A stretch of DNA of 39,743 nt from the NCBI GenBank assembly GCA_011051925.1, contig DRKE01000239.1, forward strand, positions 1-39,743, in the 5' to 3' direction. How positions within the stretch are numbered: the first letter of the stretch is position 1; each line of letters opens with the position of its first letter. Below the pieces are notes generated by a model, which saw only the letters and a program-made list of their open reading frames with translations, ran no database searches and was not told where the DNA came from. The position numbers and the translations under genes are program-made. The DNA comes from Deltaproteobacteria bacterium. GTDB taxonomy: Bacteria > Myxococcota_A > UBA9160 > UBA4427. Positions 1 to 39,743 of the stretch are shown here, piece after piece.

Positions 1-1
1 C

Positions 2-1312
2 ATGCGGGCGGTCTCGGACTCCCAGGGCGAGCTGGCCGCGCTTCGTCGTGCCCTGGAACTGCAGGTCGACCAGGGGCAGGTGCTCGAGGCGATCGCGACA
101 TGCAAGGCGATCCTCGCGATCCTGCCCGGCGACGAGCAGACCCTGGAAACCCTCGATCTGCTCTACCTGAACGGCGCGCCTTCCGATCTCGGCACGTCTC
201 TCAGCGATGCTCGAGCGGAGGGGCACGAGGAAGAGGATGCCCCCCTCGACTCGTTGCTGTTGACCGAAGTCGTTCCCGGCGCGCAGTCGGTCCAGATGGC
301 GGATGCGCAGCCGGGGCGGATCAACGAGATCCCGATCGAACTGACCGAAGAGGCACCCGGCGAAGCCGTGATCGATCTACGGCTCGATCAACAACCGGTT
401 CCCGACAGTCCCGAAGATCTCGCGGCGGCGCAGGTGGTCTCCCTGCCGACTCCGCTCGACGCGGGCGCACGCAAGACCACGGTCGCCGGCGCGCGAGGCG
501 CGTCCCTGCGTCAGGAACTGGCGAATACACCGCTCTTCGGGGATCTCGACCCCGCCAGTCTGCATACGTTGATCCGTCGGATTCGCGTCGTGACGCTCGA
601 GGCAGGTCAGGTCCTGTTCCGCCAGGGAGATGCGGCCAACAGTCTCTACGTCATCGTCGAGGGCGCCGTCGTTCCGATCGCCGAAGGCGAGCGTCGGCGG
701 AAACTCGCCGTGCTCGAACGCGGCGAGTTCTTCGGGGAGATCGGGCTGATGGCGAAGCAGCCCCGGAACGCGACGATCGAAGCCATCGTTCCCACGAAGC
801 TGCTCGCGATCGATCGGCGGGTCTTGTGGGAGCTGATCGCGAAGGAGCCGTCGGTCGCGAAGAGCATCCTGCGATTCCTTCGCGCTCGACTGATCGATCG
901 CCAGATGCGGACCAACCCCTTCTTCGCCGCCTTCGCCCACGCCGAACGCGAAGCGGTCGCGCGCCAGTTCCGCATTCTCGAGGTGAAGGGTGGAACCCGG
1001 GTCGTGGAGCAGGGAAAGCCGCCCGATGGTCTCTTCGTCGTTCTTTCGGGCACGCTCGTGCAGATCGACCGGAAGAACGACAAGGAGGAGGGCGAACTCC
1101 ATTCGGGCGATGTCTTCGGCGGGCTCTCACTGCTCGACGACCGTCCCGCCCCCGCCGACGTCGTCACACGCGAGAAATGCTGGCTCGTCGTTCTCGGGGA
1201 AGGACGTTTCCGCCGCATTCTCGAGGCCAATCCCGCTCTCGCCCGCGTCGTTCGCCGCGTCTCGGGAGAGAAGCGGGTCGGAAAGCCCGAACCCCTCGTC
1301 AAGGGTCTGTAG
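2..1312 (+). CDS. cyclic nucleotide-binding domain protein with two tandem cNMP-binding domains behind a TPR-like/acidic N-terminal region; possibly 5'-truncated by the window edge
   Basis: 436-aa ORF. The first domain has the phosphate-binding-cassette pattern FFGEIGLMAKQPRNATIEA. The second domain has FGGLSLLDDRPAPADVV. No DNA-binding output domain is seen. The ATG is at nt 2, so the true start could lie upstream of the window. Confidence 0.8.
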   Translation: MRAVSDSQGELAALRRALELQVDQGQVLEAIATCKAILAILPGDEQTLETLDLLYLNGAPSDLGTSLSDARAEGHEEEDAPLDSLLLTEVVPGAQSVQMADAQPGRINEIPIELTEEAPGEAVIDLRLDQQPVPDSPEDLAAAQVVSLPTPLDAGARKTTVAGARGASLRQELANTPLFGDLDPASLHTLIRRIRVVTLEAGQVLFRQGDAANSLYVIVEGAVVPIAEGERRRKLAVLERGEFFGEIGLMAKQPRNATIEAIVPTKLLAIDRRVLWELIAKEPSVAKSILRFLRARLIDRQMRTNPFFAAFAHAEREAVARQFRILEVKGGTRVVEQGKPPDGLFVVLSGTLVQIDRKNDKEEGELHSGDVFGGLSLLDDRPAPADVVTREKCWLVVLGEGRFRRILEANPALARVVRRVSGEKRVGKPEPLVKGL

Positions 1313-3059
1313 GCCGCCTCTCTCCTTCGATCGTCCCGTTTCCCGAGTCGTTCCCCGTGCCGGCCGGGCCGGTTTTCGGCGACGGGATATAGGGCTCGGC
1401 CAATCCGATCTTGATCAACTGGCCCTTTCGGAGGCGGGTCGAAGCGTAGATTCCGTTCATCACGCCCGTATAGACCAGCTCCAGCTCATTGTTCGTTCGT
1501 TCGGAAAGCGCCTGGAGGGTCTCGTTCTCGAGCGCTCGGGCGATGCGGAGTCGGATCACCTTCAGCGAACGGACCCCGGCTTCGTCGAGCGGCCGGAAGC
1601 TATGGGCGAAAGCCCTGCCCCTTCCCCGGTACTTGCTGACGGCACCGGCGAGGCTCACGAGGGAGAGTCGGTAGACGAGTCCGTCATACTCGACGAAGGT
1701 CATCTGGACCCAGAGACCGACCAGTCCGTTCGTCGCGCGTCCTTCGATCCGGACGGCGGGAAGCCCTCCGATCCTGATCTTGCGACGATCGCGGACGCGG
1801 ACGCGTGTTCCGTCGACTTCGTTCTCGATGAATTCATCGACGACCTTGTCGATGTCGGGGCCCTTGCCTTCGACGGTGAGTGTCGCCTCGGCATCGCGTG
1901 CGGGTGCCAGGGCAGCGACCGCCTGCTGGCTGTTCATCGTCGTCCAGCCGTGCGGAAAACGAATGGAGAAGCGGAGGTCGGGGTGGATGAACCGGTCGCC
2001 TTCGAAGAGCCCGCCCGCCGGATTGTCTCCCAGGATCAGACCGTCGATCACGCTGAAATAACCCATGGGAAGGACGTCGGCGATGGCCGGCACGCGTTCC
2101 CATTCCAGGCCCGCAGCCCGTTCCGAGGCGAGGGCCGAACGTTCCGGGCTCGTCGGATGCGTGGCGAGGAAGCTGGGAAGTCGGGACCAGCCGATCTCAT
2201 AGCGATCCGAAGAGTCGAGTTTGCGGAGGAAATCGGCGATGCCCGCCGGGTCGTATCCCGCCTGCGCCGCCAGGATCTGGCCCCCTCGATCCGCATCCCG
2301 TTCCTGGTCCCGGCCGTAGGCGGCGATCGCCGCGGCCCGGATGAAGCCGATCGAGAAGGGATTGAGTCGGCGGGAGTAGTCGATCCGGGCGGCGGTGTGG
2401 CGTTCGGCAGCGTGGGTGATCTCGTGTCCGATGACACCGGCGAGTTCGTCTTCGGTCTGGATCAAGGCGAGCAGTCCGCGTGAAACGTAGATCTTGCCTC
2501 CCGGCAGGGCGAAGGCGTTCGGAGCGCTCTGGTCGACCACCTTGAATTCGTAGTCGAAGGGCTGGGGCGGAGCATGACGGAGTAGCCGGATGCCGACGCT
2601 CCGCACGTACCCGAGAAGTTCTTCGTCCTCGACCAGACCGAGTTCCGCTTCGATCTCGGCGGTCTGGTCCTCGCCGACCTTCCGATCGTCGTAGGCCGTG
2701 TCGAGCACGATCCGGCCCGATCCCGATCGGTCGTCCGGCTTCCTGTCGTGCGTGCCTTCCCGCCTTTCGCCCTCGTCTTCCCGCTCCCCCTCCCGGGAGT
2801 CGCCTTCCGGAGCGTCCTGCCCCCTCGCCGTCTTCCCGGTCTCCCCGTCTTCGGCCGTGGCCGGAGGACCGTCTCCCGAGTCGGGCCGGGTCCGATCGGA
2901 CCGGCTCGACGCGTCTGCATGCGCTTGTCGGGAAGGCGGTGAGGATGGCGACACGGTCGAACAAGCCACGACGAAGGCGAGGAGAATCGCGAAGGAGGGA
3001 AGTCTGGCGAGCAAGTTCTGGCCTTCATCCTTGGGCGGAGCGTAGGTCGAGTCTATCAT
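1299..3059 (-). CDS. M48 family zinc metallopeptidase, probable lipoprotein, with a C-terminal LysM-like segment
   Basis: HEXXH motif HEITHAAERH preceded by APNAFALPGGKIYVSRGLL. I chose the internal ATG at 3059 (MIDSTY...) because it gives a lipobox-like signal (LLAFVVAC). The longer ORF to 3395 would run over the divergent gpmI start. The C-terminus (ETLQALSERTNN...GQLIKI) resembles LysM. Confidence 0.8.
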   Translation of the reverse strand: MIDSTYAPPKDEGQNLLARLPSFAILLAFVVACSTVSPSSPPSRQAHADASSRSDRTRPDSGDGPPATAEDGETGKTARGQDAPEGDSREGEREDEGERREGTHDRKPDDRSGSGRIVLDTAYDDRKVGEDQTAEIEAELGLVEDEELLGYVRSVGIRLLRHAPPQPFDYEFKVVDQSAPNAFALPGGKIYVSRGLLALIQTEDELAGVIGHEITHAAERHTAARIDYSRRLNPFSIGFIRAAAIAAYGRDQERDADRGGQILAAQAGYDPAGIADFLRKLDSSDRYEIGWSRLPSFLATHPTSPERSALASERAAGLEWERVPAIADVLPMGYFSVIDGLILGDNPAGGLFEGDRFIHPDLRFSIRFPHGWTTMNSQQAVAALAPARDAEATLTVEGKGPDIDKVVDEFIENEVDGTRVRVRDRRKIRIGGLPAVRIEGRATNGLVGLWVQMTFVEYDGLVYRLSLVSLAGAVSKYRGRGRAFAHSFRPLDEAGVRSLKVIRLRIARALENETLQALSERTNNELELVYTGVMNGIYASTRLRKGQLIKIGLAEPYIPSPKTGPAGTGNDSGNGTIEGERRPTDP

Positions 3060-3153
3060 CCGGCCGGATTTCCGGCCGCGAAGAAGCCGGCATCCGCAAT
3101 CTCCGATGGGGCTTCTCCCATGGGACATGCCGTGGGGTGGAAACGGGCAGACG

Positions 3154-4827
3154 ATGGCTGAATGGACGCTCGAAAAGAACAAGCGGTTCCCCGGCGTGCC
3201 GGGTCCGGTCGTCATCTGCGTGATGGACGGGGTCGGGCACGGTCGGCGGGATGAGTCGGACGCGGTCTGGCTCGCTCGTACGCCGACCCTCGATCGGCTC
3301 GCCGAGACCGTTCCGAGTCTCGAGCTGCGTGCCCACGGCAAGGCCGTCGGCATGCCGAGTGACGACGACATGGGAAACAGCGAGGTCGGCCACAATGCGA
3401 TCGGTGCCGGTCGGATCTTCGATCAGGGTGCGAAACTCGTCGCGAAGGCGATTGCGGAGGGGTCGATCTTCGAAGGCCCCAAGGCGGGTGTCTGGCAGGA
3501 AGTGACCGATCACGTCCGTGAGCGGAGGTCGACGCTCCATTTCATGGGGCTCCTGTCGGATGGCAACGTGCATAGCCACATCGATCATCTCTTCGCGATG
3601 CTGCGTCGCGCCGATCACGAATCGATCTCCCGAGTACGGGTCCATGTCCTGCTGGACGGACGGGACGTTCCCGAGACGAGCGCCCTCGGCTACGTCGACG
3701 CCCTCGAGGAATTGCTCGAGACGATCTCCGCGAAACCCGATCGCGACTATCGGATCGCGTCGGGAGGCGGGCGCATGACGACGACCATGGATCGCTACGG
3801 GGCGGATTGGGGCATGGTCGAGCGCGGTTGGCAAACCCATGTGCGCGGCGAAGGACGAGGGTTCCGTTCCTGTCGTGAAGCGATCGAAACGCTCCGGGAG
3901 GAGCATCCCGGGATCGGGGACCAGATGCTTCCGCCTTTCGTGATCGTGTCGAGTGACGGCAAGCCAGTCGGTCCGATCGTCGACGATGACGCCGTCGTCT
4001 TCTTCAACTTTCGAGGCGACCGCGCGATCGAGATCACACAGGCCTTCGAGCTCGATGATTTCCAGGCTTTCGATCGGGGGCCCCGGCCGAAGGTCCTCTA
4101 TGTCGGGATGATGGAATACGACGGGGATCTCCATCTGCCGTCGAAATATCTCGTGGCACCGCCGGCGATCGAACGGACGCTTGGCGAGTACCTCGCACGT
4201 GCGGGGCTGCCGCAACTCGCGATCGCCGAGACCCAGAAATTCGGCCACGTCACCTATTTCTGGAATGGCAATCGCAGCGGGAAATTCGACGAGAAGACCG
4301 AGACCTACATCGAGATTCCGTCCGATGACCGTCCCTTCGAGGAGCGGCCCTGGATGAAGGTCGCCGAAGTGACCGATCGGCTGGTCGACGAGCTTCGAAC
4401 CGGCCGCTACCGACACGCGCGGGTCAACTTCGCGAACGGCGACATGGTCGGGCATACCGGCCATCTGATCGCGGCGATCCAGGCGGTCGAGGCGGTCGAT
4501 CTCCAGATCGCTCGACTCCTGCCGGTCATCGAGAAGGCGCAGGGGGCGCTGATCGTCACGGCGGACCACGGCAACGCGGATTGCATGGTCGAGATCGACA
4601 AGAAGACCGGAAAGCCCGTCACCGGGCCGGACGGACACGTTCGGCCGAAGACGAGCCATACACTCAATCCGGTTCCATTCCATCTCTTCGCGCCCGGAAC
4701 GGAGATCCGGCTCGTCCCGCAGTCGACGCATCCCGGTCTCGCCAACCTCGCGGCGACGATCCTGGATCTGCTCGGCTTCATTCCTCCCGACGACTATGAA
4801 CCGAGCCTGATCGAGAACGCCTCGTGA
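3154..4827 (+). CDS. gpmI: 2,3-bisphosphoglycerate-independent phosphoglycerate mutase
   Basis: About 557 aa with the motifs VICVMDGVGHG, MGNSEVGHNAIGAGR, GHVTYFWNGN, NFANGDMVGHTG and TADHGNAD. The start was set at the ATG at 3154 (MAEWTLEK). The ORF-track start at 3106 is possible but adds a non-conserved leader. Confidence 0.9.
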   Translation: MAEWTLEKNKRFPGVPGPVVICVMDGVGHGRRDESDAVWLARTPTLDRLAETVPSLELRAHGKAVGMPSDDDMGNSEVGHNAIGAGRIFDQGAKLVAKAIAEGSIFEGPKAGVWQEVTDHVRERRSTLHFMGLLSDGNVHSHIDHLFAMLRRADHESISRVRVHVLLDGRDVPETSALGYVDALEELLETISAKPDRDYRIASGGGRMTTTMDRYGADWGMVERGWQTHVRGEGRGFRSCREAIETLREEHPGIGDQMLPPFVIVSSDGKPVGPIVDDDAVVFFNFRGDRAIEITQAFELDDFQAFDRGPRPKVLYVGMMEYDGDLHLPSKYLVAPPAIERTLGEYLARAGLPQLAIAETQKFGHVTYFWNGNRSGKFDEKTETYIEIPSDDRPFEERPWMKVAEVTDRLVDELRTGRYRHARVNFANGDMVGHTGHLIAAIQAVEAVDLQIARLLPVIEKAQGALIVTADHGNADCMVEIDKKTGKPVTGPDGHVRPKTSHTLNPVPFHLFAPGTEIRLVPQSTHPGLANLAATILDLLGFIPPDDYEPSLIENAS

Positions 4828-4831
4828 TGCC

Positions 4832-5386
4832 TCAGAACGAGTGGGCCATCTTCTGCATCAGTCTGACGAACTGTGTCTGTTCCTCGTCGGACAGGACTTC
4901 CTGGATGTGCTCGGTGAAGCTTTCCATCCCCTCGCGATAGCGCAGCAGCGCGTCGAGCGCGCTCGGCGTCGCCTCGAGGATGACCGAGCGGCGATCTTCG
5001 GGATTCGGTCGCCGCTTCACGAGGTGCCGCGCCTGGAGTCGATCCACGATCGCGGTCATCGTGCTGCGGGGCAGGCCGAGGTCGGCGACGAGGCTCTTGA
5101 CGCTGGTCGGACCGGACGCGCTGAGAAGCGCCACGAGGTCGAGTTCGCGTCCCGACAGCCCGGTCGAGGACTCGAGATCCACGCCGCGAAGTCGAAGCCG
5201 AAGCGTGACCTGGACCAGGAGCTCGAGCAGCACCCGGCGTCGATCGGCACGATCGTCCGGGGAAGGGGCATCCGCTTGCGTGATCGATCCGGACGGGTTG
5301 GGGGTGGGGGAGGGAGCGCTCCGTCCGGCAGTGTCGCTGGACTCCGGGGAAGCGTCATGGTTCTGGAGGAGGGTTTCGTGCGCCAT
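4832..5386 (-). CDS. MarR family transcriptional regulator
   Basis: Winged-HTH pattern LSGRELDLVALLSASGPTSVKSLVADLGLPRSTMTAIVDRLQARHLVKRRPNPEDRRSVIL. The roughly 50-aa Pro/Ser-rich N-terminal leader is unusual. An in-frame GTG (VLLELL...) would give a shorter, 133-aa protein. Confidence 0.8.
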   Translation of the reverse strand: MAHETLLQNHDASPESSDTAGRSAPSPTPNPSGSITQADAPSPDDRADRRRVLLELLVQVTLRLRLRGVDLESSTGLSGRELDLVALLSASGPTSVKSLVADLGLPRSTMTAIVDRLQARHLVKRRPNPEDRRSVILEATPSALDALLRYREGMESFTEHIQEVLSDEEQTQFVRLMQKMAHSF

Positions 5387-5764
5387 GCCCCGGACTACGG
5401 GGGAGACGGGGCGTATGGTTACCCGGGCACGAAAAAGAAGGATCGGAGCGCGGCGGTCGGTGCGGACGACCCGGGCGGGTCCCGACGTTGGCCGGACCGG
5501 AAGACAACCCGAGGGCGCGCCCTTCGGGGAACTGGTTGGCCGGCCCTCGAGCGCGGGTGGGCCGGGGAGGGAAGCCGGGGCGACGATGGGCCGCGGGTTG
5601 TTGAGTCGGTCACCGGGGCAGGGTATTTTGCGCGCGCCGAAATGCGACGGAACGTCGCTTCCTGTCGGGTTCGGTCGAGCGGGTCGACCGCTGAACCCGT
5701 CCCGAGCCGCAGGTGGACAGGAAACCGAGATCCGGAAGTAGAGAACGAGAGAAAGGAATCATCC

Positions 5765-7000
5765 ATGTCGGATTCCCGACCCGCGCCCCTGGCCAGCGTC
5801 CGCGTCATCGAGAGTTCCATGTTGGGTCCTGCCGGGATCACGACCCATCTGGCCGATCTCGGCGCCGACGTGATCAAGGTCGAGCCGCCGGCAGGAGACT
5901 ATATCCGTCAGATGACCTGGCCGATCATCGAGGGCACCTCCCTCATGCATCTCCATCTGAATCGGGGCAAGAAGAGCATCACCCTCGACCTCAAGAATCC
6001 CGAAGCCGTCTCGGTCTACAAGGAACTCGTGAAGACGGCCGATTGTGTCGTCGAGGCGATGCGCCCGGGTTCCCTCGCGCGGCGCGGGCTCGGCTATGAC
6101 GACCTGAAGAAGATCAATCCGAAGATCGTTTTCTGCAACATCTCGGGTTACGGGATGACGGGTCCCTACCAGAACCTTCCGGCCCATGGCATCGCCTTCG
6201 ACACCTGGGCGGGCATTATCAACCCGGCCTACGACGAAGAGGGTTTCTGCTACATCCCCGAGCATGCCTCGATCGGGATCCACGCCGGCCCCATCTTCGG
6301 TGCCTTCGGGATCCTGGCCGCGATCATCCGGGCACGGGAGACCGGCGAAGGGTCCTTCCTCGAGATCGGTCAATCGGATGCCGCCGCCTACATGGACTGG
6401 TATCGCTCGGAATCCTACATGGCCTATCGCCGTCCTGAAGACGTCGTCACGGGGAACGCCTCGGATGACTACGAGCGCCGCGCTGTCGGCACGAAAGGCA
6501 TGAAGGAAGGGGTCCGGTACCAGATGTACGACGCCAAGGACGGTGTCGTCCTGATCATGTGTTCTGAGCAGGCCTTCTGGAAGAACTTCTGCGAAGCCGT
6601 CGGGCGGTCGGATCTCTTCGAGAAATGGCCCGGGTCGAAATATGCCGATCATGCACGGAACAATCGGGAACTCCAGGCGGAACTTCGTGAGATCTTCAAG
6701 ACGAAGACCTGCAAGGAGTGGATCGACCTCGGAAACGAGAAGAATTTCCCGATGGCGCCCGTCAATTCGCCCGAGAACATCGTAGACGATCCCCAGTTCA
6801 AGGACCGCTTCCCGCTCTATCCGCACGAGAAACACGGGGCCGACATGCTTCCCTTTCCCGTCCGATTCCCGGAAGAGTCGCTTCCGGAACCCGCGAAGGC
6901 GCCCGAAGTCGGGGAGCAGACGGTCAGCGTGCTGAACGAGGTCCTCGGATACGACGAGAAGAAGATCGACGAGCTGAAGGGCAAGGGTGTCTTCGGCTGA
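5765..7000 (+). CDS. family III (CaiB/BaiF-type) CoA-transferase
   Basis: The N-terminus VRVIESSMLGPAGITTHLADLGADVIKVEPPAGD and the segment ISGYGMTGPY are typical of the family. The ATG at 5765 follows the RBS-like AGAAAGGAA. The upstream part of the 719-aa track ORF is Arg/Gly-rich antisense shadow of the MarR gene. Confidence 0.85.
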   Translation: MSDSRPAPLASVRVIESSMLGPAGITTHLADLGADVIKVEPPAGDYIRQMTWPIIEGTSLMHLHLNRGKKSITLDLKNPEAVSVYKELVKTADCVVEAMRPGSLARRGLGYDDLKKINPKIVFCNISGYGMTGPYQNLPAHGIAFDTWAGIINPAYDEEGFCYIPEHASIGIHAGPIFGAFGILAAIIRARETGEGSFLEIGQSDAAAYMDWYRSESYMAYRRPEDVVTGNASDDYERRAVGTKGMKEGVRYQMYDAKDGVVLIMCSEQAFWKNFCEAVGRSDLFEKWPGSKYADHARNNRELQAELREIFKTKTCKEWIDLGNEKNFPMAPVNSPENIVDDPQFKDRFPLYPHEKHGADMLPFPVRFPEESLPEPAKAPEVGEQTVSVLNEVLGYDEKKIDELKGKGVFG

Positions 7001-7592
7001 AGCGGTCGAGGCGGTCTTGGCATCGCTTCGCGAACTTCACGACGCGATCGACGCCCGCGCACGTGCCATCGCCCGGGTCCATGAGAAGCGCCTGTCCTGT
7101 CGGAAGGGTTGCTCGGCTTGCTGCCTCGACGGTCTGACCGTTCGTCAGGTCGAGGCAGAGCGGATCCGGCGGGCCCATTCCGATCTGCTCGAGCGCGGAG
7201 AGCCCCACTCCGAGGGTGGATGTGCCTTTCTCGACGGGGACGGGGCGTGTCGGATCCATGCGGACCGTCCCTCCGTCTGTCGGACACAGGGGCTTCCCCT
7301 TCGGATCCTCTTCGAGGACGACACGGGAGAGATCGTCGAACGTCGCGACATCTGTCCGCTCAACCTGGCGGGAGGTCCTCCTCTCGATCGATTGGCCGAG
7401 GATGCCTGCTGGTTGATCGGTCCCTTCGAACTCGAACTCGCCCGCCTCGACGAGGATCTCGCAGCGGTGATGGCGATCGTGGATGGGACCTCGGAAGAGA
7501 CGCGCTCCGTCGCTTCGGGAGACGGCGCCGGTTCGACCGGGAAAGGAGAGGTCCCGCGGATCGCGCTGCGCGATCTTTTTCGTCCGGGTTGA
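6987..7592 (+). CDS. YkgJ-family cysteine-cluster (CxxCxxCC-type) protein
   Basis: Contains CRKGCSACC plus GGCAFLDGDGACRIHADRPSVCR, the pattern of the UPF0153/YkgJ family. The GTG start overlaps the CoA-transferase stop by 14 nt, which suggests translational coupling. Confidence 0.7.
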   Translation: MSSAEAVEAVLASLRELHDAIDARARAIARVHEKRLSCRKGCSACCLDGLTVRQVEAERIRRAHSDLLERGEPHSEGGCAFLDGDGACRIHADRPSVCRTQGLPLRILFEDDTGEIVERRDICPLNLAGGPPLDRLAEDACWLIGPFELELARLDEDLAAVMAIVDGTSEETRSVASGDGAGSTGKGEVPRIALRDLFRPG

Positions 7593-7615
7593 AGGGACGG
7601 CGGCCCCGCCCCTTC
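7591..7615. terminator. GC-rich hairpin between convergent genes (terminator-like, no U-tract)
   Basis: The sequence gaagggacgg-cggcc-ccgccccttc gives 9 paired positions with one mismatch and a 5-nt loop. It starts inside the TGA of the YkgJ-like gene. No T-run follows, so it is not a canonical intrinsic terminator. Confidence 0.3.
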
Positions 7616-7705
7616 CCGTCCTGATCTCCTGATCGCCCTCGCCGGTCCGCGTGATTTCATCCAGACGACGCGGCGGATCGCCGAGATCATCCACGATTGA
7701 GCGGT

Positions 7706-7993
7706 TCAGACCGCCAGCTTCGAACGGATCTCATCGAGCGAGAGTCCCGAGATCTCGAGGGTCTTTCTCTGCGAGGTCGCGCCCGAAACCACACGAACGG
7801 CTCGTCGCGACAGACCGAGTGCCCCGGCCAGGAGTTTCTCGACGGCCGAATTGGCCTTGCCCTTTTCCGGAGGCGCGACGACGCGGATCTTGAGGGATTC
7901 TTCGAGCCATCCCGCGATCTCGTCGCGGGATGCGCCGGGCACCACCTTCACGGTCAGTCGCGTGGAGAGGATCCGCCGCGAGGAGGTCGTCAT
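7706..7993 (-). CDS. DUF167 (YggU) family protein
   Basis: 95 aa. The pattern LTVKVVPGASRDEI...IRVVAPPEKGKANSAVEKLLAGALG...VRVVSGATSQRKTLEI matches the DUF167 pattern. Its ATG overlaps the stop of the upstream DoxX gene (ATGA). Confidence 0.8.
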   Translation of the reverse strand: MTTSSRRILSTRLTVKVVPGASRDEIAGWLEESLKIRVVAPPEKGKANSAVEKLLAGALGLSRRAVRVVSGATSQRKTLEISGLSLDEIRSKLAV

Positions 7994-8424
7994 CGCTCCA
8001 TTCGGACGTTCGCTTCGTGCCCGCTCGCCGAGGGTCCCGAAGCGTCATCCCGGGTTGCCCACCAGGCCCAGGCGATGAAGAGGAACTGGAAGGGAAGGCG
8101 GACGTAGAGCTTCGTCGGGGTCAGCTCGGGGAAGAGTTCCGGATTCATCGCCATGTAGAGATTGGCCGGAAAGACGGCGATCAGCAGCGCGACGAGTCCC
8201 CATCCTGCCAGGGAACGGACCCGCGGAATCAGCACGCCGATCCCGCCCGCGATCTCGAAAAGGCCGCTCACGTAGACGATCATCAGGGGGTCGGGCAGGG
8301 CGGGCGGCACGATCGCCGTGAAGAAATCGGGGTTCGCGAAATGCTGGATCCCCGCGAAGAGGAAGAACGCGGAGAGGGCGAAGAGGGCGATCCGTTTGAC
8401 GCGGGATCGGGGGAGTTCGAGCAA
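7990..8424 (-). CDS. DoxX family membrane protein
   Basis: 144 aa with four hydrophobic segments. The sequence FFLFAGIQHFANPDFFTAIVP...GLFEIAGGIGVLIP...LIAVFPANLYMA is typical of DoxX-like proteins. Confidence 0.75.
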   Translation of the reverse strand: MLELPRSRVKRIALFALSAFFLFAGIQHFANPDFFTAIVPPALPDPLMIVYVSGLFEIAGGIGVLIPRVRSLAGWGLVALLIAVFPANLYMAMNPELFPELTPTKLYVRLPFQFLFIAWAWWATRDDASGPSASGHEANVRMER

Positions 8425-8638
8425 GGGGCGGGCTCCTTGGGGATGGCTGACCCCACGAGTCTAGAGGGTCTCCCGGATCGTGACATCCTCGGGGACGGGA
8501 ACCTTCCCGACGTGCGCTTCGTCGGGAGAAACCCCGAGCAGCTCGCTTGCAGCGCCGGCCCTGCTCAAGGTTCGGGGCGCCTCGCCGATCGCAACCGGGT
8601 AGGTCCCGTTTTTCGAGGGATACGAAGGGAATTCCGAT

Positions 8639-9631
8639 TTGGCGTTCTTGCGACGTGGAAAGAAGAAGGGCGAAGAGGGCTACGGCGACGGACGCGCTTC
8701 GATCGCCGAGGGCGACGACGTTCTCCTCGACGAAGAGGCGATGGTCCAGCAGCTGCTCGCCTGCATCGAGGCGCCCGACTATCGGCCCCCGACGCTGCCC
8801 GCCGTGGCCGTCGAGCTGATGACGCTCTCCCAGCGCTCCGACGTCGAGATCGACGACGTCGTCAAGCTGCTCGAGCAGGACAGCCTGATCGCGGGCCGTA
8901 TCCTGAAGGTCGTCGGGTCGGCCGCGTTCACGGGAGCGATGAAGATCACTTCGCTGCGCGATGCGACGATGCGGCTGGGGCTCAATACGATCCGGGATCT
9001 CGTGATGGAGATCGCGATGAACATGCGCGTCTTCAAATCGTCGGATTATGCGGATACGATGGACCTGTTGCGCCGACATGCGACGGCGACCGCCCATCTC
9101 GCCCGACTTGTCTGCAAGCATACGGACGTCGATGCCGAGTTCGCCTTCCTGGCGGGCCTGCTTCACGACGTGGGCATCGCCGGAACGCTACTGGCGCTTT
9201 CGGAGAAGAAGGGCAGACGGAAATCCCCGCCCGACCTGATCTCGATCTGGCCCGCGGTCGATCGCGTCCATCAACGTGCGGGGGAACTCATGGCAGGCCT
9301 CTGGGAGCTCCCGGTCGACATCCAGACGGTCTTGAGCGCCCATCATCAGGTCATCATCAAGGGTGAAACCCACACCCTCGCCGCGACCGTCGCGCTCGCC
9401 AACGAGATCGCCCATTCCCTGGGCGTCGGCGTCATCCCGAAGGCGGAGGCCGACATGCAGGAGATGACGGCCGAAGAGCGGGACTGCGTTCGAGCCCATA
9501 CCTCCGTCGATCGGAGCAGCAAGGCGACGATGAGTCACGCCTGTCAGGCCCTGGGGCTCGACGAGTCGACGCTCCTGATGATCCGCAAGGAAGGCGCGGA
9601 AGTCCTGCAGACGATTCCCGGACTCGATTGA
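8639..9631 (+). CDS. HDOD domain-containing signalling protein
   Basis: The sequence PPTLPAVAVELMTLSQRSDVEIDDVVKLLEQDSLIAGRILKVVGSAAF...LRDATMRLGLNTIRDLV...FLAGLLHDVGI matches the HDOD pattern. The TTG start at 8639 has GAAGGGA upstream and GC3-rich codons. The ATG at 8741 is an alternative start. Confidence 0.8.
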   Translation: MAFLRRGKKKGEEGYGDGRASIAEGDDVLLDEEAMVQQLLACIEAPDYRPPTLPAVAVELMTLSQRSDVEIDDVVKLLEQDSLIAGRILKVVGSAAFTGAMKITSLRDATMRLGLNTIRDLVMEIAMNMRVFKSSDYADTMDLLRRHATATAHLARLVCKHTDVDAEFAFLAGLLHDVGIAGTLLALSEKKGRRKSPPDLISIWPAVDRVHQRAGELMAGLWELPVDIQTVLSAHHQVIIKGETHTLAATVALANEIAHSLGVGVIPKAEADMQEMTAEERDCVRAHTSVDRSSKATMSHACQALGLDESTLLMIRKEGAEVLQTIPGLD

Positions 9632-9681
9632 CCGGACTCGATCCGGGTCGGGCCCGGGCTTTCCGGTCGCTTCGATCGACT

Positions 9682-10077
9682 TCAGGAACCGGATGGTCCC
9701 GCGAGAGGAGTTCCCTGGTGGAAAAGGATCTGCCAGCGGTCCTCCCGGAAGACCCAGATCGAGCTTCGCAGGGAATGGGCAGGGTCGCCCGCGCCGCGCC
9801 GCTCGACCCGATAGATTGCCAGGACGATCTGCGACGAGAGTCGTCGGACCGAGAAACCGGAGATGCGGAACGAGGCCCCGGTTTCGCTCGAGAGCGCTTC
9901 GAGGGCGTCGTGTCTTCCGAAGACGCGACCCGAAGCGCCGATCTCGACGAAATCGTCGGCGACGAGGCGCGCCAGCCTGGCCGGATCCCCGCGGATCTCC
10001 GGATCGAGCAGGCTCTCCTCGAGCTGGCGGATCTCGAGCGCCACGTCTGCCTCTTCACGAATCGGAGTCGCGTCCAT
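9682..10077 (-). CDS. DUF4440 / NTF2-like (SnoaL-fold) protein
   Basis: 131 aa. The pattern LLDPEIRGDPARLARLVADDFVEIGASGRVFGRHDALEAL...IWVFREDRWQILFHQGT is the typical DUF4440 pattern. Confidence 0.7.
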   Translation of the reverse strand: MDATPIREEADVALEIRQLEESLLDPEIRGDPARLARLVADDFVEIGASGRVFGRHDALEALSSETGASFRISGFSVRRLSSQIVLAIYRVERRGAGDPAHSLRSSIWVFREDRWQILFHQGTPLAGPSGS

Positions 10078-10151
10078 CTATCGCCTGACTCGCACGATCG
10101 CTCCATGACTCTTGTCGGCCGTGGCCGTCTGCCATCGCGTGGCATTCCTGA

Positions 10152-11105
10152 TCAGGCCGGAAAGGTTTCTCCGGACCATTCCTCGCTGAGCTGCCACAGG
10201 CGTTCGGCCGCCTCTTCGTCGAGCGCCCAGGGGCGGACGCCGCGTGCGGCGAGCGCATCGTCGGTGCGTTCGGCGACGTGGCAATCCTCGCAGTAGAGAC
10301 CGCCGCGTCCCTCGAGTTCGGGGGCCGTCGCCGCCCATACGGTCGTCGCGGCCCCTTGTGGAACCTTCTTGAATGTCATCGGTTCGTTCTTCGGCCGCCG
10401 GGCCATCAGGTCCTTCATGTCGTTCTCGTCCATGTGGCGGCTGAGTTCGGTCATGATCGAACCCGGGTGGACGGCGAAGGCGCGGACGCCACGATCCCGG
10501 AAGCGTTTGTCGAGCGCCACGCTGAAGAGGACGTTCGCCGTCTTGGCCTGTCCGTAGGCGAGCCATTTGTCGTAGGGCTCCTTCTCGAAGAAGGGATCCT
10601 CGAATCGGAAGGGCGAGAGACGGTGGCCCGCACTCGAAAGATTCACGATGCGTGCGGGGCTGCCGGCGAGAATCTGCGGCATGAGACGCGCGGTCAACAC
10701 GAAATGGCCGAGATGGTTCGTGCCGAGCTGGGTGTCGAGGCCCTGGGCCGTCCGGCCGAGGGGGCAGGCCATGACGCCTGCATTGTTGATCAGGCGGTCG
10801 ATGCGGGCGAATCGTCTGGCGATGTCGTCGGCGCCTCGGCGGACCGAGTCGAGATCGGAGAGGTCGAGCAGGGCGAGTTCGATGTCGGCCTCGGGAACGC
10901 TTTCCCGGATCCGGTCGATCGCAGCGCGTCCCTTCGCTTCGTCGCGAACGACGCTCACGATGCGCGCCCCCCGACCCGCCAGGACCCGCGCGGTTTCGAC
11001 CCCGAGTCCTGCCGAGCCGCCCGTCACGACGATCGTCTGGCCCGAGAGATCGAGGTCGCGGACAACCTCTTCTGCACTGGTTTCGGCTCCGAATTCGCGG
11101 CTCAT
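10152..11105 (-). CDS. SDR family oxidoreductase
   Basis: Rossmann motif VVTGGSAGLG, the NNAG motif (LINNAGVM) and the catalytic YGQAK. 317 aa. Confidence 0.85.
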   Translation of the reverse strand: MSREFGAETSAEEVVRDLDLSGQTIVVTGGSAGLGVETARVLAGRGARIVSVVRDEAKGRAAIDRIRESVPEADIELALLDLSDLDSVRRGADDIARRFARIDRLINNAGVMACPLGRTAQGLDTQLGTNHLGHFVLTARLMPQILAGSPARIVNLSSAGHRLSPFRFEDPFFEKEPYDKWLAYGQAKTANVLFSVALDKRFRDRGVRAFAVHPGSIMTELSRHMDENDMKDLMARRPKNEPMTFKKVPQGAATTVWAATAPELEGRGGLYCEDCHVAERTDDALAARGVRPWALDEEAAERLWQLSEEWSGETFPA

Positions 11106-11239
11106 GATCCTCGTCTCCTCCAGGTCATCGCTCGGGGGTGGACAAAGGCGGCGATGCCGTCGGGGAGAAGCATAGGAGTTTCATCGATCGGGGCACGCCC
11201 CATCCCGGATCCCTTCCCTTCGGCTCCGTCATTTCCGGG

Positions 11240-12319
11240 TCACGGCGAAGGGATCGCCCGCCGTGGAATCCGGGCGACCGCGATGCGCCGCCGGTTCCAG
11301 GAGTAAGCGACGACCAGACCCGCCCGGGTCTCGAGGATGGCGGGATAGGAGAACTCTCCCGGCCCGGTTTCGAGATCGATCCGCTCGGGCCAGGTCTCGC
11401 CGTTGTCCATCGAAAAGAGCACGGAGAGCGGCGTGCGCGGGGCCCAGTTGCCGGAGACGGGATTGCAGGCCAGGGCGAGGCGTCCGTCTTCCATCCGGAC
11501 GACATCGATCCCGCTGTTGTTGTTCGGAAGCCCGGTCGGATGGGCCTGCGACCAGTCGTGACCGTCGTCCTGGGAATCGCTCCGGTAGATGCGCCCGTCC
11601 GTACTGCGAAAGAGCGCATGAACCGAGCCGGGCGAGGACTCCCAGAGCGTCGGCTGGATGAGACCCTTGCCCGCGAAACGCCGCCGATCGATCCCGATCG
11701 GCGGAGTCGCCTCCCAGGCGTCCAGTCCGTTCGCACTCCGGTCGATGAAGGCGTCCCAGCGTCGACGCCGTTCGATCGAGGCCCCCGCGAGCCAGGCGCC
11801 GGAGGCGATTCGGATCGGCTTGGTGCGGACCGCGCCTCGCCCGCCCCGATCACCCTTCACCAGTGGCTCGGCGACGGACCAGGTCGCCCCGCCATCGACG
11901 GATCGCTGGACCCAGGTCGTCCAGTCGCGAATGCGTCTGCCGATCTTGAAATGGAGGACGAGTTCCCTCGCGTCCTCCGACACGGCGAAGAGAACGGGAT
12001 TCCAATGGGCTTCGTTGCCCGCCCTGGCCAGCAGGCGCGGCGGGGTCCAGTTCTCTCCGGGCTTGCGAACCGGGTCCGATTTCCGGGATGGCTCCGGGTG
12101 CGGGGCCGGACATTCGGCCATCCAGATGCCCACGTCGGAATGGCCCTCGTAGGCGCCCCCGAACCAGGCGACGAGGAGACCCCCGTCGGGCCGCGCGACC
12201 AGGGTCGGCGCATGACATTGGGCGAAGGGACGAAGATCACCGAAGAGGTGCTCCGTCGTGAAATCGACGGGGTCAGGAGTCCTGGAACGGGTCGTCATCG
12301 CGCGCTGGGAGTCTCGCAT
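11240..12319 (-). CDS. BNR/Asp-box repeat sialidase-like protein, apparently without a signal peptide
   Basis: Three Asp-boxes: SVDGGATW, SQDDGHDW and SMDNGETW. The N-terminal region FAQCHAPTLV is typical of the exo-alpha-sialidase-like family. The start is taken at the ATG at 12319, with 12298 as an alternative. The rest of the 514-aa track ORF is antisense to the PilZ gene. Confidence 0.75.
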   Translation of the reverse strand: MRDSQRAMTTRSRTPDPVDFTTEHLFGDLRPFAQCHAPTLVARPDGGLLVAWFGGAYEGHSDVGIWMAECPAPHPEPSRKSDPVRKPGENWTPPRLLARAGNEAHWNPVLFAVSEDARELVLHFKIGRRIRDWTTWVQRSVDGGATWSVAEPLVKGDRGGRGAVRTKPIRIASGAWLAGASIERRRRWDAFIDRSANGLDAWEATPPIGIDRRRFAGKGLIQPTLWESSPGSVHALFRSTDGRIYRSDSQDDGHDWSQAHPTGLPNNNSGIDVVRMEDGRLALACNPVSGNWAPRTPLSVLFSMDNGETWPERIDLETGPGEFSYPAILETRAGLVVAYSWNRRRIAVARIPRRAIPSP

Positions 12320-12475
12320 ATCGGCGGAGTCCTGGGATCCCCCGGATCGATCGACGGGGATCCGCCGGATCCGTTCCTCGGAGGAAGACACCAAATTCGC
12401 ATTTTTTGCGCACCAGAGTGGTTCGCCCCACTCGGGTCTCGGGTTCTCATGGTCGATAGGGCCTCTACCCAACTC

Positions 12476-13120
12476 ATGGAGCGCCAGATGATGAAGACCG
12501 GAAGTGACATCCTGTTCCAGGAACCGACCTGCAGTACCCGACGCCTCCGTCGTTCGGTCGTCGTCGAAGTCTCGGGGGAGACCTTCTCGATCAATTTCGT
12601 GGCTGAGCCCTTCGATTTCGAGGTGGACCAGGAAGTGCTGATGTATTTCAGCGGCAAGACGGAATTCCTGCAGCAGGTGGGGCGGATCCGCGAGGTCATC
12701 CCCTGCGAAGAGGGAGATGACGCGGGGCCGACGTTCGTGATCGAACCGATCGGTGATCCGATCTCCGCCGAGAATCGTCAGCACTATCGCGTCAGTACGA
12801 TTTCAGCCGACCTCAAGGCGCGTGTGGGTGAAGAGCAGGAAGTCGATGTCCAGGACCTCAGCGCCACGGGCTTTGCCGTGATCGCGAGCGAGGACTATCA
12901 GATCGGGCAGACGATCGAGGTCGGGATCATGCACGAAGACGAGCGCTGCCACGGGCTGGCTTCCGTGCAGAGCATCCGGAACTTCGGTCCCGGCCGGATC
13001 CGATACGGCCTGCGGGCCATTGACGAGGATCCGCATACCGGAGAGTTCCTGCAGGTCCTGCAACGGATCTCGTTGGCGGTTCAACGCGAACAGCTCCAGC
13101 GAGGCGGCATCAATTCCTGA
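12476..13120 (+). CDS. PilZ domain protein (putative c-di-GMP receptor)
   Basis: RxxxR motif (RQHYR) followed by DxSxxG (DLSATGF) in the C-terminal half. Candidate in-frame ATGs are at 12449, 12476, 12488 and 12491. The one at 12488 has GGAG 6 nt upstream. The 660-aa track ORF upstream of these is shadow of the BNR gene. Confidence 0.75.
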   Translation: MERQMMKTGSDILFQEPTCSTRRLRRSVVVEVSGETFSINFVAEPFDFEVDQEVLMYFSGKTEFLQQVGRIREVIPCEEGDDAGPTFVIEPIGDPISAENRQHYRVSTISADLKARVGEEQEVDVQDLSATGFAVIASEDYQIGQTIEVGIMHEDERCHGLASVQSIRNFGPGRIRYGLRAIDEDPHTGEFLQVLQRISLAVQREQLQRGGINS

Positions 13121-13209
13121 CCGGGACACCGCGCCTCCGGCGGGGCTTCGGGCCACGGTCCTGTCCGCCGATCGATCGATGCCCATCGGGCCGTCTCGGC
13201 CCGTTCGGC

Positions 13210-13974
13210 TCAGCCGCGCGGTGATTCGGGATCGGTCCTGTCGCCGAGGATCCTGGTCCGATAGGAATCCGGCATCAGGAAGGCCAGCCACCAGCACACG
13301 GACGTGACCAGCGAACTGGTGGCGATGATCGTCATCGGGAGGGGCGCGATGATGGGGAGTCCCGACGCGCGGATGACCAGGATCGCGGTGATATGCGCGA
13401 CGGAACCCCAGCTCGCCAGGGCCCAGAGCAGGAAGCGATGCGTCGTCTCGGGCTCGGCGAGGCCGATGGCGAGGCGCCTCTGCATGGCGCGGTAGTAGAG
13501 CGAGGATTCGACTCCGTTCCAGAGAAAGGGAACGAGGATCGAGAACATCAGCCCGATCGCCCAGGGCTGGATCGACTCGATCATCTCCTCGCGGGAGCCG
13601 GCCTTCGCGACCGAGACCGCGCACCCGATGCCGGAGAGGGAGCCCACGATCGTCGTCGTGATCCGGACGAACCGTGCCCATCGACGTCCGGGACGGAAGA
13701 CCACCTCGGGAAAGCGATTCAGGGCCCGCAGGCCGATCACCATGCTGAAAAGGCCCGCGATGAAGAGCCCGGAGCCCATCGGGGTTCCCACCAGGGCCGG
13801 TACCCGGCTCATTCCGGCGAGCGGAAAGCCGAGGCAGAACATGCCCCCGAAGGCGATCGCGAGGAGCCGTTCCGGCAGGGCCCCGGTTCGCCGCGCCAGG
13901 GCATGGAGATGGAGTGTGATCGACCAGCCCACGACGAGCGAGACCAGACCCGTGAAGCCGATGAAGGGGATCAT
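13210..13974 (-). CDS. polytopic membrane protein of unknown function
   Basis: About 255 aa starting from the ATG at 13974 (MIPFIGFTGLV...) with about 7 hydrophobic segments. I recognise no family motif. The upstream 78 codons of the track ORF are Arg-rich and not protein-like. No clear RBS. Confidence 0.55.
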   Translation of the reverse strand: MIPFIGFTGLVSLVVGWSITLHLHALARRTGALPERLLAIAFGGMFCLGFPLAGMSRVPALVGTPMGSGLFIAGLFSMVIGLRALNRFPEVVFRPGRRWARFVRITTTIVGSLSGIGCAVSVAKAGSREEMIESIQPWAIGLMFSILVPFLWNGVESSLYYRAMQRRLAIGLAEPETTHRFLLWALASWGSVAHITAILVIRASGLPIIAPLPMTIIATSSLVTSVCWWLAFLMPDSYRTRILGDRTDPESPRG

Positions 13975-14206
13975 GCCGGAGGGTATCGACCCGACGGCAG
14001 GCTGGCCTGAGAGGCTATGCTGGGTCTGACGCCGCCGATCGGATCGATCGGGGATCTCCAGCCGGTTCCGGACTGCCGGTCGCTTCGACTTCCGCTGGAA
14101 CGATTCCGCCGAGATGGGCCGTCGGCGTCCTCCATGCCGGACCCATCCCGTCCGTTGCGACGGACTGCACGAACCATGAACCGCGAACAGAGAAGGAGCC
14201 GTTTTC

Positions 14207-15235
14207 ATGCCGATCTCCCAACCCCTTCGTTTTGGCGTGATGTTCGGCTACTGGCAGGCCGCTCCTCCCGACGATTTCGTCGGGATCGCGCAGGAAGCGG
14301 AACGGATGGGTTTCGACTCCGCCTGGACGGCGGAAGCCTGGGGATCGGATGCGTTCACGCCCCTGGCCTGGATCGGGGCGCATACGACGAAATTGAAGCT
14401 CGGTACCTCGATCGTCCAGATCTCGGCGAGGACCCCGACGTCGACGGCGATGCATGCCCTGACCCTCGATCATCTCTCCAAGGGGCGCCTCCTGCTCGGC
14501 CTCGGCGTTTCGGGCCCCCAGGTCGTCGAGGGCTGGTATGGCCAGCCCTTCAGCAAGCCGCTCTCGCGGACCCGGGAGTACATCGACATCATCCGCCAGG
14601 TGATGCGTCGAGAGAGACCGGTGCGAAACGACGGTCCGCACTACCCGCTTCCCTACAGCGGGGAGGGGGCGTGGGGCATGGGCAAGCCCCTCAAGCCGAT
14701 CACGCATCCGTTGCGTGCGGATCTGCCGATCTATCTCGGGGCGGAGGGCCCGAAGAACGTCGCCCTCGCCGCGGAACTCTGTGATGGCTGGATTCCCCTC
14801 TGGTACTCGCCCTACCGCGAGGAGGTCTATGCCGACTCGCTCACGCATGCGCCAGCCGACTTCGACATCGTCCAGGGCGTGACCGTCGCCGTCACCGACG
14901 ATCTCGCGAGCGCGTACGACACCCTCCGACCGATGCTCGGGTTCTACATCGGCGGGATGGGGTCGAAGGACCGGAATTTCCACAAGGAGTTGATGGGTCG
15001 AATGGGATTTCCGGAACAGGCCCAGAAGATCCAGGATCTCTTCATGGCGGGCGATCGGGGTGCAGCGATCGCGGCGGTGCCCGATGAGTTCATCGACGAG
15101 ATCGCCCTCGTCGGCCCGAGGGAGCGGATTCGCGATCGACTCCAGGCCTGGCGTGAGAGTCGTGTCACCACCCTGCTGATCCATGCGCCGGACCGGGCGA
15201 AGCTTCGGGAGATCGCGGAGATCGTGATGGGCTGA
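14207..15235 (+). CDS. LLM class F420-dependent oxidoreductase (Rv3520c-like subfamily)
   Basis: The sequence RFGVMFGYW...AERMGFDSAWTAEAWGSDAFTPLAWIGAHTTKLKLGTSIVQISARTP...LSKGRLLLGLGVSGPQVVEGWYGQPF is the luciferase-like monooxygenase pattern of the F420 subgroup. The RBS AGAAGGAG lies upstream. Confidence 0.85.
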   Translation: MPISQPLRFGVMFGYWQAAPPDDFVGIAQEAERMGFDSAWTAEAWGSDAFTPLAWIGAHTTKLKLGTSIVQISARTPTSTAMHALTLDHLSKGRLLLGLGVSGPQVVEGWYGQPFSKPLSRTREYIDIIRQVMRRERPVRNDGPHYPLPYSGEGAWGMGKPLKPITHPLRADLPIYLGAEGPKNVALAAELCDGWIPLWYSPYREEVYADSLTHAPADFDIVQGVTVAVTDDLASAYDTLRPMLGFYIGGMGSKDRNFHKELMGRMGFPEQAQKIQDLFMAGDRGAAIAAVPDEFIDEIALVGPRERIRDRLQAWRESRVTTLLIHAPDRAKLREIAEIVMG

Positions 15236-15422
15236 TGGCCCGGTCGGCGGGTCGGGGATTCATCGGATCCCGTCTCGAAGGGAAGCCGGGTCCCCGAAGA
15301 TCGGCCTTCGCCTTCGCTGCGGATCGGCCGATGATGAGGCGACCCGAGGCCGACCTCCGGACCCGATGGTGCGGTGGATGGCTCGGTATCCGGGCGGATC
15401 GGCTCGGAGGTGGGGAGTGGCA

Positions 15423-17246
15423 ATGAACGGAAACGGCAACGGCATCCTGATCACGTTGAACGTGATCCTTCTCTCGAGTCTGGCCGCCCTGGGATATCAA
15501 TGGCCTCCGGCGAACTTCGCATTCCTGGTCGTGGGACCGCTTTCACTCCTCAGCATCTGGAGCGCCTCGAAGGGACGGGTCTCGGCCCGGGCCATCTTCG
15601 TGACGAGCGCGACGATCGCCGTCGGAGGCGTTCTCGTCGCGAGCTATTTCTGGACGGCGGCGCTCTACGGGATGTTGATCGTGGGACCGATCGTCACCCT
15701 CGGCATCGCGGACATGATCCAGACGCGACAGGCCATTCGCCGGAACTTCCCCGTGATCGGGCATTTCCGATACCTCCTCGAGATGATCCGTCCCGAGATC
15801 CGTCAATATTTCATCGAGTCGGACATCGAGGGGCGACCCTTCAACCGGGAAGAACGCTCGCTCGTCTATCAACGGGCGAAGGGTGCGCTCGATACGCTTC
15901 CCTTCGGAACCCAGAGGAACGTCTACGAGAGCGGCTACGAATGGATCAACCATTCCATCGCGCCCGTTCATCCTCCGGAAATGAGTCCGAGGATCATGAT
16001 CGGCGAAGGCCGCTGCTCGAAGCCCTACAGCGCATCGATCTTCAACATCTCGGCCATGAGCTTCGGTTCGCTTTCGGCCAATGCGATCGAAGCACTCAAC
16101 AAGGGAGCGCGAGACGGAGGTTTCGCGCACAACACCGGAGAGGGATCGATCAGCCCCTATCATCTCCAGGGCGGGGATCTGATCTGGCAGATCGGGACCG
16201 GTTATTTCGGTTGCCGGGATGCCGAGGGAAACTTCGCCCCCGATCTCTTTGCCGAGCGAGCCTCGCTCGATGTCGTCAAGATGATCGAGATCAAGCTTTC
16301 CCAGGGAGCCAAGCCGGGACATGGTGGCATTCTTCCCGCCGCGAAGATCACGCCGGAGATCGCTGCGATCCGATCCGTACCGATGGGAGGCGATGTCGTC
16401 TCGCCGCCGGCCCATTCGGCCTTTTCCACACCGATCGGCCTTCTCGAGTTCGTGGAGCGCCTGCGAGAGCTTTCCGGAGGGAAGCCGGTCGGATTCAAGC
16501 TCTGTGTCGGAAAGCGGAGGGAGTTCCTGGCGATCTGCAAGGCCATGCTCGAAACGGGAATCTGTCCCGACTTCATCACCGTCGACGGCGGTGAGGGGGG
16601 AACCGGCGCGGCGCCCTTCGAGTTCTCGAACACGCTCGGCTGCCCGCTCGTCGACGGCCTGACCTTCGTGCACAACTCATTGGTGGGTATCGGTCTCCGG
16701 GATCAGATCCGGGTCATCGCCTCGGGCAAGATCGCGAGCGGTTTCGGCTTGACGCGGATGCTGGCGCTCGGAGCGGATCTCTGCAACGCGGCCCGGTCGA
16801 TGATGCTTTCCATCGGGTGCATCCAGGCGCGCAAATGCAACAGCAACGAATGTCCCGTCGGGATCGCCACGCAGAACCCCTCCCTGACGGGCGGCCTGGA
16901 TCCGGAAGAGAAAGCCGTTCGCGTCCGACGCTACCACGACGAGACGATCCGCGCGGCCATGGAACTGATCGGGGCGGCCGGATTGACCCGCCCGGAGGAT
17001 CTGCGGCCCTGGCACATCATGCGAAGGGTCTCGCATTTCGAGACGCGGAACTACGGGGAGATCGTCGACTATCTGAAGCCGGGCGAACTCCTGCAGAACG
17101 ATCTGCCTCGGGACTTCGCGCGAGCCTGGCGATCGGCGTCCGCCTCGACCTTCGACCATGTCGATGCGCCGATGGGCGACGGATCGGGCGAAGCGGATCG
17201 GGCCGGTTCGGCGCCGACACAGGCTACCGCTGCGAGCACGGCATAG
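15423..17246 (+). CDS. FMN-binding glutamate synthase family protein with N-terminal transmembrane helices
   Basis: GltB-domain-2-like core: ISAMSFGSLS, EIKLSQGAKPGHGG, ITVDGGEGGTGAAP and the CNSNECPVGIATQ cluster. Three hydrophobic helices lie at the N-terminus. The start is set at the ATG at 15423, preceded by GGAGG/GGGGAG. Confidence 0.85.
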   Translation: MNGNGNGILITLNVILLSSLAALGYQWPPANFAFLVVGPLSLLSIWSASKGRVSARAIFVTSATIAVGGVLVASYFWTAALYGMLIVGPIVTLGIADMIQTRQAIRRNFPVIGHFRYLLEMIRPEIRQYFIESDIEGRPFNREERSLVYQRAKGALDTLPFGTQRNVYESGYEWINHSIAPVHPPEMSPRIMIGEGRCSKPYSASIFNISAMSFGSLSANAIEALNKGARDGGFAHNTGEGSISPYHLQGGDLIWQIGTGYFGCRDAEGNFAPDLFAERASLDVVKMIEIKLSQGAKPGHGGILPAAKITPEIAAIRSVPMGGDVVSPPAHSAFSTPIGLLEFVERLRELSGGKPVGFKLCVGKRREFLAICKAMLETGICPDFITVDGGEGGTGAAPFEFSNTLGCPLVDGLTFVHNSLVGIGLRDQIRVIASGKIASGFGLTRMLALGADLCNAARSMMLSIGCIQARKCNSNECPVGIATQNPSLTGGLDPEEKAVRVRRYHDETIRAAMELIGAAGLTRPEDLRPWHIMRRVSHFETRNYGEIVDYLKPGELLQNDLPRDFARAWRSASASTFDHVDAPMGDGSGEADRAGSAPTQATAASTA

Positions 17247-17386
17247 CATTTCGGCGATCCGAGCCTCCGATGGAGGAAACCGGCTTCGAGCGGGTCCTTT
17301 TCCGGCTGCGGATGCACTTCGAGGGGGCCCTGCTCGACCATCCCCCGCCCGCACCGGCACGACACGGCGGCGTGTGCAGAGGTTCC

Positions 17387-17887
17387 CTAGAGCGTCGGGT
17401 CGAGCAGGACCTCGGTCCGGTCGTGCTCGATGACGCCCCAGTCGCCGAGTTCGTCCGCGCCGAGTTCGCATTCGACGACGCGAAGGACGCCATTGTTGAA
17501 CTCGATCCGGGTCCACGCGCCGCCATGGTCCGATTCGAACTGGATGAAGGATCCCGGCTCGACGAATCGGGCGATCGGCTCGAAGAAACGGGCCATCGCG
17601 CGTGCCGGCAATTCGTTCATCATGCCCTCACGCCCGATCGAACTCACACCTCCATCGGGAATCTCGTGGACGATGACGTGTTCTCCCAGGCCGATCACCG
17701 AACGGATCGCGCCCGCGAGGGTCGTGGCCGAAACCAGATCCCGGTACGCGGCGGGCTTCTCATGGATGCCCCGGGCGAGGAAGACGGCTTCCGTCGGAAA
17801 CGCGGATTTGAGGGCTTCGATCGCCGCTCGTTCTCCCCCGGCGCTCATTCGAAACTCCGATTTCTCGATCCAGACCGCGCTTCCCAT
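17387..17887 (-). CDS. hypothetical protein (166 aa, no recognised domain)
   Basis: Balanced amino-acid composition, in contrast to the Arg/Ser/Pro-rich overlapping frames. No signal peptide or TM segment. No motif I can assign. Confidence 0.5.
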   Translation of the reverse strand: MGSAVWIEKSEFRMSAGGERAAIEALKSAFPTEAVFLARGIHEKPAAYRDLVSATTLAGAIRSVIGLGEHVIVHEIPDGGVSSIGREGMMNELPARAMARFFEPIARFVEPGSFIQFESDHGGAWTRIEFNNGVLRVVECELGADELGDWGVIEHDRTEVLLDPTL

Positions 17888-18134
17888 GTCGTCACTCCGA
17901 TTTGCGTGCTGGTCTGCTGTCCCCTGGGGCTTCCGGAGCCGTCGGGTGCGGGCCAGTATGAATCCACTCGGATCGTCGGAGTCCCGTCTTGAGTCCAGGC
18001 CTTCAAAGTTCGCGGCAACCGTCGCTCGTCCGGCCTCGGGCGTCTACCGTCTGGATCCGGATCCGCAACGGATTGCATAGTGGCCCGTCGCCGTCTGCGA
18101 CCCGGAGGCAGGGCTGGAAGAGAGGAAATCGGAT

Positions 18135-20603
18135 TTGCCCGAATCAGCATCCAGGACGGCCGACCCGAGACCGCTTGCCGGTGTTCGCGTCCTCGATCTG
18201 GCCGACGAGAAAGGTGAATTGGCGGGACGGATCCTCGCGGATCTGGGCGCGGAGGTCGTTCGGGTCGAGGCACCCGGCGGCGCGCGGTCCCGGCGGATTC
18301 CTCCCTTTGCCGGGAAGCACAGCCTCTACTTCGCGATCCGGAACACGAACAAGCTCGGCATCGTCCTCGATCTCGAGAGCGATGCGGGCCGGGTGAGACT
18401 GCTCGACCTCGCCTCACGGGCCGACGTGTTGATCGAATCGGAACGTCCCGGCCGCATGGCCGAGCTCGGTCTCGCGCCGGAGGATCTGTCCCGGCGATTT
18501 CCCCATCTGGTCGTCTTGTCGATCTCGGATTTCGGCCAGACGGGTCCCTATCGGGATTGGGTGGCGACGGATTCGACCCTCTGTGCGATCGCGGGGATGC
18601 AATGGAAGGCGGGCACGCCCGATCGGGAGCCCCTCTTCACGCCTGCCGCGATGAATCATGACATCGGTGGAATCATGGGGGCCTTCGCGGCCCTCGCTGC
18701 ACTGCATCAGAGGGAGCGGGACGGGTTCGGACAGACGATCGATCTCTCGGTTCTCGAAGCCGTGGCGCAGCAGACGGACTGGGCCTTCTCCAACGCCTCG
18801 ATGATCGAGGCGAAGGGTCAGGACAGCTCGACCGTTCGGAACGGATCGGGTCCCATCTACAAGATCATCCGCTGCCGGACGGGATTCGTCCGGCTCGTCA
18901 TCATGTCGCCACGCCAATGGCATGCCATGCGGGATTGGCTCGGAAACCCGGACTATCTCCAGGATCCGAAATACGACAGCTTCCTGGGCCGGATGGAGAT
19001 CGCCGATGCGCTCAACGTCATGGTGGGCGACCTGTTCTCGACGATGGACCACGAGGAGGTATCCCGCGAGGCGCAGAAAAGGGGAATCGTGTGTACGCCC
19101 GTCCTGGCGCCCGGCGAAGTCCTGGCGAACGAGCATTTCCGATCCCGAGGGACCTTCGTTCCAGGTGAGTTCGCGCGGGGCCAGACAGGGCCGATCGCGT
19201 CGGGCTTCTTTGAACTCGATCGTCGGCGCCTCGGCTACCGGTTCCGTCCACCCGAGCTCGACGAACATGCGGAGCGGATCGGAGAGACGTTCTGGCGCGA
19301 GCCCCGATCCGTCCCGACGGCGAAACGACCGCCGCCCTCGCGGCCCTTCGAGGGGCTTCGCGTTCTCGATTTCGGGATCGGAGGCGTGGGTGTCGAGGCG
19401 GGGCGTCTTTTCGCGGAATACGGGGCCGACGTGATCAAGATCGAGAGTCGGACCTATCCCGACTTCATTCGCGTCGTGATGTCGACCGAGATGAGCGCTT
19501 CGTTCGCTTCTTCGAACCGGTCGAAGCGGGGCTTCGGCGTGGACATCAAGTCGGAGGCGGGACGCGCGCTCGTCGAGGAACTCGTGAAGCGCGCCGATGT
19601 CGTCTTCGAGAACAATTCGACCGGCACGATGGAGGCGCTGGGTCTCGGTTACGAGCGGTTGAGAGAGTTGAATCCCCGGATCGTGATGGCGAGCAGCCAG
19701 CTTCTGGGGGATCACGGCGCCTGGGCCGATTGGATCGGGTATGGGCCGAGTACCCAGCCGATCGGCGGGCTCGTCCATCTCTGGGATTATGCCCGCTCGA
19801 CTTCCTCGAAGGACGGGGAGGTCGGGGATCCGGAACCGGCGGGGGCAGGTTCCATCTTCCCCGATCATCTCGCGGGCCGTCTGCTCGCGATCGGGGCCCT
19901 GGCCGCGCTGATCCGGCGGTCGCGAACGGGGCGGGGCGGGCACGCGACGGTCGCTCAGGCCGAAGTCGTCGCGAACATCCTCGCGGATCAGCTGTTGAAG
20001 GAGGGGGTCGATCCCGGTAGCGTCGTTCCTCGTGGCAACCGCAGCGAACGGGGCGCACCATGGGGCGCCTACCGTTGTGCACGAGGGAATGGGGAAAAGG
20101 AGAGCCGAAGCGGGGGCACGAGCGAAGAGTGGATCGCGATCACGATCCGCGACGATGCGGAGTGGGAGCGGCTGCGAGCCGCGATGGGCGATCCCGATTG
20201 GGCCTCCGATCCGATCTATTCGACCGCGGAGGGCCGGCAAGCCGCGCATGACGCGATCGATGAGCGGCTTTCCGAATGGACGGGCGCCCAGTCCGCGCGG
20301 GCGCTGACGGCGACGCTCCAGATGTTCCAGGTACCGTCGGCGCCGATGTTCACGGCGCGGGACCAGCTCCACGATCCGCATTTCCAGGCCCGGGGATACG
20401 GACGTTGGATCGATCAGCAGGGGATCGGCTGGATGGCCTTCGAAGGTCCCGCTTTCCGCGCGAGCGGGATGCCGGACGTCCGGATCAGCCAGGCCCCGCT
20501 GATCGGAGAACACACACGGGAAATCGCACGTGAGCTCCTCGGGCTGGCCGAGTCCGAGATCGACGAGCTGATCGCGGAAGGCATCCTCGAAATCACGAGT
20601 TGA
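18135..20603 (+). CDS. tandem-fused family III CoA-transferase (two CaiB/BaiF-type modules in one 822-aa polypeptide)
   Basis: Module 1 starts LAGVRVLDLADEKGELAGRILADLGAEVVRVEAPGG and contains ISDFGQTGPY. Module 2 starts FEGLRVLDFGIGGVGVEAGRLFAEYGADVIKIESRTYPD and ends with the family-typical PLIGEHT. The TTG start at 18135 is preceded by AGAGGA. Confidence 0.85.
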   Translation: MPESASRTADPRPLAGVRVLDLADEKGELAGRILADLGAEVVRVEAPGGARSRRIPPFAGKHSLYFAIRNTNKLGIVLDLESDAGRVRLLDLASRADVLIESERPGRMAELGLAPEDLSRRFPHLVVLSISDFGQTGPYRDWVATDSTLCAIAGMQWKAGTPDREPLFTPAAMNHDIGGIMGAFAALAALHQRERDGFGQTIDLSVLEAVAQQTDWAFSNASMIEAKGQDSSTVRNGSGPIYKIIRCRTGFVRLVIMSPRQWHAMRDWLGNPDYLQDPKYDSFLGRMEIADALNVMVGDLFSTMDHEEVSREAQKRGIVCTPVLAPGEVLANEHFRSRGTFVPGEFARGQTGPIASGFFELDRRRLGYRFRPPELDEHAERIGETFWREPRSVPTAKRPPPSRPFEGLRVLDFGIGGVGVEAGRLFAEYGADVIKIESRTYPDFIRVVMSTEMSASFASSNRSKRGFGVDIKSEAGRALVEELVKRADVVFENNSTGTMEALGLGYERLRELNPRIVMASSQLLGDHGAWADWIGYGPSTQPIGGLVHLWDYARSTSSKDGEVGDPEPAGAGSIFPDHLAGRLLAIGALAALIRRSRTGRGGHATVAQAEVVANILADQLLKEGVDPGSVVPRGNRSERGAPWGAYRCARGNGEKESRSGGTSEEWIAITIRDDAEWERLRAAMGDPDWASDPIYSTAEGRQAAHDAIDERLSEWTGAQSARALTATLQMFQVPSAPMFTARDQLHDPHFQARGYGRWIDQQGIGWMAFEGPAFRASGMPDVRISQAPLIGEHTREIARELLGLAESEIDELIAEGILEITS

Positions 20604-20675
20604 CGGCGGGATTGCGGACGGGGCGATCGGGCAGGCCCTGCGCGGGAAGAGTCGAACAGGACGGGAGGATCGGAG

Positions 20676-21533
20676 ATGGATGATTTCAGGGGCCGCGTCG
20701 CGGTCGTGACCGGAGCGGCGAGTGGAATCGGTCTGGGCGTCACCCGCCGCTTCCTCGACGAGGGAATGAAGGTCGTCATGGCCGATGTGGAAAAGGAGCG
20801 TCTCGATCACGAGGTCGCGGAACTCGAAGCGGCGGGTCACGACGTCCTGGGGGTCGTCTGCGACGTACGGGACCCGGATGCCGTGGCCGACCTCGCCGAC
20901 CGGACGATGTCGCATTTTGGCAGCGTGCATGTCGTCATGAACAATGCCGGCGTCGCACCGGGTGGTCCGATGCTCGATGCCACGCCGGCCGACTGGCGCT
21001 GGATCGTCGACGTGAACGTTCTCGGCGTCGCCCATGGAATCTCGATCTTCGGTCCGATCCTCCGGGACGCGGGCCGGGGCCACATCATCAATACGGCTTC
21101 CGAAGCGGGCCACGTGACGAGCGCCGTGCTCGGTATGTATTGCGCGACGAAACACGCCGTCGTCGGAATGACGGAGTCCCTCTATCGCGAACTCGAAGGC
21201 AGCGGGATCGGTGTCCATTGCCTGTGTCCGAATCTGGTCACGACCCGGATCTTCCATTCCGAGCGCAACCGGGAGGATCCGGGCGAGATGAGCGCCTCCC
21301 AGACGGCAGCCATGGCCGTTCTGCGCGAGGCGATCCAATCGATGGGAATCGGGGTGGAGCAGGTCGCGGGCGACGTCATGGATGCACTTCGCAACGACCG
21401 GTTCTGGATCTTCACCCACGAATTGACGACCCGTGCCCTCGCGTCGCGCTACCGGGACATCGAGGCGGGTCGCAACCCTGGCAATCCCTACGAAGGGCTC
21501 GGGGAGCTCACGGAATTGTCGGAATTGAAATGA
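20676..21533 (+). CDS. SDR family oxidoreductase
   Basis: Contains VVTGAASGIGLG, NNAGV and the catalytic YCATK. 285 aa. Lies 72 nt downstream of the fused CoA-transferase on the same strand. Confidence 0.85.
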   Translation: MDDFRGRVAVVTGAASGIGLGVTRRFLDEGMKVVMADVEKERLDHEVAELEAAGHDVLGVVCDVRDPDAVADLADRTMSHFGSVHVVMNNAGVAPGGPMLDATPADWRWIVDVNVLGVAHGISIFGPILRDAGRGHIINTASEAGHVTSAVLGMYCATKHAVVGMTESLYRELEGSGIGVHCLCPNLVTTRIFHSERNREDPGEMSASQTAAMAVLREAIQSMGIGVEQVAGDVMDALRNDRFWIFTHELTTRALASRYRDIEAGRNPGNPYEGLGELTELSELK

Positions 21534-21619
21534 CGAGACCCGAGGACAGGGCGGCCATCATGACCGGCGGTGGGGCCGTCATGCCCGTCTGAGGTCCGGA
21601 TTTCCCGATTCCGACCGAT

Positions 21620-23275
21620 GTGCCACCATTCCATCCGATGACGATGAGACAGCTCCTGCTCGCGCGCGCGAACGACGATTCGCCCGCCCTCTATTTCGAG
21701 GACCAGACCTGGACCTGGCGGGAGGTCTTCCAGGCCTGCTGCGATCGGGCCGATGCGTTTCTTGCGTGGCGTCGTCCCGGCCCCTTCCATGTGGGCGTGT
21801 TGCTCGAGAACGTTCCCGAGTACCTCTTCCTGAGCGGTGCGGCCGCTCTCTCCGGCGCGACCCTGGTCGGGATCAACCCCACGCGACGTGGTGCCGGTCT
21901 CGAGCGGGATGTCCGGCATACGGATTGCCAGATCCTCGTGACCGAGGATCGCCATGCGTCTCTTCTCGAAGGTCTCGATCTCGGCATCCCCGATGATCGT
22001 CGCTTCGACATCGCCTCTCCGGAATGGGCCGAAGCGCTCGCGGGTCATCGGGGCGCGGACACGCCCGAGATCGAAGAGGATCCGAACGCGACCTACATGT
22101 TGATCTTCACGTCGGGAACGACCGGTGAGCCGAAGGCGGCGATCTGCTCATCCGCCCGGGTCGCATTCGGCGGGCGGATGCTCGCGCAGATGCGCGGTCT
22201 GCGATCCGACGATGTCGGCTATCTCGTCATGCCACTCTTCCATTCGAATGCCCATATCGCGGGTATCGCGCCGATCCTCTCGGTTGGCGGTTCCTGGGCG
22301 ATGCGGCGAAGGTTCTCGGCATCGGGTTTCCTGCCGGACGTTCGACGGTATGGCGTCACGTATTTCAACTACGTCGGCAAGCCGCTCACCTATATCCTGG
22401 CGACGCCTGCAGCCGATGACGATGCGGAGAATCCGCTTCGGATCGCTTTCGGGAACGAGGCCGCGGAACAGGACATCGCCCGTTTCGCCGAGCGATTCGG
22501 TTGCGACGTGATCGATGCCTACGGTTCGACCGAGGGGGGGATCTCGATCACGAGGACACCCGACACGCCCTCCGGTGCCCTGGGTGTCGCGCCGCCCGGC
22601 ACGCTGATTCTCGATCCCGAGACGGGCGTCGAATGCCCGAGAGCGGAATTCGACGAGCACGGCCGGATCCTGAACGCCGACGAAGCGATCGGGGAGATCG
22701 CGAATCGCGAATCAGCACCTCAATTCGAGGGGTATTGGCGAAACGACGAGGCGAACGTCGAACGGACACGCGATGGGATCTACTGGAGTGGGGACCTCGG
22801 CTATCGGGATGCCGATGGCTTCTTCTATTTCGCGGGGCGGAACATGGACTGGTTGCGGGTCGACGGCGAGAACATCGCGGCCGGGCCGATCGAGCGGATC
22901 CTTTCACGCCATCCCGCAGTCGCCCTGGCCGCGGTCTACGCGGTTCCGAATTCCGATGTCGGGGATGACTGCATGGCATCGCTGATCCTGAGGCCGGGTG
23001 AAGAATTCGACCCCACGGATTTCGCTACCTTCCTCTCGAAGCAGGCCGATCTCGGGACGAAGATGATGCCTCGCTACATCCGCGTTGCGACCGAGCTGCC
23101 TTCGACCGAGACGAACAAGATCCTGAAGCGGGTGCTGCGTGAGGAGCGCTGGGAGTGCGAGGATCCGGTCTGGATCCGGGACGGGGACGGCTATCGTCCC
23201 CTCGGCTCCGAGGATCGCGGGGCGATCCGGTCGGAATTCCAGTCGCGAGGCCGTCTCGCCGAAATCGAGCGTTGA
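21620..23275 (+). CDS. AMP-dependent acyl-CoA synthetase/ligase (FadD-like)
   Basis: Contains the AMP-binding motif LIFTSGTTGEPKAA, plus YGSTEGG, SGDLGYRDADGFFYFAGR and a C-terminal TETNKILKRVLR. The track gives a GTG start at 21620. The ATG at 21638 (MTMRQLL) is an equally plausible start. Confidence 0.85.
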   Translation: MPPFHPMTMRQLLLARANDDSPALYFEDQTWTWREVFQACCDRADAFLAWRRPGPFHVGVLLENVPEYLFLSGAAALSGATLVGINPTRRGAGLERDVRHTDCQILVTEDRHASLLEGLDLGIPDDRRFDIASPEWAEALAGHRGADTPEIEEDPNATYMLIFTSGTTGEPKAAICSSARVAFGGRMLAQMRGLRSDDVGYLVMPLFHSNAHIAGIAPILSVGGSWAMRRRFSASGFLPDVRRYGVTYFNYVGKPLTYILATPAADDDAENPLRIAFGNEAAEQDIARFAERFGCDVIDAYGSTEGGISITRTPDTPSGALGVAPPGTLILDPETGVECPRAEFDEHGRILNADEAIGEIANRESAPQFEGYWRNDEANVERTRDGIYWSGDLGYRDADGFFYFAGRNMDWLRVDGENIAAGPIERILSRHPAVALAAVYAVPNSDVGDDCMASLILRPGEEFDPTDFATFLSKQADLGTKMMPRYIRVATELPSTETNKILKRVLREERWECEDPVWIRDGDGYRPLGSEDRGAIRSEFQSRGRLAEIER

Positions 23276-23490
23276 CCGTGGCAGGGTCCCGCAGAGGTCT
23301 CGAAGGGAGATGACATGACATCCGGAATCGATCCGTCGGAGATCGTTGCCTGTGCCCTGCGTCCCGCCGGAAGCTGGAGTCATCTGGGATCGCTCATCGG
23401 GTTCGTCGTGGTCGCGTGGTTCGTTTCTCCCGCGCGGACGCGGCGAGCCGGTCGGACGGGCTGAGCCGACCCCGCGGCTGGCCCCGTGCC

Positions 23491-24315
23491 CTACGGCTCG
23501 CCCCCCAATCGACGTTCGATCTCGAGTGCATCACGCAACGCGGCGACGTCGTGGGTGCGGATGTAGTCGACGCCGTGTCTGGCCGCGTGGAGTTCGGCAG
23601 CCAGGGTGGCCGGGCCGATCGATTCCATCCCGCTTCCCGTGATCACGCGGAGAAAGGACTTTCTGGAAACCGAGATCAACGTCGGCAGGCCGAAACGGAT
23701 GCCGAGTTCCGGCAGCCGCCTGAGGACTTCGAGCGATGAATCGGGTCGGTTGCCGAGGAAGAAACCCATCCCGGGATCGATGATCAATCGGTCCTCGCGA
23801 ATCCCGGCTCGAACGAGTCGATCGAGTCGTGCCGGAAAGAAGCGATCGATCGATTCGAGAACCGCTTCCGGCGTCGCATCGGTTCGCACGGCGCGTTCGC
23901 CTTCGAGCAGGGAATGGACGATGACCAGGCGGGCGTCGGAGACCGCGAGAGTCGGATAGAGATCGGGGTCGGGAAAACCGCGAACGTCGTTGAGCATGGC
24001 CGCTCCGGCCCCGATCGCGAATCGCAGGACATTCGGATCGGTGGCGTCGACGGAGACCGGGATTCCCTTCGCCGACAACGCCTCGAGAACCGGAGCCAGG
24101 CGCTCGATCTGGACGCTTGCGGAGACGGAATCCGCATCGGGATGGCTCGACGCCGGTCCGAGTTCGATCAGGTCGGCCCCCGCGTCGTAGAGTCCGAAGG
24201 CGTGGTCGATCGCCGCTTCGGGTTCGATGAATCGCCCGCCGTCCGAAAACGAGTCCCGGGTGATGTTCACGATGGCGACGATCCGTGGGGACCTCTCGTT
24301 CGTCACGTTGGTCAC
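23491..24315 (-). CDS. folP: dihydropteroate synthase, Sul1/Sul2-like clade
   Basis: 274 aa with VNITRDSFSDGGRF, LGPASSHPDA, LNDVRGFPDPDLYP, DPGMGFFLG, VSRKSFL and GPATLAAELHA...IRTHD. These blocks match Sul1/Sul2 as I remember them, rather than the canonical FolP blocks (GGESTRPGA, DPGFGFGK). Confidence 0.9.
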   Translation of the reverse strand: MTNVTNERSPRIVAIVNITRDSFSDGGRFIEPEAAIDHAFGLYDAGADLIELGPASSHPDADSVSASVQIERLAPVLEALSAKGIPVSVDATDPNVLRFAIGAGAAMLNDVRGFPDPDLYPTLAVSDARLVIVHSLLEGERAVRTDATPEAVLESIDRFFPARLDRLVRAGIREDRLIIDPGMGFFLGNRPDSSLEVLRRLPELGIRFGLPTLISVSRKSFLRVITGSGMESIGPATLAAELHAARHGVDYIRTHDVAALRDALEIERRLGGEP

Positions 24316-24530
24316 ATCGATCTCCCGGATGGCGCGCCGGAATCTGGAACCCGGTGGTGAGATTTTACATCGCTTTTACGTAGCAGGGGGACGGGTGTGT
24401 TCTCCCGAACTCCGATTTTGGCTACACCTCGGATCGTGTCTGGTCGCAATCAGACTCATGTCATTTGCACCGACCCCCCTCCGATCAGCCGCGCCGAGAC
24501 GCGGCCCCTTTGTGAGAGTCTGAACCGAAT

Positions 24531-25493
24531 ATGAATGCTGTGTTCGAGCTGGATCCGCGGGAGCTTTCGACGCCTTCCGCCGGAGAAGAGCGTGCCGACG
24601 GCGAGCGTGCCGCTGGCGCGGCGGAGAATGGCACGATCGGATCCGCGGGTCGTGTCGAGAGCCTCCTGGAACGTGATGCGGGGAGGGAGGAATCGTGCGA
24701 ACGGTCCGGACGATGGCTCCGGTACAAGGTCGATCGGCGCGCCGTCGCCTATGTCCATGCGATGCTGGGCCTCCATGTGGCCGTCTTCTTCCTTGCGCCG
24801 ACCTGGCTGGCGGTCGTCTGCGTCGCTCCCCTCGCGATTGGCAGCATGTTCGTCGCGGCAATCAACCATCATCACCAGCATTTCAACACCTTCCACTCGG
24901 CGTGGATGAATCGGGTCTTCGACATCGCCCTCTCGCTGCAGACCGGGATCGCGCCCTATGCGTGGGTCCTGCATCACAACCTGGGGCATCATGTCAACTA
25001 TCTGAAACAGCGGCCGCATGAACACCCCGATGAATCCCGCTGGACCCGTCGGGATGGTTCGCAGATGGGCCGGATCGAGTACACGATCGATCTCCTCCTG
25101 CATCACCAGATCGATATCATCCGGGTCGGGCGGCGCTATCCGAAATACCTGCGCGCCTTCTTGTTGATGAAGCTGCCGCTCTGGTCGATTCTCGGGCTCG
25201 CGCTCTACACCAACCCGGTGAATGCCTTCCTGGCCTTCCTGCTGCCCGGCTTCATCACGCTCGTCCATACTTCATGGGTGACCTATGGACATCATGCCGG
25301 CCACTATCCGACCAACCATTACGATGCCAGCGTGAGCAACACGAATCCTCTCTTCAACTACCTGACCTGCAACCTCGGCTATCACACGGCGCATCACAAG
25401 CGTCCCGGCGTCCACTGGTCCCAGCTGCCGAAGATCCACGAGGAGATCAAGGATCGGATTCCGCCGCATCTGATCGAGACCCGCTTCTGGTAG
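24531..25493 (+). CDS. membrane fatty acid desaturase family protein
   Basis: Three histidine boxes: HHHQH, HHNLGHH and HTAHHKRPGVHW. Several hydrophobic segments. 320 aa. Confidence 0.8.
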   Translation: MNAVFELDPRELSTPSAGEERADGERAAGAAENGTIGSAGRVESLLERDAGREESCERSGRWLRYKVDRRAVAYVHAMLGLHVAVFFLAPTWLAVVCVAPLAIGSMFVAAINHHHQHFNTFHSAWMNRVFDIALSLQTGIAPYAWVLHHNLGHHVNYLKQRPHEHPDESRWTRRDGSQMGRIEYTIDLLLHHQIDIIRVGRRYPKYLRAFLLMKLPLWSILGLALYTNPVNAFLAFLLPGFITLVHTSWVTYGHHAGHYPTNHYDASVSNTNPLFNYLTCNLGYHTAHHKRPGVHWSQLPKIHEEIKDRIPPHLIETRFW

Positions 25494-25563
25494 GTCGGGG
25501 TCGCTGATCCTTCGTCAGGGGGACGCCCGGCAGCGACGGCAGACGACATGGATCCGGTTCGGA

Positions 25564-25899
25564 TCAGGGACGCTGCGGGTCGTTGATGCGATCGTCGGGA
25601 TCGACCTGGATGCGCCCGTCGACGATCCGAACGGCGAAACACGGGATCGGGAAGCCGTCCGGGTTGTCGGGATCGAATCCCGTCCGGACGTCGAAGGGCC
25701 ATCCGTGGGCCTTGCACACGATCACGCAGTCCCGGAATTCACCCTCGGAGAGCGGGAAGCCCGCATGGGGACAGTCGTCTTCCATCGCGTAGACCCGGTC
25801 GCCCATCCGGTAGAGGCCGAGATCGATGCCGTTCACCTGGACCCGGAGGCCTCGGTCCGAGGGGATCTCGTCGAGCCGGGCGACGTCGACATAGGCCAA
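25564..25899 (-). CDS. Rieske [2Fe-2S] domain protein, NirD-like small ferredoxin
   Basis: Contains CPHAGFPLSEG...CKAHGWPFD (CxH...CxxH). The TTG start at 25899 is preceded by GGAGAG at 8 nt and gives about 111 aa, the usual size. The remaining 244 upstream codons of the 355-aa track ORF are Arg/Pro-rich and not protein-like. Confidence 0.75.
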   Translation of the reverse strand: MAYVDVARLDEIPSDRGLRVQVNGIDLGLYRMGDRVYAMEDDCPHAGFPLSEGEFRDCVIVCKAHGWPFDVRTGFDPDNPDGFPIPCFAVRIVDGRIQVDPDDRINDPQRP

Positions 25900-26084
25900 G
25901 GGGTGATCTCTCCAGGCGGCCGGATGGAATCCGGAAGATGCGGATCGCAGGGTGCCCCAATCCCGAGGCGGGGACCACTCCGGCCGTTTCCGGTCGTTCG
26001 CCGGATCTGCGACACGCGCTGACAGTGGTCGCGCGACCGGAGGCCGGGCGCACGTGCGGATCCGCTCGTCCTTCGCGAGGGCCG

Positions 26085-26393
26085 TCAGTGCTGGGCGAGG
26101 GCCGCCGGCATCGACAGGGAGGGGCCGGTCGAGGTGACGACACACGTCTCGAGACCGGCCTGGATCGCGTCGCTCGAACAATCCATCGTCGTCGGTCCCA
26201 TCAGACCGTGGAATCGCGGGTTGCTGCCGAGTGTCGCGAATCTCTCGAAGACCATGTCGAGCTGGAGATTCGTCACGGCCGCGAACCGGGAAGCGTCGAG
26301 GGACTGGCCCTGGTCCTGGGGATCGGCTGAAGCCAGACTGCTCCAGCAGAGCGCGATCAGCGCCATGAATAGAATCCTGGGAATGGGTCGCAT
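26085..26393 (-). CDS. small secreted protein of unknown function (102 aa)
   Basis: Signal-peptide-like N-terminus MRPIPRILFMALIALCWSSLASA/DPQ. The RBS AAGGAG lies about 11 nt upstream. Codons are GC3-rich. The mature part has two Cys (DCSS...ETC). Confidence 0.55.
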   Translation of the reverse strand: MRPIPRILFMALIALCWSSLASADPQDQGQSLDASRFAAVTNLQLDMVFERFATLGSNPRFHGLMGPTTMDCSSDAIQAGLETCVVTSTGPSLSMPAALAQH

Positions 26394-26661
26394 ACCGGGG
26401 GGCTCCTTTGGGGGGACCTATCGGATGCTCGATGGATTGCTTTAGGCGTTCTTCCGCACGGATTGGAAAATTCCCGCGGACGGCCGGAAGAAAACGGGCA
26501 GCGATCGCGTGGGAACGCCGTGAGGGCCCGTTCGCCCCCTCGGATTGCAACGATTCGCTGCGGGGATGTCGGGGGCAACCCGGACCGCATCGGGGAGAAG
26601 GCTCGATGCCGGTCGAGCACGAGGGCGCCATCGAAGGATCCGATGGGTGCCGGGCGAGCGC

Positions 26662-27759
26662 TCAGAGGGAGACGATGTGTCCTTCGGCTGGATCGATGTG
26701 GCCACCGAGAAGATCGAGATAGATCCTCTCCAGCGCCTGTGGCCCCCGATGTCGGATGACCGCCAGCCAATCATCGCTGAAGGCGGAGAACTCGTCCCAG
26801 GACCGGCCGAGCCGTTCCTGCAACCCGGACCCACCCCAGTCTTCCGTTCGTTTCACGACCCGTGCGGGGGCAAAGAAGAACTCGGGTGTCGGACCGGGCA
26901 GATCCTCCGAAACCGGCTTCGATTCCCAATGGGTCGCCCCCACCGAGCAGGAATAGCGGAGTCGATCGCCCAGGCGCCCGTGCACGGTCGCGACGACATC
27001 ACGGTTGCCGGCCATGTCGACCAGGACGGCCGGCGACGTGTCCGTGAGGGTTTCCAGCGCATCGTAGGAAACGACTTCGTCGTAGCACCCGAGCCGTTCC
27101 ACGAAATCGCGGTTCCGGGCGGAGGTCAGCCCGATGACGCTCCCCCGGGCCCGTCGGTGGAGGAGGTGGGCAAGGGCGATCGAAGTCTTGCTGGACGCGC
27201 TGGTGAGGATTGAACGCTCCGCACCGAAGAAATCCTTCTCGTCGAGAAGGTCGTCGATGAGGAAGGAAGTCATGAAGAGACCACGGAGGAGCATGATCTG
27301 ATCTTCCCGTTCGGCGTGATGGAGGGGATCCCGCTCGACGAAACCGTAGGTCCGATAGACGGGGGCATGTCCGGCCCGGTGGGCCGCGCCATCGACCACC
27401 CCGGTCGGATGGGGCCGGGCGTCGATGACCAGATGGCGACTCATCGGAAAGAAGCCGAAGCAGCGGGTGCCGACGGGGACGTCGGGACTCCGGGACTCGA
27501 CCACGTCGCCGAACCCCATGGCCGGAATCCGGCCCCATCGCCCGGGTCCGGGAAAGAACCCCCAGTAGTCGAGGAGGTCCCCGGCAGCCGCGTACGAGAC
27601 GTTGTTCGAGGTCAGCGCGAAACGGTCGACGGCGAAGAGGACCTGGCCCTCGCCGAGGGTGCCGATCGGCTCGCCCGGTACACAGCGACACGCCCGGAAA
27701 TCATCCCGGTCCACCTGGAAATCGAGCGGAGCAGAGGTCGGATCGGTCGGATCGGTCAT
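26662..27759 (-). CDS. DUF2855 family protein
   Basis: About 365 aa from the ATG at 27759 (MTDPTDPTS...). The sequence VDRFALTSNNVSYAAAGDLLDYWGFFPGPGRWGRIPAMGFGDVVESRSPDVPVGTRCFGFFPMS matches my recollection of the DUF2855 signature (MDR-like fold). Confidence 0.75.
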   Translation of the reverse strand: MTDPTDPTSAPLDFQVDRDDFRACRCVPGEPIGTLGEGQVLFAVDRFALTSNNVSYAAAGDLLDYWGFFPGPGRWGRIPAMGFGDVVESRSPDVPVGTRCFGFFPMSRHLVIDARPHPTGVVDGAAHRAGHAPVYRTYGFVERDPLHHAEREDQIMLLRGLFMTSFLIDDLLDEKDFFGAERSILTSASSKTSIALAHLLHRRARGSVIGLTSARNRDFVERLGCYDEVVSYDALETLTDTSPAVLVDMAGNRDVVATVHGRLGDRLRYSCSVGATHWESKPVSEDLPGPTPEFFFAPARVVKRTEDWGGSGLQERLGRSWDEFSAFSDDWLAVIRHRGPQALERIYLDLLGGHIDPAEGHIVSL

Positions 27760-27920
27760 GGGAGAATGGGCTCCTCGGGTCGGGCGGTGAGGGAGAACGG
27801 AGGGTAGGGCAGGCGGCCTGTTCGATCCGGCGACCCCCGATCCCCCCAGGGGCCAAAGCGGGGTCGGGGGTCGGGAGGGGGAGGGGCAACCGTCCGGCCG
27901 AAAGGACGATTTCTTCCGGC

Positions 27921-27970
27921 AATCATGAAAACGACATTGATTTTCATTTTCTTCGAACATAAACTGCCGA
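27921..27970. promoter_or_regulatory. AT-rich Fur-box-like operator overlapping a sigma70-like promoter, in the divergent DUF2855/bfd intergenic region
   Basis: This is the only strongly AT-rich 50-bp block in this part of the window: aatcATGAAAAcgacattgaTTTTCATtttcttcgaacataaactg. It holds a perfect 7-nt inverted repeat, ATGAAAA (27925-27931) and TTTTCAT (27941-27947), and GATAAT-like hexamers (GAAAAC, GACATT, GATTTT). TTGATT (27938-27943), a 16-nt spacer and TAAACT (27960-27965) resemble -35/-10 elements facing bfd. Confidence 0.35.
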
Positions 27971-28104
27971 TCTGTCCAAGCACGGCCGGCCCGGAGGCCA
28001 GCCCGTCTTCTTCCGGGGCGCTTCAGCTTCCGGAACCCGCTTTGAAACGTCGTCGGAACGACCGAGAACGACAGAGAGAAGGACAGAAGGACACCGAGGA
28101 ACGG

Positions 28105-28329
28105 ATGCTCGTCTGCCATTGTCGCGGAATCACGGATCGACAGATCCGCCGCCTCGTCCGGAACGGGGCGACGTCGACGCGCGATGTCGCGCGAGCGACG
28201 GGTGCCGGTCTGCGCTGTGGCGGATGCCGATCCAACGTGAAGAAGATCGTCGACGAAGCGGTCGCGAGCGATCTCCAGGAATCACGTCGGACGACCCTCC
28301 TCGATCGCATCGTTTCCGTCGAGGGCTGA
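28105..28329 (+). CDS. bfd: bacterioferritin-associated ferredoxin-like (2Fe-2S)-binding protein
   Basis: 74 aa starting MLVCHCRGITDRQIRRLVRNG...GAGLRCGGCRSNVKKIV, with the four-Cys Bfd pattern CxC...CxxC. GAGGA lies 5 nt upstream of the ATG at 28105. Confidence 0.75.
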   Translation: MLVCHCRGITDRQIRRLVRNGATSTRDVARATGAGLRCGGCRSNVKKIVDEAVASDLQESRRTTLLDRIVSVEG

Positions 28330-28453
28330 AGCCCGCCCCCGCCGTGCCCCCGGAACCACGGGGTCCGGCCCCCCGCCGTTCATGCTCCCGGATTCCAGCG
28401 TCCAGCCGGGCCCGCACCCCTCCCAGCGCAGGCCGGCGGAATGGCCGGATCTA

Positions 28454-28495
28454 CCTCGGGCATCGTTCCTCGGGCATTCTCCCTCGGGCGTTGTC
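28454..28495. repeat. three tandem 14-bp direct repeats (CCTCGGGCNTNNTC)
   Basis: cctcgggcatcgtt (28454-28467), cctcgggcattctc (28468-28481) and cctcgggcgttgtc (28482-28495) lie head to tail in the bfd-downstream spacer, about 80 nt upstream of the small ORF at 28574. Confidence 0.7.
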
Positions 28496-28573
28496 CGGAT
28501 CGACAGACGCGCCAGCCGACGGAAGATTGGGGGCCCCGCCCCCGTCCTGACCTTTCGACGATCGGAGGATTCC

Positions 28574-28741
28574 ATGGGAAAGACCTGCGCCTGGTGCGGC
28601 ACGCTGCTTCGAGCCATTTCGGGCACCACCATTCCGACGAGTCAGGCCCTCTGCCAGGGATGCCTCGACGAACTCGAGAGCGCGCTCTCGTCCCGGGGAC
28701 TCGACGTGGATCCGTCGCAGCCGCGAACGACACCACACTAG
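28574..28741 (+). CDS. small zinc-ribbon-like protein (55 aa, CxxC...CxxC)
   Basis: Sequence MGKTCAWCGTLL...ALCQGCLDEL. A strong RBS (GGAGGA) lies 5 nt upstream of the ATG. GC3 is about three quarters by manual count. The upstream part of the 119-aa track ORF is not protein-like. Confidence 0.45.
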   Translation: MGKTCAWCGTLLRAISGTTIPTSQALCQGCLDELESALSSRGLDVDPSQPRTTPH

Positions 28742-28783
28742 TTCCGGATCGTCCGGCGTCGACGTTCCGAGACCGCTCGCTCC

Positions 28784-30037
28784 TCAGCTCCGGAGCAGGT
28801 CCTTCGCGATCGCGCGGATCTGCATCTCGTCCGTGCCCGCGTAGATCTGCAGCACTTTCGAGTCGCGTGCGAGCTGCTCGACGACGTACTCCGACATGTA
28901 GCCGTTGCCGCCATAGACCTGGACCGCCTCCATGGCGACCTCGACGGCGGCCCGGGCCGCGTAGAGCTTCATGGCCGACGCCTCGGCCAGGGTCATCGTC
29001 CTGCCGTTCGCGGAGAGTTCGATCGTGCGGAAGACCAGGTTCTGGAGGTTCATGCGTGCGACCTCCATGCGGGCGAGCTTGTCCTGGATGAGCTGATACT
29101 CGCCGATGGGGCGCTCGAACTGCACCCGTTCTCGCGCGTATTTCAGCGACAGTTCGAGGCAGCGATCCACGATGCCGAGGGCCATGGCAGCCACGCCCGT
29201 TCGTTCGGTCTGGAAGGTCCCCTTGGCGCCTTCGCGTCCGCCCCCTTGCTTTCCGAGCGCTTCTTCGCCCCCCAACAAGCGGTCCATGCCGACGCGCACG
29301 TCGGTCAGGAAGAGTTCGCCCGTCGGCGACGAATGCATGCCCATCTTGCGCAGGGCACCCGTCTGCTCGAAACCCGGCATGCCGCGGTCGAGCACGAAGT
29401 TCAGGATCTTCCGGTCACGAAGATCCACGCCTTCCTCTTCGAGCTTGCAGATGAAGACCGTCGTGTCGGCATGGGGGCCGTTGGTGATGAAGGTCTTCGA
29501 CCCGTTCAGGACGAACTCGTCTCCTTCCCTGCGTGCCGAGGCCCGCATTCCACCGAAGGCGTCGGAACCCGATCCGGGCTCCGTGATCGCCCAGGCACCG
29601 ATCTTTTCGAGGGTCAGGATGTCGAGGGCCCAGCGCTCCTTCTGTTCGATCGTTCCCTTTGAAAGGATGGCCGAGGCCGTGAGGCCCACGCTGACGCCCA
29701 TGGCGGTCACCATGCCCGGGCAGTAGCGACACAATTCGATGATGGGAATGAGTGTCGCAGCGGCCTGGTCGGCGCGCGCGGCCGGATCGATTGCTCCATC
29801 CGCGGATTTCGCCCTGGCCTCCTTTCGGGAGAGGCCCGCCTTCTCGGCTTCGATCTGCTTCCGGAATCGCGCACGCGCCATCTCGTCCATGCCGAAGGCC
29901 GCGTACATCTTGCGAAGGATGTCGTAGGGGGGCAGATCACCGTGCTCGAGTTCCTCGACGTGCGGCGCTACTTCGGCCTCCACGAATCGGCGTACGGCGT
30001 CGCGGATCATCAACTGGGACTCGCTCCATTCGATCAT
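28784..30037 (-). CDS. acyl-CoA dehydrogenase
   Basis: 417 aa. The N-terminus ESQLMIRDAVRRFVEAEVAP, the segment AITEPGSGSD and the C-terminal IYAGTDEMQIRAIAKDLL are typical of ACADs. Confidence 0.9.
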   Translation of the reverse strand: MIEWSESQLMIRDAVRRFVEAEVAPHVEELEHGDLPPYDILRKMYAAFGMDEMARARFRKQIEAEKAGLSRKEARAKSADGAIDPAARADQAAATLIPIIELCRYCPGMVTAMGVSVGLTASAILSKGTIEQKERWALDILTLEKIGAWAITEPGSGSDAFGGMRASARREGDEFVLNGSKTFITNGPHADTTVFICKLEEEGVDLRDRKILNFVLDRGMPGFEQTGALRKMGMHSSPTGELFLTDVRVGMDRLLGGEEALGKQGGGREGAKGTFQTERTGVAAMALGIVDRCLELSLKYARERVQFERPIGEYQLIQDKLARMEVARMNLQNLVFRTIELSANGRTMTLAEASAMKLYAARAAVEVAMEAVQVYGGNGYMSEYVVEQLARDSKVLQIYAGTDEMQIRAIAKDLLRS

Positions 30038-31548
30038 GCCGGGTTTCCTTCCTTTGGCTCGCTCTGGTTCGTGGGATTCGAGGGCGCCGCAGAGGCGGCG
30101 GTACGGCCGGCCATCCGACCGAAGAAGCTGCTTCCGCCGATCGACATGCCGCTCGCGTAGTAGCGTCCGGATCGCGTCAGGCCCGCCGAGGCCCGGCCCG
30201 CCGCATAGAGGCCCGGAATGACCTCGCCATCGACCGTGAGGACTTCACCCGAAGGCTTCGTGTCGAGGCCACCGAGGGTGAACGCGGCCCAGATGCTCTT
30301 GTCGACCGAGAGGTCGAGGGCGGCGTAGGGCGGATTCGACAGGGGCTTCACGTATTTCGCCGCCTTGTGGTAGACGGGGTCCTCGTTCCGTTCGGCATGG
30401 CGATTGTAGGAATCGAAGGTATGCACGAGCTGTCCTTCGGGCATCCCGAGCGTCTTTTCCAGATCTTCGATCGTTTCTTCGACGCCTGCGATCTCGTAGG
30501 GCACCATCGCCTGTCCGTAGATCGAATCGTCGACGATGAGAAAGGCCTGTCCGTCGGCCTTCTGCATGATCGCGTCGGCCACGCGGCCGTGATAGCAGTC
30601 CTCGTTGATGAAGCGTTGGCCCTGGCGATTCACGATCAGCCCCTCGATGTGGGAGACCGGGGGGAAGTAGGGGGTCGTCATCAAGCCCTCGTGCATGTTG
30701 ATCGCGGCCCCGCCGACGCCCATCCCCATCCGGATGCCGCTTCCATCACATCCCTCGCTGCCGATGGGATAGCGGCATCTCGCGAGATCGGGAGCGAAAT
30801 GCCGGACCATCTCCCGGTTCATGATGAAGCCACCCGTCGTGAGGATCACGCCGCGGCTGGCCCGGACGGCGACTTCCTCTCCGTCGATCGTGGCGATGAT
30901 CCCGACGACCCGCCCGTCGTCGTCGCGAACGAGCGTCGAGACGCGCGATTCGTTCCGGATCGGGACGCCGAGCTCCCCGAGCGTCGAGATCATCCGTTCG
31001 ATGATGTAGCCGCCGGCGGCGCCTTCCTTCCTGGGTTTGTGGCCCCGGGGTGCAGGGGGGCTTTCCCGGGAAAAGGGGTAGGCCTCTTCGTTGCCCGAAT
31101 AGATCAGGCAATCGTCGGTCGGGGGGAAGATCACCTTTTCCGGGTAGTGGGTGTCCTTGAACTCGACGCCGATGCTGTCGAAGAAATCGAAGTGGTCGAG
31201 ACTGTTCTCGCAGTAGAGACGGACCTTCTCGGGATCGCTCGTCGGTCCGGCGGCGCGACTGACATGAGCCAGCATGTCCTCCGTCGTGTCGGAGAAGCCG
31301 GCCGCCTTCTGGACCCGGGTGCCGCCCCCGAAATAGATCGTGCCTTCCGAGAGCGCCGTCGCGCCGCCGCCGCGCGCGGCGCGCTCGAAAACGATCGTGC
31401 GCGCGCCCGCGCGGGCCGCTTCGATGGCGGCGGCCCCTCCCGCCACGCCCAGGCCCACGACGATCACCTCGAAATCGCCCCACCATCGGTCGATCCGGCT
31501 CGCACGCCGAGGTCGGGAGGGAAGGGGCTTCGAGGGCGTCGCAGACAT
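30034..31548 (-). CDS. FAD-dependent oxidoreductase, 3-ketosteroid-delta1-dehydrogenase / fumarate-reductase flavoprotein-like
   Basis: Contains the dinucleotide fold VIVVGLGVAGGAAAIEAARAGARTIVFER, followed by GGATALSEG and a C-terminal YAAGR. The ATG at 31548 has GGAGAT upstream. The stop overlaps the ACAD start (ATGA at 30034-30037). Confidence 0.8.
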   Translation of the reverse strand: MSATPSKPLPSRPRRASRIDRWWGDFEVIVVGLGVAGGAAAIEAARAGARTIVFERAARGGGATALSEGTIYFGGGTRVQKAAGFSDTTEDMLAHVSRAAGPTSDPEKVRLYCENSLDHFDFFDSIGVEFKDTHYPEKVIFPPTDDCLIYSGNEEAYPFSRESPPAPRGHKPRKEGAAGGYIIERMISTLGELGVPIRNESRVSTLVRDDDGRVVGIIATIDGEEVAVRASRGVILTTGGFIMNREMVRHFAPDLARCRYPIGSEGCDGSGIRMGMGVGGAAINMHEGLMTTPYFPPVSHIEGLIVNRQGQRFINEDCYHGRVADAIMQKADGQAFLIVDDSIYGQAMVPYEIAGVEETIEDLEKTLGMPEGQLVHTFDSYNRHAERNEDPVYHKAAKYVKPLSNPPYAALDLSVDKSIWAAFTLGGLDTKPSGEVLTVDGEVIPGLYAAGRASAGLTRSGRYYASGMSIGGSSFFGRMAGRTAASAAPSNPTNQSEPKEGNPA

Positions 31549-31720
31549 CGTTCCGATCTCCAAGGGCGGGTCTCGATCAGGGGGTGGGAGGATAGCGGGA
31601 TCGGGTATCGTCTCGACCTGCCCCTTCCAGGTCCGCGTCGTCCGGTTGCCTCCAGGGGGCGCGTACCCCGAAAATCCGGACGGCCCCGAAAAGACGCCCG
31701 AGAATAAAGGAGAACCTCCC

Positions 31721-32572
31721 GTGAAATTCGGCCTCATGTTCGCGAATACCGGTCCCTTCATTCAGCCCGAAGGGCTGACCCTGCTCGCCCAGACGGCTGA
31801 AGAGGTCGGGATGGAGTCTCTCTGGACGGTGGAACACGTCGTCGTGCCACTGGGCTACGAATCGACCTACCCCTACAGCCGGGACGGGAAGATGCCGGGA
31901 TCGGAGGAAGCGCCGATTCCGGATCCCCTCATCTGGCTGACCTATGCCGCCGCGGTCACGACGAAGATCAAGTTGGCGACGGGGATCATCATCCTGCCCC
32001 AGCGTCATCCGCTCTATCTCGCCAAGGAGGCGTCGACGCTCGACCTCCTTTCGGGCGGACGGCTGCTGCTCGGGATCGGCGTCGGCTGGCTCGAGGAGGA
32101 ATTCAAGGCACTGAACGTCCCCTTCGAATCGCGGGGGGCGATCACGGACGAATCGATCGTCGCCTTGCGGGAACTCTGGGGGCCCGGTGCGTCGGAGCAC
32201 GACGGCAGCTACTACCGCTGGCCGAAGGTCGAATCGAATCCGAAGCCCGTCGGAGGCAAGGTGCCGATCATCGTCGGAGGGCATTCGAGGGTGGCGGCCC
32301 GGCGTGCTGCACGGCTCGGCGACGGGTTCTTTCCGGCCCGTGCGGACAAGCTCGACGAGTGTCTTGCCGAGCTGAAGGCCGAGTGCGCGCGGATCGGCCG
32401 CGATCCGGGCGAGATCGAGATCACGACGGGCGGCGTCCCGACGCTGGACGAGGTCAAACGGCTCGAGGACATGGGCGTCAGTCGCTTCACCGTCGGTCCG
32501 CCCGGCTTCACGCCCGATGCCCTGCGAGAGGGTCTCGAAAAGCTGGGGAACGAATTGATCTCGAAGTCCTGA
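31721..32572 (+). CDS. LLM class F420-dependent oxidoreductase (TIGR03619-like)
   Basis: The sequence VKFGLMFANTG...AEEVGMESLWTVEHVVVP...KLATGIIILPQRHPLYLAKEASTLDLLSGGRLLLGIGVGWLEEEF matches this subfamily. The GTG start at 31721 has AAGGAG 9 nt upstream. The upstream part of the 410-aa track ORF is shadow of the KstD-like gene. Confidence 0.8.
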   Translation: MKFGLMFANTGPFIQPEGLTLLAQTAEEVGMESLWTVEHVVVPLGYESTYPYSRDGKMPGSEEAPIPDPLIWLTYAAAVTTKIKLATGIIILPQRHPLYLAKEASTLDLLSGGRLLLGIGVGWLEEEFKALNVPFESRGAITDESIVALRELWGPGASEHDGSYYRWPKVESNPKPVGGKVPIIVGGHSRVAARRAARLGDGFFPARADKLDECLAELKAECARIGRDPGEIEITTGGVPTLDEVKRLEDMGVSRFTVGPPGFTPDALREGLEKLGNELISKS

Positions 32573-32594
32573 TTCCGGTCGGTCGTCTTCTTCC

Positions 32595-34622
32595 ATGCCG
32601 ATTCTCGATGCGACCGGGCTTCGCAAGACCGTCGCTGGTCGAACCCTCTTCGAAGGCGTGACACTCACGATCCGGCGGGGCGAGAAAGTCGGCCTGGTCG
32701 GTTCGAATGGCGCGGGGAAGACCACTCTCGGCCGCGTCCTGGCGGGTGTCCTCGAGCCCGATGGGGGCCGGATCTCGAGGCGTCGCGATTCGACGGTCGG
32801 GTACCTCGCACAGGAGCCGCGCTTCGAAGCCGGACGTAGCGTTCGCGAGACCGTACTCGAGGGGCTCGGAAGATGGAGCGAACTGAAGAGACGCTACGAC
32901 GCGCTGACGGAGACGCTGGCTCGGGTGTCCGACCCGGAAGAACTGGCCCGGGTGTCGCTCGAACAGGCCGGGGTCGGCGAAGCGCTCGAAAGGGAGGGAG
33001 GCTGGGAACGGGAACACGAGGCCGAAGCGACCGTCGGCCATCTCGGGATCGCCGATCCCCTTCGCCCGGTCGAGACGCTCAGCGGGGGCGAAGCGCGTCG
33101 CGTCGCCCTCGCCAGGCTTCTCGTCGCCGCGCCGGACCTCGCGATCCTCGACGAACCGACCAATCATCTCGACATCGAGACGATCGAATGGCTCGAGGCC
33201 TATCTGCGTGATCGCTGGAAGGGAGCGTTGCTCTTGATCAGTCATGATCGGCGTGTTCTCGATGCCGTGACGACCCGGACCCTCGAGATCCATGATGGCT
33301 GCGTCGATGGCTACGACGGGGGATACGCGCTCTATCTCGAGGGCAAGGCCGAACGAGAGGCGCACCAGGAGCGGACCGAGCGCAACCGGCAGAACTTCCT
33401 CCGCCGTGAACTCGAATGGCTGCGTCGGCAGCCGAAGGCGCGGGGCACGAAACAGAAGGCACGGACGGCCCGCGCCGAGGCGGCACTCGAAACGATGGCG
33501 CCTCGCCAGCAAGGACAGGCCGACCTCCGCCTTCGTTCGGAGCGTCTCGGAAAGACCATCCTCGAGTTGTCGGATCTCGTGATCGAGCGGGAGGGTCGTC
33601 GTCTGATCGATGGGCTCGATCTCGCGCTTCGTCCGGGTGAGCGGATCGGAGTCGTCGGCCCGAACGGATCGGGCAAGACGAGCCTGTTGCTGGCGATTCG
33701 GGGCACCCTCGTTCCGACTCGCGGCCGCATCGTCGTCGGTGCCAACACGAAGATCGGGTATCTCGATCAATCTCGTGCCGATCTCGACGATGGGGCCAGC
33801 GTACGCGAGGCCGCCCTCGGCGACGCGCAGGAAGTCGTGCTCGGGGAAGAGCGGCTCTCGGCAGGAAGCTATCTGGAGCGGTTTCTCTTCCGTGGACCAC
33901 GGCAGAGGGACCGGGTCAGCGAACTCTCCGGAGGAGAGCGTGCCCGGGTCTGTCTGGCCCGACTGCTCGCGCAGAAATGCAACCTGCTCCTGCTCGACGA
34001 GCCGACCAATGACCTCGACGTCGCGACCCTGGGCGCGCTCGAATCGATGTTGGTCGACTTCGGGGGCAGCGTCATCCTCGTCAGTCACGACCGCTGGATG
34101 CTCGATCGCGTGGCGACCTCGATCCTGGCCTTCGAAAACGACGGACGTGTCGACTACCATGTCGGGAACTACACCGACTATCGGGCGCGTCGTTCGGCGA
34201 ACCATGGGTTGGCGCCTTCCGGACGAGTCGGGCGGGAACGGGGCGCGGGACCGCGGATTCCGGGTTCGTCCGCGCGCGCCGTTCTCACGGGTGCCGAGTC
34301 GTCCGATCTCGCGGAGCGATCCGGATCGGCGGGGCGAACGGGGCCGAGGAAGCCGACGCAGGCCGAGCGCCTCGAACTCGAGGGCCTGTTCGAGAAGATC
34401 GAAGCGGCCGAGGCGCGTGTGGCGGAACTCCAGGCCAGGCTGGCGGATCCGGAACTCTATCGGGGGACGGGCGAGGACGTCGCGGGTCTTCGGATGGCGC
34501 TCGAGCGAGCGGAATCGGAGGCGTTGCGGTTGACGACGCGCTGGGAAGAACTCGAAGAGTGCAAAGCCGAATGGGAGAAGGCGCGGGTCGGGCGGCCCCC
34601 TAGCGATTCGAAAAGACGATGA
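32595..34622 (+). CDS. ABC-F family ATPase (Uup/EttA-type; two ABC domains plus a C-terminal coiled coil)
   Basis: Two Walker A motifs (GSNGAGKTT and GPNGSGKTS), two LSGGE signatures, no TM domain, and a C-terminal ERLELEGLFEKIEAAEARVAELQARL coiled coil. Confidence 0.9.
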   Translation: MPILDATGLRKTVAGRTLFEGVTLTIRRGEKVGLVGSNGAGKTTLGRVLAGVLEPDGGRISRRRDSTVGYLAQEPRFEAGRSVRETVLEGLGRWSELKRRYDALTETLARVSDPEELARVSLEQAGVGEALEREGGWEREHEAEATVGHLGIADPLRPVETLSGGEARRVALARLLVAAPDLAILDEPTNHLDIETIEWLEAYLRDRWKGALLLISHDRRVLDAVTTRTLEIHDGCVDGYDGGYALYLEGKAEREAHQERTERNRQNFLRRELEWLRRQPKARGTKQKARTARAEAALETMAPRQQGQADLRLRSERLGKTILELSDLVIEREGRRLIDGLDLALRPGERIGVVGPNGSGKTSLLLAIRGTLVPTRGRIVVGANTKIGYLDQSRADLDDGASVREAALGDAQEVVLGEERLSAGSYLERFLFRGPRQRDRVSELSGGERARVCLARLLAQKCNLLLLDEPTNDLDVATLGALESMLVDFGGSVILVSHDRWMLDRVATSILAFENDGRVDYHVGNYTDYRARRSANHGLAPSGRVGRERGAGPRIPGSSARAVLTGAESSDLAERSGSAGRTGPRKPTQAERLELEGLFEKIEAAEARVAELQARLADPELYRGTGEDVAGLRMALERAESEALRLTTRWEELEECKAEWEKARVGRPPSDSKRR

Positions 34623-35589
34623 TCGACGCGAGGATGGCGAGGAGCGCGACGAATCCGAGGACGCCCCGCCAGGCCGACGTGCGCGCGCGATCGGCGAGCC
34701 ACCAGTTTCGCGGGCGCATGCCCCGCCACAGGAAGGTGAGGATCGCGGCGAGGGTCACGGCCGTCACGTTTCCAAGGGCCAGCAGCAGGGCAGCCGACGC
34801 GCCGCGTGGCTCGCCGGCCGAGAGCAGCATCCCGCTCGCCACGGTGGGCGGCAAAAGCGCCACGGCCACCATCACGCCGGTCAGGTAGGTGGGGGCGCCG
34901 GTCGTGAAGGCGAGGGCCCCGGCGCATCCCGCGGCCAGGGCGAGCACGAGATCCCAGATTCCCACCTGGGTGCGTGAGGCGAGTTCGGGCGTCCGGGGGT
35001 CGACGTCGAGCAGGATGCCGAGGAGCATGGCGAGGACCAGGGTGAGCGCGAAGCCGACGCCTGTCGTGATCGCGGCCCGCCGCACGAGTGGCAGATCCCC
35101 GAGAACGAGACCCAGGGCCATCGCCATGTTGGGTCCGAGCAGGGGTGCCACGACCATCGCCCCGATCACGGCGGCCGTATTGTCGTAGGAAAGGCCGATC
35201 GCCGCGACGATCGCTGCCAGGGTCACGAGGAAGAGATAGTCCCGATGAAGCTTGGCCCCGTCTGCGATGCTCGCATAGACCTCTTCGCGGCTGACGGCGG
35301 CCGCCGAGCGGAGGGCCTCGTCCCGACTCCGGGAGGCCGTGGCGAGAGGGCGGGGCAGCACGGCGTCGAGAGGTTCCACGAGGATCAGGAGGCCGCCACG
35401 GTCGGCGATGCGTTCGTGCAGGGCATCGAGGGCGACGCCCGAGCGTTCCGCGCCGAGCACCGCTCGGACGATCTTTCCATAGCGTCCGCCCTCCTCGGTC
35501 CAGGTCTGACTGGAGAATTCCGCGAGGACGTCCTGGGCCTCTGCGGCCAGATTGCCCGGGACATGCGTTTCGATGACCTTGAGCGCCAT
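34600..35589 (-). CDS. TIGR00341/DUF389 family membrane protein
   Basis: A soluble N-terminal domain is followed by IGAMVVAPLLGPNMAMALGLVLGD and multiple TM segments, as in DUF389 proteins. The 3' end overlaps the convergent ABC-F gene by 23 nt. Confidence 0.8.
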   Translation of the reverse strand: MALKVIETHVPGNLAAEAQDVLAEFSSQTWTEEGGRYGKIVRAVLGAERSGVALDALHERIADRGGLLILVEPLDAVLPRPLATASRSRDEALRSAAAVSREEVYASIADGAKLHRDYLFLVTLAAIVAAIGLSYDNTAAVIGAMVVAPLLGPNMAMALGLVLGDLPLVRRAAITTGVGFALTLVLAMLLGILLDVDPRTPELASRTQVGIWDLVLALAAGCAGALAFTTGAPTYLTGVMVAVALLPPTVASGMLLSAGEPRGASAALLLALGNVTAVTLAAILTFLWRGMRPRNWWLADRARTSAWRGVLGFVALLAILASIIVFSNR

Positions 35590-35612
35590 GCTGCCTGCCT
35601 TTCTTCGGGCAC

Positions 35613-35681
35613 CCGGCTTCCGAACAGGTGCCGCGACCGTGAGGCTAACCGATCGTCTCGTGAGCCTGTTCCGAAGCCCGG
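35613..35681. repeat. long imperfect inverted repeat (about 16-nt arms, 36-nt spacer) in the divergent TIGR00341/helicase intergenic region
   Basis: ccggCTTCCGAACAGG (35613-35628) pairs with CCTGTTCCGAAGcccgg (35665-35681). The 12-nt core has one mismatch and there is one bulge. The spacer contains CGTGAG twice as a direct repeat. Confidence 0.5.
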
Positions 35682-35874
35682 TGGGTGGCCGCGGAGGCGG
35701 CCGATCCCCTCGCCATCCGGGCTCGGACGTGGAGTGGCCCTGGATGTGCTAGGGTCTGCCGCCAACGATCCCCCGACGACCCATGCCCTCGAAATCGTCC
35801 CCTGGAAGACCGGATAGCCTGGTGCTCCGATCGCGCGACGGGCCCCTCGTCATCCAGCGGCGAATCTCCATCCC

Positions 35875-37851
35875 ATGACTCCATCGAACGATCCCTTTGC
35901 AGCCCTGCCTGCGCCCATCGCGTCTGCCCTCAGGGCGCGCGGCTTCACCGAATTGACTCCGGTCCAGCGGGCGGTCCTCGAGGCCGAGTCGACCGGGCGG
36001 GATCTTCGGGTCTCCTCCCAGACGGGTTCGGGAAAGACCGTCGCGATCGGAATCGCCCTCGCCGCGCACTTTCTGGAAGGGGCGGGACGACCGGGATCGA
36101 TCGTGGATGCGGGAGCGGCTTCTCCGAAACCGGAACCGAAGACACCGCCCCGCAAGCCTCGAGCCTCGGCCGCGCGCCCCACGGCCCTCGTCGTCGTGCC
36201 GACCCGCGAGCTCGCCGCGCAGGTGCAGGGCGAATTGAAATGGCTCTACGCGAATCTGCGCGATCTCCGGGTCGAAGTCGTGACGGGTGGGACCTCGATC
36301 GAAGGGGAGCGGCGTGCTCTCGCGCGCGGCCCCGGATTGATCGTCGGAACGCCCGGCCGATTGCTCGACCACATACGGAACCATGCGATCGACTGTGGAT
36401 CGATCGAACACGTGATTCTCGACGAAGCGGATCAGATGCTCGACATGGGCTTTCGCGAGGAGCTCGAGGGCATTCTCGAGCAGCTTCCCGAGTCCCGATC
36501 GAGCCATCTCGTCTCGGCCACCTTCCCGCGTGCCGTCGTCAGCCTGGCGGATCGATTCCAGAAGAACGTGCTCGCGATCGAGGGCACACGCCTGGGCGTC
36601 GCCAATGCGGACATCCAGCACATCGCCTACTCCATCCGTCGTCACGAGACCTACGCGGCCCTCGTGAACGTCCTTCTCCTGGCTGGCGATTCGCGTTGCC
36701 TGCTCTTCGTCAATCGTCGTGTCGATGCCACGGTACTCGCAGAAAAGCTCGCGAGTGACGGTTTCGGTGCCGCACCCTTCAGTGGCGAACTGGCCCAGGC
36801 CCAGCGAACGCGAACCCTGGCCGCCTTCCGGAACGGGACCTTCAACATCCTCGTCTCGACGGACGTCGCGGCGCGCGGAATCGACGTTCCCGACATCTCG
36901 ACGGTCGTACATATCGATCCTCCGAGAACGTCCGACGCCTATATCCATCGGAGCGGGCGGACGGGCCGGGCCGGGCGGACGGGCAAGAGCATCCTGCTCG
37001 TGGCGGGGCCCGACATGCGGCGCGTGACGCGTCTGCTCCAGGTCGCCCGGGTCGAGGTCTCGTGGCAGCCCGTTCCCCGGCCCGAGAAGGTCGAGAAGGC
37101 ACTCGAGAAGCAGGCGCGGCGGGCCATGCATGCCCGTCTGGCCGAAGCGGCGCCATCCGAGCGGCAGCTCGCCTATGCCCGGCAGCTGCTCGAAGACCGC
37201 GATCCGGTCGAAGTCGTGGCGACCCTGCTCGAGATGTCGAAGGCGAAGCCGCCACGCGAACCGATGGCCCTGGTCGGCCTCGATCCCTTCGCGAATGACC
37301 GTCCGAGAAAGCGGGGAGCGCGGGGCGCGGGTGCTCGCCAGGCCGGAAGTTCCGGAGAGAAGGGAGGCGGCAGGGATTTCGGGAAGCGCGGGACGAACGG
37401 GCGGTCGGCCGACCCTTCGCCGGGCCGGGTGATTCGGAAGGGACGCACGGGATTCACGCGGTTCACGATCAGCTGGGGGGAGCGAACGGGCGCGACGCCG
37501 AGTCGGCTGCTCTCTCACGTGTGTCGCCGTGGCGGACTCTCGAGCGAGCAGGTCGGTGCGATCGAGATCGCCTCGAAGTCCTCGACGATCGACGTCGCCA
37601 GTGACGTGGCGGACGCCTTCGAGTCTCGCGCGCGTCGCCCGGACCGCCGCGACCCCGGGATCGTCATCCAGCGAGAGGAACGACCGGGACGTGTCGCGGG
37701 CAGGATGGCGAAGTCGGGTCGGGTCCCGACCTCGTCGGAAAGGCCGCCCCCCGGACCTGCTCGCGAGCAGACCAGGTCCACGAACCCGACATTCACCGGC
37801 CGGCCGCATCACCTCAAGCGGAAGAACGCTCGTCGCACGGCTTCGCGTTAG
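35875..37851 (+). CDS. DEAD-box ATP-dependent RNA helicase with a DbpA-type C-terminal RNA-binding domain
   Basis: Q motif (GFTELTPVQ), motif I (SQTGSGKT), Ia (PTRELA), II (DEAD), III (SAT), V (STDVAARGID) and VI (HRSGRTGRAG). The C-terminal FTISWGERTGATPSRLLSHVCRRGGLSSEQVGAIEI is DbpA-like. There is an Arg-rich tail. Confidence 0.9.
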   Translation: MTPSNDPFAALPAPIASALRARGFTELTPVQRAVLEAESTGRDLRVSSQTGSGKTVAIGIALAAHFLEGAGRPGSIVDAGAASPKPEPKTPPRKPRASAARPTALVVVPTRELAAQVQGELKWLYANLRDLRVEVVTGGTSIEGERRALARGPGLIVGTPGRLLDHIRNHAIDCGSIEHVILDEADQMLDMGFREELEGILEQLPESRSSHLVSATFPRAVVSLADRFQKNVLAIEGTRLGVANADIQHIAYSIRRHETYAALVNVLLLAGDSRCLLFVNRRVDATVLAEKLASDGFGAAPFSGELAQAQRTRTLAAFRNGTFNILVSTDVAARGIDVPDISTVVHIDPPRTSDAYIHRSGRTGRAGRTGKSILLVAGPDMRRVTRLLQVARVEVSWQPVPRPEKVEKALEKQARRAMHARLAEAAPSERQLAYARQLLEDRDPVEVVATLLEMSKAKPPREPMALVGLDPFANDRPRKRGARGAGARQAGSSGEKGGGRDFGKRGTNGRSADPSPGRVIRKGRTGFTRFTISWGERTGATPSRLLSHVCRRGGLSSEQVGAIEIASKSSTIDVASDVADAFESRARRPDRRDPGIVIQREERPGRVAGRMAKSGRVPTSSERPPPGPAREQTRSTNPTFTGRPHHLKRKNARRTASR

Positions 37852-37863
37852 GCGGACTCGGCT

Positions 37864-38319
37864 TCAACAGGGCTCGCAGACGAAGACGGGAATGTTCCGA
37901 TCGGTTCGCCTCTGGTAGTCGTCGTATTCGTGGTAATGCTGGACGCAGACGGGCCAGACTTCGGCCTTCTCCAGATCGTCGACCTCGCGGGCACGAAGCC
38001 TCATCTTCTTGTCGCGATACTGGACCTCGATCTCCGGATTGGCCCGGATGTTGTTCACCCAGACGGGGGATTTCGGCGCGCCGCCCTGGGAGCCCACGAC
38101 GATGACGCCTTCCTTGTAGGGCACGTACATGAGGGGGACCGTTCGCTTCTTGCCGGTCTTCGCCCCTTTCATCGTGACGAGCATGACCGGCCTTCCCTGG
38201 AAGGTTCCCATCAGGCGGCCCCCGGTGAGCTTGTAGACGAAGCTGTTCAAGCCGGAGAAGGGCTTGATGAAGCGGCGGAGCGTCCTGAATTCTTTTTCGG
38301 TCATCGGATTTTCGGCCAT
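37864..38319 (-). CDS. nitroreductase-family deazaflavin (F420H2)-dependent oxidoreductase (Ddn-like)
   Basis: 151 aa from the ATG at 38319, with GAGGAG upstream. The sequence NSFVYKLTGGRLMGTFQGRPVMLVTMKGAKTGKKRTVPLMYVPYKEGVIVVGSQGGAPKSPVWVNNIRANPEIEVQ is the typical pattern of this family. Confidence 0.85.
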   Translation of the reverse strand: MAENPMTEKEFRTLRRFIKPFSGLNSFVYKLTGGRLMGTFQGRPVMLVTMKGAKTGKKRTVPLMYVPYKEGVIVVGSQGGAPKSPVWVNNIRANPEIEVQYRDKKMRLRAREVDDLEKAEVWPVCVQHYHEYDDYQRRTDRNIPVFVCEPC

Positions 38320-38440
38320 GGCATCTCCTCGCCGATCGATCGGCTTCAGCCGGAGTGTAACAGCCGGCCGTCCCGGGGCGGTGGAGGTCGTCCTCCTCCG
38401 GCATACTGGATCAGCTGATCGATCCAGCCGAGGTCCGAAG

Positions 38441-39088
38441 ATGACTGATCTCCCCGAGAAAGCCACGACATCGGAACCACCCGAGGCGCGCGAAACACGC
38501 TCGGCGGGCCGTCCTGCGCCGCCGCAACGTCGGCGGATCCCCTTCGAGGGGATCGTCCTCTGCCTGGTCCTCGCCCTCTCGCTCTTCGGGATCGGGATCA
38601 CGGACTATTCGCCGATGAAGAGCCGCCACTATTGGGCCGCCATGACCCTGGTCCTCGCGCTTTCCGGAATCGCGATCGGAGGCGCCCGTGCGAAGCGGAT
38701 CGGGCGCCCGGTCGGGGAGTATCTGGTCGACCAGCTGGTTCATTGGGCTGCGACGGGAGCCGCCGTCGGCGGCGTCTTCCTGCTGCTCGAGTCCGGACGT
38801 CTGAACTACGAGAATACGGGACTGGTCCTGTTGCTGCTGCTCGGCCTTTCGACCTTCCTGGATGGGTTTCGGGTCGGTTGGCATTTCAGTCTGATCGGCG
38901 TTCTGATGTTCCTGGCCGCGATCATCGCGGGATTCGTCGAGCAGTATCTCTGGGTACTGCTGGTCGTCTCCGGTGGTATGGCGATCGCCGCAATCCTGTG
39001 GGAAAGGCGGCGAGGCGTGGGTGGCGCTTCCGAGGAAGCCGCGATGCAGTCCGGCGGGCCGGGTGCGGAGGACGCCGGGAGCATTTGA
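38441..39088 (+). CDS. membrane protein of unknown function (about 215 aa, 4-5 TM segments)
   Basis: The ATG at 38441 (MTDLPEK...) starts a charged N-terminus followed by hydrophobic segments (IVLCLVLALSLFGIGI, AAMTLVLALSGIAIGG, VLLLLLGLSTFL, LIGVLMFLAAIIAGF, VLLVVSGGMAIAAIL). No family recognised. Confidence 0.55.
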   Translation: MTDLPEKATTSEPPEARETRSAGRPAPPQRRRIPFEGIVLCLVLALSLFGIGITDYSPMKSRHYWAAMTLVLALSGIAIGGARAKRIGRPVGEYLVDQLVHWAATGAAVGGVFLLLESGRLNYENTGLVLLLLLGLSTFLDGFRVGWHFSLIGVLMFLAAIIAGFVEQYLWVLLVVSGGMAIAAILWERRRGVGGASEEAAMQSGGPGAEDAGSI

Positions 39089-39089
39089 G

Positions 39090-39743
39090 CTACCCGCTGG
39101 AGTTCCCGGAGATGCGCGCTTCGATCGCCTCGAGGCCCGAGACGATCTGGCGTTCGATCGAACGCCCCGAAACCAGTCGCAGACCCACCTCGAAAGCGAA
39201 GGCGACGAAGAACATCCCCGCGATCCAATAGATGATTCCGGACATCGACTTCGAAGCGTGGGCGATCGCGAAGCCCGCCGCGCCGAAGGAGCTCGCGGCG
39301 GCGAGGCCGACCCAGACGGGACTGGCCCCCGTGTCCTCGAGACGGAAGAGATGTCCCGTATGCGTGAAGCCCTGCACGAGGAGGACCGAGACGGCGGCCA
39401 GGGTCGCGATCTCCCCCAGATCGAGAAAAACGATCATCGGGGCGATCAGGAAGGCCGAGATGACGAGTCCCTCGGTGTTGTGGAAGACGTGGAACTCGTA
39501 GATCCGGGGCAGGCTTCCCTCCTTCGCGAGGGTGTAGCCGATCTGGGTCACGGAGTAGAGCGTGGCGTTGATCGCCGAAGCGGTCGCGACCATCGCCGTC
39601 GCGGCGATGATCCGGAATCCCCAGTCGCCGAAGGCGGGCCGGGCCGCTTCGGCGAGCGCGAAATCCCGATCCCGGATGATCTCCTGAAGCGGGAGATTCC
39701 CGAAGACGGCGATCGACACGGCGACATAGAGCACCCCGACGAG
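39090..39743 (-). CDS. APC-family amino acid permease, C-terminal part (5' end lies beyond the window)
   Basis: Continuous hydrophobic ORF open to the window edge. The sequence VAVSIAVFGNLP...INATLYSVTQIGYTLAKEGSLP is typical of the C-terminal half of amino acid/polyamine permeases. The GTG at 39734 in the track is probably internal. Confidence 0.7.
   Translation of the reverse strand, partial: LVGVLYVAVSIAVFGNLPLQEIIRDRDFALAEAARPAFGDWGFRIIAATAMVATASAINATLYSVTQIGYTLAKEGSLPRIYEFHVFHNTEGLVISAFLIAPMIVFLDLGEIATLAAVSVLLVQGFTHTGHLFRLEDTGASPVWVGLAAASSFGAAGFAIAHASKSMSGIIYWIAGMFFVAFAFEVGLRLVSGRSIERQIVSGLEAIEARISGNSSG

What the first reader, a model, noticed from the sequence alone, without database searches (positions are those of the whole stretch)
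23491..24315. Sul1/Sul2-like (sulfonamide-resistance clade) dihydropteroate synthase in an apparently native, non-mobile chromosomal context
The 274-aa product does not look like a housekeeping FolP. It carries VNITRDSFSDGGRF, LGPASSHPDA (canonical FolP: GGESTRPGA), LNDVRGFPDPDLYP, DPGMGFFLG (canonical: DPGFGFGK; encoded at 23752-23778), VSRKSFL and GPATLAAELHA..IRTHD. These are the blocks I remember from mobile Sul2 (VNITSDSFSDGGRY, LGPASSNPDA, LNDIRGFPDAAFYP, DPGMGFFLG, VSRKSFL, GAATLAAELAA, IRTHE) and from Sul1. I aligned residues 12-135 by eye against Sul2 as I recall it, and 72 of 124 positions are identical. That is far more than I would expect against E. coli FolP. The first Phe of the GFF motif is, to my recollection, the residue reported to exclude sulfonamides in Sul enzymes. 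The flanks are an acyl-CoA synthetase and a desaturase. There is no integrase, ISCR, transposase or glmM fragment, and codon usage is GC3-rich like the neighbours. This therefore looks like a resident gene. It could be an environmental relative or reservoir of mobile sul genes, and could confer intrinsic sulfonamide insensitivity.
Basis: partly seen in the sequence, partly recalled or inferred. Interest (0 to 1): 0.7.

Follow-up and report, generated by a model that had tools for sequence, protein, structure and literature searches.

The report
Resident Sul-type dihydropteroate synthase gene
This is a normal chromosomal folate-pathway gene of an uncultured Myxococcota-like bacterial lineage whose enzyme carries the same active-site insertion that makes the plasmid-borne Sul1/2/3 enzymes immune to sulfonamide drugs; it is a cousin, not the source, of the clinical resistance genes, and chromosomal genes of this kind have already been described in other bacteria.

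Summary
Window 23491-24315 (-) encodes a 274-aa dihydropteroate synthase (DHPS). It is far closer to Sul2, Sul3 and Sul1 (278, 266 and 242 bits; 55, 49 and 48% identity) than to any canonical DHPS (150 bits or less; 32% to E. coli FolP). It carries the two-residue alpha-6 insertion with M183/F185/L187, matching Sul2 M177/F179/L181.

The gene is resident. The window has no mobile-element genes, tRNAs or flanking repeats, and composition is uniform. The same neighbourhood recurs in 27 distinct genome loci. All 17 informative metagenome loci found with the neighbouring desaturase as probe also carry the gene, so no empty site was seen. dN/dS is 0.19.

It is not a mobile sul allele: the NCBIfam Sul cut-offs are not met, and no plasmid gene reaches 60% identity. 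It is not a progenitor either. Sul2 nests with Parvibaculum-type genes (73-77% identity), and this clade branches separately.

Sulfonamide insensitivity is inferred from published mutagenesis and from MIC tests of other chromosomal Sul-motif folP genes. It was not tested here. Whether a second, canonical folP exists in the genome could not be checked.

Chromosomal Sul-motif folP genes were described in 2019, so this is a new member of a known kind, of modest interest.

The parts
23491..24315 (-). Sul-type dihydropteroate synthase gene (274 aa, GTG start)
   Evidence: ORF and translation. PF00809 190.8 bits and TIGR01496 235.3 bits, both above cut-off. Best PDB matches are Sul2/Sul3/Sul1. AlphaFold model pLDDT 84, and the top 15 Foldseek hits are all Sul2/3/1. 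dN/dS 0.19 against the syntenic orthologue.
23752..23778 (-). Alpha-6 'Sul motif' D180-P-G-M183-G-F185-F186-L187-G188, with a two-residue insertion relative to canonical DPG(F/I)GF--GK
   Evidence: Alignment with Sul1/2/3 and EcFolP. Invariant in 13 clade members. The model places a short helix over G-F-F-L.
23761..23763 (-). Codon of Phe185, equivalent to Sul2 Phe179, Sul1 Phe178 and Sul3 Phe177
   Evidence: Residue mapping. Phe-to-Gly abolishes resistance in Sul1-3 (PMC10328974).
24133..24162 (-). Loop-2 segment L52-GPASSHPDA-61 (canonical FolP: GGESTRPGA); S57 equals Sul2 S52
   Evidence: Sul1 has AASHPDA and Sul2 has ASSNPDA.
24321..24326 (-). GGGAGA Shine-Dalgarno-like motif, 5 nt upstream of the GTG start
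   Evidence: Read directly from the sequence.
24316..24530 (.). Intergenic region shared by the divergent DHPS and desaturase genes. It holds lineage-conserved blocks: GTAAAAGCGATGTAAAA at 24363-24379, GAGGTGTAGCC at 24420-24430 and TTGCGACCAGAC at 24438-24449 (minus-strand reading).
   Evidence: The core block is present in 26 of 27 loci. No consensus RNA structure on either strand and no Rfam hit. It is most likely a promoter/operator region.
24531..25493 (+). Fatty-acid desaturase gene, the divergent partner of the DHPS gene throughout the lineage
   Evidence: PF00487. Adjacent and divergent in the genome loci and in all 17 informative desaturase-probed metagenome loci.
21620..23275 (+). 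AMP-binding acyl-CoA synthetase gene, convergent with the DHPS gene (syntenic context)
   Evidence: PF00501/PF13193. Conserved downstream of the DHPS in L005, L007, L008, L020, L022, L024, L025, L030, L032 and L034.
25564..25914 (-). Small Rieske [2Fe-2S] protein gene (syntenic context; the 355-aa mechanical ORF is probably over-extended)
   Evidence: PF00355. The orthologues are 116-136 aa. Conserved in most loci.

Best explanation
The gene encodes a functional dihydropteroate synthase of the Sul type, the DHPS subfamily with a two-residue insertion in helix alpha-6. It is a long-standing, vertically inherited chromosomal gene of an uncultured lineage whose MAGs are labelled Deltaproteobacteria or Myxococcota.

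It condenses 6-hydroxymethyl-7,8-dihydropterin pyrophosphate with pABA, as any DHPS does. [quoted passage not shown] The enzyme should therefore accept pABA but bind sulfa drugs poorly, making the organism intrinsically insensitive.

Shown here: family placement, motif, conserved ligand residues, fold, purifying selection, residency and lineage-wide synteny.

Inferred: catalytic activity, sulfonamide insensitivity, and that this is the lineage's working and probably only DHPS.

It is neither a mobile sul allele nor the ancestor of sul1, sul2 or sul3.
For: Family placement:
- Sul2, Sul3 and Sul1 score 242-296 bits, against 150-155 bits for canonical DHPS.
- BLASTP identity is 54.6% to Sul2, 48.7% to Sul3 and 48.0% to Sul1, against 32.0% to EcFolP. 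The query is as close to Sul2 as Sul1 (53.9%) and Sul3 (52.1%) are.

Motif and ligand residues:
- M183/G184/F185/F186/L187 equal Sul2 M177-L181.
- N17, D90, N109, D180, K219, S220, R253 and H255 are conserved.

Fold: model pLDDT 84.1 and pTM 0.85. The top 15 Foldseek PDB hits are all Sul2/3/1 chains, with TM 0.83-0.93.

Tree: the insertion-bearing sequences form one group (bootstrap 0.70 and 0.46 in two data sets). The query pairs with P0002 at 1.0 and lies in a 26-member clade at 0.78.

Residency:
- GC is flat at about 0.65 and GC3 matches the neighbours.
- There are no tRNAs, no mobile-element domains and no flanking repeats.
- No plasmid gene reaches 60% identity, and no clade member lies on a viral contig.
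- A 20-kb stretch is syntenic with an orthologue 81% identical.
- The neighbourhood is conserved in 27 distinct genome loci.
- 17 of 17 informative desaturase-probed loci carry the DHPS.

Selection: dN/dS is 0.19.

Mechanistic precedent:
- Phe-to-Gly abolishes resistance in Sul1-3, and a Phe-Gly insertion makes EcDHPS resistant (PMC10328974).
- Chromosomal Sul-motif folP genes of P. lavamentivorans and L. interrogans raise the sulfamethoxazole MIC in E. coli from 8 to at least 512 mg/L, and motif-less folP genes do not (PMC6335563).
Against: - No activity or MIC data exist for this protein or its clade.
- The gene is not in the classical ftsH-folP-glmM housekeeping locus that the alphaproteobacterial Sul-type genes occupy. 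This leaves room for an accessory role.
- Only about 10 kb either side of each relative could be read, so a second, canonical folP elsewhere in these genomes cannot be excluded.
- The trees are neighbour-joining only. Deep branching within the Sul-type group is unresolved, and monophyly of the insertion group has only moderate support.
- The taxonomy rests on MAG labels, some of which are inconsistent ('uncultured Spirochaetaceae' for a few syntenic loci).
Confidence: 0.78

Rival explanations
1. Accessory second DHPS. The lineage keeps a canonical folP elsewhere, for example between ftsH and glmM. This Sul-type copy, acquired anciently at the base of the lineage, serves a special role. That role could be protection against a natural pABA or pterin antimetabolite, or a function co-regulated with the divergent desaturase.
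For: - The gene lies outside the ftsH/glmM locus in every member of the clade, whereas most other Sul-type genes lie inside it.
- It forms a strictly conserved divergent pair with a desaturase, sharing a conserved intergenic control region.
- It is the least conserved protein of its neighbourhood: 81% identity against 83-96% for the neighbours, in the comparison with L005.
Against: - No second Pterin_bind gene was seen in the window or in any fetched flank.
- The surrounding genes look like acyl-CoA and lipid catabolism, not a biosynthetic cluster.
- Conserved synteny alone does not show functional coupling.
- In the published Rhodobiaceae and Leptospiraceae cases, the Sul-motif folP is presented as the ordinary chromosomal folP gene in its usual locus, with no second copy described.
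Confidence: 0.17
2. Recently acquired mobile sul gene: a horizontally transferred resistance determinant sitting on an unrecognised mobile element or a mis-binned contig.
For: The protein resembles Sul2 more than any canonical FolP. JGI names its relatives 'dihydropteroate synthase type 2'.
Against: - NCBIfam Sul1/2/3 scores are about half the curated cut-offs.
- At least 5000 plasmid records match, all below 60% identity.
- No integrase, transposase, ISCR or glmM remnant. No tRNA. No flanking repeats.
- Native composition.
- The same locus recurs in dozens of diverged genomes, with no empty site.
- The same arrangement appears in an independent assembly.
Confidence: 0.02
3. An ordinary sulfonamide-sensitive housekeeping DHPS that merely shares ancestry with the Sul enzymes. 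On this view the insertion does not confer insensitivity in this protein background.
For: - No phenotype was measured.
- The EcDHPS Phe-Gly insertion mutant was less resistant than true Sul enzymes, so protein background matters.
- Loop-2 and other residues differ from Sul2 (H58 for N53, D62 for A57).
Against: - All three alpha-6 residues shown by mutagenesis to matter (Met, Phe, Leu) are present and invariant in the clade.
- Two distant chromosomal members of the same insertion group both conferred an MIC of at least 512 mg/L.
- The model superposes on Sul2/Sul3 at 1.3-1.6 Å.
Confidence: 0.1

Closest known systems
Chromosomal Sul-motif folP ('folP*') of Rhodobiaceae (e.g. Parvibaculum lavamentivorans) and Leptospiraceae (Sanchez-Osuna et al. 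2019, PMC6335563)
   Same: A resident chromosomal DHPS gene with the two-residue Sul insertion. It is native in composition and not on a mobile element. It belongs to the same insertion-bearing group in the tree. The expected phenotype is the same (MIC at least 512 mg/L in E. coli for the tested members).
   Different: - A different host lineage: MAGs labelled Myxococcota or Deltaproteobacteria.
- A different and strictly conserved locus (desaturase/Rieske | DHPS | AMP-binding/SDR/CoA-transferase) instead of ftsH-folP*-glmM.
- Only about 55% identical to the Parvibaculum-type proteins.
- A separate clade.
- No experimental data.
Plasmid-borne Sul2 (also Sul1 and Sul3); structures 7S2J/7S2K, 7S2L/8SCD and 7S2I (Venkatesan et al. 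2023, PMC10328974)
   Same: The same alpha-6 sequence DPGMGFFLG with Met/Phe/Leu. The same pterin and pABA ligand residues. A near-identical predicted fold (TM up to 0.93). The query is as distant from Sul2 as Sul1 and Sul3 are.
   Different: - 48-55% identity only.
- Below the curated Sul HMM cut-offs.
- Not on plasmids or integrons, and no ISCR or delta-glmM signature.
- Not the nearest chromosomal relative of any of the three.
Canonical housekeeping FolP (E. coli b3177; TIGR01496, PRK11613)
   Same: The same Pterin_bind TIM-barrel domain and catalytic residues. It passes the general DHPS equivalog model TIGR01496.
   Different: - 32% identity.
- Has the two-residue insertion, Met for Phe188 and Leu in place of the Gly-Lys segment.
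- Loop 2 is ASSHPD instead of ESTRPG.
- Not next to ftsH/glmM.
Sul4
   Same: Also a sulfonamide-resistant DHPS, and reported in Myxococcota hosts as an acquired module (PMC12772301).
   Different: Sul4 lacks the two-residue insertion. The Sul4 HMM scores only 84.8 bits against this protein. Sul4 travels with a truncated folK and an ISCR element plus integrases, none of which is present here.

Membership tests
Dihydropteroate synthase (PF00809 Pterin_bind; TIGR01496 DHPS) | Full-length match above the curated cut-offs | tested here: met
   PF00809 190.8 bits (cut-off 25.5). TIGR01496 235.3 bits (cut-off 162.6).
Dihydropteroate synthase (PF00809 Pterin_bind; TIGR01496 DHPS) | Conserved pterin, pyrophosphate and pABA ligand residues (Ec N22, D96, N115, D185, K221, S222, R255, H257) | tested here: met
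   Query N17, D90, N109, D180, K219, S220, R253 and H255.
Dihydropteroate synthase (PF00809 Pterin_bind; TIGR01496 DHPS) | TIM-barrel fold | tested here: met
   Model with eight beta/alpha units, pTM 0.85. All 50 best Foldseek PDB hits listed are DHPS or Sul structures.
Dihydropteroate synthase (PF00809 Pterin_bind; TIGR01496 DHPS) | Catalyses DHPP + pABA to 7,8-dihydropteroate | not testable with these tools
   Needs an enzyme assay or complementation of delta-folP.
Sul-type DHPS (Sul1/2/3 and chromosomal 'folP*' with the Sul motif) | Two-residue insertion in alpha-6 giving G-F-F-L | tested here: met
   DPGMGFFLG against the Ec DPGFGF--GK.
Sul-type DHPS (Sul1/2/3 and chromosomal 'folP*' with the Sul motif) | The Phe, Leu and Met shown by mutagenesis and structure to exclude sulfonamides (Sul2 F179, L181, M177) | tested here: met
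   F185, L187 and M183. Invariant in 13 clade members. Roles as described in PMC10328974.
Sul-type DHPS (Sul1/2/3 and chromosomal 'folP*' with the Sul motif) | Closer in sequence and structure to Sul1-3 than to canonical DHPS, and grouping with insertion-bearing sequences | tested here: met
   The insertion set is one bipartition in both NJ trees, with bootstrap 0.70 and 0.46, which is moderate.
Sul-type DHPS (Sul1/2/3 and chromosomal 'folP*' with the Sul motif) | Confers sulfonamide resistance or has low sulfonamide affinity | not testable with these tools
   Precedent only: P. lavamentivorans and L. interrogans folP* gave an MIC of at least 512 mg/L.
Mobile resistance alleles sul1 / sul2 / sul3 (NCBIfam NF000294/5/6) | Score at or above the curated allele-family cut-off | tested here: not met
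   Sul2 295.9 against 575. Sul3 263 against 475. Sul1 241.8 against 600.
Mobile resistance alleles sul1 / sul2 / sul3 (NCBIfam NF000294/5/6) | Carried on plasmids, integrons or ISCR elements; for sul2, a truncated glmM downstream | tested here: not met
   No such genes or remnants in the 39.7 kb. No plasmid match at 60% or above. No repeats.
Published Rhodobiaceae-type folP* locus | ftsH (or tetR) - folP* - glmM gene order | tested here: not met
   No ftsH or glmM within 8 kb in any of the 27 distinct clade loci, whereas about 40 alphaproteobacterial-type loci have it.
Housekeeping (sole) folP of its genome | Only DHPS gene in the genome | not testable with these tools
   Only the 39.7-kb contig and about 10 kb of flank around each relative were readable.

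The most novel reading that the evidence does not exclude
The Sul-type gene is not the lineage's ordinary folP. It is a dedicated second DHPS, fixed as a divergent, co-regulated pair with a membrane desaturase through a conserved bidirectional control region. It has been kept for hundreds of millions of years because it resists a natural pABA- or pterin-mimicking antimetabolite. That would supply the missing natural selective agent for the pre-antibiotic origin of the Sul motif.
Probability: 0.08. Interest if true: 0.7.

Novelty: new member of a known kind. Interest (0 to 1): 0.3.

Why it matters
The gene adds a further lineage, with its own fixed chromosomal locus, to the environmental pool of DHPS enzymes that carry the sulfonamide-excluding Phe insertion.

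The wider survey made along the way points the same way. At least 471 GTDB species-representative genomes encode such an enzyme, and 73 of 127 aligned sequences (122 full-length relatives, mostly 50%-identity cluster representatives, plus the query and four references) carry the insertion. The Sul-type enzyme therefore looks like a large, old natural DHPS subfamily. The published picture of two source families (Leptospiraceae and Rhodobiaceae) is probably too narrow.

Two practical consequences follow:
- Metagenomic 'sul2-like' hits at 50-70% identity, such as the JGI 'type 2' labels, are mostly native genes and should not be counted as acquired resistance.
- Organisms of this lineage are predicted to be untouched by sulfonamide pollution.

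The gene does not change what is known about how sul1-3 work or where they came from.

Tried and rejected
1. **Structured RNA or riboswitch upstream of the gene.** I thought I saw compensatory hairpins around the conserved GGAAAACG and GTAAAA blocks. RNAalifold on 22 loci gave zero consensus pairs on either strand. Rfam gave nothing at gathering scores, nor at E up to 10. Rejected. The blocks are probably DNA-level signals.
2. **Sigma-70 promoter and intrinsic-terminator scans around the gene.** Nothing was found. This is uninformative for this kind of organism.
3. **Taxonomic names for the environmental 50%-identity clusters.** The listing of cluster members returned only generic names or none.
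4. **Viral-contig scan for the clade.** It returned three distant hits (33-48% identity) and no clade member.
5. **Flanking direct or inverted repeats as insertion scars.** Only short, imperfect matches at chance level.
6. **A second canonical folP in the same genome.** I considered using the remaining protein searches to look for one, but there is no way to restrict hits to a given MAG and only about 10 kb of flank is readable. Abandoned as not testable here.
7. **Progenitor of a mobile sul gene.** Rejected on identity and on tree position.
8. My reference window:23491-24312:- clipped the first codon, not the stop codon. Numbering in alignment A1 and in the model is therefore ORF numbering minus 1. 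No conclusion is affected.
Full report
**1. The observation**

The minus-strand ORF 23491-24315 exists, starts with GTG and encodes 274 aa. A GGGAGA Shine-Dalgarno-like motif lies 5 nt upstream. NCBI's deposited product (P0001) is 263 aa and would need an ATC start.

I took authentic reference sequences from public records: Sul2 from a Shigella plasmid, Sul3 from an E. coli plasmid, Sul1 from the PDB alignment of 7S2I, and FolP from E. coli K-12. The by-eye count of 72 identical out of 124 (residues 12-135 against Sul2) reproduces exactly, compared with 42 of 124 for EcFolP.

**2. What the protein is**

It is a full-length DHPS. PF00809 scores 190.8 bits and the general DHPS equivalog TIGR01496 scores 235.3 bits, above its cut-off of 162.6.

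It is much closer to the Sul enzymes than to canonical DHPS:

| Comparison | Sul2 | Sul3 | Sul1 | Best canonical |
|---|---|---|---|---|
| PDB phmmer, bits | 277.8 | 265.6 | 241.7 | 149.7 |
| NCBIfam, bits | 295.9 | 263 | 241.8 | 154.7 (E. coli-type) |
| BLASTP identity | 54.6% | 48.7% | 48.0% | 32.0% (EcFolP) |

The Sul4 model scores only 84.8 bits. Sul1-Sul2, Sul2-Sul3 and Sul1-Sul3 are 53.9, 52.1 and 43.4% identical. The query is therefore a fourth branch at about the same depth.

The residues that matter all align:
- M183, G184, F185, F186 and L187 correspond to Sul2 M177, G178, F179, F180 and L181.
- S57, K219 and S220 correspond to the Sul2 pABA contacts S52, K213 and S214.
- N17, D90, N109, D180, R253 and H255 correspond to the canonical pterin and pyrophosphate ligands.

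An AlphaFold2 model built on 13 clade sequences is confident (pLDDT 84.1, pTM 0.85) and places a short helix over G-F-F-L. The 15 best Foldseek matches in the PDB are all Sul2, Sul3 or Sul1 chains (TM 0.83-0.93, rmsd down to 1.3 Å), ahead of every canonical DHPS.

**3. How it should work**

Venkatesan et al. (PMC10328974) reported four relevant results:
- A Phe-to-Gly change restores sulfa binding and susceptibility in all three enzymes.
- The neighbouring Leu contributes to the effect.
- A laboratory-evolved Phe-Gly insertion makes EcDHPS resistant.

Sanchez-Osuna et al. (PMC6335563) showed that the chromosomal Sul-motif folP genes of Parvibaculum lavamentivorans and Leptospira interrogans raise the sulfamethoxazole MIC of E. 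coli from 8 to above 512 and to 512 mg/L. Motif-less folP genes from Rhodobacter and Chlamydia do not.

Because the query keeps Met, Phe and Leu and all the ligand residues, I infer that it is an active DHPS with low affinity for sulfonamides. This is an inference from precedent, not a result obtained here.

**4. Resident or mobile?**

Everything points to a resident gene.

- **The window is a whole contig.** It is an entire 39,743-bp MAG contig labelled 'Deltaproteobacteria bacterium'. An independent Logan assembly shows the same arrangement.
- **Composition is native.** GC is flat at about 0.65, and the gene's GC3 (0.76) lies within the neighbours' range.
- **There are no mobility signals.** The window has no tRNA, no Rfam family and no flanking repeats beyond chance.
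- **The neighbours are ordinary.** Pfam scans of the substantial ORFs found metabolic and housekeeping proteins: cNMP-binding, M48 peptidase, iPGM, two CoA-transferases, SDRs, three luciferase-like monooxygenases, a glutamate-synthase domain, ACAD, an FAD oxidoreductase, an ABC-F ATPase and a DEAD helicase. One 332-aa ORF (13210-14208, -) was only read by eye and looks like a membrane protein. There is no integrase, transposase, ISCR or glmM remnant.
- **It is not a known plasmid gene.** A tblastn search of 72,556 plasmids hit at least 5000 sul-bearing records, all below 60% identity.
- **It is not on viral contigs.** No clade member was found there.

The comparative evidence is the strongest.

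- **Closest orthologue.** A protein 81% identical (P0002, GCA_054014675.1) lies in a 20-kb stretch with the same gene order throughout.
- **Genome loci.** A GTDB scan found 471 species-representative loci encoding a relative. All 27 distinct loci at 60% identity or more carry labels of Deltaproteobacteria, Myxococcota or Myxococcales, apart from a few odd 'Spirochaetaceae' bin labels. All but one, a 3-kb contig, show the same neighbourhood of desaturase, Rieske protein, a 102-aa protein and DUF2855 on one side, then SDR and CoA-transferase, often with the AMP-binding ligase, a 166-aa protein and a glutamate-synthase domain, on the other. None has ftsH or glmM nearby.
- **Unbiased probe.** To avoid choosing loci by the DHPS itself, I probed JGI metagenome contigs with the neighbouring desaturase. 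All 17 loci with enough upstream sequence carry a Sul-type DHPS, divergent and immediately upstream. The other three end at a contig edge. No empty site was found.
- **Selection.** dN/dS against the syntenic orthologue is 0.19.

**5. Relation to the clinical genes**

I made two neighbour-joining trees. The first has 127 taxa and 200 bootstraps, and the second has 197 taxa with named genomes and 100 bootstraps.

- The insertion-bearing sequences form one group (bootstrap 0.70 and 0.46).
- The query pairs with P0002 at 1.0 and lies in a 26-member clade of the syntenic loci at 0.78-0.79.
- Sul2 nests with chromosomal genes in the ftsH-folP-glmM locus: an identical 288-aa protein in L079, L080 and L083 (77.5% identity, bootstrap 1.0), then Parvibaculum and L088 (71-73%, bootstrap 0.99).
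- Sul1 pairs with another environmental cluster (60.6% identity, bootstrap 0.87).
- Sul3 has no close relative in the set (56% or less).
- Deeper branching is unresolved.

The query's clade is therefore a cousin of the mobile genes, not their reservoir in the sense of a source. It also fails the curated allele-family cut-offs for Sul1, Sul2 and Sul3, so it should not be filed as any of them.

**6. How common is this kind of gene?**

- In an exhaustive search of 1.84 billion cluster representatives, 1236 matched at E of 1e-30 or better.
- I aligned 127 sequences: 122 full-length relatives (mostly the 50%-identity cluster representatives, plus a few closer hits), the query and four reference proteins. 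Of these, 73 carry the two-residue insertion.
- The GTDB scan gave 471 species.
- Most loci at 50-57% identity are alphaproteobacterial (Parvibaculum, Tepidicaulis, Rhizomicrobium, the PS1 clade, IMCC14465). In these the gene sits co-directionally between ftsH and glmM. This is the published folP* situation.
- JGI already names many relatives 'dihydropteroate synthase type 2'.
- Venkatesan et al. noted the GFF motif in hundreds of deposited DHPS sequences.

The concept is therefore known. What is new here is one more lineage, with a relocated but fixed locus.

**7. What remains open**

I could not determine whether these genomes also hold a canonical folP. The predicted phenotype does not depend on the answer, because Sul enzymes confer resistance in the presence of a sensitive FolP. 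The evolutionary reading, housekeeping gene against accessory copy, does depend on it.

The strictly conserved divergent pairing with a desaturase is compatible with either reading. So is the conserved intergenic region, which includes an invariant GTAAAA-N5-GTAAAA direct repeat. I tested whether that region folds as an RNA, and it does not.

**8. Verdict**

- **Observation:** confirmed.
- **Interpretation:** partly supported. The gene is Sul-type and resident. It is not a source of mobile sul genes, and insensitivity is inferred only.
- **Novelty:** a new member of a known kind.
- **Interest:** about 0.3.

Noticed in passing
L083:7890-9284, L079:3653-5381, L080:2891-4618: An identical 288-aa DHPS, 77.5% identical to Sul2, is the closest non-Sul2 relative I saw. 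It lies on DNA that is 99.86% identical in three MAGs binned to different taxa. In L083 it sits between ftsH and a full-length glmM. In L079 and L080 the glmM is cut to about 140-157 aa and the upstream genes are unrelated (SIR2 in one, Sel1/trypsin in the other). This looks like an independent, sul2-style capture of a folP*-glmM' module, with a candidate donor genome. The allele scores 467.9 bits on the Sul2 model, below the 575 cut-off. Mis-binning of short contigs is a caveat.
   Followed up: partly
L009:6413-10808; also L041, L042, L069: In these loci the Sul-type DHPS gene lies between ftsH and glmM but on the opposite strand to both. About 40 other loci have the usual co-directional ftsH-folP-glmM order. 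This could mark an in-situ replacement or an inversion of folP.
   Followed up: no
window 24363-24449 (within intergenic region 24316-24530): AT-rich blocks conserved across 26 of 27 loci in a 65% GC background: GTAAAAGCGNTGTAAAA (a direct repeat with 11-bp period), GGAAAACG, GCAGGTGTAGCC and TGCGACCAGACG. There is no consensus RNA fold on either strand and no Rfam hit. It is probably a shared promoter/operator for the divergent DHPS and desaturase genes. Many relatives also have GTGCTAGAAA just before the DHPS start, which the window lacks.
   Followed up: partly
window 17387-17887 (-) and 26085-26393 (-): Two small proteins (166 aa and 102 aa) have no Pfam family but are conserved in synteny across the lineage. 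The 166-aa protein is 95% identical in L005 and 69-86% identical in more distant genomes, which makes it better conserved than the DHPS itself.
   Followed up: no
window 24283-24315: The NCBI product for this gene (P0001) is 263 aa and begins MVAIVN, which implies an ATC start codon. The upstream GTG at 24315, with a GGGAGA motif 5 nt before it, and the 271-aa orthologue P0002 both favour the longer reading.
   Followed up: yes
window 14207-31761: The DHPS is embedded in a run of acyl-CoA and redox genes: three luciferase-like monooxygenases in the window, a family III CoA-transferase, SDR, an acyl-CoA ligase, a desaturase, a Rieske protein, DUF2855, ACAD and an FAD oxidoreductase. This looks like a lipid or hydrophobic-substrate catabolic island and has no evident link to folate metabolism.
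   Followed up: no
L012, L016, L030, L033: Four loci with the full Myxococcota-type synteny come from MAGs labelled 'uncultured Spirochaetaceae bacterium'. This is probably a labelling or binning problem in those records and not a real host difference.
   Followed up: no
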